Assembly: GCA_044869275.1 (NCBI GenBank)
Contig: JBIOXB010000034.1
Span: forward strand, 1 to 64,000
Source: a bacterium
GTDB lineage: Bacteria; Zhuqueibacterota; Zhuqueibacteria; Zhuqueibacterales; Zhuqueibacteraceae
Reading direction: 5' to 3'
DNA: 64,000 nt
Within the stretch, counting starts at the first letter, position 1; every line of letters begins with the position of its first letter. Of this stretch, positions 1 through 64,000 are shown one piece after another. The notes below the pieces were generated by a model. That model did not search any database. It was not told the origin of the DNA and worked only from the letters and a program-made list of their open reading frames with translations. A program made the position numbers and the translations under genes.

Positions 1-1316
1 TAAATTCTGTTAAGATTATTACTGCTGATGCTGTTCGGATTTTGGGGATCGTGAAAGAAATGGGTGAATTGACCAGTCTTCGCATCCAATCGATTAAGCC
101 CATTTTGGGTTCCCATCCAAAGCATACCGCTATCATCTTTAAAAAACCCGCGAACTCCATTACTGCTGAGACCATTAGGGTCATCAGCGTCGTGGACAAA
201 TTTGGTAAACTGTTCCCTGCCGCGATCATATTTGTTAATGCCTCCCACAAGAGTGCCTACCCACAGAATTCCGGAAGGATCTTCGTAAATTGAGAAGATG
301 TTATTATCACTTAGACTGTTAGGGTTTTTAGGGTCACTCACAAAACGGATAAATCGTACTTGCGTCCGATCGAATAAATTCAATCCATTCTGCGTTCCGA
401 TCCAGAGCCTGTCGGAGCGATCTTCACAGATTGCTCGCACAACGTTATCATCTAGGCTGTGAGGGTTTGCGGAGTCATGAAAGAAATGGGTAAATTGGCC
501 TGTTTTTCTATCAAATTTCTTGAGGCCAGCACCCTCTGTTCCAACCCAAAGCGTGCCAGAGTGATCTTCAAAAATAGCTCTTATCGGTCTGGCGCTGCGA
601 TCAAGAGGATTTTGGGGATCGTGCGCATAGTGAGTGAACTGCTGCTTCTCACGGTCAAACCTATTAAGCCAGCGACCGGTCCCCACCCAGAGCGTACCGG
701 CGCGATCTTCATAGATTGAAAGAACTGAATACTCGTGGAGGCTAGTGGGATCCTTGGGGTCGTAGACAAAACGGGTAAATTGTTCTTTTTCTCGATCAAA
801 CCTATTGAGGCCGTTCTGTGTTCCAATCCAAAGCGTGCCAGTGTGGTCTTCATAAATCACACAAACGCCAGCATCACTGAGACTGTTAGGGTTATTCGGA
901 TCGTGCACGAAACGGGTGAAGCGCTCGGTCTCCCGCTCAAAACGATTGAGACACGGAGCATTGGGATCGCCGGCCCAAAGTGTGCCGTTGTGATCCTCGT
1001 ACATTGCTCGGACGACATTTTCACCTAATGAAGTTGAATCAAGAATATCGTGCTGATAAACGGTAAAGCCGTAACCATCGTATTTACTCAGCCCTGCCTG
1101 TGTGCCAAACCACATGAAACCTTGGTGATCTTGCAGGATGCAATAGACCGAGCTTTGCGGGAGGCCGTGCTCCAGTCCGAGGCGCTCGAATTTGATCGGC
1201 CGGTTTTGGGCGAGGAGGGTTGGCGGCAAGCTCAGCATAGGCAAGAATACAAGGCTCAGCAGTTTGGGCCACAAAGCTCTGCCCTCGTGCAGCAATGCGG
1301 AGTTAGTTTTTTTCAT
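1..1316 (-). CDS. Two-component regulator propeller (Reg_prop) sensor protein, 3' end outside window
   Basis: Not in the ORF track. Manual translation from ATG 1316: MKKTNS...signal peptide...FERLGLEHGLPQSSVYCILQDHQGFMWFGTQAGLSKYDG. The same frame at the window edge reads FFHDPQNPNSISSNNL, a typical propeller repeat. Confidence 0.85.
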   Translation of the reverse strand, partial: MKKTNSALLHEGRALWPKLLSLVFLPMLSLPPTLLAQNRPIKFERLGLEHGLPQSSVYCILQDHQGFMWFGTQAGLSKYDGYGFTVYQHDILDSTSLGENVVRAMYEDHNGTLWAGDPNAPCLNRFERETERFTRFVHDPNNPNSLSDAGVCVIYEDHTGTLWIGTQNGLNRFDREKEQFTRFVYDPKDPTSLHEYSVLSIYEDRAGTLWVGTGRWLNRFDREKQQFTHYAHDPQNPLDRSARPIRAIFEDHSGTLWVGTEGAGLKKFDRKTGQFTHFFHDSANPHSLDDNVVRAICEDRSDRLWIGTQNGLNLFDRTQVRFIRFVSDPKNPNSLSDNNIFSIYEDPSGILWVGTLVGGINKYDRGREQFTKFVHDADDPNGLSSNGVRGFFKDDSGMLWMGTQNGLNRLDAKTGQFTHFFHDPQNPNSISSNNLNRI

Positions 1317-1434
1317 GATAGCATCTTGCTTGCTATTGAATTGAGCTTTATTGTATTTGAAAAATCGACCAAAGGAAGTCAATGGAGCTTGATGGGTACC
1401 TGACCGAATATCTTTAGCGAGAAAGAATCATCAA

Positions 1435-1680
1435 TTCAAGAATGAAGAGCAAGAACGTGAGTCCTGGGCCTACCATGACTCGACGGGATTCATGGATTGG
1501 AATGCAGGAGAATTTGTTTCTTTTCAAAAATTGAAACCCACGATGAAAACTATTTCATGACAGCTTCCCGAATTTGTCGTGGAGGAATTGCGCATGATTG
1601 CAAGAAAAAGAGATGTTTCCTACCAATCCCGCATCAAAATTTTCATAAAGGATCGAATTGATCAAGCGCGTAAGCAACTG
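1435..1680 (+). pseudogene. BrnA/CopG-like (RHH) antitoxin remnant with in-frame TGA
   Basis: FKNEEQERESWAYHDSTGFMDW...KLKPTMKTIS*QLPEFVVEELRMIARKRDVSYQSRIKIFIKDRI; stop at 1558-1560; no clear start and no toxin partner. Confidence 0.7.
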
Positions 1681-1733
1681 CCATGCCAGAATGGTTTTGC
1701 TTTTTCAGCATGGGGGTCTCAGGAACTCCGTTT

Positions 1734-3962
1734 TCATTTTTGCAACCCAACACTATTAAGCAACTCATTGAACCTGGCCTCGGCGTGCAGAGCATCGAGC
1801 CTCGGCTCTACCTTCAGAAACACCAACCAGCCGTTGTGTTCTTCATAAGCCTTTTCCAGCCAGGCAAGCGCTTGCTCGTTTTCACCCATGCCCGCGTAAA
1901 TGAGCGCCACGTCGTAAGCGGAAACATATTTTTGTTGGGCCCGTTCCAACAGCTCGTCGAGAATGCTTTGCGCGTCCTTGTTTCTTGCTGCTGTCGCATA
2001 AGCGTGACCCAACGTGCCCAGGCTGAGCGTGCGGCGGTGCGAAAGGGCAACGGCTTTTTCCATTTCAGCAATGGCTTGTTCGTGCATGCCCTTTTGCAAA
2101 TAAGCCTGGCCAAGCAAATCGTGTGCAAAGAGAAAATATTCGTCCATTTCCAGCGTTTTTTCCAGCGCCGCGACGGCCAAGTCGAACTGCCGGGCAAAAT
2201 AATATTGCCAGCCAATGCCGGCTTTCAAAACCAGGGAGAGCGGGTCAAGCTCCATCGCCTTCTTGATTTCCGCCTGGCATTTTTGAAATTGGCCGGTGGG
2301 CAGCAGATTCCACAGCGCATACCAGTAATGCGCCGCACCGCCATTCGGGTTCAGCTCGAGAGCGCGCAGGAATTCTTGCTCCGAGTCGCGCCAATGCCAG
2401 TCATGAATGGCACGAACACAGCCGAGTGAAGTGTGCGCTTCGGCTAGGGTATCATCTATGGTCAGAGCCTTTTCCGCGGCAGCTTTGGATTGCGGCATCG
2501 CTTCTTTGGGCGGCAGGAAGCCCTGAAACCCGAGCAGGGCGAAACCGTCGGCCAGGCCGGCATAGGCCAGAGCATACGCCGGATCCAGGGCAATGGCCTG
2601 CTCGCAATAGGCCACGCCTTTGCGCAATCCTTCTTCCGTGCGCCTATTGAGATGGAAACGCGCCTGCAGGTACAAGTTATAAGCGTCGGGGTTTTCCGTG
2701 TAGCGCTTGACCAGCCGGCTTTCCTGCTCGCCGGTCAGTTTCATTTTCAGCTTTTTGACAATCGCAGCGGCGATATCGTCCTGAATCGCGAATACGTCGT
2801 CCAGCTCGCGTTCGTATTTTTCCGACCAGAGCTGAAAGCCGTTGGCGACGTTAATGAGCTTGGCGGTGATGCGCAAGCGATTCCCGGCTTTGCGCACACT
2901 GCCCTCTAAGGCGTGGCTGACTTTGAGGCGCTCACCAATGTTGCGAATATCGAGGTCTTTGCCCTTAAACGCAAAGGCGGAAGTTCTGGAAACCACATGC
3001 AGGTTTTCAATCTTGGCAAAAACATTGATCAGCTCTTCTGCCATACCGTCGCAAAAGTATTCCTGATCTTTCTGCGGGCTCAAATCGGCAAATGGCAGCA
3101 CCACGATGGAGGCCGCGGTTGCCTTTGCTGTTGGCGCTGGAGTGGAGGCGAGGTTCTTCTGCAGGGACTGCAGCGCGGCCAGCATCTCCTCCATTTTTTG
3201 GTAGCGTTCCTCGCGATTCTTTACCAGAGCGCGATTCACGATTCGTTCAAAATCTACCGGTACGTCGGGGCGCAATGCTGTCACCGATTTCGGATCCAAA
3301 TTCACGATCGCATAATACAAAGCCTGCTCATACTCGCCTTGAAAGGGCAGACGGCCGGTGATCATTTCATAAAGCACAACGCCCAAAGCCCAAACGTCGG
3401 TACGCTGATCCGTTTCCAGGCCCTGCGCCTGTTCCGGTGACATGTAGGTGGCTGTGCCCAAAGTCGTGCCGGCTTTTGTCAAACTGCTCGTTTCCGACAT
3501 TTTGGCCAGGCCGAAATCCATGATTTTCGCCTGGCCTTTGGCGGTGAGCATGATGTTGGCCGGCTTGAGGTCGCGGTGAATGATTCCTCTTTCATGCGCT
3601 GCTTGCATGCCGGCCGCGACTTGGGCGGCGATGGCGATTGCCGTATCCAGTGCGAGCGGCCCCTCCTCGATCAATTTCTTCAGGCTTGGGCCGTCGATAA
3701 ACTCCATGACGATGAAAAGTTCGTCATCGACTTCATCAATCGTATGAATCGTGGCCAGGTTCGGATGATTCAGCGCAGCTGTGGCTCGGGCTTCGGTTAG
3801 GAAGCGCTCGCGCTCCGGTTCTTGGAGCGCGATGTCGGGCGACAAAAACTTGATCGCAACGCTGCGCTTGAGCCTGGTGTCCTGAGCTTTGTAAACGATG
3901 CCCATGCCGCCCTGGCCCAATTGCTCCAAAATCTTGTAATGCGAAATGGTTTTGCCCAGCAT
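1734..3962 (-). CDS. Ser/Thr protein kinase with TolB-like domain and TPR repeats
   Basis: GQGGMG, VAIK, HRDLKPAN, DFG, YMSPE motifs; SIVVLPFADLSPQKDQEYFCDG domain; C-terminal TPRs. Confidence 0.95.
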   Translation of the reverse strand: MLGKTISHYKILEQLGQGGMGIVYKAQDTRLKRSVAIKFLSPDIALQEPERERFLTEARATAALNHPNLATIHTIDEVDDELFIVMEFIDGPSLKKLIEEGPLALDTAIAIAAQVAAGMQAAHERGIIHRDLKPANIMLTAKGQAKIMDFGLAKMSETSSLTKAGTTLGTATYMSPEQAQGLETDQRTDVWALGVVLYEMITGRLPFQGEYEQALYYAIVNLDPKSVTALRPDVPVDFERIVNRALVKNREERYQKMEEMLAALQSLQKNLASTPAPTAKATAASIVVLPFADLSPQKDQEYFCDGMAEELINVFAKIENLHVVSRTSAFAFKGKDLDIRNIGERLKVSHALEGSVRKAGNRLRITAKLINVANGFQLWSEKYERELDDVFAIQDDIAAAIVKKLKMKLTGEQESRLVKRYTENPDAYNLYLQARFHLNRRTEEGLRKGVAYCEQAIALDPAYALAYAGLADGFALLGFQGFLPPKEAMPQSKAAAEKALTIDDTLAEAHTSLGCVRAIHDWHWRDSEQEFLRALELNPNGGAAHYWYALWNLLPTGQFQKCQAEIKKAMELDPLSLVLKAGIGWQYYFARQFDLAVAALEKTLEMDEYFLFAHDLLGQAYLQKGMHEQAIAEMEKAVALSHRRTLSLGTLGHAYATAARNKDAQSILDELLERAQQKYVSAYDVALIYAGMGENEQALAWLEKAYEEHNGWLVFLKVEPRLDALHAEARFNELLNSVGLQK

Positions 3963-3982
3963 AAAAAATTTCCTTAATTCCC

Positions 3983-4094
3983 TAACCCGGACAAGCCGGA
4001 AACGAAAAACTCAAAACACAAAGCCCAAAGGTGGTATTGAATTTTGAGCTTTGGATTTTGGATTTCTTTGCTCAAAAAGCACAGATTGCACTAG
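3983..4094. repeat. Small intergenic element, copy A (TAACCCGGACAAGCCGGAA end plus inverted heptamer-like repeats)
   Basis: 5' end resembles 19673-19697; internal CAAAACACAAAGCCCAAA / TTTGAGCTTTGGATTTTGGATTT arms. Confidence 0.55.
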
Positions 4095-4130
4095 TAATGG
4101 ACTATTCGCGCAATCCCTCCCGTTTAATGA

Positions 4131-4834
4131 TCATACTCTCTTCATCACCACCAGCGTGATGTCATCCGCTTGCGGCTCCGACCCCGCATGCTGCTTGACG
4201 GCCTGCAAGATGAGGTCAATCAACTCGCCCGCCGGGCGATTAAGATTTTGTCTCACCAAATCGATTAACCGTGCTTCGCCAAATTCTTCTTGGCAGCTAT
4301 TGGTGGCCTCGACCACGCCGTCGGAGTACATCACCACCGCGTCGGCGCTTTGCAGTGCAATAGTTTCTTCCCGGTACTCGAAGTGTTCATGAATGCCAAG
4401 TGGCAAGCCGCGGGTGGCGAGGGTGCGGTGCGTTTGATCACCAGAAAAAAGTGCCGGCGGATTGTGGCCGGCGTTGACATAGGCGAGCTGATGGTCACGG
4501 TGATTCAGAACGGCATAGAAAAAGGTGATGAAATTGCATCCCTCCGTGTTTTGGCGGAGGAGTTTGTTGGCGCGGGTTACACAAGTCGCGGCGGAGACCT
4601 GGGCCAGCGCTTGCCCACGAATGGTCGCTTGCAAGTTGGCCATCAATAGCGCCGGATGATCGTTTGCATGATTTCTTGCGAGTCAAATGAAGCGCCAATT
4701 TCGCAAGCAAGCTCGTTCAGGAGGGCGAGTTCTTCCACCGCGCGCTTGAGGCTTTGATTCTCTTGTTGCAGCACGGCGAGGTCTAAATCATCATGCGGCG
4801 TCTGTGAGGAAGCCACATGTTCGGGTTTCATCAT
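4131..4834 (-). pseudogene. GAF-SpoIIE (RsbU-like PP2C) phosphatase with internal deletion and frameshift
   Basis: N-terminal piece (LKRAVEELALLNELACEIGASFDSQEIMQTIIRR) joins out of frame near 4650 to PALLMANLQATIR...NAGHNPP...YSDG...DDIT. The GAF body and GDVSGKG motif are missing. Confidence 0.75.
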
Positions 4835-5058
4835 GGACAACCTCCGCCCTGTATTTGGTCCAATAAAAAGGATGGAGCAAAGAGTACTGCTTTTTTCAGA
4901 AAAGCGAAAGCTTTTTTGCAGAGGGCTTGCGGTGCAGGTATTACGCTTTTGAGAACCGGAACGGTTAAGAGGGGGAGGAAAACTCAGCAAGACAGCTCAC
5001 GGGAGCATGCCCGGGGCCAACAGGAGCGGAGGCTGGTACTCCGTCACCTTAAAAGCTT

Positions 5059-5176
5059 CAGACTGTGTGAAAATTTGAGAATGCCGCACCCTGAGCTTGT
5101 CGAAGGGTGCTAAGTTCAAGAATCCGGCTTCGACAAGCTCAGCCGGCGTTGAGACCAGGCGTTTTCACACAGTCTG
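5059..5176. mobile_element. MITE/REPIN-like element
   Basis: Perfect 15-bp terminal inverted repeat CAGACTGTGTGAAAA / TTTTCACACAGTCTG, CTT on both flanks, inner inverted pair CTGAGCTTGTCGAAG / CTTCGACAAGCTCAG. Confidence 0.8.
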
Positions 5177-5241
5177 CTTGCTCTTGAACGACATCCCCAA
5201 GCCGGGGCGCCAATTTGAGGCGGTCACGCCTGTGATCACAC

Positions 5242-6153
5242 TCAGAAGCTAATCACGCTGAACTGCAAATATTTCGAGGGATTCTTTTTGATGTCTTCGA
5301 GCAGGGCCTGCACTTCATCGACGGTCTTATTGGCTTTGTTATAAAGCTCTTCATCGTAGATCGCCTTGCCCAGCGCGCCCTGCTGCGTTTCCAGGGCATG
5401 CAGCAGATTGCGTGTCGAAGTCGCGGCGCTGTCCAGTTTGGCGATGGTGGCGGGCAGGCGCGCGGTGCTGGCGGCGATATTTTGTGAGGCGCTGTCGAAT
5501 GAGGCGTGGTGGTTTTGCCAAAAGCGGTTCACGCCTTTGGTCAAACTGTCGAGTTGGGCGATGGTATCCCTAAGATGGCGGGAGTTTTGCGCCATCAAAT
5601 CGTCCGTGCGGCGCGTGAGGCGCTCGACATTGCCCAGCGTTGCGGCGACGGCCTTTTGCTCCTGATGGCTGAACGCGGTGTCCAATGCCACGGTGAGCTT
5701 GGACATCAGCGTCGTCGCCTTGTCCATGAGCTCCGACAACGAGTCGCCGGCGTCGGCCAAATCCGTGACATAATCGCCCAGAATCACATCGCCTTCTTGT
5801 AAGGTTTCGACGGCACTGCCGGGCGAGAGTGCAATGTATTTCTCGCCGATCATGCCGATGCTGCGAATGGAAGCGTGTGTGTCGCGCGACAGCGGTACTT
5901 CCCCGTTCAACCACAATAGTACGGCCACACCCTCTCTTTCCAATTGCATTTTTCGAATGCGGCCGATTTTCAAGCCGGAGACCGTGACCGGATCGCCCAC
6001 TTCCAAGCCGGTGACATTGGCGAAATGCGCCTTCACCACGAACCCCTTCTCGCGCACCGGCACTTCGCGCAGAAAAACATAGCCATAAATGCCCAACCCG
6101 ATCGCAAGTAAAATCGCCGCGCCAACCAGGATCTCATTGCTCCAACGTCGCAT
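5242..6153 (-). CDS. mlaD: MCE/MlaD family protein
   Basis: N-terminal TM, FANVTGLEVGDPVTVSGLKIGRI, GMIGEKYIAL, helical tail; likely start ATG 6153. Confidence 0.9.
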   Translation of the reverse strand: MRRWSNEILVGAAILLAIGLGIYGYVFLREVPVREKGFVVKAHFANVTGLEVGDPVTVSGLKIGRIRKMQLEREGVAVLLWLNGEVPLSRDTHASIRSIGMIGEKYIALSPGSAVETLQEGDVILGDYVTDLADAGDSLSELMDKATTLMSKLTVALDTAFSHQEQKAVAATLGNVERLTRRTDDLMAQNSRHLRDTIAQLDSLTKGVNRFWQNHHASFDSASQNIAASTARLPATIAKLDSAATSTRNLLHALETQQGALGKAIYDEELYNKANKTVDEVQALLEDIKKNPSKYLQFSVISF

Positions 6154-6922
6154 GCTTCTTTGCTCCTGTATGATTGCTTCTCTGCAGCCACTCGTGCCCA
6201 CGCGCACTTTCCAAAAACTCCACCACTGCCGGCTCGTCAGTTTCAGCGAGTTCCTGGGGCGTGCCGAAAAAGCGAATCACCCCGCCTTCCAACATGGCAA
6301 CTTTGGCGGCAACGCGATAGACGCTGTGCATGTCGTGTGTGACCACGACCGAAGTGACACCGAGCTTTTGATTCAAATCGAAAATGAGCTGATTGATATT
6401 GTCCGCGCGCGGCGGATCGAGGCCGGTCGTGGGCTCGTCGTAGAGCAGCACCTGCGGCTTCGTGACCAGCGCACGCGCGATGGCCACCCGCTTTCTCATG
6501 CCGCCGCTGAGCTCCGCTGGAAATTTATGCTCGATGTCGCGCAGATCGACCATCTCCAAAGCTTCCTTGACCGCGCTGCGTATTTCGCGGTCTTTCATGC
6601 GCGTGTGCCGCTGCAAGCCCATGGCCATGTTCTCGCCAATGGTCATGGAATCGAACAGCGCCGAGCCTTGAAACACCATCGAGATTTTTTTGCGAATCTC
6701 CACGAGCACAGGATATGGCACTTTAGTGGTGTCGAGACCATCCACCAGCACCGCACCGGCGTCGGGCTTGAGCAAACCGATGACATGCTTGAGCAGAACG
6801 GATTTCCCGCATCCGCTACCGCCGATGATGGCAGTGGTCATGCCGTCTTCAATGCTTAGATTGACGTCGCGCAACACGAGGAGATTATCGAAACTCTTGC
6901 GTACGTGTCGAAATTCAATCAT
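6134..6922 (-). CDS. mlaF: ABC transporter ATP-binding protein, MlaF-like
   Basis: GGSGCGKS, LSGGMRKRVAIARA, LLYDEPTTGLDP; operon context. Confidence 0.93.
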   Translation of the reverse strand: MIEFRHVRKSFDNLLVLRDVNLSIEDGMTTAIIGGSGCGKSVLLKHVIGLLKPDAGAVLVDGLDTTKVPYPVLVEIRKKISMVFQGSALFDSMTIGENMAMGLQRHTRMKDREIRSAVKEALEMVDLRDIEHKFPAELSGGMRKRVAIARALVTKPQVLLYDEPTTGLDPPRADNINQLIFDLNQKLGVTSVVVTHDMHSVYRVAAKVAMLEGGVIRFFGTPQELAETDEPAVVEFLESARGHEWLQRSNHTGAKKHATLEQ

Positions 6923-6931
6923 ACCTTAGCG

Positions 6932-7732
6932 CTACACATTCAAGATCACCGTTGCCATGACGAAATCGAGCGTCAGAATCATCAAGCACGCACTGACTGC
7001 GGCTTTGGTCGCGGCTTCGCCCACGCCCTCGGCGCCCTGCTTGGCATTGAGGCCCTGGTAGCACGCGATCATGGAGATGGAAAACCCGAACAAGACCGCC
7101 TTAGAAATCGGCAGCGCGAAATCGCGCCAATTGACGTATTGCTTGGCGCCCTTGAAAAACTCGACGGTGGTGAGGTCGGTAATGGAAACCGCGGTGAGCC
7201 AGCCCGACACCATGCCAATGAACGCGGAGAAGATCACCAGCACGGGCAGCATCACCAATCCCGCAATGAGCCGCGGCACAACGAGATAGGCCACCGGGTT
7301 GAATGCCATCGATTCGAGTGCATCGATTTGTTCCGTCACCTTCATCGTGCCGATTTCTGCGGCGATGGCGGCGCCGACGCGGCCGGCCAATACCAGCGCG
7401 GTGATCGCCGAAGCCATTTCCTGCAGCACGGCTTTTTCCACCACCGTTCCCGCAATGTAAAGCGGTACCGTCGAAGTGAATTGCTTCACCGCTTGCAGCG
7501 CCATTACCATGCCTGCAAAAATGGAGATATAAGTGACCACGGGAACCGACTGAATGCCGATGCGCATCATCTGTTCGATCACCAACCTCGTCCACGTGCG
7601 CACGTCGGCGAAGGCGAGAAAGGTCCTGTAAACCAGCTTGCCGAAGCTGCCGGTGTGATACAAAAAGTGCAGCAAAAAATTGCCGAGGACTCTCGCCGGC
7701 GTCGCCAAGATGGAAAGAATTCTTTGGACCAT
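6932..7732 (-). CDS. mlaE: MlaE family ABC permease
   Basis: AGRVGAAIAAEIGTMKVTEQIDALESM, GAEGVGEAATKAAV; likely start ATG 7732. Confidence 0.93.
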   Translation of the reverse strand: MVQRILSILATPARVLGNFLLHFLYHTGSFGKLVYRTFLAFADVRTWTRLVIEQMMRIGIQSVPVVTYISIFAGMVMALQAVKQFTSTVPLYIAGTVVEKAVLQEMASAITALVLAGRVGAAIAAEIGTMKVTEQIDALESMAFNPVAYLVVPRLIAGLVMLPVLVIFSAFIGMVSGWLTAVSITDLTTVEFFKGAKQYVNWRDFALPISKAVLFGFSISMIACYQGLNAKQGAEGVGEAATKAAVSACLMILTLDFVMATVILNV

Positions 7733-7745
7733 GGGAGACGCGCTT

Positions 7746-8405
7746 TCAGTTTGAAATCTGGGGGTGGTTGGAAACGGAGCGAAAGCGCGGAATGCGCTGC
7801 GGCCGCGTGCGAAACACATAGTCCCACAACGGCGTGCTGACCCCATATCCCAAATCCGCGTCCTGATAGTGATGCAAGGCGTGATATTGCTTCAGCCATT
7901 GCCCGACGCGGCCGTGCATGGGCATGTGGTGGGTGGCGTAATGTATCATGTCATAGCACAAATAGCCGAAAATGAAACCCGCAAAGAACGGCGGCAGTTT
8001 TGCCGGGCCGACGAGCCACAAAAAGAAAAAATAGAACAGAAATGCCAGCGGAATGCTCACCACCGGCGCCATCACCAGGCGGGTGGAGTCGCGCGGATAA
8101 TCATGATGGACACCGTGAAAGACGAAATGCACCCATTTGCCGATTTGTGTCGTGGGCTGATAATGGAAAACGAATCGATGCAACGTGTATTCCGTGAAGG
8201 TCCACAGAAACACACCCGCCGCAAAGAGCCCTGCCGCGGCGAGAAAGCCAAGGTGGCGCGCCAAGAACGTTTGATAGAGAGAATAGATAATCACCGGCAA
8301 ATAAATGACCACCGGCGTGATGGGATGCATGTGCGTGAGCCGGTCCAGCCACGGGTGTTCAAACATGGCGACCGACTCGTCTTTGTTGGAAATGTAATTC
8401 GCCAA
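7746..8405 (-). CDS. Fatty acid hydroxylase / sterol desaturase family protein
   Basis: His boxes HRFVFH, HGVHH, HYATHH, HALHH; probable TTG start 8405 after AGGAGAGGAGG. Confidence 0.9.
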   Translation of the reverse strand: MANYISNKDESVAMFEHPWLDRLTHMHPITPVVIYLPVIIYSLYQTFLARHLGFLAAAGLFAAGVFLWTFTEYTLHRFVFHYQPTTQIGKWVHFVFHGVHHDYPRDSTRLVMAPVVSIPLAFLFYFFFLWLVGPAKLPPFFAGFIFGYLCYDMIHYATHHMPMHGRVGQWLKQYHALHHYQDADLGYGVSTPLWDYVFRTRPQRIPRFRSVSNHPQISN

Positions 8406-8455
8406 ACGACCTCCTCTCCTCGAACTTGCCATATGGGTCACGCCTGCACCATGCT

Positions 8456-8592
8456 TAGCAGGTTGCTGACAAACTCACAAATCACCCACGATTGTCATTC
8501 CCGCGAAAGCGGGAATCCATGATTTCATTGCATTTTCTGGATGCCCGCTTTCGCGGGAATGACATCAAAAAGTGTTTTTCAGCATCCTGTTG
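8456..8592. mobile_element. MITE/REPIN-like element
   Basis: Imperfect TIR CAGGTTGCTGACAAAC / GTTTTTCAGCATCCTG enclosing inverted palindromes GTCATTCCCGCGAAAGCGGGAATCCA (8494-8519) and TGGATGCCCGCTTTCGCGGGAATGAC (8538-8563). Confidence 0.8.
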
Positions 8593-8814
8593 GACGTGAC
8601 GGCTCAATCATACTGGATTCTAATGGACATTGTTGCGCTCATGCGATTACCGGACAAGAAATGCCCGTGCGCAACGCCTTTTATCTCACCATAATCGACA
8701 TTTTTTTTGTGCCATTCAAGTAAAAATTGGACAGTTCATTCTGTAAACACGCAGAGGTGATCAAAAATTCCACGCCCCCTCGCGAAAAAAATCCTCTACA
8801 TTTCTCTTTCACCT

Positions 8815-9342
8815 TTACCCCTCTTCTGGCACCTCCAGCAGATAATTGCCTATCACATGGGTCGCTCTGTCCCAGTCCTCATGGGGCGATGCCCAACTGC
8901 GATCTTGCGCACGGCGGAGATAAATGATCTGCGCGAGATGATAAAGATAGTGCTGCGCCATGTGCAAAACCGCGACGCCGAGTTTTTCTTTGTCCTTGCC
9001 GTCGAGGGAAGTGCGCTCGACGTGCAAATCTTCATCTTGCACGCAAGCGGAAACCACTTCTTTGATTTGTTGTTGGAGGCGCCGCATGTCGGCCTCGATT
9101 TCTTTGCCGGTGAGCGGTTTGGCGTCGCCTGCCACCGGAGGAACGCCTAACCGCTTTAGATACCAGGCATCCACACGGATGAGATGCCGGCAAATGTCGC
9201 CAATACTGCGCGATTCCGGCGCGGGCTTCCAATTGAGCTGCGCCTCGGGAATTCCGTCCAACACGCCAAAGAGCGGCTTGGCGCTGCTCGCGAGAACGTT
9301 GAAGGTCAAATTGATTTTTGAACAATTCCTCGCTTCACTCAT
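8815..9342 (-). CDS. DinB family protein
   Basis: LNWKPAPESRSIGDICRHL...LHMAQHYLYHLAQI His pattern; ATG overlaps the upstream stop. Confidence 0.85.
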   Translation of the reverse strand: MSEARNCSKINLTFNVLASSAKPLFGVLDGIPEAQLNWKPAPESRSIGDICRHLIRVDAWYLKRLGVPPVAGDAKPLTGKEIEADMRRLQQQIKEVVSACVQDEDLHVERTSLDGKDKEKLGVAVLHMAQHYLYHLAQIIYLRRAQDRSWASPHEDWDRATHVIGNYLLEVPEEG

Positions 9343-9683
9343 GATGCACGATTCCTGAATAATTCTATCCCGTTTTTTTTGATTTCCCAAACTAAGGCAT
9401 TCTCAGCGACGAATTCTTTGGGATGAAAGCCTACGGGTTCAATTCCCCGCCGGACATCTTTGTCGCGACGCATGGTCCACAAATATTCGTAAGCATCGAG
9501 GCGCTTGCCAAACTTTCGAGAAATGACACAGACATCGATATCACTCTGCCGGTGCGAGCGGCCTTTGGCGAACGAACCGAACAGATAGGCCCGTTCAATC
9601 GGCAAACCGGCTTGCTGCAAAACCTCAAGATATTCTTGGATGTATACTTTTATTTTCTTGAGCGAAGTTCCTTGCGTAGCCAT
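9339..9683 (-). CDS. Minimal nucleotidyltransferase (MNT) antitoxin
   Basis: LFGSFAKGRSHRQSDIDV (GS-x10-DxD). Confidence 0.9.
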   Translation of the reverse strand: MATQGTSLKKIKVYIQEYLEVLQQAGLPIERAYLFGSFAKGRSHRQSDIDVCVISRKFGKRLDAYEYLWTMRRDKDVRRGIEPVGFHPKEFVAENALVWEIKKNGIELFRNRAS

Positions 9684-10048
9684 TGATAAAACTCCTCGGC
9701 AATTTTGATGTATCGCGTGGCGTAAACGCGATTCGCTTTTTGATAAAAGGTTCGTCGGAAGTCATCATACCGTGCGCGAATATTGAAAGTCGATATAACA
9801 TCCAAATCTTTACGCTGATTATCTGTAAGCGTCAATAAAGCTTGTTCCGCCAATCGGCGCAGATCATGCATATGTGGGGCGTGCTCATGAGTACGCTTTA
9901 TAACCAGTGCTTTGAGCGCTTTTTCCAAAGCAAGATGGCAAAAAAATAAGGCGTAGCCATAATGCTGCGATTTAAATAAGCTCTGTACCACTTCCCAATC
10001 ATCTCTTGCGCTTTTCAAGAGCGCGCGCATGGTTTTCTGATTCCTCAT
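9650..10048 (-). CDS. HEPN domain protein
   Basis: ALFFCHLALEKALKAL, HDLRRLA, IRARY; paired with the MNT gene. Confidence 0.9.
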   Translation of the reverse strand: MRNQKTMRALLKSARDDWEVVQSLFKSQHYGYALFFCHLALEKALKALVIKRTHEHAPHMHDLRRLAEQALLTLTDNQRKDLDVISTFNIRARYDDFRRTFYQKANRVYATRYIKIAEEFYQWLRKELRSRK

Positions 10049-10052
10049 AGAA

Positions 10053-11432
10053 CTACTTCAACTCTTCCAGTGCCTGATCTATAGTCTCCACTATAAAATC
10101 CGCATCCCCGAGCTTGATGCACATCGGCGGCTTGATGCGCAAAACATTGCCGTACAATCCGCCTTTGCCGATGAGCAGGCCGCGATTTTTCGTGCGTTCC
10201 ATGATTTCAGCGGTTTCTGCGGAAGCCGGTTCCTTGGTTTTGCGATCTTTCACCAATTCCACGCCCAGCATCAATCCCAGGCCGCGCACTTCGCCAATCA
10301 GGGCATGCTTGTCCCTCAAGCCGCTCAGTTTTTCCTTGAGATAGGTCCCCGTCTTGAGCGCATTGGCCTGCGTGCCTTCATTGTCGATGACTTCGAGCGT
10401 CGCCAAGCCTTGCGCCATCGAGACCGGGTTGCCGCCGAAGGTATTGAACCAGATTTTGCCGTTCATCGCATTGGCAATCTCGCGCGTGGTGGTGAGCGCG
10501 CTCAGCGGCACGCCATTGCCGATGCCTTTCGCCATGCTGATCGCGTCGGGGGTCACGCCCCAATTCTGAATGCCCCAATAGTGTTTGCCCGTGCGGCCGA
10601 AACCGGTTTGCACTTCGTCGGCAATGAACAAGCCGCCGTGTTTTTTGACGATCTCGTGAACGATCTTGAAATATTCCGGCGGCGGCACGACGGTTCCGCC
10701 CACGCCTTGAATGGGTTCGCCTAAAAACGCGGCGATTTTTCCGCTGGTGCTGTATTTGATCGTATTTTCCACATCGCGCGCGCATTGCACCTCACAGGAG
10801 GGGTACGTGAGATTGAAGGGGCAGCGGTAACAATACCCCGGTGAGACGTGAAAAACATTGCCGGTCGTGGGCACGGGATATTTCCACGTACTGTGACCCA
10901 CCACGCTCATGGTCGCCAGGCTGGCGCCGTGATAACCGTTGCGTAAGGTGAGGACGTCGAGGTTGCCTGTGAACAAGCGCGCCAAGGTTAGGGCAAGATC
11001 GTTGGTTTCGCTGCCGGAATTGGTGAAGAACGTCACTTTTAAATCCGGGCGGGGCATTTTTTCTGCCAGCTTTTTCGCCAGCAGCGGCATGGCCGGATGC
11101 AAATAAATTGTAGTGGCGTGCTGCAGCTTGTCGATCTGCGCTTTGGTGCGGGCGATCACGTGCGGGTGGCAGTGCCCCACGCTGATGGTCACGATGCCGC
11201 CCAAGGCGTCGAGATACTGCCGGCCCTTTTCGTCATAGAGATACTGCATCTCTCCGCGCACCAGATTGAGGGGTTCGCGATAATACTTGAAAACGGCAGT
11301 GGGCAAGTATTCCTGGCGCAGCGCCAGCACTTCGTCGCGCGTCAGTTCTTCTTTATCAAGACGATTTTGACCATCTGCAGAGGATTTTTGCGGACTGCTT
11401 TCCAACAGGGCGGTGTTCGGAGTGGTAGACAT
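10053..11432 (-). CDS. Class III PLP aminotransferase (AGXT2-like)
   Basis: FTNSGSETND, EPIQGVGG, IADEVQTGFGRTG, MAKGIGNG; likely start ATG 11432 after GGAG. Confidence 0.92.
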   Translation of the reverse strand: MSTTPNTALLESSPQKSSADGQNRLDKEELTRDEVLALRQEYLPTAVFKYYREPLNLVRGEMQYLYDEKGRQYLDALGGIVTISVGHCHPHVIARTKAQIDKLQHATTIYLHPAMPLLAKKLAEKMPRPDLKVTFFTNSGSETNDLALTLARLFTGNLDVLTLRNGYHGASLATMSVVGHSTWKYPVPTTGNVFHVSPGYCYRCPFNLTYPSCEVQCARDVENTIKYSTSGKIAAFLGEPIQGVGGTVVPPPEYFKIVHEIVKKHGGLFIADEVQTGFGRTGKHYWGIQNWGVTPDAISMAKGIGNGVPLSALTTTREIANAMNGKIWFNTFGGNPVSMAQGLATLEVIDNEGTQANALKTGTYLKEKLSGLRDKHALIGEVRGLGLMLGVELVKDRKTKEPASAETAEIMERTKNRGLLIGKGGLYGNVLRIKPPMCIKLGDADFIVETIDQALEELK

Positions 11433-11664
11433 GATCATCTCCGGGTAAAAGTCTGCATCGGCCGTGTGCCGCGCACAGTTAAAAAACCCTTCATGCAATA
11501 TAGCACGTCCGGCTTCTAAAAGCAAATGCGGGATGAGCGTGTTGCCGGTATGAAGATCATGCCGGAGGGCGGCGTGTGAGCAGCGCGAATAAATTCTCAA
11601 ACTGCTGATTGATTGTGCAGTGCGGAGAGTTTTGGAATTCTTTCAAAATTGTAACAAAAATATC

Positions 11665-11692
11665 TTGACAAAGGCGCCGGTTTTTTTAGCTT
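11665..11692 (+). promoter_or_regulatory. Sigma70-type promoter
   Basis: TTGACA-16 bp-TAGCTT. Confidence 0.55.
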
Positions 11693-11698
11693 GTACCC

Positions 11699-11851
11699 AT
11701 GAAAGCGAATTCGAACATGCACGAACGTTCAGGCCGCGCGAGCCATAAGTTCATTTTCACCATGAAGATGACGCGTGCATGTTGTGCGCTTTGCCACTTC
11801 TTTTATCATACCCCGATAATACTTTCGACCAGCGTTCCAGCAAAAAACTGA
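11699..11851 (+). CDS. Putative 50-aa leader peptide
   Basis: MKANSNMHERSGRASHKFIFTMKMTRACCALCHFFYHTPIILSTSVPAKN; ATG lies at the predicted TSS and the stop is 10 nt before a terminator. Confidence 0.35.
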   Translation: MKANSNMHERSGRASHKFIFTMKMTRACCALCHFFYHTPIILSTSVPAKN

Positions 11852-11860
11852 TCGGGTTTC

Positions 11861-11915
11861 TAAAACGAACTCAGGCGAGTTTTTTCAGCTCGTTTGAGTT
11901 CGTTTTATTTTTTAT
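11861..11915 (+). terminator. Intrinsic terminator / attenuator upstream of oxidoreductase
   Basis: 19-bp stem TAAAACGAACTCAGGCGAG / CTCGTTTGAGTTCGTTTTA (two G-U pairs) followed by TTTTTT. Confidence 0.75.
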
Positions 11916-11987
11916 TCTATCAAGCAGGCGGCTCTCATGACCGCAAGCGGCAAGAGTTGGCATTACTTCTAACTGTGAAACTCAACC

Positions 11988-12935
11988 ATGACCCAAACGC
12001 CAACACTTCAAATCGGATTTATCGGCTCCGGCCACATTGCGCGCGTGCATGCGAAAGCGTTGCTGGCGATCGGTGGCGCGGAAATCCTTGCCTGGTCGGC
12101 ACAGCACCGTGAGCGGGCCGCTGCCGCCGCGCAGGAGTTCGGTGGCGAAGCGATGGCAGACAGCGCCGTGCTGGCCCATAAAGACATCGAGATTGTGATC
12201 GTCTCCACGCCGACCCCGCTGCATGCTGCGCAGGCGATCGCGGCGATGGCGGAGGGGAAGCATGTTTTCTGCGAAAAACCCTTCGCGCGCACCGCCACGC
12301 AAGCCGATGAGATGATTGCCGCGGCGGAGCGCTGGCAACGGAAATTGTTCGTCGGCCATACGCTGCGGTTTTTTCCCATTTATCAACAAGCTCGCCAATT
12401 GCTTCTCTCCGGCGCCATCGGCTATGTGCGCCGCGCACGCTGCCGGCGCCTGAACCTCTCGCCCGCCGGCCGCAGCCCCTGGTTCTGCGATTTCGCACAA
12501 AGCGGCGGTTGCATCCTCGATTTGATGATTCATGATTTCGATTTTTTGAATTGGTGCTTCGGCGTGCCGACGCGCGTGGAGGTCGAAACCAAGCCGGACC
12601 AGGACCCGGCCGGCTGGCGGCACGCGATCGTGCATCTTTATTTTAAGAACGGTGTGCGCGCGGAAACCGAAGGCAGTTGGAAGCACGATCGTTTCGAGCA
12701 ATCGCTGCAATTGGAGGGCGACCGCGGCACCTTGAGCGCTGATTTTTCCGGCAATGTGCTGCGCCTCGAGGACAAACACGGCACGCAGGTGCTCGAAATC
12801 CCGGCCCGCGATCCTTATCACGAACAGATGAAACACTTCCTGCAATGGGTACGCGGCGAGGCGAGCTTGCTGGTGACACCGCAAGATGCGCGTGCGGCTT
12901 TGGCAGTGGCTTTGGCGGGCTTGAAAAAACTTTAG
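11988..12935 (+). CDS. Gfo/Idh/MocA family oxidoreductase
   Basis: IGFIGSGHIA, GKHVFCEKP, GGCILDLMIHDFD. Confidence 0.93.
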   Translation: MTQTPTLQIGFIGSGHIARVHAKALLAIGGAEILAWSAQHRERAAAAAQEFGGEAMADSAVLAHKDIEIVIVSTPTPLHAAQAIAAMAEGKHVFCEKPFARTATQADEMIAAAERWQRKLFVGHTLRFFPIYQQARQLLLSGAIGYVRRARCRRLNLSPAGRSPWFCDFAQSGGCILDLMIHDFDFLNWCFGVPTRVEVETKPDQDPAGWRHAIVHLYFKNGVRAETEGSWKHDRFEQSLQLEGDRGTLSADFSGNVLRLEDKHGTQVLEIPARDPYHEQMKHFLQWVRGEASLLVTPQDARAALAVALAGLKKL

Positions 12936-13024
12936 GTCGACTAATCGGCGCCATGAAGTTGTGATCGCGCCTTTTCTGAAGCTGACGCAACATTATCGCA
13001 CCACCCAGGCGGAGAATAACGCTT

Positions 13025-14269
13025 ATGCCCCATCTCGCTTTCTTGGGCGGGCAGCCGGTGCGCGCCAAATCTTTTCCGGCGTGGCCGATATTGCGACCCG
13101 AACAGTTGTCCGCTCTGCAAGCCGCGTGGGAGAGCGGGATATGGGGCATTCGCAGCCCGCACGTGGCAGAGTTCGAAAAGCGGTTTGCCGTTTTTCAGCA
13201 GGCGAAATTCGGTTTGGCGGTATGCAACGCGACCGAAGGCTTGTGGGTGGCGCTGAAAGCGTGCGGGGTACAAGCGGGCGACGAGGTGATCATCCCGCCG
13301 TACACGTTTATCGCGACGGCCACAGCGATACTGCGTGCCAATGCGGTCCCGGTTTTCGTCGATATCGATCCGGAGACGTATAATCTGGATCCGCAACAAA
13401 TCGCAGCGGCCATTACGCCGCGCACCAAGGTGCTCATGCCCGTGCACATTGCCGGCCAGCCCGCCGATTTGGATGCCGTGCTGGCAATCGCGCGGGAAAA
13501 GCAGGTGAAGGTGATCGAAGACGCCGCGCAAGCGCATGGGGCCGAGTGGCGCGGCCGCCGCGTCGGCGCCCTCGGTGATCTCGGGGTGTTCTCCTTTCAG
13601 TCTTCCAAGAACCTGAGCGCGGGTGAAGGAGGCGCCGTGGTTTCGGATTCCGAAGAGGCGATGGCAAGAGCGTTCTCGTATCACAACTGCGGCCGGCTGC
13701 CGCAAGGCGGATGGTACGAGCATCGTGTGCTGGGCTCGAATCTGCGCATGACCGCATGGTCTGCCGCGATGTTGTTGGCGCAATTCGCCACCATCGAGCA
13801 TGATATGCAACTGCGCGACCGCAACGCGGATTATCTCGATCGGCGCTTGCTGGAGATTCCTGGCATTCGTCCGCTGGTGGTGCATCCCAAAGTCACGCGG
13901 CACGCCCGGCATTTATACATTTTCCGCTATGAGGCCGAAGCTTTTGAAAATGTGCCGCGTGAAAAATTCCTTTTGGCATTGCAAGCCGAGGGCATTCCCG
14001 CCTACAAAGGCTACTCGCCGCTGTATCGCGAAAATCTTTTTGCATTCGATCCACGCGAATATCCGTGGCTCGCCGGCCGCGATTATCGCACTTTGAACCT
14101 GCCGGTCTGCGAAAAAGCCTGCGATGAAGAAGCGGTCTGGCTGGCGCAAAATGTTTTGCTGGGCACGGAAAGCGACATGGAAGACATCGTGCGCGCCATC
14201 GCTAAAGTGCAGCAGAATATTGGCGAGATCGCTACGGCGGGAGAGCACTCCGTCGCACAGCGCGAGTGA
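13025..14269 (+). CDS. DegT/DnrJ/EryC1/StrS aminotransferase
   Basis: IEDAAQAHGA, FSFQSSKNLSAGEGG, GSNLRMT. Confidence 0.93.
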   Translation: MPHLAFLGGQPVRAKSFPAWPILRPEQLSALQAAWESGIWGIRSPHVAEFEKRFAVFQQAKFGLAVCNATEGLWVALKACGVQAGDEVIIPPYTFIATATAILRANAVPVFVDIDPETYNLDPQQIAAAITPRTKVLMPVHIAGQPADLDAVLAIAREKQVKVIEDAAQAHGAEWRGRRVGALGDLGVFSFQSSKNLSAGEGGAVVSDSEEAMARAFSYHNCGRLPQGGWYEHRVLGSNLRMTAWSAAMLLAQFATIEHDMQLRDRNADYLDRRLLEIPGIRPLVVHPKVTRHARHLYIFRYEAEAFENVPREKFLLALQAEGIPAYKGYSPLYRENLFAFDPREYPWLAGRDYRTLNLPVCEKACDEEAVWLAQNVLLGTESDMEDIVRAIAKVQQNIGEIATAGEHSVAQRE

Positions 14270-14450
14270 AGGATATGCCGCCGTAGGGATCTCAGAAACA
14301 TCAGCAGGGTTCCGAGCAGCCGCGGAACCCTGGCCCGGCCTTTGTAGCTGTTCGCGCGCTCGGGCACGAACCGCCAATTATTTCTTCCGATCTCCGCCGG
14401 TAGCATCTCATTCCCTTTTCATCAAGCAAAGCGCGAGGCGAAGCCCGGCA

Positions 14451-14484
14451 GCTATTGCAGCCGGCTGCAATAGCCATTTTTTTT
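14451..14484 (+). terminator. Intrinsic terminator
   Basis: Perfect palindrome GCTATTGCAGCCGGCTGCAATAGC followed by a T8 tract. Confidence 0.7.
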
Positions 14485-14548
14485 CAAAAATGATAAGTCA
14501 AATGCGAGATCAGCACCGGTTTTCTCATCCTTACTTTACGAGGTAGGC

Positions 14549-15373
14549 ATGAAGCCATCGACATCTTGGACATTCATCTTGCCGCTCGTGGCATTTGTAT
14601 TGCCGCCCCAACAAGATCCTGCTCCGCCACAGACACGCTGTTACCGTCCGGGCGAAATCGTCGCACCGGAGATTTACGTTTACGACGGCGACGGCCGCCA
14701 GCGGCGCTTGCTCGATTTGGCGGCGCCGGAGACCAAAGTCCTCTACCTGCTTTTATTCGGCGGCCCGACGTTCAATCCCGAGCGCAGCCAAGGCGGCTTA
14801 TGGTGCGAAGACACTTTCAACGATATGCCGATTTCGAACTACCTTTATCTCAGATATCGCGACCGTGGCGTCACCTTCGTGCCGGTGGCCTGCCCGCCGA
14901 TTTACCATGCCAAGGTTTTTGGCTATGCCGGCAACCCTTTGCTCTCGCTGCCGGAAGGCGCGCCGGAATGGCATGAAGCGCGCGCAGCTTTTGTGCAAGC
15001 CGCACGCGCTTTGCAGGACAATCACGTCATCCCCTTCGAAAAGCTCTATTTCGAACCCAACTTCCGTTTGTTGTTCAATTTTGAAAAGCTTGCAGATTTG
15101 CCGCCGCTGCCGGACCCCATGCCGGATTGGATGGGAAAATTCAAGCCCTGCGGTGATCGGCAATGTTACTCCACACCAACGATTTGGCTGCTGTCGCGCA
15201 CCGGCGAGGTTTTGCACGAGCCCTTCGCCGGCAATCGCTACGCGCAAGCGGAGCAGCGTTTGCGCTACACGGTACGTGACCTCGAGCAGGTGTTGGCAAA
15301 ATTTTTGGAAGATTCTCCGTTGCCGATTACGGCTGCGGGCAATGCCCCCGCGCGCGTGAACGACCATGAATAG
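14549..15373 (+). CDS. Exported hypothetical protein, possible divergent thioredoxin-like fold
   Basis: RBS GAGG, hydrophobic N-terminus, WCEDT and TPTIWLLSRTGEVL segments. Confidence 0.75.
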   Translation: MKPSTSWTFILPLVAFVLPPQQDPAPPQTRCYRPGEIVAPEIYVYDGDGRQRRLLDLAAPETKVLYLLLFGGPTFNPERSQGGLWCEDTFNDMPISNYLYLRYRDRGVTFVPVACPPIYHAKVFGYAGNPLLSLPEGAPEWHEARAAFVQAARALQDNHVIPFEKLYFEPNFRLLFNFEKLADLPPLPDPMPDWMGKFKPCGDRQCYSTPTIWLLSRTGEVLHEPFAGNRYAQAEQRLRYTVRDLEQVLAKFLEDSPLPITAAGNAPARVNDHE

Positions 15374-15375
15374 TT

Positions 15376-15760
15376 CCGGCGCAGCAAGCGAATGGCCCGG
15401 TATTAGAAGTCGGATGCGGCACGGGCCGCATCTTGCTTCCCCTCGCGCGCGCCGGCGTGGAAATCACCGGCCTCGACGTTTCGCGCACAATGCTGGAGCG
15501 ATGCCGCAAGCGCCTGCTGCAAGAGTCTCCGGAAGTGCAAAAGCGCGCGTGCTGGAAGGCGACATGCGCCAATTTGAATTGCAGCGCCGGTTTCGTTTGG
15601 CGATGTTGCCCTTCCGCTCTTTTCAGCACCTGATGAATTAGAGCATTTGCTTGTGCGCTGCGGTTTCGAAGTCGAGGCGGTATACGGCGACTATGACCAA
15701 TCTCCATTTGGCGCAAAGTATCCTTGTGAAATTCTCCTGGTGGCCAGCAAGTCGGGATGA
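15376..15760 (+). pseudogene. Class I SAM methyltransferase, fragmented
   Basis: GPVLEVGCGTGRILLPLARAG...GLDVSRTML, frameshift to LEGDMRQF...PFRSFQHL, then a jump to ELEHLLVRCGFEVEAVYGDY...; no start codon. Confidence 0.8.
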
Positions 15761-15774
15761 AGGAATGGGGTGTA

Positions 15775-15906
15775 GGATTGTTGGATTATTGGATTGTTGG
15801 ATTGTTGGATTGTTGGATTGTTGGATTGTTGGATCGTGGCAATTCGAGCGCTTCAATAATCCAGCAATCCAGCAATCCAGCAATCCAGCAATCCAGCAAT
15901 CCAGCA
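15775..15906. repeat. Inverted octamer tandem arrays
   Basis: 7 x GGATTRTT, a short spacer, then AATAATCC plus 5 x AGCAATCC. Confidence 0.95.
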
Positions 15907-15958
15907 GTCGATTCCTCCTCCCGTTGGCGGCGCATTTTCTGGTTGGTAGTGGCGAAAC

Positions 15959-17089
15959 ATGTTCTTCGACGTCATTATCGCCGGCCTGGGCGCCATGGGC
16001 AGCGCGGCGGCTTATCATCTTGCCAGGCGCGGTGCGCGCGTGCTCGGTCTGGATCGCTTTCATCCACCCCACTCCTTTGGCTCGTCGCACGGCAGCAGCC
16101 GCATTATTCGGGAAGCTTATTTCGAGCATCCACTTTATGTTCCGCTGGTGCAGCGCGCTTATGAGCTGTGGCGGGAGCTGGAGCGGGAAACCGGTGAAAC
16201 ACTCTTGGTGGAAACCGGCGGCTTGATGATCGGCCCGCCGGAAGGGACGCTGGTGCCGGGCGCTTTGAGAAGCGCACGCACCCATCGCTTGCCGCACGAA
16301 TGGCTGGACTTTGGCGCGCTGCGCCGCCAGTATCCCGTCTTTTATCCCAAGGAATGGACGGTGGCGGTGCAGGAGCCGCGCGCCGGGGTATTGTTTCCCG
16401 AGCAATGCCTCGCCGCGCATTTGCGCCGGGCGGAAAACTACGGCGCGTGGCTTCATTTTAATGAAACCGTGTATTCGTGGCGGCAAGCAGGTGAAAACTG
16501 CGAGGTGCAAACCGATCGCGGCCTCTATCGCGCCCCCCGCTTGGTGTTCACTGCGGGTGCATGGCTGGCGGGTCTGCTGCCCGAGCTCAAGTTGCCTTTG
16601 CAGTGTGCACGGCAAACATTGTTTTGGTTTGATCCCCTCCCGCCGCGGGAAAGTTTTGCGCCACAACATTTTCCTATTTTCATTTTCGAGCATGAGCCGG
16701 GGCGATATTTCTACGGCTTTCCCGATTTCGGCGAGGGCGTGAAAGCCGCCATTCATCATGAAGGAGAAAACGCTGTGGCGGGGAGCGCGTTGCGCGAAGC
16801 GCAAACCGCGGAGGCGCAGGCCGTGCGCCTGCTGCTCGAAGAATATCTTCCCGCAGCCGCGGGGGCGCTGCGCCAGACCGCCACGTGCTTGTATACTAAC
16901 ACGCCGGATGGCCATTTTCTTATTGATTTTCATCCGGACTATTCACAAGTTTTGTTGGTGAGTCCATGCTCCGGTCATGGTTTTAAATTTTCGAGCGCCA
17001 TCGGTGAAACGATCGCGCAATTGTTGCTGGAAAACCGTGCGCGTTTTGATCTTTCTCCTTTCCGGTTGCAGCGGTTTGCGCAGCTGTAA
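15959..17089 (+). CDS. solA: N-methyl-L-tryptophan/sarcosine oxidase family
   Basis: GLGAMGS, GSSHGSSRIIR, CLYTNTPDGHFLID, SGHGFKF. Confidence 0.88.
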   Translation: MFFDVIIAGLGAMGSAAAYHLARRGARVLGLDRFHPPHSFGSSHGSSRIIREAYFEHPLYVPLVQRAYELWRELERETGETLLVETGGLMIGPPEGTLVPGALRSARTHRLPHEWLDFGALRRQYPVFYPKEWTVAVQEPRAGVLFPEQCLAAHLRRAENYGAWLHFNETVYSWRQAGENCEVQTDRGLYRAPRLVFTAGAWLAGLLPELKLPLQCARQTLFWFDPLPPRESFAPQHFPIFIFEHEPGRYFYGFPDFGEGVKAAIHHEGENAVAGSALREAQTAEAQAVRLLLEEYLPAAAGALRQTATCLYTNTPDGHFLIDFHPDYSQVLLVSPCSGHGFKFSSAIGETIAQLLLENRARFDLSPFRLQRFAQL

Positions 17090-17168
17090 AGACTTTTCCA
17101 GGGCATGCGCGAGAGTATGGCATCATGGATTGGAGCGCACGCTGAAAGCGGAATATCGCGGAGAAAAA

Positions 17169-17570
17169 ATGGCGAGTTATCTTCTGGCGACCGGCGCGGC
17201 TTGGCTGGCAGCGTCAGTGGTTGCCTTCATCGGGCATAAAATGATTCTGGAAGGCATTTATAAAACCATACCCGGCCCGCTGCTCGACGAGACAACCACG
17301 AAGCGCCGGGCGCCGCTTCATTTCCTGGCGCGTCTGGCTTTCGCATTTGTGCTGGTTTATCTCTTGCGTTTGCTCGCGCCGGTGCAAACCAGTTGGCAGA
17401 CCGGCTTGCTGCTGGGTGCGCTTGCCGGCTTGCTGGCTTATGTGCCTCTGGCCTTTGAGCAATTCGCGCGGCATTCTTATCCAGGCAAAATGATCATCAC
17501 CAGCGCCTTGATTGGAATCCTTCAATCCGCGGCAGCGGGCGTTGCAGCCGCGGTGATTTTTTCGCGGTAA
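17169..17570 (+). CDS. Four-TM membrane protein
   Basis: GGAG RBS, ATG 17169, four hydrophobic segments. Confidence 0.75.
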   Translation: MASYLLATGAAWLAASVVAFIGHKMILEGIYKTIPGPLLDETTTKRRAPLHFLARLAFAFVLVYLLRLLAPVQTSWQTGLLLGALAGLLAYVPLAFEQFARHSYPGKMIITSALIGILQSAAAGVAAAVIFSR

Positions 17571-17638
17571 GGTTATTGCAGGGTCTAAACTTCTGCGCAA
17601 AGCTTGTTTTTGCTTTGCGAGGAGGGTCAAGTTTTTCC

Positions 17639-17667
17639 TTGACAAAGCTTCAGGCCAATGGTATATT
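17639..17667 (+). promoter_or_regulatory. Sigma70 promoter with extended -10
   Basis: TTGACA-17 bp-TATATT with upstream TG. Confidence 0.65.
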
Positions 17668-17927
17668 AACGGTGATTTGCACGGATGTGATCTCGGAACA
17701 ATATTCTGGCACAAGGCGAGTCGCGACGAGGAGCGGCTGTTTAACGGCCGTGTTTTTCCAAAATGGATAGGAAATTTCCTCCCAGCCTTGGCCTGCACCT
17801 CCCTCCACAGCTCGTTGCGAGGGTAGCATCTCCGCAAAGCGGTTATCATTGATACGCACTTCAACGCGCGTGCAGAAGGCCATTCTTATGCGGCTTTGCG
17901 CTTACGCTTTCTGCTGAGTGGGTAGCT

Positions 17928-19634
17928 ATGCCAGCCAAGTTTGAAGAAAAAACTTTCTTGCCTAACCGTGCGGTTCTCTTCAATAACCACCCCACGGAGC
18001 GCGGGGAAAATCGCAGCGCTTTTGGTGATTTTACCGGAGCTGCGCCCAAAGCTGCCCCGGCAGGCCACGCCGTGCCGCGCGTGGAAGAAGGCATGGAGTT
18101 GCGCCAGCCGCGGCAACGCAATTCAGAAAATAGCGAATCCACCATTTTCCCCTATATTCCGCGCAAGCGCCAGGAGCGCATCGGCCTGCTCATCGATTAT
18201 CTTTATCTTCCTGCCAGCCAGGAAGCCGGTGATCAAGTCGATTTCCTGATTTTGGGCGAGAACCGCGTCGGCATCCTGCTTGCGGACGTCCGCGGCAAAA
18301 TTCCCGATGACAGCACGCCGGTCTTAAAAACCGTGCTGCGCTCCAACAGCACGGGTCTGTCCGCGGCCGCCACGCTGCGCTATCTTGAGAAATATCTGAT
18401 TGAATCGGGTGTGCAAGGGTTCAGCTTGACCGCCTTCTACGCGATTTTCGATCAGAACAAACGGCTGTTGCATTTTGCCAGCGCCGGACATTTGCCGATG
18501 ATGGTGTATCGTCCGGCTCTGGGAAAAACTTTCTTGCTGAACACGCCCGGCTCGCCCTTCGGCGAGACCTCTGGCGTATTCGAGAACGGGAACTACCGCA
18601 CGCCGGCACCGAAGCGCAAAATCGAAAGTGAAAAAGCCGCATTACAACAAAACGACTTGCTCGTGCTGTATAGTGACGGCCTGCTCTCGCTGCGCGGCGC
18701 GGCGGGCGAATACTTTGGCCGGCAACGCTTGGTGGAATTCATTGCGTGCCACGGCGAACTTGATCCCACGACTTTCTTGATCGAATTGCGGAAGCTGCTG
18801 GAGAAATTCACCGGCGGGAAGCATACGCATCAGGATGACATCACCGTCATCGTGCTCAAGAATGTGTTGCGAAACTTGGAGCAGCCGCACGCCGAAGCCG
18901 CCGGCAGCGACCTGTCTTCCAAGTTTCTGAACACGGAACAGGAGCACGCGATTCTCGAAGTGTTGCGCGCCGATCCGCAAGCAGACGTGGAAGAAATCGT
19001 CGCCGAGCTGCAGCAAAGCGAACCACGGGATTTGACGCCGGAGCAGGTGAAGGCGTACATTGAGCAAAACGGCCGCTGGTTGCAGCCCTGGCCCGCACGT
19101 GAAACCAAAGGCGGCGCGCGCGCCAACGGCCAGCCGCTGGTGATCGACCATCAAACCGTGGCCGAAGCGGCGACGCGCCAATTGCAGGAAGAATTGATCG
19201 CGGCATTTCCCATTCGCAATGTGCTGGCGAAACGCTACGATTTTGCCAGCAAGAATCCGGCAATGCAGAAGGCGCTGCAGTTCTACCGCAACGGCGATTA
19301 TGCTCCCGCACTGGCGGCATTTTCCGAATTGCGGCACAAGATCAAAAAGTCCGCCGCCGTGCATTGCTTTTTCGGCAATCTCTATTTGCTGTTGAACCAG
19401 CCAGTGCAAGCACAGCAAGAATTTTTTGCGGCATTGAATTACGACCAGACCAGCAGCCATGCCCTGGCGGCGCTGAGCTATCTCGCGTTGCGGGAAGGCG
19501 AATTTAATATGGCCATCGAATCGCTGGCCACGGCGTTGCGTTTGGGCGCGTGCGAGCCGGAATATCAAAACTTCCTGAGCAAGCTCATTCTCGCCGTGGA
19601 AAATCGCGAAGACCGCAACGACTGGTTGACGTGA
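17928..19634 (+). CDS. SpoIIE/PP2C phosphatase with C-terminal TPR
   Basis: ADVRGK, ASAGHLP, LYSDGL, DDITVIVLK; C-terminal TPR-like helices. Confidence 0.85.
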   Translation: MPAKFEEKTFLPNRAVLFNNHPTERGENRSAFGDFTGAAPKAAPAGHAVPRVEEGMELRQPRQRNSENSESTIFPYIPRKRQERIGLLIDYLYLPASQEAGDQVDFLILGENRVGILLADVRGKIPDDSTPVLKTVLRSNSTGLSAAATLRYLEKYLIESGVQGFSLTAFYAIFDQNKRLLHFASAGHLPMMVYRPALGKTFLLNTPGSPFGETSGVFENGNYRTPAPKRKIESEKAALQQNDLLVLYSDGLLSLRGAAGEYFGRQRLVEFIACHGELDPTTFLIELRKLLEKFTGGKHTHQDDITVIVLKNVLRNLEQPHAEAAGSDLSSKFLNTEQEHAILEVLRADPQADVEEIVAELQQSEPRDLTPEQVKAYIEQNGRWLQPWPARETKGGARANGQPLVIDHQTVAEAATRQLQEELIAAFPIRNVLAKRYDFASKNPAMQKALQFYRNGDYAPALAAFSELRHKIKKSAAVHCFFGNLYLLLNQPVQAQQEFFAALNYDQTSSHALAALSYLALREGEFNMAIESLATALRLGACEPEYQNFLSKLILAVENREDRNDWLT

Positions 19635-19672
19635 TTTTATTCCCCCCTCAAAAAAATCAACTTCCTCTCGCT

Positions 19673-19815
19673 TAACCCGCACGAGCCGGAACCAAAAAGA
19701 ATTTATCGCCCACGAAAGCAGAACTCCCACGGAAATGAAAAGCTCTTTTCGTGGCAGCTCCAATTCCGTGGGAGAAAGTTTTTGTTTTTGAGAAAAATTT
19801 TGGAATTTTATGCTA
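19673..19815. repeat. Small intergenic element, copy B
   Basis: TAACCCGCACGAGCCGGAACCAAAAA end like 3983; inner CTCCCACGGAA / TTCCGTGGGAG inverted pair like 28866-28945. Confidence 0.55.
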
Positions 19816-19836
19816 TGTTTAATTCTTTAAGCGCAT

Positions 19837-19870
19837 AAAAAAGCCGGCTGGGACGAATCCCAACCGGCTC
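19837..19870 (-). terminator. Intrinsic terminator of the OMP gene
   Basis: AGCCGGCTGGGA / TCCCAACCGGCT stem with an A tract on the + strand. Confidence 0.7.
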
Positions 19871-19957
19871 TGTGTCTTAGAGGTCGATACCGGAGCGTAT
19901 CCCGGCAAAATCATGGGCGCGAAAATCCTAAATGATCCTGCCCAAGGGGTTTTAACC

Positions 19958-20716
19958 CTAAAAAACCACTCCCGCGGTCACCCCGACAAAAGTCACGTTG
20001 TCTTTGTTTCCATCCGTGCCCTCGGAGGCGCTGAAGATAATGTTGAACAGTCCTTGAAAAATGAGATTGACCGACTCGCCTGCCGGAATTTCAACGCCCA
20101 GGCCGCCGCCCAGGCCGAGTTTGTTGACGTCGTCTTTCCACTCGGATTGGCCCAAAATGCTGTTGAGATCATCCTTGGTAATGTTCAGCGTTTCTGTGCC
20201 GCCCGTGAGGAAGTTGTTATACGTCACCGCGCCACCGCCCAGGGTGGTTTTCGTGGTGAGAAAATTGAACGTCGCATTGGCGAACAGGAAAAACTGGGTG
20301 GGCGCTTCCGGCGCGGTGAGATAGGGCCGCACGCCGGCACCCAGCTTGATGGCGCGCGCGCTGCCCTCGGTCTGCAAACTGGCGCCCGACACCTGCCCAA
20401 TCTGCGCGCCGGTATTTTGATCGTAGATCGGCAGCCCGGTGAGCTGCTGGCTGAAGGAGGCGCTGATGGCGTCCGCATCCACGGTAAACCCTTCGTACCC
20501 TACAAAAATGGGAATGCCCACACGCGGCGAGGGGAACAGCACGTATTGCACGTTGCCGCTCAAGCCGATTTTGTAGAAATCTTTGAAATCATCCGGGCTC
20601 ATGGGAAAAGCAGCGCCGGCGTAAACCTCGGTTTGGTTGCGCCGGCTTTGCGCCCACAAGCTGTTGGCACAAAGCAATAATACCAAAACCAGTGTTGCCG
20701 TTTTTACAAGCTTCAT
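19958..20716 (-). CDS. Outer-membrane beta-barrel protein
   Basis: Signal peptide, amphipathic strands, C-terminal Phe (GVTAGVVF). Confidence 0.8.
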   Translation of the reverse strand: MKLVKTATLVLVLLLCANSLWAQSRRNQTEVYAGAAFPMSPDDFKDFYKIGLSGNVQYVLFPSPRVGIPIFVGYEGFTVDADAISASFSQQLTGLPIYDQNTGAQIGQVSGASLQTEGSARAIKLGAGVRPYLTAPEAPTQFFLFANATFNFLTTKTTLGGGAVTYNNFLTGGTETLNITKDDLNSILGQSEWKDDVNKLGLGGGLGVEIPAGESVNLIFQGLFNIIFSASEGTDGNKDNVTFVGVTAGVVF

Positions 20717-20760
20717 ACTTTGCTCCTCTTGCAGTAGTTCATTGGTGGACTGTTTTTTTC

Positions 20761-21903
20761 TTATTTCGTAATCACGCGGTCGCGAATTTCCGGTACGCCG
20801 CTCTTGGATTTTGTGATCGTGGCCACAGAATAACCATCCAATACCTCGGTCAATTGCGCTTCACAGAGCTCATCGACGATTTTCCCGATGACTGCATTCG
20901 TGACCGGATGCACGATGGGTGCGCCTTCGCGATAGACCACGCATTTCATGCCTTTACGCATGCCGTTGGTACGGCCGAGGTCGAGCGTCAAGCGTGTGCC
21001 CTCGGCCTTGATGACGTAACCGTGCACCAGCGGCATATCGTTTTTGATCTTGACTGCCACGTCTGAAATCATCCGGCTCAAGGTGGGCAGGGACAGGCCG
21101 TTGGCAAAGGCGTCCTGTGCGGTGATGATCGCGGCGGATTCGGTATCGACCAGGCGCGCGTCAATGCTGGCCGCGTTGCCGGCATGCGAGATGCTGCCGC
21201 ACACCACTGCGTCCACGCCGATGCCCTTGCCGATTTCCGCGGCGGTGGTGACGTCGATCACGCCGGTGAGGCCGAGCTTTTGTTCTGCCAGGACTTTTTC
21301 CAGCTGCGCTCGCTCGATGACTTTGAAGCGGTTTAAGTTCACGAACACCGTGGTCAGCTTGTCGAGCAAATCGATTTCACCGATTTCACGGCTCACGCCT
21401 TTGGTTTCAAACGGCAGAATGGCGATACTCAAACGGTCGCCGACCATCGTTGCGGGAGGCAGGGGCGCCATGCTGGGCGTTGTTTTTGCCTCGCGTGCCG
21501 CTGCCGACAACGGCACGGCGACCGGCGGGGCCTGCCCGCTCTGCAACCGGGCGAGATATTCGCGGGCACGATCGGAGGCGGACTGTCGCAAAGAAAGTTC
21601 GAGCAATTCACGCCCGCGCTGCATGTCGCCCAGCTGATAATAGCAAATGCCCATTTCGCGATTGGGAAAATACTCGATGAACACCGCGCCATAGGCGCGC
21701 GTTTTGCCCTTGTCTTCGCTTTTCTCTTGAATAGCATTGGCAAAATAGTTCAAGGCCGTTTGCCAGTTCTTTTGCTCCATCGCTTCCAGGCCTTGAGCAT
21801 ATGCTTTGTACCACTTGTCCGCGCCCCGCGTCGGTGGGATCGCGCTCAAACCGGCAAACATTATGGTGCCTACGCAGCACATTTTGCGCCAACCACGCAG
21901 CAT
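20761..21903 (-). CDS. TPR + CsgG/HfaB-like + FlgT-C-like exported protein
   Basis: IAILPFE, FKVIERAQLEKVLAEQKLG, IGKGIGVDAVVCGSI, ARLVDTES. Confidence 0.8.
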   Translation of the reverse strand: MLRGWRKMCCVGTIMFAGLSAIPPTRGADKWYKAYAQGLEAMEQKNWQTALNYFANAIQEKSEDKGKTRAYGAVFIEYFPNREMGICYYQLGDMQRGRELLELSLRQSASDRAREYLARLQSGQAPPVAVPLSAAAREAKTTPSMAPLPPATMVGDRLSIAILPFETKGVSREIGEIDLLDKLTTVFVNLNRFKVIERAQLEKVLAEQKLGLTGVIDVTTAAEIGKGIGVDAVVCGSISHAGNAASIDARLVDTESAAIITAQDAFANGLSLPTLSRMISDVAVKIKNDMPLVHGYVIKAEGTRLTLDLGRTNGMRKGMKCVVYREGAPIVHPVTNAVIGKIVDELCEAQLTEVLDGYSVATITKSKSGVPEIRDRVITK

Positions 21904-22247
21904 TTTATTTAGCCTCGATAGAAGGAGAAACGCGGCGAGCAGCCAATATCATTGCTTCCTCGAAATTTCTGATCATAATAGCGCAAAGCACTTTCTTTTG
22001 CGGGCAAAACCTAATCAACCCGCGACAAAAAGTCAAGTTGTTGTTGGCAGAAAAACGATTGGGTAGGATAAGGAAAATGCGGGAAATGCAACGGCGATTT
22101 AACCGGCGGCTTCAAAAACAACACTGCAACGATCTTCGCCTCTGGCCTTAACTTGCCAGTAATACTGTGGAGACACGGCGGCACAGGATTCTACGTGGAC
22201 TATTACCGCATGCCAGATCATGCCTCCTCTTCCTCAAGAAAGGCTCT

Positions 22248-22484
22248 TTATTTCTTCACGCCCAGCGGCTGCGCTGCTGGCCGCACCTCCACCGGATGGT
22301 CTTGCGGTTGTATCCATTCGGGCACGCCGTTTGGGCGCAAGTGTAACACCACGATCAGCAAGCCGGAAAGCACGGCCATGGCAAGATAGCCGATGATTTC
22401 TAGCAGCGACGCTTCGCCGGAAAAAGGCCGGAACAAGCTCACGCCGCAAACGATGGCCAGAATCCATTCTACCGGACGCTTCAT
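22248..22484 (-). CDS. Small two-TM hypothetical protein (78 aa)
   Basis: GAGGAGG RBS before ATG 22484; two hydrophobic segments. Confidence 0.65.
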   Translation of the reverse strand: MKRPVEWILAIVCGVSLFRPFSGEASLLEIIGYLAMAVLSGLLIVVLHLRPNGVPEWIQPQDHPVEVRPAAQPLGVKK

Positions 22485-22794
22485 AATTCCTCCTCGGGGC
22501 CTCTGAGTTGAAAAGGCCGATTGATTTTTATTTGTGGGGCGAGATGATAAGCGGGAGGATGGACCAGACCCACAGCCAATGCCGCGCACCTACGATTCTT
22601 TGCAGCCAATCTGATTTTCACCCGATTCGAGCGGGCGTATTGTGCACAGTTGCCGAGCATGCTCGCATCCATGATTGACCACCGCAGGGCGCGGGATAAA
22701 CGACCTGTACGAAATCGGAACAATAGTGCGAATCTTGCCTGCAAAAATCAAGCGAAAATTTTCACAATTTTTTGCCAAATCACAAGAATGAAAC

Positions 22795-22823
22795 TTGACA
22801 ATTTTGCGGCGGTGCTTTATCTT
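22795..22823 (+). promoter_or_regulatory. Sigma70 promoter with no evident downstream gene
   Basis: TTGACA-17 bp-TATCTT. Confidence 0.55.
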
Positions 22824-23087
22824 CCGCCTGCCTGCCAACACGCGCGCACCACACGAGCCTAGGCGGTTTGATCGCCGGAAGTCTTTGGTCTTCGCAGCAC
22901 ACACTTTTGCCGGGTGAGGACAATTTCATGGACGAAGAATAGGACGCGAATCCTTCGACGTTTATCTATTCGATCCAGCTGCCCGTTCATTGCATCTTCT
23001 CTGTGCCCGCAGCGAACTCTCAAAAAAGCAAGTCTCGTTCGCAGCGTTGTTCTCTTGCAGCGCGCATTTGTTAAGTTTTGGAAACAA

Positions 23088-23144
23088 AAAGAGCGGCTTC
23101 TTCGAGCTGATCAGAGCTTCGGAAGAAGTCGCTCTTTCATTTTT
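23088..23144 (+). terminator. Intrinsic terminator-like hairpin
   Basis: 16-bp stem AAAGAGCGGCTTCTTC / GAAGAAGTCGCTCTTT followed by CATTTTT. Confidence 0.65.
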
Positions 23145-23354
23145 ACTCCTGCGGGCTTGGGGGTGGCGGCGGTAGAGAGGAGAGGTAAAGAGCTGGTCTG
23201 CCCAGCCCGCCAGGGTGCACGTCCGCTCCGTGAAAATCATTCTTCGTACATGAGTCTCTTCACCTGTTTTGACAGTTCTCTATTGCCCTTTTGATCATTT
23301 GCTCAATAAAGTAACCGTCTTCACGGGCGATTGCGGAAGCAGGAAGAGAATTTT

Positions 23355-24140
23355 TCATTTCTCCTGCCATTCCAGAGAATAACGAATGCCGGTTTCGGGC
23401 TTGATGTCGAGGCGGTACTCGTGGTCATCGGCATCGTAGCCAATGGGCAAGCCCTTTTGCACGCCCCAGTCCGCATCGTAATGGATCAAGAACACGTCGC
23501 GAGGCGCGTCAGGATCGTCGGGAAACGACAAGCGCGCAATCAACTGTCTGCAGCCGGCCACATGGGCATAGGAAACGAGATGATACGGCTCCGATTCATC
23601 ACCGCGATCGGGGAGCTCGTAATGCAAAATTACGATCTTCTTTTCCCCGGCGCGCAAAGGCGTGGCAAAGCGCACGTCGTAACGATGCCAGCTCTTCTGC
23701 ACCTTGGGACTGGTGATGCGAATCAGCGTGTCATCCGTGGCCTCCAAATTGACTTTCACGTGTTCCGAGCCGGACCAGCGAAACTTGAAGCGGTAACGAT
23801 CCACTCGCTTCTGCGCTTTGAGCGTGTAGCGGCGCTCGACCACGCGTCTGCTGGCGTAGACTTTCACGTAGAGCTCGTCCCGTTCAATCCACAGCGCGGG
23901 ATTGATCAAAACCGCCGCGCGCTCCTGGGCAACATTTCTGACGATGAAGTAAACGCTGAAAAACAGAATGGCCATGCCAATAAAAATGATCGCCCACTTC
24001 ATGATGCTGAAATAAGCGAAGATGATGCCCGCCGCCGCCGTGATGAAAGGCACCAATTGAATGATGCTGATAATCACTTGGAGCGTATTCTGGCCCACTT
24101 CGATCCATCCTGACCAGTTTGCTTTTCTGGGGTCTTCCAT
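23355..24140 (-). CDS. Two-TM protein with beta-rich C-terminal domain, function unknown
   Basis: 260-codon-scale ORF with GGAG RBS; upstream TTGACT-18-TATATT at 24337-24308. Confidence 0.8.
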   Translation of the reverse strand: MEDPRKANWSGWIEVGQNTLQVIISIIQLVPFITAAAGIIFAYFSIMKWAIIFIGMAILFFSVYFIVRNVAQERAAVLINPALWIERDELYVKVYASRRVVERRYTLKAQKRVDRYRFKFRWSGSEHVKVNLEATDDTLIRITSPKVQKSWHRYDVRFATPLRAGEKKIVILHYELPDRGDESEPYHLVSYAHVAGCRQLIARLSFPDDPDAPRDVFLIHYDADWGVQKGLPIGYDADDHEYRLDIKPETGIRYSLEWQEK

Positions 24141-24922
24141 CGTTGCAACTCCAAGAGTTTAATCTTTGCGAAGTGAGCAGAACACGGCCGCTTTCGGGGT
24201 CGGTGGCATTGCCGCCTTCATGCACTTGAATGTCGAATTGAACGGATGTGTTCCGATTGCGACAAAAAAATAATCGGGCATTTACGTCAAAAATTCAACA
24301 AAGCAAAAATATACCAACCTTTTATGGCGTAAGTCAAGCACTGATTGCGTCGTGAAGTGTCACATAATTGTTGCATGCGGGAGTTTCAGAAGCACGGCGC
24401 GGCGCTTCGGGCTGTGCCATCATACCATTTGAACGCAGAATTCGGCAGATGGATCAAACAAAACTGCAGACACCATGCTGTCTCCAACCAACGGCATACA
24501 TTCTACGCCGCCATGCGCTCATTCATTCCAAAGAAGATCAGGGGCAAAAAAAAAATCGCATTGCCCCGTGAGGCCAAATGTTTCGCACCTGCCGCACCGC
24601 TGTGCAGTGCAGCGCTTATGGAAAAGCGAAAACGTAATTCTCAAACGCGCCGACTTTCATTTTGGAGATTCCTGCGGAACGCTGTTAGGTCGCACGCACG
24701 AAATTTTTTTGCTGCTTCGACCTGAAGTGAATTAAGTTCTGATAATTGCCCGCGTGCGTGGGGCGAGGCGAGGTGGCGCGATATTTGTAAAAAGCCAAAG
24801 CGCTCATCTTGAATGGTGCCGGGAGACGAGCCATATGATAATAATTCTGCCGAGGATTGTTGGCTGCGCCATGCATTCATTCGCATGCTCGGCATTGACG
24901 TTGGAGAAAATGAATTCAATAC

Positions 24923-25555
24923 ATGAGAGCACTCTGCAGAAGCTTTTTGAAAAAATTCGGACCAGTGGCGGTAAATTTTTGCCGCTCACGCCTTTCAACT
25001 TTAGGGCTGGCCGGCATCACTTTGGTTTGGCAGCCGAATACGGAAACGGATCTGGCAGGTTACAAAGTTTATATCGGCGAGCGCTCGCAGCAATATACGC
25101 AGGTCATTGATGTCGGTAAGAACACGGCGTATGCCCTGGATCATTTGCCGCGCGACAAAGATTTTTATTTCGTAGTAACAGCCTACGATCTTCAGGGCAA
25201 TGAAAGCAGTCGTTCGCCGGAGGCCATGTTGGCGGCAGTTCCCGGCGCAGCGGCCGGTGAGAACACCCTGGCGACGGTTTATAATTTTCCCAATCCCTTC
25301 AGCCCCACACGCGAAAACACTGCCATTCGTTACTATCTCGCTCAGTCTGCCGCGGTGACGATTCGGATTTTCGACGTCAAAGGCGATCCCTTGAAAACAC
25401 TGCTGGACAACGCACCGCGCCTGGCCGGCGAAAACGTGAGTGACGTCTGGGACGGGACCGATGCACGCGGCGCAAAGGTTTCGCCGGGTTTGTATTACAT
25501 TGAAATTCGGGCACAGGGCCAAAAGACCATCATCCGAGCCGCAGTGGTGCCGTAA
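24923..25555 (+). CDS. Fibronectin III + FlgD Ig-like domain protein
   Basis: WQPNTETDLAGYKVY, FVVTAYDLQGNES, NFPNPFSP, WDGTDARGAKVSPGLY; start uncertain. Confidence 0.85.
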   Translation: MRALCRSFLKKFGPVAVNFCRSRLSTLGLAGITLVWQPNTETDLAGYKVYIGERSQQYTQVIDVGKNTAYALDHLPRDKDFYFVVTAYDLQGNESSRSPEAMLAAVPGAAAGENTLATVYNFPNPFSPTRENTAIRYYLAQSAAVTIRIFDVKGDPLKTLLDNAPRLAGENVSDVWDGTDARGAKVSPGLYYIEIRAQGQKTIIRAAVVP

Positions 25556-25603
25556 ATGCTCGTGGAATAAAGTCGACGGCTCCCCCGTTGTGTACGTGAA
25601 AAG

Positions 25604-27079
25604 TTGGACAATGATTTCAAAATGCTCATAAAAAGAAAGATCACCTCATTGCCTGGCATATCTTCCCCCGACTTTAATGCTCTTGCAACAAATTTTCCTC
25701 CTACCCGCGGCCATTTCTACCGCCTTTGTTTTGGCTTGATCACCCTGCTGGTGGTGGCCTGCCCTCCGTTGCGTGCGCAAGAAGGCTTGGGCAGCGCGGG
25801 CGCATTCATGCGACTGGGCATCGGTGCGCGCGCCGGCAGCCTGGGTGACGCATATGTTGCCGCGGCGCACGGGCCGGAGGCGATTTATTGGAATCCGGCT
25901 GCCATGGCGCTGGAGCCGGCTTTGCAGTTCGCGCTCACGCAACGGCGCTATGCGTTCGATCGCAACTTCAGTTTTGCCGGACTCACGCTGCCGCTGGGTG
26001 AGCGGAGCGCCTTGGGCGTGGGCTGGACCGGTTTTCGCACCGGTGGCCTGGAGGCGCGCACGGGCAACACGGCATCGCCTGACGGTTTATTCAGCGACGA
26101 GGAGAACGCCTTTGCCGCGACTTGGGGCTATCGTTTGTCTTCGTGGCTTTCCGCCGGGGTGACCGCCAAATTCATCAGCCAGAGACTTTTCGATCGCTCC
26201 GCCACGGGCTATGCCGCAGGCACGAGCCTCTTGTTCAAGCCTTTATCCCATGTTTCTTTCGGCCTCGCGCTGCAAGATTTGTTTTCGAGCTTTGAATGGG
26301 ATACGAATTTTTCCGAGCGCTTGCCTGCGACGCTGATGCTCGGCATGGCGTGGCAATTCACGCCGCAAGCCATGATGACGCTGGACTACCACCACGCCGG
26401 ACCGGGGAATTTTTTCAACAAAGATTGGTGGGGAAGAAAAGGGCGCGTGCGCGCGGGCACGGAAATTCGCACGCTGCGTTCTTTACCGCTGCGCTTGGGC
26501 TATAGCCCAAATTCCTTCAATGCCGGCGCTGGGTTTGAAATCCCGATTTCATCTTCTTTGCTGGCACTGGACTATCAGTACGGCGTGCAAGACGGCTTGA
26601 ACAACAACGGCCATGCTTTTTCCCTGCGTCTCGACTTCGGCGGCCGGCGCCGCCCTGCCCGGGAAGGCGACAGTGATTTTGCCTTGCGCAAAGAGCGTGC
26701 GATGAACGCCACCACGATTTCCCAGCAGGAGCAACCGCAGAAACAGCCTGAAACCTCGCCCCCGTCATCCGGCAATCCAGTCGCCAAAGCGCCGGCGGTG
26801 AAACGTGTCGAGGTCGCGCAAAAACGCTCTCACCAGCCCTCGGATGCATCTGGCATGAGCACGGTGGCGAGTGGCACTTGGCTGACGATCAGTTCCTCCC
26901 GGCTTAGCGTTCGTTCCGGGCCGGGGACGAATTACAAGAAGATCGGCACCGTCTACAAGAACAGCCGCTTCGAAGTCTCCCGCCAGAGCGGGAATTGGTT
27001 TCAGATTCGCTGGAATGGCAATCAATGTGGATGGGTGAAGGCGGATTTTGTGTCGAAGAAGAAGATGGCGGGGAGGTGA
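25604..27079 (+). CDS. PorV/PorQ family beta-barrel with C-terminal SH3 domain
   Basis: FMRLGIGARAGSLGDAYVA...IYWNPAA; C-terminal VRSGPGTNYKKIG...GWVKADFV. Confidence 0.85.
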   Translation: MDNDFKMLIKRKITSLPGISSPDFNALATNFPPTRGHFYRLCFGLITLLVVACPPLRAQEGLGSAGAFMRLGIGARAGSLGDAYVAAAHGPEAIYWNPAAMALEPALQFALTQRRYAFDRNFSFAGLTLPLGERSALGVGWTGFRTGGLEARTGNTASPDGLFSDEENAFAATWGYRLSSWLSAGVTAKFISQRLFDRSATGYAAGTSLLFKPLSHVSFGLALQDLFSSFEWDTNFSERLPATLMLGMAWQFTPQAMMTLDYHHAGPGNFFNKDWWGRKGRVRAGTEIRTLRSLPLRLGYSPNSFNAGAGFEIPISSSLLALDYQYGVQDGLNNNGHAFSLRLDFGGRRRPAREGDSDFALRKERAMNATTISQQEQPQKQPETSPPSSGNPVAKAPAVKRVEVAQKRSHQPSDASGMSTVASGTWLTISSSRLSVRSGPGTNYKKIGTVYKNSRFEVSRQSGNWFQIRWNGNQCGWVKADFVSKKKMAGR

Positions 27080-27138
27080 GCCAAAGATGCTACCCAGCAT
27101 TTTCAAAATGAATTGAAAGCAGCAGTGCTGTAGGCAGC

Positions 27139-27289
27139 TAGCACTGTTACTTTAAAAACTATTACCCTCAGCCATGTCATCCCGGCGTTGCGGGATCTCG
27201 GTAGAATTGAGCAATGTGCTTGTGCTGCCGAGATTCCTTCTGAATGACATAATGAAGAAGTCATTTAGACTAAGATAACAGTGCACTAG
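27139..27289. mobile_element. Degenerate MITE/REPIN-like element
   Basis: Ends GCACTGTTA / TAACAGTGC; inner ATGTCAT...ATCTCGGTAG / CTGCCGAGAT...ATGACAT inverted pair. Confidence 0.55.
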
Positions 27290-27347
27290 TGACGATAAAA
27301 CTTTCCCAATGGATAGAAACCACGCAACGGATGGTTTTTCTTCTTAA

Positions 27348-27647
27348 TCAGTCGGAATACGCTCGTACTTCACGGTCGAGCCGTTTTGATATCCGGTCTT
27401 CCTCGACATCGAGATCATAGTCCATTTGTAATCCTAACCAGAATTGCGGCGACATTTTGAAATAACGGCCCAGCCGTAATGCCGTATCGGCGGTTACGCT
27501 GCGCTTGCCTAAAACGATTTCATTGATCCGCCGCGGCGGAACCCTAATATCTAAAGCACGCCGGTTCTGGCTAAGATTCATCGGCTTCAAAAACTCTTCC
27601 ATCAAAATTTCACCCGGATGCACTGGCGGGATCTTCTTGGCGCGCAT
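27348..27647 (-). CDS. higA: HigA family antitoxin (orphan)
   Basis: PVHPGEILMEEFLKPM, RINEIVLGKRSVTADTALRLGRYF, FWLGLQMDYDL. Confidence 0.9.
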   Translation of the reverse strand: MRAKKIPPVHPGEILMEEFLKPMNLSQNRRALDIRVPPRRINEIVLGKRSVTADTALRLGRYFKMSPQFWLGLQMDYDLDVEEDRISKRLDREVRAYSD

Positions 27648-27764
27648 TTTCAGTCTCATCCTTTTTGCCAAAAAAACAAGAAATTTCATCACGAAATGCT
27701 CAGGTGGTTGGAAATCACAAAATGCTGAAATCTCTTTGTATAGTTTGAGGCACCAAGTCTGTCT

Positions 27765-28112
27765 TTATCGACCTTCTTTCGGTAGTAAAGGTTGCAGTGA
27801 AGAAAGGAGATCGGGCACATCGGTTTCCGCTGTTTTCCACACTTCCTCCACGTCAACGATGTCGTATCCGTGAATGAGTTTGTCACGCATGCCTGCAATA
27901 AATTCCCAAGGGATTGCGGGATGATGTGTGCGAAAATTCTGTGATAGCCGCTTTACCGCCTCGCCCATGACCATCAGTTGATGCAAAACAGCTGACTGAG
28001 TTTTAATGTCATTCAGGAAGGAGGCTTTATCCATCCCTTGCTTGAATTCAAGAATGAGACGGGCTGCTTGAGCAATATCCAAGATGATGGTTTCATCGCG
28101 AGGCATAAACAA
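27765..28112 (-). CDS. HepT-like (DUF86) HEPN ribonuclease toxin
   Basis: GEAVKRLS, IPWEFIAGMRDKLIHGY (R-x4-H-x-Y). Confidence 0.92.
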   Translation of the reverse strand: MFMPRDETIILDIAQAARLILEFKQGMDKASFLNDIKTQSAVLHQLMVMGEAVKRLSQNFRTHHPAIPWEFIAGMRDKLIHGYDIVDVEEVWKTAETDVPDLLSSLQPLLPKEGR

Positions 28113-28410
28113 CCTCAGCGGTATTTAGTATTTCCCGACGACGTATCCAGTTGTGATTCCGCTCGACTGCTCGCCTATTGAGGAGGTCGATTTTGCGGCC
28201 CAACAGCTCGGTCAACTCCTGCTCCATGCGCAGATGATCGAACAAACTCCACTCGGCCCTTGGGGCAAATGTAACGAGTATGTCCAGATCACTATTGGAA
28301 TCGAAGTCATCACGCAGCACGGACCCAAACAGCGCAAACTCACTGATGAGCCAGCGCTTGCAGAAATCTGCAAGTTGTTTTTGCGGCATGTTAATATCTT
28401 GTTTATTCAT
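28093..28410 (-). CDS. MntA-like nucleotidyltransferase antitoxin
   Basis: LFGSVLRDDFDSNSDLDILV, LLGRKIDL. Confidence 0.92.
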   Translation of the reverse strand: MNKQDINMPQKQLADFCKRWLISEFALFGSVLRDDFDSNSDLDILVTFAPRAEWSLFDHLRMEQELTELLGRKIDLLNRRAVERNHNWIRRREILNTAEVVYASR

Positions 28411-29061
28411 GATTTCATATTGTGCAAGTAGGAGCAATCACCAGTTTCAAAATATAATATAAATTTCGAATGATGCAAATGCAGTTTTAATGCCAATCCA
28501 TTCGTGGAATGGCCATTAACTCGAATGGGTGGAATCAATTCCTCTTTTTTCTGAATAGAGTTTTACGGAGATCTGGTGTGAAAGATCTCGTAAAAGAAAG
28601 ATTGCGCTATCCATTTCGGAAATCAGATTACCGGTTAATCTCTCCTCATTGCTCTGCTGTGGGATATAACGGCTAACAAATCTAATCTCTGAACGAAGTA
28701 GCGCCTTGAATAATAGATCTATTAATTCATTTTGGGATTCTATCCTTTCAAGAAAGCATGAAATTTTCTCTCTCGCAGTTAAAGAATAGACGCCGAAGCT
28801 GCTTCGACATTATCAAAGTCCGAAGACTTTGAACACTGAAAACTCTTGCAAACAGAGCGAGTTTTTCGCTCACGGAAACCGAACTCTCACTGAATTGAAC
28901 TCAAGAAATACTTCTATGGGAGTTCTAATTCCGTGGGCGATTTTTCTCGTCCGTTTGAGGCGAAGCTTCGCTGAATAGCTAGAAGGTTTTCGGTTCTTTT
29001 GAAATTTTTCGAGGAGGGATAATGATAAGGATTTCCATCTCCCTGATTACGCCACCCTATC

Positions 29062-30003
29062 TTAAAACCCCGCCCCCAACACCACCCCCGAGCTTTGCAC
29101 CTGCACTTCGAAGACGTTCAATCGCTCATTCTTTCCTGGCATATGTGCGCTGAAGGCGCGTGAGATGGGAAAGCGATCGCGCACCACCGCGAAGATCGGC
29201 TCGGAAATCAGAATGGCCGCCGGCACAGTTTTGGTCAATTGCAGCAGCCGTTCGGCAACGTGTGGGGATTCACCGAGGAGGCACAACTGGTGCTGGTTTT
29301 CGCTGCCGACATGGCCGGCAATGGTTACGCCCGCATGCAAGCCGATGCCCAACTGCAAACGCACATCGCAATACCGCTCGAGATATTCATTCACTTCCTG
29401 AAAGGCCGTAGCCATGCGCCGCGCACATCCCAAGGCGCTGTTGATTGCCCCGGCGGTGTCCCCCTCCAATCCAAAGGCGGCAGTGAAAGCAGGGCCGCTA
29501 ACTTCACACCTCTGGCCGCGATGTTCAGGCAGCAAACCTGCGGCAATCGCTTGGAATTTTTGCAGAATATGAATGGCCTCGTAAGGGATGTTGTTTTTTA
29601 CGAATTCGTCGTAGTCATGAATTGCCGCTTTCATGATGACGAGAGGAATTTGCATGCCCGGCATGGCGTTGTTATTTGCCGTCGCTAGCGTCGTCACGTT
29701 TTGCACCTCTAGTTCATTTCGTAAGAGAATTTGCACGCGCAAGGGACCCAGAATGCGGGTCTGGCAGGCCAGGCGCACCGGCGGTTTTAGATGATGCGCC
29801 GACAATATGTGTCTTTCTGCCTCCTGCAGGGCCGAGCAGTTTTGTTCACCGGCAATGACCCACACGCGGCATGCGGAACATTCCGGGAGGCTGTTGCAAT
29901 GGCCGGCGTGAAACAGCCCGAAACGCCGGGAAGCTTCCATGATTGTCGTGCCCGGCTCCACTTCGAACCGGCCCAGGCGGTGAAAGATAATGCTGATCGG
30001 CAT
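29062..30003 (-). CDS. 2Fe-2S ferredoxin fused to a degenerate class III nucleotide cyclase domain
   Basis: CNSLPECSAC...RLACQ; cyclase-like GIGLHAGVTIAGHVG and ILISE. Confidence 0.82.
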   Translation of the reverse strand: MPISIIFHRLGRFEVEPGTTIMEASRRFGLFHAGHCNSLPECSACRVWVIAGEQNCSALQEAERHILSAHHLKPPVRLACQTRILGPLRVQILLRNELEVQNVTTLATANNNAMPGMQIPLVIMKAAIHDYDEFVKNNIPYEAIHILQKFQAIAAGLLPEHRGQRCEVSGPAFTAAFGLEGDTAGAINSALGCARRMATAFQEVNEYLERYCDVRLQLGIGLHAGVTIAGHVGSENQHQLCLLGESPHVAERLLQLTKTVPAAILISEPIFAVVRDRFPISRAFSAHMPGKNERLNVFEVQVQSSGVVLGAGF

Positions 30004-30143
30004 AGATTTTTCCGTTTGGTAACAGCCTGCCAAGAATCGCGAGACTGTTCGATATGCGTTGATCTATACCGGCAAAAAGCTATTCCCGCCGACAGGGACC
30101 GAATTTGGCTGAAAGCATCTTGTACTAAGGAGTGGCAGAAAAT

Positions 30144-30177
30144 AAAAAAGGGACACGGCGCGCGAAACCATGTCCCT
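30144..30177 (-). terminator. Intrinsic terminator
   Basis: Minus strand AGGGACATGG-loop-CCGTGTCCCT followed by a U tract. Confidence 0.8.
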
Positions 30178-30356
30178 CTTCTTTGGGGTAGGTGTCCTTA
30201 AAACAACCTCGTTTTAAGGATGGAAGTATAATGGATGATGGGGTAGCCTACAACCAGGTACATCACACGTCGTAGTTCCCATCGCCTTTTCCTAAAGTTG
30301 TCCGTCCGATGCTGATTGTTGGCGATGACTTACATCTTGTTACGATCCAGGTGCAC
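30144..30356 (-). ncRNA. Candidate sigma54-dependent small RNA / leader
   Basis: Bounded by a -24/-12 motif and a terminator; internal perfect 10-bp hairpin at 30195-30220. Confidence 0.5.
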
Positions 30357-30367
30357 TTTTATCGTTA

Positions 30368-30382
30368 GCTAAATCCATGCCA
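30368..30382 (-). promoter_or_regulatory. Sigma54 (-24/-12) promoter
   Basis: TGGCATGGATTTAGC with correct GG-N10-GC spacing. Confidence 0.6.
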
Positions 30383-30578
30383 GTAGCACAAACCCGCAAA
30401 GTGCTTTTCTAAATCTTGGTTATACACAAGGTTGTTGCGATTTCTCAATTGCGTTTTTATTTTAAGAAAACTTCAAAAATTGTTTCATCGCAAAACACTG
30501 TCTCACGGTGAGTGTCTTACAAATGATACAGTCTCGGGGCAAAGTGTTCCCAAGCCACGCCGGGGCATGGCAAAATGA

Positions 30579-30607
30579 TTGACATTGTGCCCGAAATCTG
30601 ATACCTT
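30579..30607 (+). promoter_or_regulatory. Sigma70 promoter
   Basis: TTGACA-17 bp-TACCTT. Confidence 0.55.
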
Positions 30608-30649
30608 TATTTTGATTTTGAGACGGTATTCAGCCCGCGAAATTAGCGA

Positions 30650-31936
30650 ATGACGCCAAACATGGTCTTGCAACTCCCCTTCGGCACAGACACACTGCGC
30701 GCGGAATTTCGTCCGCCGCGACGGCTGGTCGAAGTCAAAGCTAAACGCATTGCCACGCTGCAAAAGCCGGAGGAAATTCTCGCCCATGCGCTGCAGAAGC
30801 CCATCGGCTGCTTTCCTTTCGAGCAGATCTTTCGCAAAGCCGGCAAGGTTTTGATCGTCGTGCCCAATGACTGGCACGACTCGGGCGGCATGTATTACTT
30901 GCCGATGTTGATCAAACGCTTGCGCGAGGCCGGGGTACTCACCTCCGAGATTGCGATTTTGGTGGCCGGAGCTTGGGGCGCGAAACGTAATGGCATTGCC
31001 AGCTTGCTCAGATCTTCGGAAGTGGGCGAGCCTCTGCTCGCGATTTATTATCACGATCCCTTTGACGCACACGCGTTGGAATACGCGGGCGAGACGCGGC
31101 AGGGCACGCCGGTATTTGTGAATCGCTTGCTGGTCGATGCCGAGCACGTGCTGATTTGCGGCCAGGTGAGCCATCATTCATTTTGGGGCTATCACGGCGG
31201 TCCGGCGATGATCGTGCCCGAATGCGCCGGCAAAGAAACCATTGAGCGGCATTTGCACCTGACTTATGACGCCGCCTTGGGGTGCTTGCATCCGCATTGC
31301 CGTGACGGTGTCATTGCCGGCAACCCTCTCCAAGAAGATTTGCGCGAGGCTTTTCGTTTTCTCAGCGTTGATTTTCTTTTGCACACTTTAATAAATAAAA
31401 ACGGCCAGGTGGTCGGTGCCGTGGCCGGCGAGCCGCTGCAAGCGCATGCCGCCGGTTGCCGCATGCTGGACGATATTTATTGCGTCCCGTTGGCGGAGGC
31501 GGCGGACTTGGTGATCGCCAGTTGCGGCGGGTACCCGCACGACGCCAATTTTTGCCGCGCGCATGAAGCCTTGCATCGCGCCGCGCAAACGGTCCAACCC
31601 GGCGGCAAGATCATTTTTGTGGCGGAGTGCCGCCACGGCCTGGGCTCACCGGAATTTGCGAAATGGTTCCTGCCCGCGGCCACAACAGAGCGAGAGGGCA
31701 AACTGCACTCGCGCGCGCAATTGGAAAGTTTGCTGGCGATTTCCACCCGTCAAATCGCGCAGCAAAACGAAGTGATTATGGTGACGAGCTTAAACGCCGA
31801 AACCGTGCGCGCGCTCGGTTTCGTGCCCGCTTCTTCCCTGGCGGAAGCTTTGCATTTGGCGCATGCCAGAGCTGCTGAAATGAATTCCTGTTATATTATT
31901 TCCCACGGCGCGATCACTGTACCGCAGCTGGTGTGA
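30650..31936 (+). CDS. LarA (DUF2088) lactate racemase superfamily protein, divergent
   Basis: HALQKPIG, GETRQGTPVFVNR, ADLVIASCGGYPHD, AECRHGLGS. Confidence 0.82.
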   Translation: MTPNMVLQLPFGTDTLRAEFRPPRRLVEVKAKRIATLQKPEEILAHALQKPIGCFPFEQIFRKAGKVLIVVPNDWHDSGGMYYLPMLIKRLREAGVLTSEIAILVAGAWGAKRNGIASLLRSSEVGEPLLAIYYHDPFDAHALEYAGETRQGTPVFVNRLLVDAEHVLICGQVSHHSFWGYHGGPAMIVPECAGKETIERHLHLTYDAALGCLHPHCRDGVIAGNPLQEDLREAFRFLSVDFLLHTLINKNGQVVGAVAGEPLQAHAAGCRMLDDIYCVPLAEAADLVIASCGGYPHDANFCRAHEALHRAAQTVQPGGKIIFVAECRHGLGSPEFAKWFLPAATTEREGKLHSRAQLESLLAISTRQIAQQNEVIMVTSLNAETVRALGFVPASSLAEALHLAHARAAEMNSCYIISHGAITVPQLV

Positions 31937-32021
31937 CAGCGGATGCCGCAGCCGGGAAACGCATGCAGGATTATTGGAGCGGAAAACTGGAAAAGCTGAG
32001 AGATTTGTTGGGAGCTTAAAC

Positions 32022-32252
32022 ATGGATAAGCCGCTGTTTCCACGGCCCTCCGAACTGCCCTCATCCGCGCGTCATTTTGATGAAGCTATCTACAGCCGGC
32101 TAACCCAGGCGCGCGAATTCATCAGCGATTGTTACGACCAACCTCTCGATTTGCAGCAAATTTCCCGGCAGGCATTTTTCTCGCCTTACCATTTCCTGCG
32201 TTTGTTCCGCTGCGGCAATTGGTTCAGCATGACGCAGCATCTGCAAAACTAG
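32022..32252 (+). pseudogene. AraC N-terminus fused to a VOC-family C-terminus
   Basis: AREFISDCYDQPLDLQQISRQAFFSPYHFLRLFR (first AraC HTH) directly followed by CGNWFSMTQ. Confidence 0.7.
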
Positions 32253-32266
32253 AAAGAGCTCCCCCA

Positions 32267-32875
32267 ATGGCAAAGAAAGATCCTGGAGTAGATGCCTACC
32301 TTGTCAAGGCTGCCGATTTTGCAAAACCCATATTGCAGCACCTCAGAAAGCTGGTCCATGAAGCATGCCCGGAAGTAGAAGAGACGCTCAAGTGGGGATT
32401 TCCACATTTCATGTATAAAGGAAATCTGTGCAGCATGGCGGCTTTTAAGGGTCATTGCACATTCGGCTTTTGGAAAGGCGCAATGTTCGTTGCTAAAGAC
32501 CACGCGCATGCCAAAAATGACGCGATGGGCGAGTTTGGCAGAATAACCGCCATCTCGGATCTGCCCAAGGATCGCATCTTGATCGGCTACGTCAAGCAGG
32601 CGGTCAAGCTGAACGAAGAAGGCATTAAATTGCCGGCGAAACCCAAGCCAAAAACAAAAAAAGCGCCAAAGGCGCCAGCGTATTTCATGGAAGCGCTGAA
32701 GAAGAACAAGCAGGCGCTGAGGACTTTCGAGAACTTCAGCCCAAGTCACAAGAAGGAGTATGTGGAATGGATTGCCGAAGCAAAAAGCGCAGAGACCAGG
32801 GCTAGAAGAATAGAAACTGCATTGGAATGGATGGCAGAGGGCAAAGTGAGGAATTGGAAGTATATCAGGAAATAG
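32267..32875 (+). CDS. YdeI/OmpD-associated (DUF1801) family protein
   Basis: VEETLKWGFPHF, FSPSHKKEYVEWIAEAKSAETRARRI. Confidence 0.9.
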   Translation: MAKKDPGVDAYLVKAADFAKPILQHLRKLVHEACPEVEETLKWGFPHFMYKGNLCSMAAFKGHCTFGFWKGAMFVAKDHAHAKNDAMGEFGRITAISDLPKDRILIGYVKQAVKLNEEGIKLPAKPKPKTKKAPKAPAYFMEALKKNKQALRTFENFSPSHKKEYVEWIAEAKSAETRARRIETALEWMAEGKVRNWKYIRK

Positions 32876-32925
32876 ATAGGCGGATTCCAAATTCGCAGAA
32901 CCTAAACAGGAGAGGAGGAAGTCAC

Positions 32926-33486
32926 ATGAATCAAAAAGCGATTCTCGGCGCCGTGCTGGCCGGCGTGGTGGTGTTTTTTTGGGGCGCGGTCTCGCACATG
33001 CTGCTGGGCGTGGGCGAATCGAGCATGCAGGCGTTCAAAGACGAGGCCGCGGTTGAGCGGGTGTTGCTGGACAACGTCTCCGGTTCCGGGGTTTACATGC
33101 TACCGGGCATGAAACCGGGCGCGGACGCCGCGGCGGAAGCTGCGGCCATGGAAAAAATGAAAACCGGCCCGTTCGTGTTTGTGTCCCTCCGGGGTGAAGG
33201 CATGCCTTCCATGGCCGCTCCCATGATCAAGCAACTGTTGATTGAAATCTTCGCCGGCCTGCTCCTCACCTGGCTGCTGACGCGCACCACCGGTTTGAGT
33301 TATCTCACCAGCGCTGCTTTCGTGGCAATCGCCGCGCTGGCAGGCACCATCAGCACCATTCTGCCGTTTTGGAATTGGTATGGCTTTTCTGCGGGCTTCG
33401 TGCTGTCGGATTTGCTTGATTCCCTCATTGGCTGGTTCCTGGGCGGATTGGTGATTGGCAAATTTGTGCGGCCGCAAAAGCCGTAA
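32926..33486 (+). CDS. Multi-TM hypothetical protein
   Basis: GAGGAGG RBS, four hydrophobic segments, WNWYGF motif. Confidence 0.8.
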   Translation: MNQKAILGAVLAGVVVFFWGAVSHMLLGVGESSMQAFKDEAAVERVLLDNVSGSGVYMLPGMKPGADAAAEAAAMEKMKTGPFVFVSLRGEGMPSMAAPMIKQLLIEIFAGLLLTWLLTRTTGLSYLTSAAFVAIAALAGTISTILPFWNWYGFSAGFVLSDLLDSLIGWFLGGLVIGKFVRPQKP

Positions 33487-33629
33487 AGATGGCACGACAG
33501 CTTTTCCGTTACTCGCCCATGAAGCGTGCCTGAGCACACCTGGACGAGTATGTGAGAGTTTTGATTGTAAAGCTCGAGGCGCAATGTTTGACGTGTGGTT
33601 TTTTTGAATCAAGCATTGCGCCTTCGGCT

Positions 33630-36600
33630 TTATTTTGCCAGCACCATTTTCTTCGTCATGACATAGCCCTCCGCTTCCAGCCGATAATGGTACACCCCCG
33701 AGGGCACGGGATTACCGTGCAGATCGCGGCCGTTCCACAAGACCGTGTGATACCCTGCTTCGCGCATGCCATTCGCCAGCCGTGCCACCACCTGGCCGAG
33801 GCTGTTGTAGACGAACAGCCGCACCATGCCCGGCTTGGGCATTTGAAATTGAATGTTGGTGGTGGGGTTGAACGGGTTAGGATAATTCTGGCTGAGCTCG
33901 TAATTTTCCGGCAGCGCCAGCAGCGCTTGCACCGGACCGTGCAACGTCGATCTGCCGCTGGCATCAATGTCTTCGAGCTTGTAGTAGTAACGCGCGCCTG
34001 CTTCGACGGTCTGATCGACGAAGGTGTAATCGCCGTCGAGGCGCGGGGGAATGAGCTGCGTGGTAAGGCGTGTGTACGGCCCGCCGGCGCTGAGGCTGCG
34101 ATGCACGTGAAAGCCGATATTGTTGAACTCCGCGTTCGTGACCCAATGCAGAGTCACGGCCTTGGCACTCGCACTGGCGGAAAAGCTGCTTAAGGCCACC
34201 GGCACTTTCATGGCCCAATCCGTCATCACTTCATCCACGCCGTCGGATACAAAACACTGCACGTAAGTCAAACCGAGTACGCCGACGAAGTTGAAGCTAT
34301 TGCTGTTCGTGCCCACAATCTGGCCGTTTTGCAGCCAGCGGTAACTCAACCGGTCTTCGGGATCTTCATCCCGCGCATTCACACGCATGGTGAAACGCGC
34401 CACGCCGTCGGTACCGGGAATGAGAGTGGTATCCGCCCGCACCGGATCAGCGTTCCCCACCGGACTACGGCTCAGAATGATCGGCGGACGATTTCTATTG
34501 CCAATGGTAATGCGCACGACTTCGATATCGATGCCCCCCTTGCCGTCGCGCACGAGAATTTCCGGCTCATACATCCCCGCGCTGTTGTAATTCGTTTTCC
34601 AGGAAAAGGTGCGTGTGGCGAGGGAATCGAACGCAGCGCCGGGCGGCAGGTTGCGCGCGCCGAAAGACATGCCGTCGCCGTCGACATCGCTCGCGGTGAC
34701 GGTGAACTCCACGCGATCTTCTTCGATCGCGCGCAGATCCGGCACATCGACAAAAATCGGAAAATTGTTGGTGAACCCTGTGGCGGTGAACGTGAGGGCG
34801 GGAATCAAGTTGCCGCCGGCCTTGACCGCGTTCACGCGATTGGTGCCGGGGCTGTTGCCGAGCGTCAAGCTGGCCTCGGCAATACCACTGCTGTCGCTGG
34901 TGGCCGTCACCGCCGCACCAGCCCCGTTCAGAGCGCCGCCGCCACTGGTGATGACGAAATTCACCGCCTCGCCCACGGCCGGGTTGCCGAACGGATCGAG
35001 CAACTTCACCTGCAGCGGGAAATTGAGCGGCTTGCCGATGGTGCCGCCTTGATTGTTCGTGCGCGGCACCGCATTCATACTCACCGCGGCCGCCGGTTGC
35101 GCATACACCATGATGGTCATGGGCGAGCCGGATAGGCTCCCGGCCACGGCGCGCACCTTGCGATAGCCGCTGACATTGTCAAAATTCAGCCGGGTGCTGG
35201 CAAAACCGCCGCTTGCGGTTTGCACGCGCGTTTGTGTGAGCACCCCTGTGCCCTGCGCCAGCTCGAAATCAACGGTGTAGCCGTCGACGCCGTTACCCAG
35301 CGCATCGACGACGCGTACTTGAATCGGGCCGGATTGGCCGCCGACCGGACCCTTTACGATGTCACCAGGCACTGCATTCGCGACGCAACAGGCGCGCCCG
35401 CCGATGGCTTGCGCGCTGAAGTCGAACGGCGAGCCGGTCAAACCCTCGGCACTCGCGCGCACGGCATTGAGACCGGCCTGCAGCCCGAGTGTCCAGGTCG
35501 CCTCGGCCTCGCCGAATTCATTGGTTAGTACCGTGCTCGCGCTCAACGCGCCGTTGCCGAACGTCACTTGAAAATTGACCGGTCTGCTGAAAACCGCTTT
35601 GCCGTTGGCGTCGGCCACTTTCACGACGATCGGTGCGGCCAGAGTCTCGCCGGCGATGCCGCTTTGCTCGTTACCGGAAACATAAATCAGATTTCTCGCG
35701 GGCAGATCAACGGCATTCACAAAAAATCCAACCGGTGAGCCGTTCAAACCCTGCGCTTCGGCGCGAATCTGGCTTTCGCCTTGCGTGTTGCCGAAGATGA
35801 AAAAAACACGGGCCACGCCGTTACCGTCCGACAGCACAGTTTCATTGCTCGCGCCGTTGCTCATCTTGCCCGCACCGCTGTACAAGCGGAACGTGACCGG
35901 GTGGTTGAGCACGCCGTTGCCGTAGCGGTCGGCAACTCGTACACTCAAAGGCACATCCACCGCGGTGTTGAGGTTGCCGGTTTGACCGTTTCCGCCTTGC
36001 GGCGAGATGCGAGCGGCATTCAGAGGTGTAAACTGCACCGTCGCGCCATTGGTAATTCTAATGCCGCCGGGAATATACGCGGTCACCGTTTTCGTCCCGG
36101 ATTTGGTCGAAGTAAACTTGCCCGTGGCGCGGCCTTGGGCATTGGTCTGCTGCACCGGCTGCGTGATGTCGTTCGGTTGATTGGTGACTTCGATGATGAC
36201 GGTTTCCCCCGAAACGGGATTGCCAAAACTGTCTTGCACCTCCACCGTCACCCCCACTTCCGTGGTGCCGTCCGCCAGTGCCGTGCCGGTGGAGGTGATC
36301 ACTCTCGAGGTCGCCTGACTCGGCAATCCCGCCCTGGCAAAAGCCACAAAGCGCAAAGGTGAATTTGTCAACGGCCCGACGCCGTCGGTGGAGGTGGCGG
36401 TAACGATCTGGCTGTCGGGCAGCACCGTTCCACCTAACGTGAGCTTGAGCGCGGCCACGCCCGTGGCGTTCGTAAACACGGTCGAATCGCTGCGGCCATT
36501 GGCGAACTTGCCGCCGCCGCGGGTGACGCGGAAAGCCACCGCGTGCTCCGGCACCGGGTTGCCTTTATCGTCGTTCACGCGCACGCTGAAATTCTGTGCC

Positions 36601-39600
36601 AACGGCGAACCGGCTCGCCCGGTTTGGCGATTGCCGGTGGTCGCGAGCATCGCACGCGCGCGGCTGGCCGTGGCGGTGGCATAGAACCTCATGGGAGAAT
36701 TGCGCAGAGAAATCGAGCCGTTGGAGGCGCGCGCTTCCACCACATTGTTGAACTGGCCGCCCGTGGTACTCGTCCCGAGCGTCAAGGTGATTTGTGCTTT
36801 GCCGTCCGCTTGAGTGGTCACCGTATCCCGCTGCTGGCCGCCAATGGACCCGCCGCCTGAGACGACGCGGAATATGACGTCGATGCCGGCCACGCCATTA
36901 CCGTAACGATCGCCGGCTTTGGCCACGAACGGCACGGGCATGAGATTGCCAACCACGCCTCTGCTGCTATCGCCGCTCACTTTGATGAGCGAGTCCGGCG
37001 CCGCCGCTTGCGCCACTGCTCTGAACACGCGGGGCGAGCCGGGCAACGCGGGCGTAATCGTCGCGGTGACGCGATTTTCAATCGGTTGTGTGCCCAGTAA
37101 GTATCTAATCGGCGCACGACCCGAAGTATCCGTGGTCACCTCTTTTGAAGCGCCGCCGCCTTCGAAGCTGCCGCCTCCGGCCGTGACTTCGAACTTCACT
37201 TTCTGGCCGGGCACTTTGGTGTTGTTCGAATCCACCACCGACATGACGAACGGTTGCGCCAAAAAGCTCCCCACCACGCCGCCTTGCTGATTGTCGCCCG
37301 ATTCGTATCTCAAATTCCTCAACCCGTAAGTGCGAATGCTGAAGGTCTTGGGCGAGCCATTGATGTTAGCGCCATTGGACGTGGCCGAGGCGCGCACTTG
37401 ATTCACCGCATTCGCCGCCGTGCCGCACACCAGCGTGGCGCGTGCAATGCCATCGACCTCGGTGAAAATCGTTTCCGCCAGTTTGTTGTTAATCGTGCCA
37501 TTGCCCTGCACGACTTCGAATTTTACCGGATAACCGGCAATCGGTTTGTTATCCGAAGTTTTGACAATAACCGCCAGCGGCGGGTTGATCGGCCGGCCGG
37601 CGGTGGCACGTTGCCCGGAATTCCCGAAAATGGCGAAACTGCCCGGCACCGTCGCTGTAGCCGTGAAGGTCACTTTGTCCGGATTCAAACCAGTAGCCGC
37701 GGCCTCGACCGTATTGGGTGTGTTATTCCCAGAACCGATCGTGTAAGTGACGCTTGCCAGCCCTTGTATATCCGTCTTCACGGTTTTCGTGCTGACGTTG
37801 CCTTCGAGCTTGCCTGCGGCGGTGCCAATTGAAGTCACTCTAAAAGTCACATCGACGTTGGCCACGCCGTTCACGCCGGTCATGTCTGCTACTTTCGCAA
37901 CAAAGGGCAGGGGCAAGGGCTGGCCCGCCGAGCCGACTTGATTGTTTCCGCTCTCTGCCTGCAGTTGCGCTTTGGCTCCGGCCTCGGCAGTCGCCGTGAA
38001 TACCAACGGTGAGCCGGTCAAAATGGCACCGCCTGAGATGCCGGAAATCGCAATCCGTTGCGTGCCCGCCGTGTCACCCAGAGTCCAGGAAGTTGCCAGC
38101 CGGCCGGTGCTGTTGGTGGCCGGAACGATTTGTACGTCGTCGATGAAGAAATTACTCGCTTTGCCGTCTGTGACAAAGCTGAGCGACCGGTTGCCGGCCT
38201 GCGCATTATTTTCGATCAAACGATACTTCGTCCAGGTATTGCCCGAGCCGGATTGGTGAAGGTCGAGAGTTCTGCCGCCCGCGCCATTGTCCAACAGCCA
38301 GCGCACGCGCGCCGAGCCCGTGGTCACCTTGGCCCAAAATGTCAAAATGTAATTCGTATTCGCGGCATAGGCGGCAGATTGGCTGATGCCTACTTCCGCG
38401 GCACGGCTCGCATTGACTTGCAAGCTGAGCGCACCGGCTTTGGGGTCGGTGGTGCTCAAGCTCACTTCATTATTTGCCGGGCTGTTCTCGCCAGTCCAAC
38501 TTGCCGGAAGCGCGCCGTTGTTCGCTTCAAAACTGGGATTGAGCAAACTAACATTGGCAGCGAGCGAGCCGCCGCCGCGTTGCGAGGTGAGCTTCAAGGG
38601 CACATTCGGCACGCCCGTGGTGCCGCCAGTATCCGTCACCCGCGCTTCAACATTGGCCGGCAGCGCGGTTCTGATTCTTGCCGTCTGGCCGTCGCCGCTA
38701 GTGCGCGCCATCTTGGCTGGCTGTCCGCCGCTCGCCGTGGCCGTGAAAACAATCGTGCCCAAGCTGGTGGCGCCGTCCTGTTTCACGCTGCGGGCTTCCA
38801 CACGGTTGTTAGTCTGCAACACACCCAGCGTTAAAATCGTGGTGGCTTTGCCGTTGAGGTCGGTCGCGCTGACGTAGTTGCTCAATTTGCCGTCGCCGCC
38901 GGTGATCACCCAACTCACTTTGTGATTCGCCACCGTGTTGCCTCCGGCGTCTTGTACGGTGACGGTGAAGGGTTGAGATAATGTGGAACCAAACGTGCCG
39001 GTTTGCGCATCGCCGCTGGTTTTGGCCATGCTCTGTGCCGCACCGCCGCTGGCTGTTGCCTTGAAAACCGCGGCCGGAAGAGTGCCATATTTCGCGGAGA
39101 TGTTGATTTCGCCCGCCTGGCTCCCGACCAAGACTTGCGCGCGTGCGAAACCATCGGCATCGGTGGTGAAACCGGGGTCTTCCAAGCCGCTGGGAACGAA
39201 ATTGGTATTCGCAGTGACGATAATCTTATCAAGATGCGTTTCTTTGCGCTGCGCATGAAACTCGATGCTATGCTGGCCGGGGGTGAAATTGAAAACTTTG
39301 GTGGTAAAAGATGTGCCGTTGGACTCCGTCAGCAAGTCCCAGTCCCACACCTGGCTGATCCCACGTTGAAATACTTCGTAGGTAAACAAAGCGCCGTTAT
39401 CCACGCGCACGCTCCATACGCCGTATGGCGTTTCCTCGCGCCGGCTGCGCGTCCAAATACGATAACTCCCGGCCGTGGTGATGTTGAAGGTCAGCTTGAC
39501 ATTGGCATCCAATGAGGCCGAGTTGGGATAAGAGACGTAACTCCCGCGCGAGGCCTCATTATCGGGGCGCGTTTCTATCGGGCCGGTGATTACACCAGAT

Positions 39601-42116
39601 TCCGCTTCCACGCGAATGCCGCCGTCGCTCGCCCGCGGCGTTTCCACGGTGGCAGTCCCTTTGGTGACGGTGTAGATAACCGGTTTGCCCGTCACCGGAT
39701 TGTTGTCGGCGTCGATCAGTTTCACCACCAGCTCGTTTTCCAGCCGCTGTTCCACCGAGCCGATTTGATTGTCGCCGGAGATTTTGCTGAGATTGCTGGC
39801 TTCTTTGATGGGCACGGCAACGGTGAATTCTTCTATTGCATTTTCGGTGGGATTGACCAGGCCCTCGAGCATGAATCCGGCGAATTTGCCGTTTTCGAGT
39901 TTGGGAACATCTTCAAATATGCGATCTATCTCTCCATTTATATAAACCGTCAGGACGTACGTATCTGCTGCGAGGCCGGGGCTGTATTCCACAGAGATCA
40001 CCGCACCCGCTTGAGGCGCGATTTGGGATACCGAGTTTCTGTTTTCAATCTGATTCGTGATGACGCCATTCTGAACCAGGAAAAGCCCGATTTTGTCAAA
40101 TCCACCTTCGGGCGACAATCGCCGAATCAAATAACCCGTCGGTGTTGCGGAGGTATCTGCCATCACCAGAATTCCGAGATCGCGGCCGCCGGGAATGGTG
40201 ACTTCCGGGCCCAATTTCATCGAAATTTCCTGCACATTCTGTCGCGTTTTGAGCACGGCGAATTGCGTGCTGGTGCCCGGGTTCTGCGCCGTGCCCGCGG
40301 CCGCGCGTATGCTCGGTCCCGTGACCCAATCCTTGCCCAAGCCGGCGGTAGAAGTGCGTTCGAATTTGTCCGTCTTCACCGCGAGCGCGGCGGTTTTGAA
40401 CGGCGTCGCGCCGCCGGCGATTTTGGAGGCATTACCCACTTCATCCATCGCCTTGACCGCGACATAGTATTCCGTATTGCCTTCCAACCCGGTAATGGTA
40501 ATTGTTTCTTCACTGCCCGCGGAGCTGGGTGTTTTGATGCCGGCCGCACGTGGCGCCGCGCCGAAATTATTGGCCGTGATCGGCGCTTGCGAATAACGCA
40601 CGTCGTATGAGCTGGCAGCGCCGATGTTGCCGTCGTCGCCAGGAGCCGTAAACGTGATGGTAAGAGCAGACGAAGATGAGGCTTTGAGCTGCACATTGGT
40701 GATATCCCCGGGCGAAACCAGGTCGCTTTCAGTCGTGGCCACAAATTGATCAACGCCGTTGTTGGTAGCGCCGTTGATCATGACGCCGCTATACAACTTC
40801 GCGCCGCGGCCTTGCACACGATTGGGATCGCGCAGCGTGCTGGAATAAATGCCGTTGTTGGTATTGACCGTCACGGTAAATTTGTGACCTTGCTCATCGC
40901 GCGTGATCTCGACCTGGAATTGATCTCCCGGCTCCGGCGGGGGCGCGAGCGATTCGGTTTGGTCGATCAGGTTGCTTCCGGTCGTGCCATTGGTAACTTC
41001 ATAAAGCCGGAGTAATCCGGGATTTTGATCGGACTTGAAAAAGATCAGATACCCGCTCGCATCCGGCAGGTCCTTGTCCAGCATGACCGCCAGCCCGGTG
41101 AAAGCTCGACCGATGGCATCGGAATTCGAACCATATTCGAAACTGATCACGCGCGGATTGATGAGAGTCTTGGCGACAGCCATGAAATCGAAACTGTCTT
41201 CCGCAGAAGTATTCACCATCTGATTAGCTTGAATCATGATGGCAGCGTGGGCAGCCCAGGTGGTTGTTCCCAGGCTGGCACGTTGAAAGTCATCGGTGAA
41301 TTTTACCGGTGAAGGCGAGTGCCGCGCTTCGAGCGCGCTGAACCAAGACAAGGCGATTTCCTGATACCCGCGATCGGTGGGATGAATTTTGTCGTCCGGA
41401 TCAACTTTGTCCGCCGACAAATCCATGTCCACCAAGGTGACATCATAGCCGTTCGTTTTTTTCCCCGATACCAGGCCGATGAGCGCGTTGTTCAATTCCA
41501 CGACTTGCGGCTGTTTGTTGTCGGTGCGGGAAGACACCTCGCCCAGATAAATCTCAATCTGGCTATTGTAGTTGTAGATGTTGTCAAGAATGGCGCCAAT
41601 GGTGTTACGAATGGTTCCCGGCAGTACGCCGTCGGTGATGTCATTGGTGCCGATCATCAAAAACACGACTTGGGGCGGGTTGCTTTCCAAAAAGCGGCGC
41701 ACGTTATCGCGAATGAATGCGGCATTTTGGCCGGGCCAGCCTTCATGTTGTTTGTCAACCATGGAGTCGGGACCGGTGCTCAAGCTGCCCACGAAATCGC
41801 ACTGGAGATTATCGCTGGGATTGCCCGGTTGACCTGGAAAATAGAGATCCGTCAGCCAGGAGCGATAGCCGGCGTTGTCGGATGATTTCGCGCCTTCGGT
41901 AATGGAATCGCCTAAAGGCATGATGCGCAATTGCGCTTGGGCTTCACTCTGTATAAAAAGGCCAGCCCACAAGATCATCAGCCCGGTCGCGCGCCGGCTC
42001 AGCTTTTTTCCTGCCTGAAAAATTTTGCCAATCATGCTCGTCCCGCACGCTGCGTGCCCTCTTGCTTTCACGGTGCTGTGCTCCATGGTGTGATTCGCTT
42101 GCGAAAGTGAACTCAT
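33630..42116 (-). CDS. Giant secreted protein: SGNH hydrolase, FN3, CBM-like domains, many Ig-like (Big_1-type) repeats, T9SS/FlgD-Ig C-terminus
   Basis: IMPLGDSIT, GTND, DKIHP; recurrent SGDNQ/GNNQ Ig units; LSQNYPNPFNPTT...TKKMVLAK. Confidence 0.92.
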   Translation of the reverse strand: MSSLSQANHTMEHSTVKARGHAACGTSMIGKIFQAGKKLSRRATGLMILWAGLFIQSEAQAQLRIMPLGDSITEGAKSSDNAGYRSWLTDLYFPGQPGNPSDNLQCDFVGSLSTGPDSMVDKQHEGWPGQNAAFIRDNVRRFLESNPPQVVFLMIGTNDITDGVLPGTIRNTIGAILDNIYNYNSQIEIYLGEVSSRTDNKQPQVVELNNALIGLVSGKKTNGYDVTLVDMDLSADKVDPDDKIHPTDRGYQEIALSWFSALEARHSPSPVKFTDDFQRASLGTTTWAAHAAIMIQANQMVNTSAEDSFDFMAVAKTLINPRVISFEYGSNSDAIGRAFTGLAVMLDKDLPDASGYLIFFKSDQNPGLLRLYEVTNGTTGSNLIDQTESLAPPPEPGDQFQVEITRDEQGHKFTVTVNTNNGIYSSTLRDPNRVQGRGAKLYSGVMINGATNNGVDQFVATTESDLVSPGDITNVQLKASSSSALTITFTAPGDDGNIGAASSYDVRYSQAPITANNFGAAPRAAGIKTPSSAGSEETITITGLEGNTEYYVAVKAMDEVGNASKIAGGATPFKTAALAVKTDKFERTSTAGLGKDWVTGPSIRAAAGTAQNPGTSTQFAVLKTRQNVQEISMKLGPEVTIPGGRDLGILVMADTSATPTGYLIRRLSPEGGFDKIGLFLVQNGVITNQIENRNSVSQIAPQAGAVISVEYSPGLAADTYVLTVYINGEIDRIFEDVPKLENGKFAGFMLEGLVNPTENAIEEFTVAVPIKEASNLSKISGDNQIGSVEQRLENELVVKLIDADNNPVTGKPVIYTVTKGTATVETPRASDGGIRVEAESGVITGPIETRPDNEASRGSYVSYPNSASLDANVKLTFNITTAGSYRIWTRSRREETPYGVWSVRVDNGALFTYEVFQRGISQVWDWDLLTESNGTSFTTKVFNFTPGQHSIEFHAQRKETHLDKIIVTANTNFVPSGLEDPGFTTDADGFARAQVLVGSQAGEINISAKYGTLPAAVFKATASGGAAQSMAKTSGDAQTGTFGSTLSQPFTVTVQDAGGNTVANHKVSWVITGGDGKLSNYVSATDLNGKATTILTLGVLQTNNRVEARSVKQDGATSLGTIVFTATASGGQPAKMARTSGDGQTARIRTALPANVEARVTDTGGTTGVPNVPLKLTSQRGGGSLAANVSLLNPSFEANNGALPASWTGENSPANNEVSLSTTDPKAGALSLQVNASRAAEVGISQSAAYAANTNYILTFWAKVTTGSARVRWLLDNGAGGRTLDLHQSGSGNTWTKYRLIENNAQAGNRSLSFVTDGKASNFFIDDVQIVPATNSTGRLATSWTLGDTAGTQRIAISGISGGAILTGSPLVFTATAEAGAKAQLQAESGNNQVGSAGQPLPLPFVAKVADMTGVNGVANVDVTFRVTSIGTAAGKLEGNVSTKTVKTDIQGLASVTYTIGSGNNTPNTVEAAATGLNPDKVTFTATATVPGSFAIFGNSGQRATAGRPINPPLAVIVKTSDNKPIAGYPVKFEVVQGNGTINNKLAETIFTEVDGIARATLVCGTAANAVNQVRASATSNGANINGSPKTFSIRTYGLRNLRYESGDNQQGGVVGSFLAQPFVMSVVDSNNTKVPGQKVKFEVTAGGGSFEGGGASKEVTTDTSGRAPIRYLLGTQPIENRVTATITPALPGSPRVFRAVAQAAAPDSLIKVSGDSSRGVVGNLMPVPFVAKAGDRYGNGVAGIDVIFRVVSGGGSIGGQQRDTVTTQADGKAQITLTLGTSTTGGQFNNVVEARASNGSISLRNSPMRFYATATASRARAMLATTGNRQTGRAGSPLAQNFSVRVNDDKGNPVPEHAVAFRVTRGGGKFANGRSDSTVFTNATGVAALKLTLGGTVLPDSQIVTATSTDGVGPLTNSPLRFVAFARAGLPSQATSRVITSTGTALADGTTEVGVTVEVQDSFGNPVSGETVIIEVTNQPNDITQPVQQTNAQGRATGKFTSTKSGTKTVTAYIPGGIRITNGATVQFTPLNAARISPQGGNGQTGNLNTAVDVPLSVRVADRYGNGVLNHPVTFRLYSGAGKMSNGASNETVLSDGNGVARVFFIFGNTQGESQIRAEAQGLNGSPVGFFVNAVDLPARNLIYVSGNEQSGIAGETLAAPIVVKVADANGKAVFSRPVNFQVTFGNGALSASTVLTNEFGEAEATWTLGLQAGLNAVRASAEGLTGSPFDFSAQAIGGRACCVANAVPGDIVKGPVGGQSGPIQVRVVDALGNGVDGYTVDFELAQGTGVLTQTRVQTASGGFASTRLNFDNVSGYRKVRAVAGSLSGSPMTIMVYAQPAAAVSMNAVPRTNNQGGTIGKPLNFPLQVKLLDPFGNPAVGEAVNFVITSGGGALNGAGAAVTATSDSSGIAEASLTLGNSPGTNRVNAVKAGGNLIPALTFTATGFTNNFPIFVDVPDLRAIEEDRVEFTVTASDVDGDGMSFGARNLPPGAAFDSLATRTFSWKTNYNSAGMYEPEILVRDGKGGIDIEVVRITIGNRNRPPIILSRSPVGNADPVRADTTLIPGTDGVARFTMRVNARDEDPEDRLSYRWLQNGQIVGTNSNSFNFVGVLGLTYVQCFVSDGVDEVMTDWAMKVPVALSSFSASASAKAVTLHWVTNAEFNNIGFHVHRSLSAGGPYTRLTTQLIPPRLDGDYTFVDQTVEAGARYYYKLEDIDASGRSTLHGPVQALLALPENYELSQNYPNPFNPTTNIQFQMPKPGMVRLFVYNSLGQVVARLANGMREAGYHTVLWNGRDLHGNPVPSGVYHYRLEAEGYVMTKKMVLAK

Positions 42117-42259
42117 GCCCTGTCATCTCGGTTCATGCCGCCCCGACGACTTGCCAGTCGCTGTTTCAAGCCGGAATCAATGCTTCAGAAAAGCCGCCCA
42201 CAAACGGCGGCGGCTCCCTGAGCGGTTTTTCTCAAATGAAAAGACGCCACAACATTGAC

Positions 42260-42274
42260 GCAATCGCTATGCCA
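42260..42274 (-). promoter_or_regulatory. Sigma54 promoter of the giant gene
   Basis: TGGCATAGCGATTGC, near-consensus. Confidence 0.7.
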
Positions 42275-43352
42275 TTGAAATAAATGCCAAATCGTAAAAT
42301 CTTGCTGGCAGATTTCCGCATTCGGGCTGGTATTTTCACTTGTAATTACAGCCCGCGCGTTTCATTGCGGACATTGTTTCAGCCGCAAACAGGAGGTTTG
42401 AAAATGTTGGGGGAAGCAGACGGTTGAAGGAGGATAGAGGTGAGACGAGTGATGTGTGTCGCGAGAAAGGGGAAGAGAGAAAGGAGAAAGTGGAGTGGGT
42501 AGAGGGTCGGGCAGCAAGGGTTTTGAAAACCGCCGTTGCCTCAGAGTTATTCTATTTTCTCATGGAAACAATACTCGATAGATTGAAAGAAGCTTGGCTC
42601 CGGTACTACCCCTAAATGCGAGTGCTGAATCTACTGAAAAGATGTGATTGAAGTGAGACGTGGAATCATATCCCAACAGTTCACGCTCATGAAACGCATC
42701 GGCAAGAGATAGTTTTGTGGTTAAGAGTCAGCAGTATTTTCGATAAATAATTGCAATGAAAACTGCTGTTTGCATATTTCTCGCAGACCCTCCTCTTCAA
42801 TTTTACCGGCAAAACCCTTCTACTTGGCGCGCTTCTTGCTCTTAATTTCGATTAGCACGTTTCACAGCAAGCCTCGTTACAGCGACAGACAAGAAGTTGA
42901 AAAGTGTAGTCCAATCGTCGCAACTGTAGCCAGGAGGTCTGCGCGACTATTCGTAGCTTACGACTGCATCATTCGTGCCCACCCTTTCTTTCGCTGAATT
43001 CAAAATACCTAGCAGCGCTGTCACAGATCACGAGAAAAGCTTCCCGGGAATTGTAAGAAAAGACTATCAATTTTATACAGCGGCGTACTTTTCTCGCACC
43101 TAATCTTTGATGCTTCCTTTTGGCGTGCAAAAATAGCCTGCGCACCTGCCAATATTACGCAGTCGCTATGGAATGAAAGTAATTGAACCAGGAGAGAAGC
43201 GCCAGGCAGTTTTGCTCCGGCGCATGAGAATGTCGCATTCGATGCCAGTCCGGCACATGCAAGGGTCTCCTCTCCAAAAGCATGTTAGGAGGAGATTCTT
43301 CCTACGGTATCGCTTTCTACTCCGAGCGAAGAGCCAACAAAAGGAACCTGCC

Positions 43353-44297
43353 ATGAGCAAGCCCAATCACCAGGGACGGCAGGAAAATCGCAACGGAATG
43401 CACCAGCCCCGGCACGAGGCTGCCGCCCAACCGGGCTTTGCCGCCGCGAAGCCGGACATTTCCTTTTTCTTTCCCGCGTTCGACGACGCCGGCACGGTGG
43501 AAAAACTCGCCCTCGCCGCGAGCGCGGTGCTGCGCGAAGTCGCGAACCAGTGGGAAGTGATCATCGTCAACGACGGCAGCTTCGACAACACCGGCGAAGT
43601 GGCCGACGCTTGCGCGCGGAAGTATGAAAACATCGTGGTCAAGCATCACCGGTACAATCAAGGCTATGGCGCCGCGCTCAAAACCGGCTTCAAAACGGCG
43701 CGCTACGATTTGATTTTTTACACCGACGGCGACATGCAGTACGATCCGGAAGAATTGAAATTGCTGCTGCCGCTGTTGCGCGACGACGTCGCCATCGTCA
43801 GCGGCATCAAGTCCAAGCGTGCGGACCCTTGGGACCGCGTGGTGAGCGCGAAGATTTACAACTATGTCGTGCGTCTGTTCTTCCGCATCCACGTGCGCGA
43901 CGTGGATGCGGCGTTCAAATTGATCCGCCACGAGGTGCTGCAAAATATGGAGCTGACCTCCAACGGCGGTTTCATTTGCGCCGAGCTGTTCGCCAAGGCG
44001 CGCCAACTGGGCTATCAGGTGGTACAGCATCCGGTGAGCCATTACCAGCGCACCTACGGCCGCTCCTCCGCGTTCAATCTGCTGTTTATCCTCCGCTCCA
44101 CGCTCGAGCTCATGGACTTATGGTGGACGATCATGGCACGCGACAAATTCTTTGCCGCAAGACAGAACTTTTGGAGACGCATCCTTTGGAGAAAACCCTC
44201 GCCCTTGCCGGAGGCCAGCCCGTCCGCCCCGAATTCCTGGTCTTCGGCAAACCCCGCCTCGAAGCAGCAGAAATCGACGAAGTCGTCGCCTGTCTGA
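43353..44297 (+). CDS. Glycosyltransferase family 2 (DPM/ArnC-like)
   Basis: IIVNDGSFDNT, NQGYGAALKTG, YTDGDMQYDP; likely start ATG 43353. Confidence 0.92.
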   Translation: MSKPNHQGRQENRNGMHQPRHEAAAQPGFAAAKPDISFFFPAFDDAGTVEKLALAASAVLREVANQWEVIIVNDGSFDNTGEVADACARKYENIVVKHHRYNQGYGAALKTGFKTARYDLIFYTDGDMQYDPEELKLLLPLLRDDVAIVSGIKSKRADPWDRVVSAKIYNYVVRLFFRIHVRDVDAAFKLIRHEVLQNMELTSNGGFICAELFAKARQLGYQVVQHPVSHYQRTYGRSSAFNLLFILRSTLELMDLWWTIMARDKFFAARQNFWRRILWRKPSPLPEASPSAPNSWSSANPASKQQKSTKSSPV

Positions 44298-45382
44298 AAT
44301 CCGGCTGGATTTCCACCGGCCCGCGCGTGGCCAAGTTTGCCGCGCAGTTTCGCGATTACATCGGTTGCCAGCATGCCGTGCCGCTAAACTCGTGCACCGC
44401 GGGCTTGCACCTGGCGATGCTGGTGGCCGGCATCCAGCCCGGGGACGAAGTGATCACTTCGCCGCTCACTTTTGCCGCTTCCGCCAATACCGTCATTCAT
44501 TGCGGGGCCAAACCCGTATTCGTCGATGTCGATCCGCACACCTGCTTGATCAAAGCGGAAGAAATTGAAGCTCGGATCACCAGAAAAACGAAGGCGATCC
44601 TCCCCGTGCATTTCGCCGGCCGCGCATGCGACATGGACACGATCATGGCGATCGCACGCAAACACCATCTCACCGTGATCGACGATGCCGCGCATGCGAT
44701 CGAAACGGCCTATCACGGCACAAAGGTTGGGAACATCGCGGATCTCACGGCATTCAGTTTCTACGTCACGAAAAACATCATCACCGGCGAAGGCGGGATG
44801 GTGACCACGAACAACGCGGAATGGGCGGAGAAGATTCAGATTTATGGCTTGCACGGCATGAGCAAAGACGCGTGGAAGCGCTACTCCAGTGATGGCTTCA
44901 AGCATTATCAAATCGTATATCCCGGTTACAAGTACAATATGATGGATTTGCAGGCCGCACTGGGGATACACCAATTGGCGCACGTGCACGAGTATCTCAA
45001 AATCCGCGAACAAGTGTGGAAGGCATACGACGAGGCTTTTCGAGATCTACCGCTGTACACGCCGCCTCCCGCCGAAAAAGACACGCTGCATGCGCGGCAT
45101 TTGTACACGCCCATGATCGATTTGTCCCGTTTGCAGGTGGACCGCGACACGGTGATGCAAGCACTGATCAAAGAGAACATTGGCACGGGCATTCACTTCA
45201 TCTCGCTGCACCTGCACGATTACTATCGCCGCACCTTTGGCTTCCAGCGCGACGATTTCCCCAATGCGCGCTGGGTTTCCGAGCGCACGATTTCATTGCC
45301 GCTGTCGGCAGCGTTGACGGACCAGGACGTGAATGACGTGATTACGGCAGTGCGGAAGGTGCTGCGGGCTTATCAGCGGTGA
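44186..45382 (+). CDS. DegT/DnrJ (ArnB/SpsC-like) aminotransferase
   Basis: LKSGWISTGP, DDAAHA, FSFYVTKNIITGEGG, GYKYNMMDLQAALG; TTG start inferred. Confidence 0.92.
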   Translation: MEKTLALAGGQPVRPEFLVFGKPRLEAAEIDEVVACLKSGWISTGPRVAKFAAQFRDYIGCQHAVPLNSCTAGLHLAMLVAGIQPGDEVITSPLTFAASANTVIHCGAKPVFVDVDPHTCLIKAEEIEARITRKTKAILPVHFAGRACDMDTIMAIARKHHLTVIDDAAHAIETAYHGTKVGNIADLTAFSFYVTKNIITGEGGMVTTNNAEWAEKIQIYGLHGMSKDAWKRYSSDGFKHYQIVYPGYKYNMMDLQAALGIHQLAHVHEYLKIREQVWKAYDEAFRDLPLYTPPPAEKDTLHARHLYTPMIDLSRLQVDRDTVMQALIKENIGTGIHFISLHLHDYYRRTFGFQRDDFPNARWVSERTISLPLSAALTDQDVNDVITAVRKVLRAYQR

Positions 45383-45474
45383 GCGGGAATAAGGCCAAAG
45401 AGTGGGTGGATAATCAATGATATACCTGTTTCAAGCAGTGGGTTTGAAGGAAGCGCGCAGCGGGGCGTTGACGT

Positions 45475-45930
45475 ATGCGAAATAAACTGCTTTATGGCGA
45501 CAATTTGGACGTTCTGCGAAAGGACTGATCGGAAAAGCGGTAAGGTTTATCGCTACTATTTAGACGAAGGAAAGATCGCCGAGGATTACTGGATAGATAT
45601 TGAAACCCTGAATCGAGAAGATAGAGAGCGTCTTGGATATCAAACTCAAAAGCCCGAAGCTTTGCTGGAACGTATTATCAAATCCAGCAGCAATGACGGC
45701 GATTTTGTCTTAGATGCTTATTGCGGCTGTGGCACGACCGTTGCAGTTGCTGAGAGACTAAAACGCAACTGGATTGAAATTGATATAGCCTATCAAAGCA
45801 TTAGCCTAATCTTGAAAGGATGAGACCGAAAAGGTGATTTCTCAAGTCAAGTCAGGCAGCGTCAATCGCGGAACGATAGCCACCTTGCGCGGTGACATGG
45901 AGCGCGAGAAAGCACAAATCGGTATAAGGA
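45475..45930 (+). pseudogene. DNA methyltransferase/restriction-domain fusion remnant
   Basis: MRNKLLYGDNLDVLRK / GYQTQKPEALLERII...DAYCGCGTT / QVKSGSVNRGTIATLRGDMEREKAQIG as three abutting pieces in different frames. Confidence 0.8.
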
Positions 45931-45951
45931 ATCAAAACATCACTGCAAAGG

Positions 45952-46614
45952 TCAACTCGCCTTGTATAAATCGGCGGGATCTCCGGCGAGTATCAGCGCA
46001 ATAATCTCTCTTTCACCGGGAAACTCCTGCGCAAATAGCCAATCCACACGCAGCCAGAAGCCAGGAATAACCGTGGAACGAACCACGCCCATATGGTCGA
46101 GAGGAATGTCTTTCCAACTACCACCACTGTTCTTCCAGAAGCTTGCGGTTTGCCGAAAGGCATCAATGACCCAGTATTCACGCACGCCGAACTTGGCGTA
46201 CAGCTCTTTTTTCTCCATCAAATCCAAACGCCGGCTACCAGGCGAGACGAGCTCGATGACAAGATCGGCGGGACCCTCCAAGGCTTTGCCTTTGCTTTGC
46301 GGCAGTTTGGCGTTGCTGATAAACATAATATCCGGCTCGGGTGCGTCGATTTCGGATAATTTCATGGCGGCGCGCGAACCCAACACGTGCCCGATTTTTT
46401 TCTCTCGAACGTAACCGCGCAAAAGCATTAGCAGGAACCCAAACAAATCTTCGTGCTCAAAGGTGGGTGGAGCAGCCATATAAATAACCCCATTGATAAG
46501 ATCGGCTTTTTGATCCTCACGAATGATCGTGCAAAACTCGTCGAAAGTGATCAGTTCTGGCGGCGGCGTTTGTCGCGGCAGAGGGCGAGTCAAAATACCA
46601 ACATCGATAGCCAT
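45952..46614 (-). CDS. Uma2 family endonuclease
   Basis: PEPDIMFI, PADLVIELVSPG, KKELYAKFGVREYWVID. Confidence 0.92.
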   Translation of the reverse strand: MAIDVGILTRPLPRQTPPPELITFDEFCTIIREDQKADLINGVIYMAAPPTFEHEDLFGFLLMLLRGYVREKKIGHVLGSRAAMKLSEIDAPEPDIMFISNAKLPQSKGKALEGPADLVIELVSPGSRRLDLMEKKELYAKFGVREYWVIDAFRQTASFWKNSGGSWKDIPLDHMGVVRSTVIPGFWLRVDWLFAQEFPGEREIIALILAGDPADLYKAS

Positions 46615-46722
46615 TTGTCTATGCTCTGTATTGAGTCCGTATTTTATTAAAAAGCCCCATTGCTAAAATAGCAATAAATTTCAAACAAACAAGCTGTACT
46701 TCAATACGAAGCCGGCACCGAT

Positions 46723-47343
46723 TTAAGTGCCGTTGTTTCCTCGAAAAATCCCCACCATCTCTCTTCCTCCCGGAATAAAAAAAAATTTTTGAAATGCGGG
46801 AAAAGTTTTGAATACTTGTGCCAGCGATTCTTCGCGGAAGCGCTCGCCGGAATAGGAGGAATCTTCTTTTGTTGGATGCGTCAATATCTGGCTGAGCTTG
46901 GCGAGCCAGGCCAGGCGCGAATCGGAAAGGTTGCGCACGGGCTCGGCGATGATCACTTTACGGCGCGCGGCGGCGAGCATTTTGGCCACAATCTCTTCGG
47001 CACGCGGCAGGAACTGATAAAGGCTGGCCTGCATCAGCACGATGTCCGCGCGCGGAATTTCATCCTGCCAGACATTGAAAACGCGCGCATTCACCCCGTG
47101 TTTTTGCGCCGCACGCACGAACGCTGGCGACAAGTCCAGACCGAGATACTTCACGGATTTCGCGCACAAATGCTGGCGATAAAGATAGCAATCCCCCGCG
47201 CACAGATCCACCACGGAAGATCCTTCCGGAATCTCGCTGGCAAGGGCACGATAACGTGCTGCAAAGTGGCGGCCGTATAACACGCGCATGAGCGCGCGAT
47301 AGAGGCGTTCATTGGAATAGATGAGCGAAACCGATGGCGACAT
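46723..47343 (-). CDS. Class I SAM-dependent methyltransferase
   Basis: VVDLCAGDC, YLGLDLSP. Confidence 0.8.
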   Translation of the reverse strand: MSPSVSLIYSNERLYRALMRVLYGRHFAARYRALASEIPEGSSVVDLCAGDCYLYRQHLCAKSVKYLGLDLSPAFVRAAQKHGVNARVFNVWQDEIPRADIVLMQASLYQFLPRAEEIVAKMLAAARRKVIIAEPVRNLSDSRLAWLAKLSQILTHPTKEDSSYSGERFREESLAQVFKTFPAFQKFFFIPGGREMVGIFRGNNGT

Positions 47344-47423
47344 GGTTGATCCATTCTAAAGCAATCGAAACAAGGCTTACTGAAAAAGCAAAGATTTCAC
47401 GCTTAGATTGAAAGGCGAAGCGC

Positions 47424-49271
47424 CTATTGCGTTCCCCCTGCTTGCACCACGGAGGGATCCCGAATATCGTAAATGCTAATAGTCGGGCGCTCTAGGAAGC
47501 CCATGCCCCAGGGATGCTGGTGCGCCGCGGGCGGCACGAATTCCTGCACTAGCCGGCCCTGCTCTTCTAGCTCGCTGTAAAACTCCTGCCACGATTTGGC
47601 CATTTCTGGATACTTGGCGCACGTGGCGGCGTCGAAGAACCTTCTCTTCAACAAACTGGAGCTGATCACAAAGTGCACCCCGCGCTCGCGGTAATATGCC
47701 AGCGGGCGGGCGCGCCATGTGGAAAAGTCAGGCAAGTTCTGCAAAACAGCGCGCATCGAATCCAGCGCGGCGAAGTCGAGCTGATAGTCGAACCCGTGGC
47801 GCAGAATCCAGGCACTCAGAGGATTTTGCAGCAGCGCCAGTTTCATGGACAGCTTTTTCCTGCTGGATTCCTCCGTGATGAGTTCCATTTGTGAGATGCT
47901 GAGTTGGCCCGGCGGTACCGGCGGCAGCATCCACGAGCCCGCGCGCATGGCGACGTTCGTTTCCCGGGGAATGTGGGCTTTGATCCAATCCGCCGCCTGT
48001 ACGCGCGTGTCTTCCTGCATTGCGATCCAGCACCACTGGCCGGCGTAATAAATCGACGGCGCAGAGAAGAGCAATGCCAGCGCGGTCGCAGCCCATGCTG
48101 TGGGCCATCTAAAGCGCGTGATCATTTCCGATGCGCGCGTGATAAAAATGCCGGCATAAATGCACCAAAACGGCAGTACCGGAATGAGATAGCGGTCAAC
48201 TTTGAGTGTGGCATTACCCATCAACAAATAAAAAAAGAACGGGAAACAGAGGAGCAGGAGGTCTCGGGTGCGGTGTTTCCACAGCGAGTACAGCATGCCG
48301 GCAAAAACTGCGCTCACCAACATCAATCCCAGCCCGCCGCTCGGCGTGACCGCGGTGAAATAGCCCCAGAAACCGGATTCTGGCACGCCGAGATGGCCGG
48401 ATTTGGAATGAAAGATCTGGGACAGCAAGCCGCTGGCGAAGCTTTTGAAATCGAGCAAGGCATACGGTGTTCCCACCAAAAAGCCCGCGGCCGCGCACAG
48501 GGAGAGGATAGGAATCGCACGAGAAAAAATCGCACGGCGCCAGGAGGCACCGGCCGCGCGCTGCCGCAGGACATGGGCGGCGAGCACCGTCAACAGAATC
48601 AGGCCCACGGGATATTTCGCCGACGCCGCCAAGCCGGCCACGAAGGCCGCCCAGTGAAGGCCGCCGGGCTTTCGGGTTTGATAAGCGCGCACACAGAGAT
48701 AATAAGCCCAGACGGCGAAAAAAGCGGAGGGCACATCCGTGGCGAGAAAATGCGAGTCCGTGAAATGCACGTAAGCGAAAGTCAAAAACCAGGCGGCGAC
48801 CAGCGCGACCGTTGCGTTCCAACATCGCCGCGCGGAAAGATAAGTGAAATACACGGTGGCGGCACCGAGCGTCGCCGCCAGCAGGCGGCCGAGCAAGTGA
48901 AAATAAAAAATGTTTTGTACAGCGTAATCATAAAATTGCGACAGACTTCCGATGCTGCCGCACGCGTGCAGCGCCATTCCTGTCATCAAATAAAGAAACG
49001 CCGTGAGGTATATGCAGAGCGAAGGATACTCAAAAAAATGAGGATTCAAATCGTACGCCGGGCTTTTGAGCATGTCCAAGGCTTTTTGCGCGATGAATTG
49101 CTCGTCGGGATGCAACACGTAAGGATGGCCGAACCAGGTTCCCCACACACGAATAGCGAGAGCCAGAGCCAGAATCACGAACAGTGCTCTGGGAGATTTT
49201 TTCGGCAACAAGGCAACTGCCGGTGCGGTGGCGGTGGCGTGAGCTTTAGGTAGAATCATGGTAAGAAACAT
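47424..49271 (-). CDS. GT-C (ArnT/PMT, family 39/83-like) glycosyltransferase
   Basis: LHPDE, HFFEYPSL, many TM helices, AASAKYP, RYLIPVLP. Confidence 0.88.
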   Translation of the reverse strand: MFLTMILPKAHATATAPAVALLPKKSPRALFVILALALAIRVWGTWFGHPYVLHPDEQFIAQKALDMLKSPAYDLNPHFFEYPSLCIYLTAFLYLMTGMALHACGSIGSLSQFYDYAVQNIFYFHLLGRLLAATLGAATVYFTYLSARRCWNATVALVAAWFLTFAYVHFTDSHFLATDVPSAFFAVWAYYLCVRAYQTRKPGGLHWAAFVAGLAASAKYPVGLILLTVLAAHVLRQRAAGASWRRAIFSRAIPILSLCAAAGFLVGTPYALLDFKSFASGLLSQIFHSKSGHLGVPESGFWGYFTAVTPSGGLGLMLVSAVFAGMLYSLWKHRTRDLLLLCFPFFFYLLMGNATLKVDRYLIPVLPFWCIYAGIFITRASEMITRFRWPTAWAATALALLFSAPSIYYAGQWCWIAMQEDTRVQAADWIKAHIPRETNVAMRAGSWMLPPVPPGQLSISQMELITEESSRKKLSMKLALLQNPLSAWILRHGFDYQLDFAALDSMRAVLQNLPDFSTWRARPLAYYRERGVHFVISSSLLKRRFFDAATCAKYPEMAKSWQEFYSELEEQGRLVQEFVPPAAHQHPWGMGFLERPTISIYDIRDPSVVQAGGTQ

Positions 49272-49623
49272 GAATGAGCAGAGCAGGGCGCGCGCGAAGC
49301 CCCAAGGATCAGAACGGACGTGTGCCCGGACAAATTTTAGCCGGGCCGTGCGGACTTTTCTTGCGGAAGCCCCGCCTTACCTAGTGATGATTTTTGCTAC
49401 CGCCCCTCAGCGCGCGATCGGAAGAATGTTTGCCCGGTTGGGCGAAGAATTCTCTCAAAGAAATACCGGCGTTAAACCCCGACTGCGTAAAACTTGAGCT
49501 TTGCAGGAACGACATGAACGAGGCCGCACGTTGATCGAAAACACACTCCTCCCAAAGCGACAAAGATTCCACGTGGGTGTTTTTGTTCGTGGGGGCTTTT
49601 GCAAAAAGTCAATAAATCCGGCG

Positions 49624-50448
49624 TCACTGCTGCAGACTATCCAATAATTTTCGGGCGGATTGATGGTAGAAATCGTGCGGCGGGCGGTGGAGGAGTTCTA
49701 ACAAGGCGCCTCTGGCCTCTTCGAGGTGCCGCTGCTGCAGATGAGCGTGTGCCAGAAACCAAAAGACTTCGGCGGGCGCCTCCTCCTTGGCCAAGGGGGA
49801 CAATCGCTGCACCGCTTTTTCAAACTTGCGATTTTGCAGCAGGACGATTCCCCACAGCATTTGGATTTGAGGCTCCTGCGGATAGTGGTTCGCGAAAAGC
49901 TCGAGCGAATCCGCGACGGCGGCAAACTGTGCTTTGCGATAGAGCGGGTAGAGCGTGTTGAGCCGTTGCCGCAAACGCGCATCGCTGATCGCGGGAAAAT
50001 CATCCGGCCAATCGAACGCCGGTGGAATGGGGGCGGAGCCGCCTTTCCCGGCGAGAAAAGCCTTGAAATTTGCGTCGTCGCCCGATTCGTGCAACGTTTT
50101 CTCGGCTTCGTGAAAGAGCCAGACAACAGTGGTCACGATCAAAATCAACGCGGCATAATTGAACGCGGGCCGCCACTTTCCCAAGCTCCAAGACAGCCTT
50201 TCGAAACCGTGCGCGAAACGATCGGCATACCTGGCCAGAATGCCGGCGTCGGGCGCATAGGCGGGCGCAAAAATATATTGGCCGTGCCGCTCCATCAGCA
50301 GCGCGGTTTTTTGCACCCACAGAACGTTATGCGCGCATTCGTCACAGCCTAAAAAATGAGCTTCAAAAGCTTCCTGTTCTTCGGGCGGCAGTTCTTCACG
50401 AACATAGGCCACGATTTTATCAAACTGGTTGCGATATGGGCACTTCAT
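49624..50448 (-). CDS. Anti-sigma factor: zf-HC2, TM helix, TPR-like C-terminal domain
   Basis: FEAHFLGCDEC (HxxxCxxC), YAALILIVTTVVWLF, VFWFLAHAHLQQ; immediately downstream of the ECF sigma gene. Confidence 0.85.
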   Translation of the reverse strand: MKCPYRNQFDKIVAYVREELPPEEQEAFEAHFLGCDECAHNVLWVQKTALLMERHGQYIFAPAYAPDAGILARYADRFAHGFERLSWSLGKWRPAFNYAALILIVTTVVWLFHEAEKTLHESGDDANFKAFLAGKGGSAPIPPAFDWPDDFPAISDARLRQRLNTLYPLYRKAQFAAVADSLELFANHYPQEPQIQMLWGIVLLQNRKFEKAVQRLSPLAKEEAPAEVFWFLAHAHLQQRHLEEARGALLELLHRPPHDFYHQSARKLLDSLQQ

Positions 50449-50472
50449 GAGAGTTTCAACTCCAGTTGTCGC

Positions 50473-51021
50473 TCAGCCATACAGACTTCTCAGGACGGGG
50501 TCTTTTAAACAGAGCTTGCGCAGCCGCTTCAGGGCATCGGATTTCAGGCTATACACCTTGTCCGGCGGCAGATTCAGTTGCTGCGCTACCTCTCCTTCCT
50601 TATACCCTTTGTAGAACACCAATTCCAAAACCTGGACATATTTCTTCGGCAGCAGCTTGAGTTTTTCGCGCAGATAGTATTTAAGCTCCCCGGCCTCGGC
50701 CTCGTCGCGAAACAGGGAGTCCATGCCCTCCGCATAGGTGAGCGGTGCGGTGCGGCGTTGCTGCCGGCCTTTTTTGCGGAAATGCGTTTGCGCCACCTTG
50801 GTGGCGATGCCGCATAGAAACGTGCTGGGCTCGGCTTCGTTGCGGCCTTCGTAGTTCTGGAAGCTGCGCAAAGCTGCCACCATCGTGTCCTGCGTCACTT
50901 CCTCCAAATCGTGGCCCTCCAGGCCCCATTTTTTTTGCAGAAAGAATTTTATGAATGGCCGGCGGCCGGCGATCCAATCGGGGTCGATATTTTTACCGGG
51001 CTTGGCGATAGCTCCTCCCAC
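50473..51021 (-). CDS. ECF sigma-70 factor
   Basis: LEEVTQDTMVAALRS, TFLCGIA, LPKKYVQVLELVFYKGYKEGEVAQQLNLP. Confidence 0.88.
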   Translation of the reverse strand: MGGAIAKPGKNIDPDWIAGRRPFIKFFLQKKWGLEGHDLEEVTQDTMVAALRSFQNYEGRNEAEPSTFLCGIATKVAQTHFRKKGRQQRRTAPLTYAEGMDSLFRDEAEAGELKYYLREKLKLLPKKYVQVLELVFYKGYKEGEVAQQLNLPPDKVYSLKSDALKRLRKLCLKDPVLRSLYG

Positions 51022-51324
51022 CTCCAGTTTACATTGAGACTCGCGCAGCGCACAGATGCAGGCTTTTGTATAATTTTGAAAAAAATATGTGAGAAATCAA
51101 CCTCTGTTTTCGTCTATATGAGCAGAGAGAAGAAACAGGCGACACTCAGGGGCCCAGATTTGGCGCTTCGCCTTCCTTCACGGAATCGGGAAGAACAGGA
51201 GTGCACACGAGTGTCGATCTGATTTAGCTCGGCAATTTCAATCTATCACGACGCGCCGAGCTGCAGTCGGCCGGCTGTTCTGCATGTCAGGCAATTCAAC
51301 TCTTATCCGGAAAGGATAACAAAC

Positions 51325-51510
51325 ATGCGAACAGTCATGTCTTTCTTGCTGGTGTTGTTGTTTGCGCTGCTGGCCGGGTGTGAAACTTACGCGCCCACCG
51401 CGCCGAACAACGAGAAGAAACCTGCTGTGCAAAGCGACAGGATCAATGAAGAATGCGGTACGTGCGGCAATCCTCCTCCTCCGGGCAGCGGTGGTGGTGG
51501 AGGTGGTTGA
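51325..51510 (+). CDS. Small lipoprotein with CxxC and Pro/Gly tail (61 aa)
   Basis: AAGGA RBS, lipobox LAGC, C-terminus EECGTCGNPPPPGSGGGGGG, own terminator. Confidence 0.8.
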   Translation: MRTVMSFLLVLLFALLAGCETYAPTAPNNEKKPAVQSDRINEECGTCGNPPPPGSGGGGGG

Positions 51511-51559
51511 TTCCCGTCACAACTCGTCGGCTTCATTATTGGTGATTGGTTTCTTCATG

Positions 51560-51594
51560 CGACTCCGCCGTTTATCCCGGCGGAGTCGTATTTT
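51560..51594 (+). terminator. Terminator after the small lipoprotein gene
   Basis: 11-bp stem CGACTCCGCCG / CGGCGGAGTCG followed by TATTTT. Confidence 0.7.
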
Positions 51595-51781
51595 ACTAAC
51601 TTGCTTCTCATATTATTGCTTGCCTTCAGAATTCTTTTTCATAATCTTGCGCCAACTTATTCTCTTCCTCCGGGCGGCGGTGGTTGATGCCGTTAACGCA
51701 CTCGCTGCGGGCATTCGCAGTACTTCACTTCGTCGAGCGACTCTGCTGCTGAAAATGGCGGAATCGAGTTTTTACAGCGGT

Positions 51782-51875
51782 TGTCATTCTGGGAGAAGCT
51801 TCTCTCAGCTAGGGCATAAAGGCCCGTTGCGCAGATAGTGCCCGGTACTTGGGAAGATTCTTTCTGAGAATGACA
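51782..51875. repeat. Degenerate REP-like inverted pair
   Basis: TGTCATTCT... / ...AGAATGACA ends with partly complementary interior. Confidence 0.5.
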
Positions 51876-51895
51876 GGACGCGGGCCACGATGGCA

Positions 51896-54800
51896 TTACC
51901 CTTGTAACAATTTTGCTTTTCTATTTTTTCGCCCAAACAGCATACTACCCGCCATCAGCAAAATCGCTATAATCGCGGCCAGCGCTATCCAATCTCTTGC
52001 ACCCCACGGCAGGGGCAGTTCTACGCGCCAATCGCGGCCGTAATAAGCAAATGCGGCCCAATCGGTGAAATCATAATTGGGGTGATTCAGTATTTCGAGC
52101 TTCGCGGTTTGCAGGGCAGCCACGGTTGATTGTCCAGCGCGCAATGCTTGGTAGTAGGCTTTGAAAAACTCCGCTGTGGAATAATCATCGACTTTCCACA
52201 AGCTGGCGATCATGCTCGGCGTGCCGGCGGCGCGAAAAGCCTGCACAAAACCCTCAAAGCCCTCGCTTTCCACGAATGTGCCGCGCACAGTTTCGCATCC
52301 GCTCAAAACCGCTATTTTCACCGGCAAGCTCATTTGAAAAATCTCAAACGCAAAAAGCCTTTCCGGCTCACTCATACCGCGTGGCGTGGACAAAAGGATT
52401 TCGCCGAACAAGGGCTCGGCCGACTGCCAAAAACTATGGCTGGCAATGTGCAGCCAGTCGCTTTGATGCATAGCGGGCAGCAGGGATTTGCGTGTGAGCT
52501 TAGCGCCGGTCAAATCCGTCTGGCACTTCACCAAACGGCGTATCATTTCGGCTTCCAATTCACCTACCGTTCCTCTCGGCCAACGCGCATTGCGTGGATT
52601 TGAACCGTTGGAGTTTTCGGACTGCAATACCGGTGCGGCTGCCAGCAAGAATGATTGTACCCGCAAATCATCCTGCTCTTCTTGTTGCAAATCAGCAAGC
52701 GTGCTGCCGTAGCGCACTGCAAAGCGTTCAATCAAAAAGAACGCATCGCTCCGCTCTGTCGAGGTGAGCGGCAAGATTTCAAAAGGCAGAGCATGCAAAA
52801 CGCCGTCTGGCACGAGGGACAAAGTGGTTTCCTTGCGTTCCGCCAGAAAATCTTGCAGCAGCAGGCGATAGAGACGGCGCGCCGCAACGGTATCAAATTT
52901 AGCCACGCTTTCCCTAATGGCGTCGGCATTCTTGGTGTTCATGCCTTTGTGAATATCCAGCAGTTGTTGCTCCAGCGCATGACGGCCTACAGCAACGGAA
53001 GCTGCGCGCAGCGTATCCGCCGCGATGAAAAAGACCAAAGTCGAGGAATCACCCACAAAGAAGGTGAGCACCATTTCTCGGCGCGCGCGTAGATTCCGGC
53101 GAAAATCATGAATGGGAAAGGGAGGTGCGTCCAGCCAAAGCGCGGCATTCATGCCGAGCACACTGTCTTGCAAAGCTGCATGCTGGCGCTCCCAGGTCGC
53201 AATTTTTGTGGCCAAACCAATTTGGAATTCCGGCGAATCCGCAACTGCTTTTTGCACACGCGCCTTTTGTAGAAGAGAATCCAACATCGCGAGCTGGCAG
53301 GCTTTTGCGCTGTCTGTTGGCGCGTGACGAAGCTGTTGCACCTGCCAGCGCCTGCGCTTGACAATCAAATCGCGCGCCCGTTCGGTTTCAGCCAAAGCCC
53401 GCTCGACCTGACCATTCTTCACATAAGCCTGGCTTAGGCCGAAAAAGATTTCGCGTTCGACACTTGATAAGGAAGACAGATGCTGGGGGCCGAAGCGGTG
53501 CGTTTGCGTCATGGTGGTTCTTGCAGCGTCTTCATATATTTTAATGGCTTCTGCACGTTGCCCGGTTTGCCAGGCAATCTCCGCAAGCAATGAGAGAATT
53601 CTTAAATTCGTTTCATACGCTGGTGTCTCTCGTATGGTTGCCAGTGCGTGGGCTAATCTATGTTTGGCTTGGCCATACTGTTGCGCGCCCATTTCGATTT
53701 GCGCGAGCAATATTTGCGCGAGCATAAATGGCGTCATCAGGTTGGCATTTTTCGCTGCAATAGTTGATTCTGACAACAACGCATGCGCTCGGTGAGCTTG
53801 ACCGAGACGCATCGCAATTTCACCACGCAAAAGCTTCAACTTCAGCAACTGCTCGAAATTAGGTTTTTTTTGTGCGAGCTCCTGTGCCTGTTCGCAATAG
53901 TTTAGTGCTTCGGAGTACCTTCCTAGTGCAGTTAAGAAGGAAGCGAGATTCTGACAGCCGAAAGAGAAATACGAATCCAAATTTCGACTACGCACATAGG
54001 TCATGGCTTTCTGCGCAATTTCGAGCGCTTGAATTTTGCGGTCTGCCTCAAATTCAATTAGGGCGAGATCAAACAAAAGGGAGGCTGCGCTATCTTTTAG
54101 GCCCACAGAATCAGCGATCTCAAAAGCCCTATGTGCATAAGCCAGCGCATCGTTCCTTTTCCCTCTCTCAAGAGCCAATTCTGAAAGATAATCGTAGGCG
54201 TGAAACAACAACTCGCCATCGAGATATTGTCTGGCACGCTGAGCAGCAGTCGTCAAAGTTTGCTCCGCTTTCGACCATTGGTGCTGCTGAAGCTGGATCT
54301 GGCCCAGAAGCAACATCAGCCGGCCTTCCCATACCCGATTACCAATCCTATGCGCCGATTCGAAACCTTGCTCAAGCGTTGCAATTGCTTTCTGCCATTT
54401 CCCCAGCTTAAGTTCAGCCTGAGCACGGCCATGCAACAAACGCGCTCTACCTTCTTCATCCTTTGCGACTTGGCAATGGGCGAGGCCATCTTCATGTACA
54501 TTCTTCGCTTCCTGCCAGGATTCTAGATTTCCAAGGTTATATCCAAGAGCATAGTATATGCGCCAATGACGGTCGTTGTTTGCGAGCAGAGCGCGCAGAG
54601 TATCACGGGCCAATTTGAAATCGTTATTTTTAGAATGGCACAACGCCAAGGCAAAAACCTGCCGCCAATTTCTATGATGCTGTTGGTACTGCCGCCGCAG
54701 CAGCTCGAACGCGGCCGCGCTGTCCTTGAGCTCAAAGCTTTTATTGACGAAGATTTCGTAGGGATAGACGCAGTGGCTGTTTTCAACCACGGCCAGCCGT

Positions 54801-55291
54801 GCGTATCGCAAGCTGCTATCGGGTCTTTGCTGCGATTCCCACAGAATGGCATGGCCGCCCGCTATGTCGCCTTGCCAATGCTTCGCCGCCAGCAAAGAAT
54901 CAAAAAACACATGTCCCGCCGCAAATCTCCTTTCATAAACAAAAACATAAGCTGCGGTTTCGTACAAGGGTGGATATATTTCTTCTTTGCGAAGCAGGCT
55001 GTCAATGCGCGCATGCGCCTCGGCGAAATCGCCCCGGCCCATGGCATAACGGACTTCCAAATAGTCGCGCGGCACCTGCAGGTCTTTCGCCGGACCTTCT
55101 TGCTTCGCCTGGCCCAAGTCTGCCAGCAGCAAAAGAATGATCACGGCGGTGCATGCCGGTCCGGGGAGGCCATGGGCGCGGCTGCGAACGGGCAGTGATT
55201 TTTTGACAAGGATGAGAGTCATTCTGCGGCAAATACATCTTCGCTTTCCGAGCAGCGCCCTAGGGAGAGGCAAGACTGCAAAACCTAACAC
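51896..55291 (-). CDS. TPR-CHAT protease 2
   Basis: VPDGVLHALPFE, WLHIASH, VLSGCET, SLWKVDD, WAAF; N-terminal hydrophobic segment and C-terminal TM; start uncertain. Confidence 0.92.
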   Translation of the reverse strand: MLGFAVLPLPRALLGKRRCICRRMTLILVKKSLPVRSRAHGLPGPACTAVIILLLLADLGQAKQEGPAKDLQVPRDYLEVRYAMGRGDFAEAHARIDSLLRKEEIYPPLYETAAYVFVYERRFAAGHVFFDSLLAAKHWQGDIAGGHAILWESQQRPDSSLRYARLAVVENSHCVYPYEIFVNKSFELKDSAAAFELLRRQYQQHHRNWRQVFALALCHSKNNDFKLARDTLRALLANNDRHWRIYYALGYNLGNLESWQEAKNVHEDGLAHCQVAKDEEGRARLLHGRAQAELKLGKWQKAIATLEQGFESAHRIGNRVWEGRLMLLLGQIQLQQHQWSKAEQTLTTAAQRARQYLDGELLFHAYDYLSELALERGKRNDALAYAHRAFEIADSVGLKDSAASLLFDLALIEFEADRKIQALEIAQKAMTYVRSRNLDSYFSFGCQNLASFLTALGRYSEALNYCEQAQELAQKKPNFEQLLKLKLLRGEIAMRLGQAHRAHALLSESTIAAKNANLMTPFMLAQILLAQIEMGAQQYGQAKHRLAHALATIRETPAYETNLRILSLLAEIAWQTGQRAEAIKIYEDAARTTMTQTHRFGPQHLSSLSSVEREIFFGLSQAYVKNGQVERALAETERARDLIVKRRRWQVQQLRHAPTDSAKACQLAMLDSLLQKARVQKAVADSPEFQIGLATKIATWERQHAALQDSVLGMNAALWLDAPPFPIHDFRRNLRARREMVLTFFVGDSSTLVFFIAADTLRAASVAVGRHALEQQLLDIHKGMNTKNADAIRESVAKFDTVAARRLYRLLLQDFLAERKETTLSLVPDGVLHALPFEILPLTSTERSDAFFLIERFAVRYGSTLADLQQEEQDDLRVQSFLLAAAPVLQSENSNGSNPRNARWPRGTVGELEAEMIRRLVKCQTDLTGAKLTRKSLLPAMHQSDWLHIASHSFWQSAEPLFGEILLSTPRGMSEPERLFAFEIFQMSLPVKIAVLSGCETVRGTFVESEGFEGFVQAFRAAGTPSMIASLWKVDDYSTAEFFKAYYQALRAGQSTVAALQTAKLEILNHPNYDFTDWAAFAYYGRDWRVELPLPWGARDWIALAAIIAILLMAGSMLFGRKNRKAKLLQG

Positions 55292-55293
55292 GA

Positions 55294-58200
55294 CTATTTA
55301 TTATGAAATTTGATTTCGTGTTTTCTTAGTCTGACAGCCACTTGCCAACCGGCCAAAAACAGAACCACAATCATTCCCGCCAGCACCAGCGCTTCCTTTA
55401 TGCCCCACGGCGCCGGCAGCTGCACACGCCAGTCGCGGCCATAATAAGCAAACGCGGCCCAATGCGTGAAATCATAATTGGGGTTAGCCAGCATCTCGAG
55501 CTTCGCGGTTTGCAGCGCGCGCATGGTGGATTGCCCGGCGCGCAAAGCTTTATAGTAAGCTCTGAAGAATTCTGAAGTGGGAAAGTCATCGACCTTCCAC
55601 AAGCTGGCGATCACACTGGGCGCGCCCGCGGCGCGAAATGCCTGCACAAAGCCTTCAAAGCCCTCACTGTCCACGAACGTGCCGCGCACGGTCTCGCATC
55701 CGCTCAATACCGCCATTTGCACCGGCAGCGCCATTTGAAAAATTTCAAAAGCAAAAAGCCGTTGCGGCTCGCTCCTTCCCGGCGGCGTGACCAAATCGAT
55801 CTCGCCGAACAGAGGCTCGGCCGGCCGCCAGGTGCAGTGGCTGGCAATATGCAGCCAATCGCTCTGCTGCATTGCCAGCAACAAAGAGTCACGCGTGAGA
55901 TTTGCGCCGGCCAGATCCGTTTTGCATTGCACCATACTGCGAATGATTTCGGCTTCCAAATGGCCCACGGTTCCCGCCCGCCGGTCGGCATCGCGCTGTG
56001 CGATCAAGCCATTTGTCTCCGCCGGCGGCGCGGCCGGCGCGGCCGCCAGCAAGAACGATTTCACCGGCAAATAATCCTGCCCGTCTTGTTGCAAATCCGT
56101 TAGCGTGCTGCCGTAGCGCACGGCAAAACGCTCGACCAAGAATGGCGCGCGGCCTTGTCCTGAACTGAGCGTCAGGATTTCAAACGGCAGGGCATGCAAA
56201 GCGCCATCCGGAACGATGGCCAGCGCGGTTTCAGGCCGCTGCTCGAGAAAGTCTTGCAGCAGCAGACGATAAAGATCATGGGCCGCTGCCGTATTGAGCT
56301 GCATTTTTCCCCGCGCCAGCGGTTCGGCATGTCCGGTACTCATGCCTGCATGAATGCGCAGCAACCCCTGCTCCAAGCTTCGGCGTCCAATGGCAATGGC
56401 TGCGAACTGCAGGGTGTCGGGCGCGAGAAAAAAGACCAGAGTAGAAGAGTCTCCCACAAAAAAGCTGAGCGCGATCTCCTGGCGGGAATTCAGGCTGCGG
56501 CGAAAGTGGCTGAGGTCAAAAGGAAGCGTCTCAAGCCAGGGCTTCACGGCACCTTGCACGGCCTGTTGCTGGCGCTCCCCTTCTGCAATTTTCGCCGCCC
56601 AATCGAGCTGGAGCGAAGTCGAATTCGTGGCCGCTCTCTGCAAGCGTGCTTCTTGCAGCATGGCATCGAGGCTGGCGAGCTTGCGGATTATCGTGCTATC
56701 CCTTGAGGCATGAGCGAGCTGCTGCGCATGCCAGCGTTTGCGCTTGACGATCAGATCACGCGCCCGCTCGGTCTCGACCAAGGCGCGTGCAATCTGCCCC
56801 ATCTCGGCATAGGCACGGCTCAAACTAAAAAAGACTTCACGCTCGACTCGCGACAAGGAAGACAGATGCTCCGACCCAAAGCCCGGCATTTGCGCAAGGA
56901 TGATTTTGAGCGCATCTTCATATACTTTGAGTGCCTGCGGCCGTTCTCCGGTCCGCCACGCGATCTCAGCAAACAACGCGAGCATTCTCAGGTTCGTTTC
57001 ATAGGCCGGTGTTTCAGGCAATGCCGCCAAGGTGCCGGCCAATCTTTGTTTCGCCTGGCGGTATTGTCCGGCACCCATCTCTCTTTGTGCAAATAGTATT
57101 TGTGCTTCGGTAAACGCCGCCATCAGCCCGGCATGCCGTGCTGACTCGGCCGCTTCGGCCAAGAGCGCGCGCGCTTCGCGCGTGCGTTTCAGAGGAAATA
57201 AAATTTTGGCGCGCAGCAATTTCAAATTCAACAATTGTTCGGCATTATTTCTTTTTCCCGCCAAACGCTGTGCTGCTTCGCAATGCAACAAGGCTTCTGG
57301 GTGTTTTCCCAGCAGATCCAAATTGCAGGCCAGATTTTGATGAAGATAAGGCAATTGCCAATCCAGCCCGTGGGCCAGTGCATATTGCAAGGCTTCTTGC
57401 AAGAGCTCGAGCGCTTGCGCTTCGCGGCCGGCGGACAATTCAATGAGCGCGACACGTTGTATGAGCGATCCGGCGTAGGTCTTCATGCCCAGAGAATCGG
57501 CAACGTGATAGGCCATATACGTATATTGGAGCGCTTCGCTCCTCTTGCCAATATTGTCGGCCAATTGCGACAAGTAATAATAGGCATGCAGCAAGAGATC
57601 GCCCAGGGCATAGTTCCGGGCGCACTGGACGACGGCCTCGAAAGTTTGCCGCGCCTGCAACCATTGCTGCTGCTTGAGTTGAATCTCGCCCAGCAAAGAA
57701 AGCAGCCAGCCTTCACGCAAACGATTGCCGATGCGGCGCGTCAAATCCAAGCCCTGCTGCAAAGTCGCCACCGCCGCTTGCCACTGTCCCAATGCCTGTT
57801 CTGCCTGGGCGCGGCCGTATAACAACCGCACCTTCCCCTCCTCGTCATTCACCTGGTCACAATAAGCAAGGCCTTCATCATAAGCCCTCTTTGCTTCCTG
57901 CCAAGAGGCGGTGAGCCACAAGCCCTGTCCCAAAGAAAAATAAATTCGCCAATGCCTGATATTGCTCGCAAGCAGAGCACGCAAGGTATCCACTGCTACT
58001 TTGTGCTGGCTGTGCAGGGAATACCATGAAGCGATGGCATAAGCCAGCCGCCAGTTTTCCGGACGCTGCGGGCGCCATCGCTGCAGGAGCTCAAGTGCCG
58101 CCTGGTTACTTTTACACTCGAAACTCTTCTCCACAAAGATTTCGTAGGGATAGACACACTGGCTGTTTTCGAGCACGGCCAGCCTGGCGTACTTCACGGT

Positions 58201-58614
58201 GCTGTCTGGCCGCTGCTGCGTGAGCCAAAGAATGGCGTGACCGCCAGCGACATTGCCTTGATGGTGCCCGGCCGCCAGTAATGAATCAAAGAACGCATGC
58301 CCGGCGACGAATCTTCGTTGGTAAACGTAAATATAAGCCGTAGTCTCGTAGAGAGGGGGATAGACATCTTTTTCCTGGAGCAGGCGCACCGTCAGTCGAT
58401 GCGCTTCGGCGTAGTCGCCTCTTCCCATGGCTAAACGAACCTGGGGGTAGGTTTGGGGCATTTGCTGCTCCCGCGCCGCGCTGGGGCTGCCGGCGGACAA
58501 AGCGCAAACCGCGAGGGCAATGGCTGCCGGTTGGCGCAGAAACAGGATACACCTCGCCCTGGGGTTAGGTGCGCTGGTAGAATCGGAAATCCTTGGGGAA
58601 ATGGCACTGATCAT
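55294..58614 (-). CDS. TPR-CHAT protease 1
   Basis: VPDGALHALPFE, WLHIASH, VLSGCET, SLWKVDD, HWAAF; signal-like N-terminus and C-terminal TM. Confidence 0.92.
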   Translation of the reverse strand: MISAISPRISDSTSAPNPRARCILFLRQPAAIALAVCALSAGSPSAAREQQMPQTYPQVRLAMGRGDYAEAHRLTVRLLQEKDVYPPLYETTAYIYVYQRRFVAGHAFFDSLLAAGHHQGNVAGGHAILWLTQQRPDSTVKYARLAVLENSQCVYPYEIFVEKSFECKSNQAALELLQRWRPQRPENWRLAYAIASWYSLHSQHKVAVDTLRALLASNIRHWRIYFSLGQGLWLTASWQEAKRAYDEGLAYCDQVNDEEGKVRLLYGRAQAEQALGQWQAAVATLQQGLDLTRRIGNRLREGWLLSLLGEIQLKQQQWLQARQTFEAVVQCARNYALGDLLLHAYYYLSQLADNIGKRSEALQYTYMAYHVADSLGMKTYAGSLIQRVALIELSAGREAQALELLQEALQYALAHGLDWQLPYLHQNLACNLDLLGKHPEALLHCEAAQRLAGKRNNAEQLLNLKLLRAKILFPLKRTREARALLAEAAESARHAGLMAAFTEAQILFAQREMGAGQYRQAKQRLAGTLAALPETPAYETNLRMLALFAEIAWRTGERPQALKVYEDALKIILAQMPGFGSEHLSSLSRVEREVFFSLSRAYAEMGQIARALVETERARDLIVKRKRWHAQQLAHASRDSTIIRKLASLDAMLQEARLQRAATNSTSLQLDWAAKIAEGERQQQAVQGAVKPWLETLPFDLSHFRRSLNSRQEIALSFFVGDSSTLVFFLAPDTLQFAAIAIGRRSLEQGLLRIHAGMSTGHAEPLARGKMQLNTAAAHDLYRLLLQDFLEQRPETALAIVPDGALHALPFEILTLSSGQGRAPFLVERFAVRYGSTLTDLQQDGQDYLPVKSFLLAAAPAAPPAETNGLIAQRDADRRAGTVGHLEAEIIRSMVQCKTDLAGANLTRDSLLLAMQQSDWLHIASHCTWRPAEPLFGEIDLVTPPGRSEPQRLFAFEIFQMALPVQMAVLSGCETVRGTFVDSEGFEGFVQAFRAAGAPSVIASLWKVDDFPTSEFFRAYYKALRAGQSTMRALQTAKLEMLANPNYDFTHWAAFAYYGRDWRVQLPAPWGIKEALVLAGMIVVLFLAGWQVAVRLRKHEIKFHNK

Positions 58615-58756
58615 GTTTTTCGATTTTAAACAATAGTTTCCTCGTCACCCGGAAGCCCTCCTGGCCGGCGTTGCGGAAGAGAGACAACGCTTCGATAGAC
58701 CTTGCCAAATTCACCAAGATTCTCTCAGACTGTCATCAGGCTGAAGCGGCCGTAAA

Positions 58757-59815
58757 TTATCGCCACTCCTCCATGATTTCCTCGAACGCCGCACGACCGG
58801 GGCGTACGCGCGACTCCGGCAGGGTGGCCAGCGGCGCGTCGATCATGTTCAAGACCTCGATGAAATCCGGCGAGGTCGTGGTGATATAGACCACACCGGT
58901 AAGCACCTCGCCTTTTTCACGGGCCTCGGCCAGGCGGCGCAGGGCATCGAACTTTTGCGAGGGATCGTAATTTTCCGGCAGCTTGCTGAGCAGCAAGCGC
59001 GAGCCGTCGTGCAATTCCACTTCTTTCGTCGTACCCGGCTCATACTCGACGGTAATGTCCTCAAAAAACGGCACGAACCCGAGATCGCTCAATTTTTCTT
59101 CGTGATCCTTTACGTAGCTGTAGCTTTTGGTCGAGCCTTCGTGATCGTTGAAGGTGACACAGGGCGAAATGATGTCGAGCAGCGCCGTGCCGCGGTGTGA
59201 GATGGCCGCTTTCAAAATAGTGGTCAATTGCTTCTTGTCGCCGGAAAACGCGCGCGCCACGAACGTGGCGCCGAGATCGATGGCCATAGCGCAGGTATCC
59301 ACGCCCGGCAGATCGTTGATCACCCCGGTTTTTAGTTTCGAGCCGCGCTCGGCCGTGGCGGAAAACTGGCCCTTGGTCAAGCCATACACGCCGTTGTCTT
59401 CAATAATATAGATCATGGGCAGATTGCGGCGCATCAAATGCACGAACTGCCCCATGCCGATGGAGGCGGTGTCGCCGTCGCCGCTCACTCCTAGAATGAA
59501 CAGATCGCGATTGGCCAGTGCCGCGCCGGTGGCCACCGCCGGCATGCGGCCATGCACGGCGTTGAAGCCGTGCGAAGGCTCGAGAAAATACGCCGGCGAT
59601 TTGCTGGAGCAGCCGATGCCGGAAAACTTGGCGACGTGATACGGATCGACACCCATTTCATAAAACGCATCGATGATGCGCTCGGAAATCGCATTGTGGC
59701 CGCAGCCGGCGCACAGCGTGGTTTTGCCGCCGCGATATACGCTTTGTTCTAAACCCAGGCGGTTGACCTTGGGCTTGGGCGCGGAGGGGGGCAGTGTTTC
59801 AGTGGCGAGAGCCAT
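58757..59815 (-). CDS. 2-oxoacid:ferredoxin oxidoreductase beta subunit
   Basis: CAGCGH, SGIGCSS, HGRMP, GDGD, YGLTKGQ. Confidence 0.95.
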   Translation of the reverse strand: MALATETLPPSAPKPKVNRLGLEQSVYRGGKTTLCAGCGHNAISERIIDAFYEMGVDPYHVAKFSGIGCSSKSPAYFLEPSHGFNAVHGRMPAVATGAALANRDLFILGVSGDGDTASIGMGQFVHLMRRNLPMIYIIEDNGVYGLTKGQFSATAERGSKLKTGVINDLPGVDTCAMAIDLGATFVARAFSGDKKQLTTILKAAISHRGTALLDIISPCVTFNDHEGSTKSYSYVKDHEEKLSDLGFVPFFEDITVEYEPGTTKEVELHDGSRLLLSKLPENYDPSQKFDALRRLAEAREKGEVLTGVVYITTTSPDFIEVLNMIDAPLATLPESRVRPGRAAFEEIMEEWR

Positions 59816-61655
59816 TGGTATTCTCCTGGGATAAAATGTCGTTGACGAGGGCGCGCGCTGTGACCGGCAGGCCGGTATAGTAGCGCACGCTGCGCAGCCT
59901 GGGCCCGAGCTCGGCGGCGAGCTCCAAGCGCAACAGGCTGTGCATTTGGCCGTCGCGATTTTGGTCGATGACGTAAATGCGCTCGTGCCGTTTGATGAAG
60001 TCCGAGACTTCGCCGTTGAAGGGAAAAGCGCGCAGGCGCAGATAGCTGGTTTCCAATTGCAATTCGTTCTCCATCATTTCGCGTGCTTCTTGAATCGCGT
60101 AATGGCTGGTGCCGTAGCCGATGATGCCGATTTCGGCAGTGGGTTGCATTTCAATCTCCGGCCGCGGCACATGCGCGCGCGCGGTGTCGAATTTCTTCGC
60201 GAGGCGATCCACGTTTTTGCGATAATCGCCCGGCCGCTCGGAATATTGCGCGCGCTCGTTGTGGCCGCTGCCGCGCGTGAAATACGGCGCCAGGCGGTGT
60301 TTGGTCAGCGGCAGCGTGCGATATGGAATGCCGTCGCCGTCGGCGTCGCGGTAGCGCGCAAACTCGCCGGCCTTTTCCAAATCTGCGGCGGACAAGACTT
60401 TGCCGCGCGCGATCGGCTTCTCCGGATATTCGAAAGCATCGGACATCCACAAATTCATGCCCAGATCCAAATCACTCATCACGAATACCGGCGTTTGAAA
60501 TTTTTCGGCGAGATCGAAAGCTTCGATGGCCATGGCGAAACATTCGGCCACGGAATTGGGCAGCAACATGAGGTGTTTGGTGTCGCCGTGCGAAAGATAC
60601 GCGGTCGATAAAATGTCGCCTTGCATGGTGCGCGTGGGCAAGCCGGTCGAAGGACCGACGCGCTGGATGTCGAAAATGACCACGGGTATTTCCGCGTAAT
60701 AACCCAGGCCCACGAATTCCGACATCAAGGAAATGCCCGGCCCGGAGGTGGAGGTCATGGCGCGTGCGCCGGCCCAGCCCGCGCCCAGAGCCATGCCCAC
60801 CGCGGCCAGTTCATCCTCCGCCTGCACGATGGCAAACGTGGCCTTCTTGGTTTCAGGATCCAAACGATAGCGCTTGGCATAGTCGATGAACGTTTCGCAC
60901 AAGGACGAAGAAGGCGTGATCGGATACCAGGTGGCCACCGTCGCGCCTGCGAACATACAACCGAGCGCCGCTGCGGCATTGCCATCGATAATGAGCTTGC
61001 CCGCGGTCTTGTTCAAACGCTCGACGCGATAAGGGTCCCTTTTGACGAGATTTTTCTCCGCGTAAGCGTAGCCGGCTTTGGCCGCATCCATGTTCATGGC
61101 CGCGGCCTTGGCCTTGCTCTTGAATTGTTTGAGCAGGGCCTTTTCGATTTCCGCCATGTCAATGCCGAGCAAATACGCCAGCACGCCGTCGTAAATCATG
61201 TTGCGTACGAGCTTGCGCAATTTCGGCACGGGACATACGGGCGCGACGAGCTTGTCGAACGGCACGGGATAAAAAATGACGTCCTGGCGCAGCTTGTCGG
61301 AGGCGAGCGGCTCATCAAAAACCACGACGGCACCGGCTTCCGCCGTCATCACGTCTTCGTGCGCAGTGTCGGAATTCATCACCACCAGAATCTCATTGCG
61401 CTCGCGCCGCGCGATGTGACCGTCTTTATTGACGCGTATGGTGAACCAGGTCGGCAAGCCTTGAATATTGGAAGGAAATAAGTTTTTGCCCGAGACCGGA
61501 ATGCCCATCTGAAAGATGGCGCGCAGCAGCACCAAGTTCGAGCTTTGGCTGCCGGTGCCGTTGGCGGTGGCGACGTGGATGCTGAAGTCATTGATGCAGG
61601 GATGGCCATTCCGCGAAAGCGTGCTGGGCGCAGGTGCAGCAGCAACAGGTTCCAC
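59799..61655 (-). CDS. 2-oxoacid:ferredoxin oxidoreductase alpha subunit
   Basis: YPITPSS, QAEDE, TSGPG, QRVGPSTGLPT. Confidence 0.95.
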   Translation of the reverse strand: MEPVAAAPAPSTLSRNGHPCINDFSIHVATANGTGSQSSNLVLLRAIFQMGIPVSGKNLFPSNIQGLPTWFTIRVNKDGHIARRERNEILVVMNSDTAHEDVMTAEAGAVVVFDEPLASDKLRQDVIFYPVPFDKLVAPVCPVPKLRKLVRNMIYDGVLAYLLGIDMAEIEKALLKQFKSKAKAAAMNMDAAKAGYAYAEKNLVKRDPYRVERLNKTAGKLIIDGNAAAALGCMFAGATVATWYPITPSSSLCETFIDYAKRYRLDPETKKATFAIVQAEDELAAVGMALGAGWAGARAMTSTSGPGISLMSEFVGLGYYAEIPVVIFDIQRVGPSTGLPTRTMQGDILSTAYLSHGDTKHLMLLPNSVAECFAMAIEAFDLAEKFQTPVFVMSDLDLGMNLWMSDAFEYPEKPIARGKVLSAADLEKAGEFARYRDADGDGIPYRTLPLTKHRLAPYFTRGSGHNERAQYSERPGDYRKNVDRLAKKFDTARAHVPRPEIEMQPTAEIGIIGYGTSHYAIQEAREMMENELQLETSYLRLRAFPFNGEVSDFIKRHERIYVIDQNRDGQMHSLLRLELAAELGPRLRSVRYYTGLPVTARALVNDILSQENTNGSRH

Positions 61656-61829
61656 GATGTTCCTCTCCGAAGATAAACAAGCAATTGAGGTGATTTATAC
61701 CCAAAAACCGCAATGGCAAATCCGCACGGCGAAAGCCATGGCGCTTGCGGCGCGTGTTGCATTTGCAAGAGCAGGTTTTGCAGATGTTCAACAAAGAATT
61801 ATAAAATATAGCGAGGGAAGAGGCGAAAA

Positions 61830-62738
61830 TCAATTCCTTTCTTGAAACATTTCCATTTGATCGGAGCGGGGTCCGGCGGCGATCGCTTCCAATACCGGGA
61901 AACGCCGGCGCAAGTTCTCCGGGATGCGATGGCGCTTGCCCAGCAAGGCGAATTGCAGCTGCAGCGCATTGGCTAGGGACTGGCCTTGGGGGTAATTGTG
62001 GAAAACAATGTAGCACGACCCGGCCCGGTTACTCAAGCTGCGCACCGTGGCGGAAAGATGGGCAATCTCTTCGGGCCCGTAGGCGTAATCATAACGCTCG
62101 TCGCGGCCGGCGCTTTGTGCCAGCCATTTCTGTTGATTGCGGCCGTTCAACCGCAGGTACGCGACATTTTTCTGAACGGCTTCGCGCGGCTCGGGCTGAT
62201 CTGCGTATTGCGGCTGATCCACAAAAGCCACGGCCACGCCGAGCGAAGGCAAGCGCGGCAACAGCGCCGACTGCCGCCAGGAAGCGTGCAACACTTCCAC
62301 CACCACCGGAAATCCCACGAACGCATCCAGCAAGCGCCACAGCCATTCCTCGTTGCTGTTGGTATTTTGGAAGGAAGCGGAGAAGGGCAGGACCAATGCG
62401 CCGAGACGCCGGGATTCTTGCAGAGGCAGCAAACCGCGCTTGACGGTCTCGACGTCCGTTTTCCACGAAGAGGAGCGTTCGCGCACCAGCTTTTCCCACA
62501 CGCGCACGGCAAAATGCAAATGCGGGTTTGCCTGTGTTTGCGCCAGCCAGTATTGCGTGGTTTTGGCGTCGGGAGGATGATAATAGGAAGAAGTGATTTC
62601 GATCACATCGAACAGCCTGCTCAGCGCGGCGATCTCGGAAGGCGCTTCCGGCGCGTTGAGCAAATTCTGCCAATCTGGGTGCGACCAGCCCGCCACACCG
62701 ATGAACAGATTTGGAGCAATCATGAAGGCGGCGCCCAT
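61830..62738 (-). CDS. DUF72 domain protein
   Basis: IGVAGWSHPDW, IEITSSYY, YLRLNGRN, RYDYAY. Confidence 0.88.
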   Translation of the reverse strand: MGAAFMIAPNLFIGVAGWSHPDWQNLLNAPEAPSEIAALSRLFDVIEITSSYYHPPDAKTTQYWLAQTQANPHLHFAVRVWEKLVRERSSSWKTDVETVKRGLLPLQESRRLGALVLPFSASFQNTNSNEEWLWRLLDAFVGFPVVVEVLHASWRQSALLPRLPSLGVAVAFVDQPQYADQPEPREAVQKNVAYLRLNGRNQQKWLAQSAGRDERYDYAYGPEEIAHLSATVRSLSNRAGSCYIVFHNYPQGQSLANALQLQFALLGKRHRIPENLRRRFPVLEAIAAGPRSDQMEMFQERN

Positions 62739-62885
62739 GAAGAATCAATAAAACGCGCTTATCATCCTTCTGGTTTTCATTCCTCTTGCCCGCTAAGGTG
62801 GCGGAATATAACAGAAAACCCTGCGCGGCACAAGCGCTTTCTCCCTAAAGTTGCTCTGATTGCGCCACCTCAAATTTCTTGGATT

Positions 62886-62942
62886 TTGGATGCCTGCCTT
62901 GGCAGGCATGACATTAAGAAGGAGTTTTTCGGCAACCCGTTG
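62886..62942. repeat. Half copy of the 8456-type element
   Basis: TGGATGCCTGCCTTGGCAGGCATGAC then GTTTTTCGGCAACC, matching the right half at 8538-8592. Confidence 0.65.
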
Positions 62943-63315
62943 AACCGCGCCGGTGTTCGTCGCAGACTCACCGCAACTTGAAATGAAATGGCAATACCAC
63001 CCAAACCGCCACCGGCGTATCCTGCTGCAAGGCGGGAATGAAAAGCCACTGCCGCGCAGCTGCAAGCGCCAGTTTTTGAAATCGGAATTTAATCGTGGTT
63101 GCATTTTGCAGGCCGGCGCTAGCACAGGCCATATCATTGCTTCAGAAGCAAGTGTTCACGAATGAGATTGCACGCTCGCCGTCATGGTCGTCCGTCATCG
63201 CAACAAGATGAGTTTTCTGGATTGGGATAATTTTGCGCCAGCCAGAAACGGGTGGGTGATGGTGTTTCTTTGCGGAGCAAATGCTAGCGAGCATGAAGGC
63301 CTTTGTGGGCAAGCA

Positions 63316-64000
63316 TTAGTACAACGCCGAAGAAAACTTGCGGCGATAATTCTGTGTCAGCGCGTGTTCGCTTCCCAAAAATGTGAACAATGCCACGCAG
63401 GCGCGGCGCGCGCCGTCGTCATCCAACTGGCGATTGGTCAGCATGGTTTCGATCCAGGCTTCGAACGCGGCGGCAAAATCGCCGCGGCGCAGAGCTTCGA
63501 TGCCCTGCCAGTATAATTCCCACCCTGGCGCATTCCCGGCCGGCGGGGTGTTTTCCATTTGCAGCAAACGATGCAAAGTCCGCAGCGCTTGCACACGATC
63601 ATACAGCGGGCTGGATTCATCGAGGCCTTCGATAGCAGCCAGCGCTTGCTCAGCATTCTCCAAAAAAACCTGCTCGGCCAGCAATACGCGCGCTTCGAGA
63701 TTCTGGCCGTCTGCTTGGATCGCGCTGTGCAAGAGCTTCCTGGCTTTTTCTCCTTCGCCGCGCGCGAGCGCTGCCTTGGCCTCTTGCAGCTTTGATTTCG
63801 AAGCACTCGGCAAATGCGTCTCCAGCCAGCGTCGCACTTGCGTCTCCGGCAATGCGCCGGTAAATTCCGCGATCATTTCACCCTGATGGAACATTTTCAC
63901 CGCGGGGATGCCGCGAATGCCCCAGGCGGCCGAGAGCTCGGGATTGGCATCGGTGTTGATTTTGACCAAACGCCATTGACCCGAGGCCTGTTTCTCTAAT
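63316..64000 (-). CDS. Thioredoxin-TPR (YbbN/CnoX-like) protein, 5' end outside window
   Basis: VKINTD...GIRGIPAVKMF...FTGALPE, YRRKFSSALY. Confidence 0.88.
   Translation of the reverse strand, partial: LEKQASGQWRLVKINTDANPELSAAWGIRGIPAVKMFHQGEMIAEFTGALPETQVRRWLETHLPSASKSKLQEAKAALARGEGEKARKLLHSAIQADGQNLEARVLLAEQVFLENAEQALAAIEGLDESSPLYDRVQALRTLHRLLQMENTPPAGNAPGWELYWQGIEALRRGDFAAAFEAWIETMLTNRQLDDDGARRACVALFTFLGSEHALTQNYRRKFSSALY

Follow-up and report, generated by a model that had tools for sequence, protein, structure and literature searches.

The window analysed here, a 64,000-nucleotide stretch of DNA from an uncultured bacterium, contains a compact block of five genes, flanked by oxoacid:ferredoxin oxidoreductase genes on one side and a PMT-type glycosyltransferase gene on the other (Pfam). 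The block comprises the following features.

49624..50448, minus strand: anti-sigma factor with a CHCC zinc domain, one transmembrane (TM) segment, a disordered linker and a three-TPR outer domain
50473..51021, minus strand: ECF sigma factor, type A, with sigma2 and sigma4 only (Pfam sigma70 r2 and r4)
51088..51115, plus strand: motif A, TGTGA-N18-CGTC, promoter-like and pointing at the lipopeptide gene
51263..51278, plus strand: conserved palindromic hairpin with a GGCC loop, in the presumed 5' UTR
51273..51336, plus strand: anti-start RNA stem, in which 51273-51286 pairs with 51324-51336
51325..51510, plus strand: 61-residue lipopeptide with lipobox Cys19, Pro24, a variable linker and a tail made of a Pro-run and a Gly-run
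51557..51591, plus strand: terminator-like 14-bp hairpin, 3' of the lipopeptide gene
51601..51687, plus strand: degenerate second peptide copy (repeat D6, 88% identical over 26 nt)
51896..55291, minus strand: TPR-CHAT protease 2 (CHAT2; Pfam CHAT, E = 1.7e-52, plus TPRs), with a C-terminal TM segment at residues 1102-1120 and then a basic tail
55294..58614, minus strand: TPR-CHAT protease 1 (CHAT1; Pfam CHAT, E = 1.6e-50, plus TPRs), with a C-terminal TM segment at residues 1076-1094 and then a basic tail

All five open reading frames lie where the preliminary description placed them, and Pfam agrees with its reading of the block as two TPR-CHAT proteins, an ECF sigma factor, a zf-HC2/TM/TPR anti-sigma factor and a small lipoprotein. 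The block is also free of cas genes, as had been stated: no CRISPR-type array was found within the window, and the cas1/RAMP genes of the same genome lie on a different contig (C154). A PADLOC run on the four block proteins other than the lipopeptide gave no match.

The two CHAT domains score 172.6 and 179.1 bits against a Pfam cut-off of 24, with catalytic dyads His926/Cys973 in CHAT1 and His952/Cys999 in CHAT2. Both residues are unchanged in 13 of 13 CHAT orthologues, and constraint on the protein is strongest in the catalytic region. The Gly that follows the catalytic His is replaced (by Cys or Ser in this genome), a replacement common among such CHATs; in the alignment of the wider CHAT set used for the tree, L077 could not be aligned over the catalytic positions. 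In the predicted structure the catalytic loops have a pLDDT below 50; the best structural matches of the model are Csx29 (8eey) at the top, DdvA in second place and separase. A PDB sequence search with the CHAT domain alone gave no match, and the TPR region gave weak sequence matches to NprR and RapF/J (E = 1e-9 to 3e-6) that reflect generic TPR similarity. Hydropathy analysis of both proteins reveals a signal-like N-terminal segment in addition to the C-terminal anchor and its basic tail, features absent from the preliminary description, and suggests that the CHATs face outward and are anchored C-terminally; translation of CHAT2 probably begins at ATG 55222. CHAT1 and CHAT2 share 60% sequence identity (dN/dS of 0.12-0.18) and are sister copies in a quick version of the CHAT tree, the tandem arrangement being seen in this genome only. 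The second CHAT is a local duplicate and not, as first supposed, a feature of the system.

The anti-sigma factor matches zf-HC2 (E = 9.4e-8) and TPR models in Pfam. Its zinc ligands C3, H31, C35 and C38 are invariant in 10 of 10 sequences, its single hydrophobic segment (residues 94-112) corresponds to the TM helix, and the disordered linker that precedes the TPRs (residues ~119-139) is its sole unstructured stretch. The hydropathy-based topology would place its outer domain on the same side of the membrane as CHAT, so that the two could meet, as had been assumed. Cleavage within the outer TPR domain, the site originally proposed, is unsupported: 12 long anti-sigmas, linker included, contain no conserved cut site, and disorder is confined to the linker. 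The TPR cap is shortened in three of these 12, and a fold search with the cap returned generic three-TPR domains only (best E = 1.5e-3, with none at E<=0.001 and DdvA absent among the matches listed). In nine loci of one genus-level group (three from genomes and six from metagenomes), CHAT adjoins a different sigma and a soluble zinc anti-sigma of ~69 residues, which ends at a true stop, as verified in the three genomes. An exported CHAT cannot reach such a protein, and the cascade of the preliminary description, in which CHAT cleaves the anti-sigma, therefore cannot be universal. Seven genomes of the same genus encode a type A sigma and a long anti-sigma elsewhere, with neither CHAT nor peptide in flanks of ~1.5 kb. 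Type A and type B sigmas are 28-32% identical.

The lipopeptide starts with a hydrophobic N-terminus followed by an LAGC lipobox and is under selection (dN/dS of 0.07-0.31 in seven of seven pairs). Its linker has no residue that is invariant across members; an Asp often precedes the Pro-run in the family but is not kept in the peptide of this genome, and a CxxC motif is present in some members and absent from many. The degenerate copy retains a hydrophobic stretch and a Pro-Pro-Gly4 end without the lipobox Cys or an ATG, and a profile search of the genome found no second intact copy. Across 125 genomes of the class, the profile had a single match in a genome beyond those of the seed, G114, where it lies immediately upstream of a CHAT; against 1.84 billion representatives it had 31, three of them long repetitive proteins, and the best score of the lipopeptide against the ESM Atlas was an uninformative 0.82. 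No Pro-rich small peptide passed the filter in 40 unselected CHAT loci of the phylum, indicating that the peptide is subfamily-specific. Related Pro-rich peptides do occur upstream of paralogous CHATs that have no sigma nearby (L080, L082 and L083), and in several paralogous loci the upstream peptide gene is co-directional with CHAT; this comparison of the flanks of paralogous and unlinked loci used 19 of 20 regions (L078 omitted). At a further paralogous locus (C75), small exported-peptide genes are divergent from a CHAT-linked ECF gene; these peptides are transporter-linked.

The lipopeptide gene is the only conserved candidate sigma target at the locus. Motif A lies 221-254 nt ahead of it in 12 of the 14 type A loci and in 0 of the 13 type B loci, whereas motif B (TCAAG-N16-CGAC) occurs in 12 of the 13 type B loci and in none of type A; the motif upstream of the gene thus switches with the type of the adjacent sigma. 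This covariation lends sequence-level support to the earlier suggestion that the sigma factor transcribes the lipoprotein gene, and motif A is very probably the target of the type A sigma. A genome-wide scan for motif A gave ten matches, at or below the chance estimate of ~25, and consequently no regulon was drawn.

Two RNA elements overlap ahead of the gene, the 3' arm of the GGCC hairpin doubling as part of the anti-start stem, which hides the start codon and codons 2-4. The stem is paired in 99.2% of 132 cells and includes two pairs with two-sided changes, a level of covariation that none of 500 shuffles attained. The hairpin is 97% paired with G-U wobble changes only and no two-sided change, and alone does not exceed shuffles. 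A reading of the GGCC palindrome as a DNA operator was rejected, as its substitutions retain G-U pairs on the mRNA strand. Rfam gave a single chance-level match (E = 2.8) over 50900-52000.

A CHAT orthologue is present in 14 of 18 other genomes of the family, and the block is kept across this one KSB1 family, which bears out the gene-neighbourhood check proposed initially. The lipopeptide gene adjoins the 3' end of CHAT in 13 of the 14 genome loci, the 14th breaking at a contig end, and lies next to CHAT in 13 of the 14 orthologue loci from metagenomes. ECF and zinc anti-sigma genes adjoin CHAT in nine of 14 loci in each set; in two genomes (G004 and G001) they are unlinked from the CHAT-peptide pair. 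These counts include related genomes that are not independent. The constant partner of CHAT is the lipopeptide. Among 40 CHAT loci of the phylum, chosen by frame length alone, 29 have an ECF gene within 5 kb and 20 have both ECF and zinc anti-sigma; eight of 16 non-KSB1 CHAT loci have an ECF gene and a TM-TPR protein. Within this genome, ECF and zinc anti-sigma genes lie within 10 kb of five of ten CHAT-bearing loci against a chance expectation of ~5%, given that the 6.67 Mb hold 18 zinc anti-sigma genes, so the association is not due to chance.

We tentatively propose that the block encodes an envelope signalling loop of the DdvA type, in split form and with a dedicated peptide that the cell makes itself. 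The membrane anti-sigma would hold the ECF sigma which, once freed, would transcribe the divergent lipopeptide gene, with the RNA stem over the start codon further damping translation. Tethered outside the inner membrane, the lipopeptide would offer its Pro-run/Gly-run tail to the outward-facing TPR-CHAT and switch the protease on, the activating sign being our assumption. CHAT might then act in trans as the site-1 protease on the anti-sigma linker, between the TM helix and the TPR cap, after which RseP, which is encoded in the genome, would cut within the membrane and release the sigma, closing an autoinducing loop. Of this scheme, gene content, conservation, the dyad, selection on the peptide, the covariation of motif with sigma and that of the RNA stem are directly observed. 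Contact between lipopeptide and CHAT is probable; cleavage of the anti-sigma by CHAT is plausible but not quite an even prospect. It is doubtful whether the reading extends to exported TPR-CHATs at large as receptors for a self-made, lipid-tethered Pro/Gly peptide that is controlled by sigma and by an RNA switch and gates a protease that releases the sigma.

CHAT and the peptide behave as a co-moving unit accompanied by varied sigma pairs or by none, and soluble anti-sigmas cannot serve as CHAT substrates. Both observations suit a somewhat unlikely alternative in which CHAT cleaves the lipopeptide, shedding its Pro/Gly tail as a signal, or some other envelope protein, and the anti-sigma is switched otherwise; its three-TPR cap might, for example, bind the released tail while the sigma pair only supplies peptide. 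The peptide-CHAT pairs that have no sigma nearby point the same way, as does the weak resemblance of the cap to peptide-binding three-TPR domains, but the peptide linker lacks an invariant residue that could mark a cut site, and anti-sigma/CHAT pairing without the peptide is far commoner (20/40) and takes the form of a fusion in DdvA. It is unlikely that the peptide is instead, within otherwise unchanged wiring, a securin-like inhibitor whose loss or mislocalisation frees CHAT, with negative feedback restoring the supply. Its standing as the sole conserved candidate target and the presence of securin-regulated separase among the top structural matches favour such a role, and Pro-runs after Asp fit uncleavable pseudo-substrates in terms of protease chemistry. 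However, the Asp is missing here, and the tandem divergent peptide copies and the C75 peptides look more signal-like.

The invariance of the dyad and the constraint on the catalytic region make a mainly non-catalytic role improbable, one in which the CHATs would work as receptors or would sterically cap the anti-sigma and so protect it from RseP or a different site-1 protease. In favour of such a role, the His-Gly motif is altered and, in DdvA, RseP is held off by the bulky domain and repression persists in dyad mutants (PMC11506125). The lipopeptide also resembles CutF-like leaders in being shorter than 150 residues, having a signal peptide and carrying PP within its last 15 residues, three of the filters used to define them (PMC9973294); a further one, a same-strand downstream gene within 1000 nt, finds no counterpart here. 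These likenesses, the CxxC of some members and the peptide genes upstream of and co-directional with CHAT in several paralogous loci would suit a cis-acting arrest leader controlling a downstream gene. That role is very improbable, since the gene is followed here by the terminator-like hairpin, the degenerate copy and then the convergent CHAT2, orthologue loci have no conserved same-strand gene downstream and many members lack CxxC.

Should the proposed loop be correct, it would constitute a diderm peptide autoinduction circuit that works through caspase-like proteolysis, and it would provide DdvA-type sensors with the signal class they still lack, the lipopeptide being a candidate for the signal. 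The split arrangement makes the protease, the proposed substrate and the candidate ligand separately expressible and mutable, and a reporter could be made directly from the promoter motif. In the phylum and in Bacteroidota loci, exported TPR-CHATs very commonly have an ECF sigma as neighbour, so that solving one would annotate a large class that is so far uncharacterised.

A TPR superhelix beside a small exported peptide gene is shared with RRNPP systems (NprR, Rap), the receptors of which are cytoplasmic, with DNA-binding or phosphatase outputs. CutF-like leaders likewise are short, with a signal peptide, C-terminal prolines and sometimes CxxC (PMC9973294), but the lipopeptide has a lipid anchor and an RNA stem over its own start rather than that of a downstream gene. 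The actinobacterial ECF54 group has a conserved TPR-CHAT neighbour, proposed as a regulatory part, and differs in having no anti-sigma, subtilase and carboxypeptidase-regulatory neighbours and a GTATCAG / CTCC promoter (PMC7826278 supplement); judged by gene content and promoter motif, the present block falls outside it, with an anti-sigma, no subtilase and another motif. Type III-E Craspase, cited at first as a precedent, shares the TPR-CHAT fold and a locus that combines protease, sigma inhibitor and ECF-like sigma (PMC10028731). Here, by contrast, the locus has no Cas7-11 or array, the protease is predicted to be extracytoplasmic, the anti-sigma belongs to the membrane zinc type and the type A sigma scores 31.4 bits against the III-E CASP-sigma model NF041236 (cut-off 100), which places it outside that family.

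Nearer, and overlooked in the preliminary description, is Myxococcus DdvA/DdvS (PMC11506125, PMC6061681), which shares the ECF sigma, CHCC zinc domain, single TM segment, flexible linker, TPRs, extracytoplasmic CHAT (predicted here) with a His-Cys dyad and available RseP. DdvA, the one characterised CHAT-bearing anti-sigma, for which the signal and CHAT cleavage are both unproven, is a dimer in which anti-sigma and periplasmic TPR-CHAT are fused, a three-helix motif is missing and the active sites face the post-TM linker of the partner; RseP degrades it after removal of the TPR-CHAT (PMC11506125). A literature search, in which subscription journals were thinly covered, found neither the split form nor the lipopeptide described, and a weak test for a fused anti-sigma-CHAT homologue found none longer at E<=0.001 among 3070 candidates. 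Whereas DdvA/DdvS controls a CBASS/CRISPR island, the present locus has no CBASS or CRISPR genes; control in trans, with the cas genes on C154, is conceivable. With anti-sigma and TPR-CHAT as separate open reading frames, a CHAT equipped with a signal-like N-terminus and a C-terminal anchor of its own, and a dedicated lipopeptide whose UTR is structured, the block looks like a split form of DdvA/DdvS.

The gene content given in the preliminary description, two CHAT genes with an ECF sigma factor, an anti-sigma factor and a small lipoprotein, is present at 49624–58614:

49624–50448, minus strand, zf-HC2/TM/TPR anti-sigma factor
50473–51021, minus strand, ECF sigma factor (sigma A)
51325–51510, plus strand, lipoprotein (lipopeptide) gene of 61 aa, divergent from the sigma gene and convergent with CHAT2
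51896–55291, minus strand, TPR-CHAT protein (CHAT2)
55294–58614, minus strand, TPR-CHAT protein (CHAT1)

The TPR-CHATs (1106 and 1131 aa; 60% mutual identity) each carry a hydrophobic segment at the N-terminus and, at the C-terminus, a hydrophobic helix followed by basic residues; by hydropathy only, we read them as exported enzymes with a C-terminal anchor. The best structural matches of the CHAT1 AlphaFold model (mean pLDDT 76.9) were Csx29, DdvA and separase. The described lack of cas genes at the block is borne out: defence-system models gave no match among the four block proteins scanned and the CRISPR genes of the source genome sit on a different contig. Elsewhere in that genome (C154:11694–41370), a CRISPR locus that contains cas1 and long multi-RAMP genes (frames of 628–838 aa) has a CHAT-domain gene ∼8 kb upstream of it. 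Other features of the window were also noted. A sugar-modification cluster is broken up at 45494–46614 by a Uma2 endonuclease-like gene and a DNA methyltransferase fragment of 109 aa. At 15758–15907, an array of 8-nt tandem repeats is succeeded by a counterpart in inverted orientation. An exported protein of 2828 aa (33630–42116) was read by eye as SGNH-like at its N-terminus, with numerous Ig-like repeats and, at the C-terminus, a sorting-type domain.

Full-length CHAT orthologues occur in 14 of the 18 other genomes of the family. At 13 of the 14 loci the lipopeptide gene directly adjoins CHAT at its 3′ end; the remaining locus is interrupted by a contig end, and peptide, sigma and anti-sigma open another contig. 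Sigma and zinc anti-sigma neighbour CHAT in 9/14 loci, three of the 14 being interrupted by contig ends, and are located away from it in G004 and the unpublished genome G001. Among 14 metagenome orthologue loci, which may partly be the same organisms and, where related, are not independent, the peptide was found in 13, sigma in ten and the zinc anti-sigma in nine. The synteny is thus conserved, with CHAT, peptide and often sigma and anti-sigma kept together across family genomes and metagenome loci. No second orthologous CHAT was found in these 28 loci (several incomplete), and a quick tree groups CHAT1 and CHAT2 as sisters (SH-aLRT 86); therefore, the tandem is a local duplication. Each copy is under purifying selection (dN/dS 0.12–0.18).

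We judge the lipopeptide ORF to be a real gene because the residues Cys19, Pro24, Pro52-53 and Gly58 do not vary across 18 sequences and dN/dS is 0.07–0.31 in all seven pairs (one involving G001). A lipopeptide profile matched 20 of 125 class genomes; all matches below E 1e-7 fall at CHAT loci known beforehand, a largely circular result since those loci served as seeds for the profile. Segments of longer proteins account for four weak matches (E 3.6e-6 to 8.6e-4), and the only hit from an additional genome (G114) corresponds to a Pro-run lipoprotein encoded immediately upstream of a CHAT. Asp-Pro/Pro-run/Gly peptides with different N-termini lie upstream of paralogous CHATs at five or six of 19 loci, and three such loci are without a nearby sigma. 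Extra lipopeptide copies occur in G001, G003, G008 and locus L180, with only a remnant of a second copy at the source locus. Near another paralogous ECF/zinc anti-sigma/CHAT lipoprotein operon of the source genome (C75:52235–56941, plus strand), divergent genes encode three tandem ORFs of 18–20 aa with a common leader, MKVKTN[VI]KAG, and differing cores (51356–51894, minus strand), then peptide-exporter-like ABC and HlyD-like proteins, named by eye from translations (45836–51266, minus strand).

The ECF and zinc anti-sigma pair lies within 10 kb of CHAT at five of the ten CHAT loci of the source genome. In 40 phylum CHAT loci, picked by open-frame length only (950–1260 aa) in listed order with earlier-fetched loci skipped, an ECF lies within 5 kb in 29 and ECF plus zinc anti-sigma (custom profiles) in 20, and no small Pro-rich exported ORF passed the filter. 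Outside KSB1, the candidate division of the lineage, an ECF and a TM-TPR protein adjoin CHAT in 8/16 loci, with unconfirmed candidates at one more. Thus, the trio of sigma, anti-sigma and CHAT is widespread and the peptide is confined to certain subfamilies.

Three more ECF/zinc anti-sigma/exported CHAT loci were noted in the source genome (C14:83232–90897, C222:4599–9464 and C255:9250–16498), the first also with two tandem CHATs and a non-TPR outer domain in its anti-sigma. A second subfamily of C-anchored TPR-CHATs (L070, L071, L074, L084, L085, L088) adjoins a ∼390-aa single-TM protein without a Pfam match and a neighbour with Pro-rich motifs; two of these loci also have a highly divergent sigma-like ORF nearby. 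Two C-anchored TPR-CHATs that follow a conserved membrane-protein gene (L069:6949–10281 and L087:6934–10272) are probable pseudo-proteases: both lack the catalytic His, and one of them lacks the Cys as well. A double-CHAT protein of ∼2750–2830 aa (C152:17512–22881 and relatives) is found in most sampled genomes of the phylum.

CHAT–peptide loci fall into two types. Type A, including the source locus, has sigma A with a long TM anti-sigma, and in 12/14 loci the peptide gene is preceded, at a distance of 221–254 nt, by TGTGA-N18-CGTC. Type B (genus-level group g2 and six metagenome loci) has a sigma only 28–32% identical to sigma A, a soluble zinc anti-sigma of ∼69 aa ending in a true stop, and TCAAG-N16-CGAC in 12/13 loci, the 13th being incomplete. 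These counts are descriptive rather than an independent test, since the motifs derive from the same alignments; the informative part is their exclusivity, each motif being absent from the other type. This switching of a promoter-like motif with sigma type supports the earlier proposal that the sigma transcribes the lipopeptide gene. Cleavage of the neighbouring anti-sigma by CHAT is disfavoured as a universal rule, because an exported CHAT cannot reach the soluble type B protein. In seven g2 genomes, sigma A and the long anti-sigma are retained at a separate site whose short flanks contain neither CHAT nor peptide, so cleavage in trans may occur there.

In the anti-sigma model, a zinc-binding bundle of three helices is followed by a TM helix, then a linker of low confidence (119–139) and three TPRs. 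Among 12 long anti-sigmas compared, three have a shortened TPR cap; the linker varies freely apart from a Trp close to the first TPR and contains no conserved cleavage site. By analogy with DdvA, the linker would plausibly be the place if CHAT cuts the anti-sigma. RseP, the intramembrane protease proposed to finish the degradation, is encoded on contig C230 of the source genome.

A conserved UTR motif, without an Rfam family match, is present in 14/14 type A and no type B loci. Its 3′ part pairs with the lipopeptide start codon and codons 2–4. In this anti-start stem 99.2% of 132 cells are paired and two pairs show two-sided change; the covariation was matched by 0/500 shuffles, a control that related sequences can pass in 5–25% of cases, and slid controls gave 13–46%. 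The codons NCA GTC are fixed in 11/11 genes because the stem covers them. Some of the 3′ part of the motif can instead fold into a GGCC-loop hairpin, in which every change is a G-U wobble, so two alternative structures are possible.

Our tentative reading is a circuit in which the sigma would drive lipopeptide production, the lipopeptide would gate CHAT and the gated CHAT would clip the anti-sigma linker. Securin-type pseudo-substrate chemistry and RRNPP function serve as background. CHAT may instead act on the lipopeptide or some other substrate, which we consider somewhat doubtful, or the lipopeptide may be an inhibitor, which appears unlikely. It is improbable that CHAT is a non-catalytic cap; catalytic His and Cys are present in both copies. 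That the lipopeptide is a cis leader seems very improbable; CutF-like leaders are described in PMC9973294.

The split system is real and conserved, and no paper describing this form or the lipopeptide was found in the literature searched. In the CRISPR-linked precedent, Csx30 inhibits CASP-sigma and is cleaved by Csx29 (PMC10028731). ECF54 (PMC7826278) has CHAT neighbours without an anti-sigma, whereas the source block has a zf-HC2/TM/TPR anti-sigma. In DdvA/DdvS of Myxococcus xanthus (also treated in PMC6061681), PMC11506125 describes DdvA as a single protein fusing anti-sigma and TPR-CHAT domains, with CHAT in a resting state, an activating signal that is not known and proposed autoproteolysis; truncated DdvA is degraded by RseP, and fused forms are found almost only in Myxococcota. 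The present system would operate in the manner of DdvA/DdvS but falls outside that system, because its anti-sigma and CHAT are encoded by separate genes.
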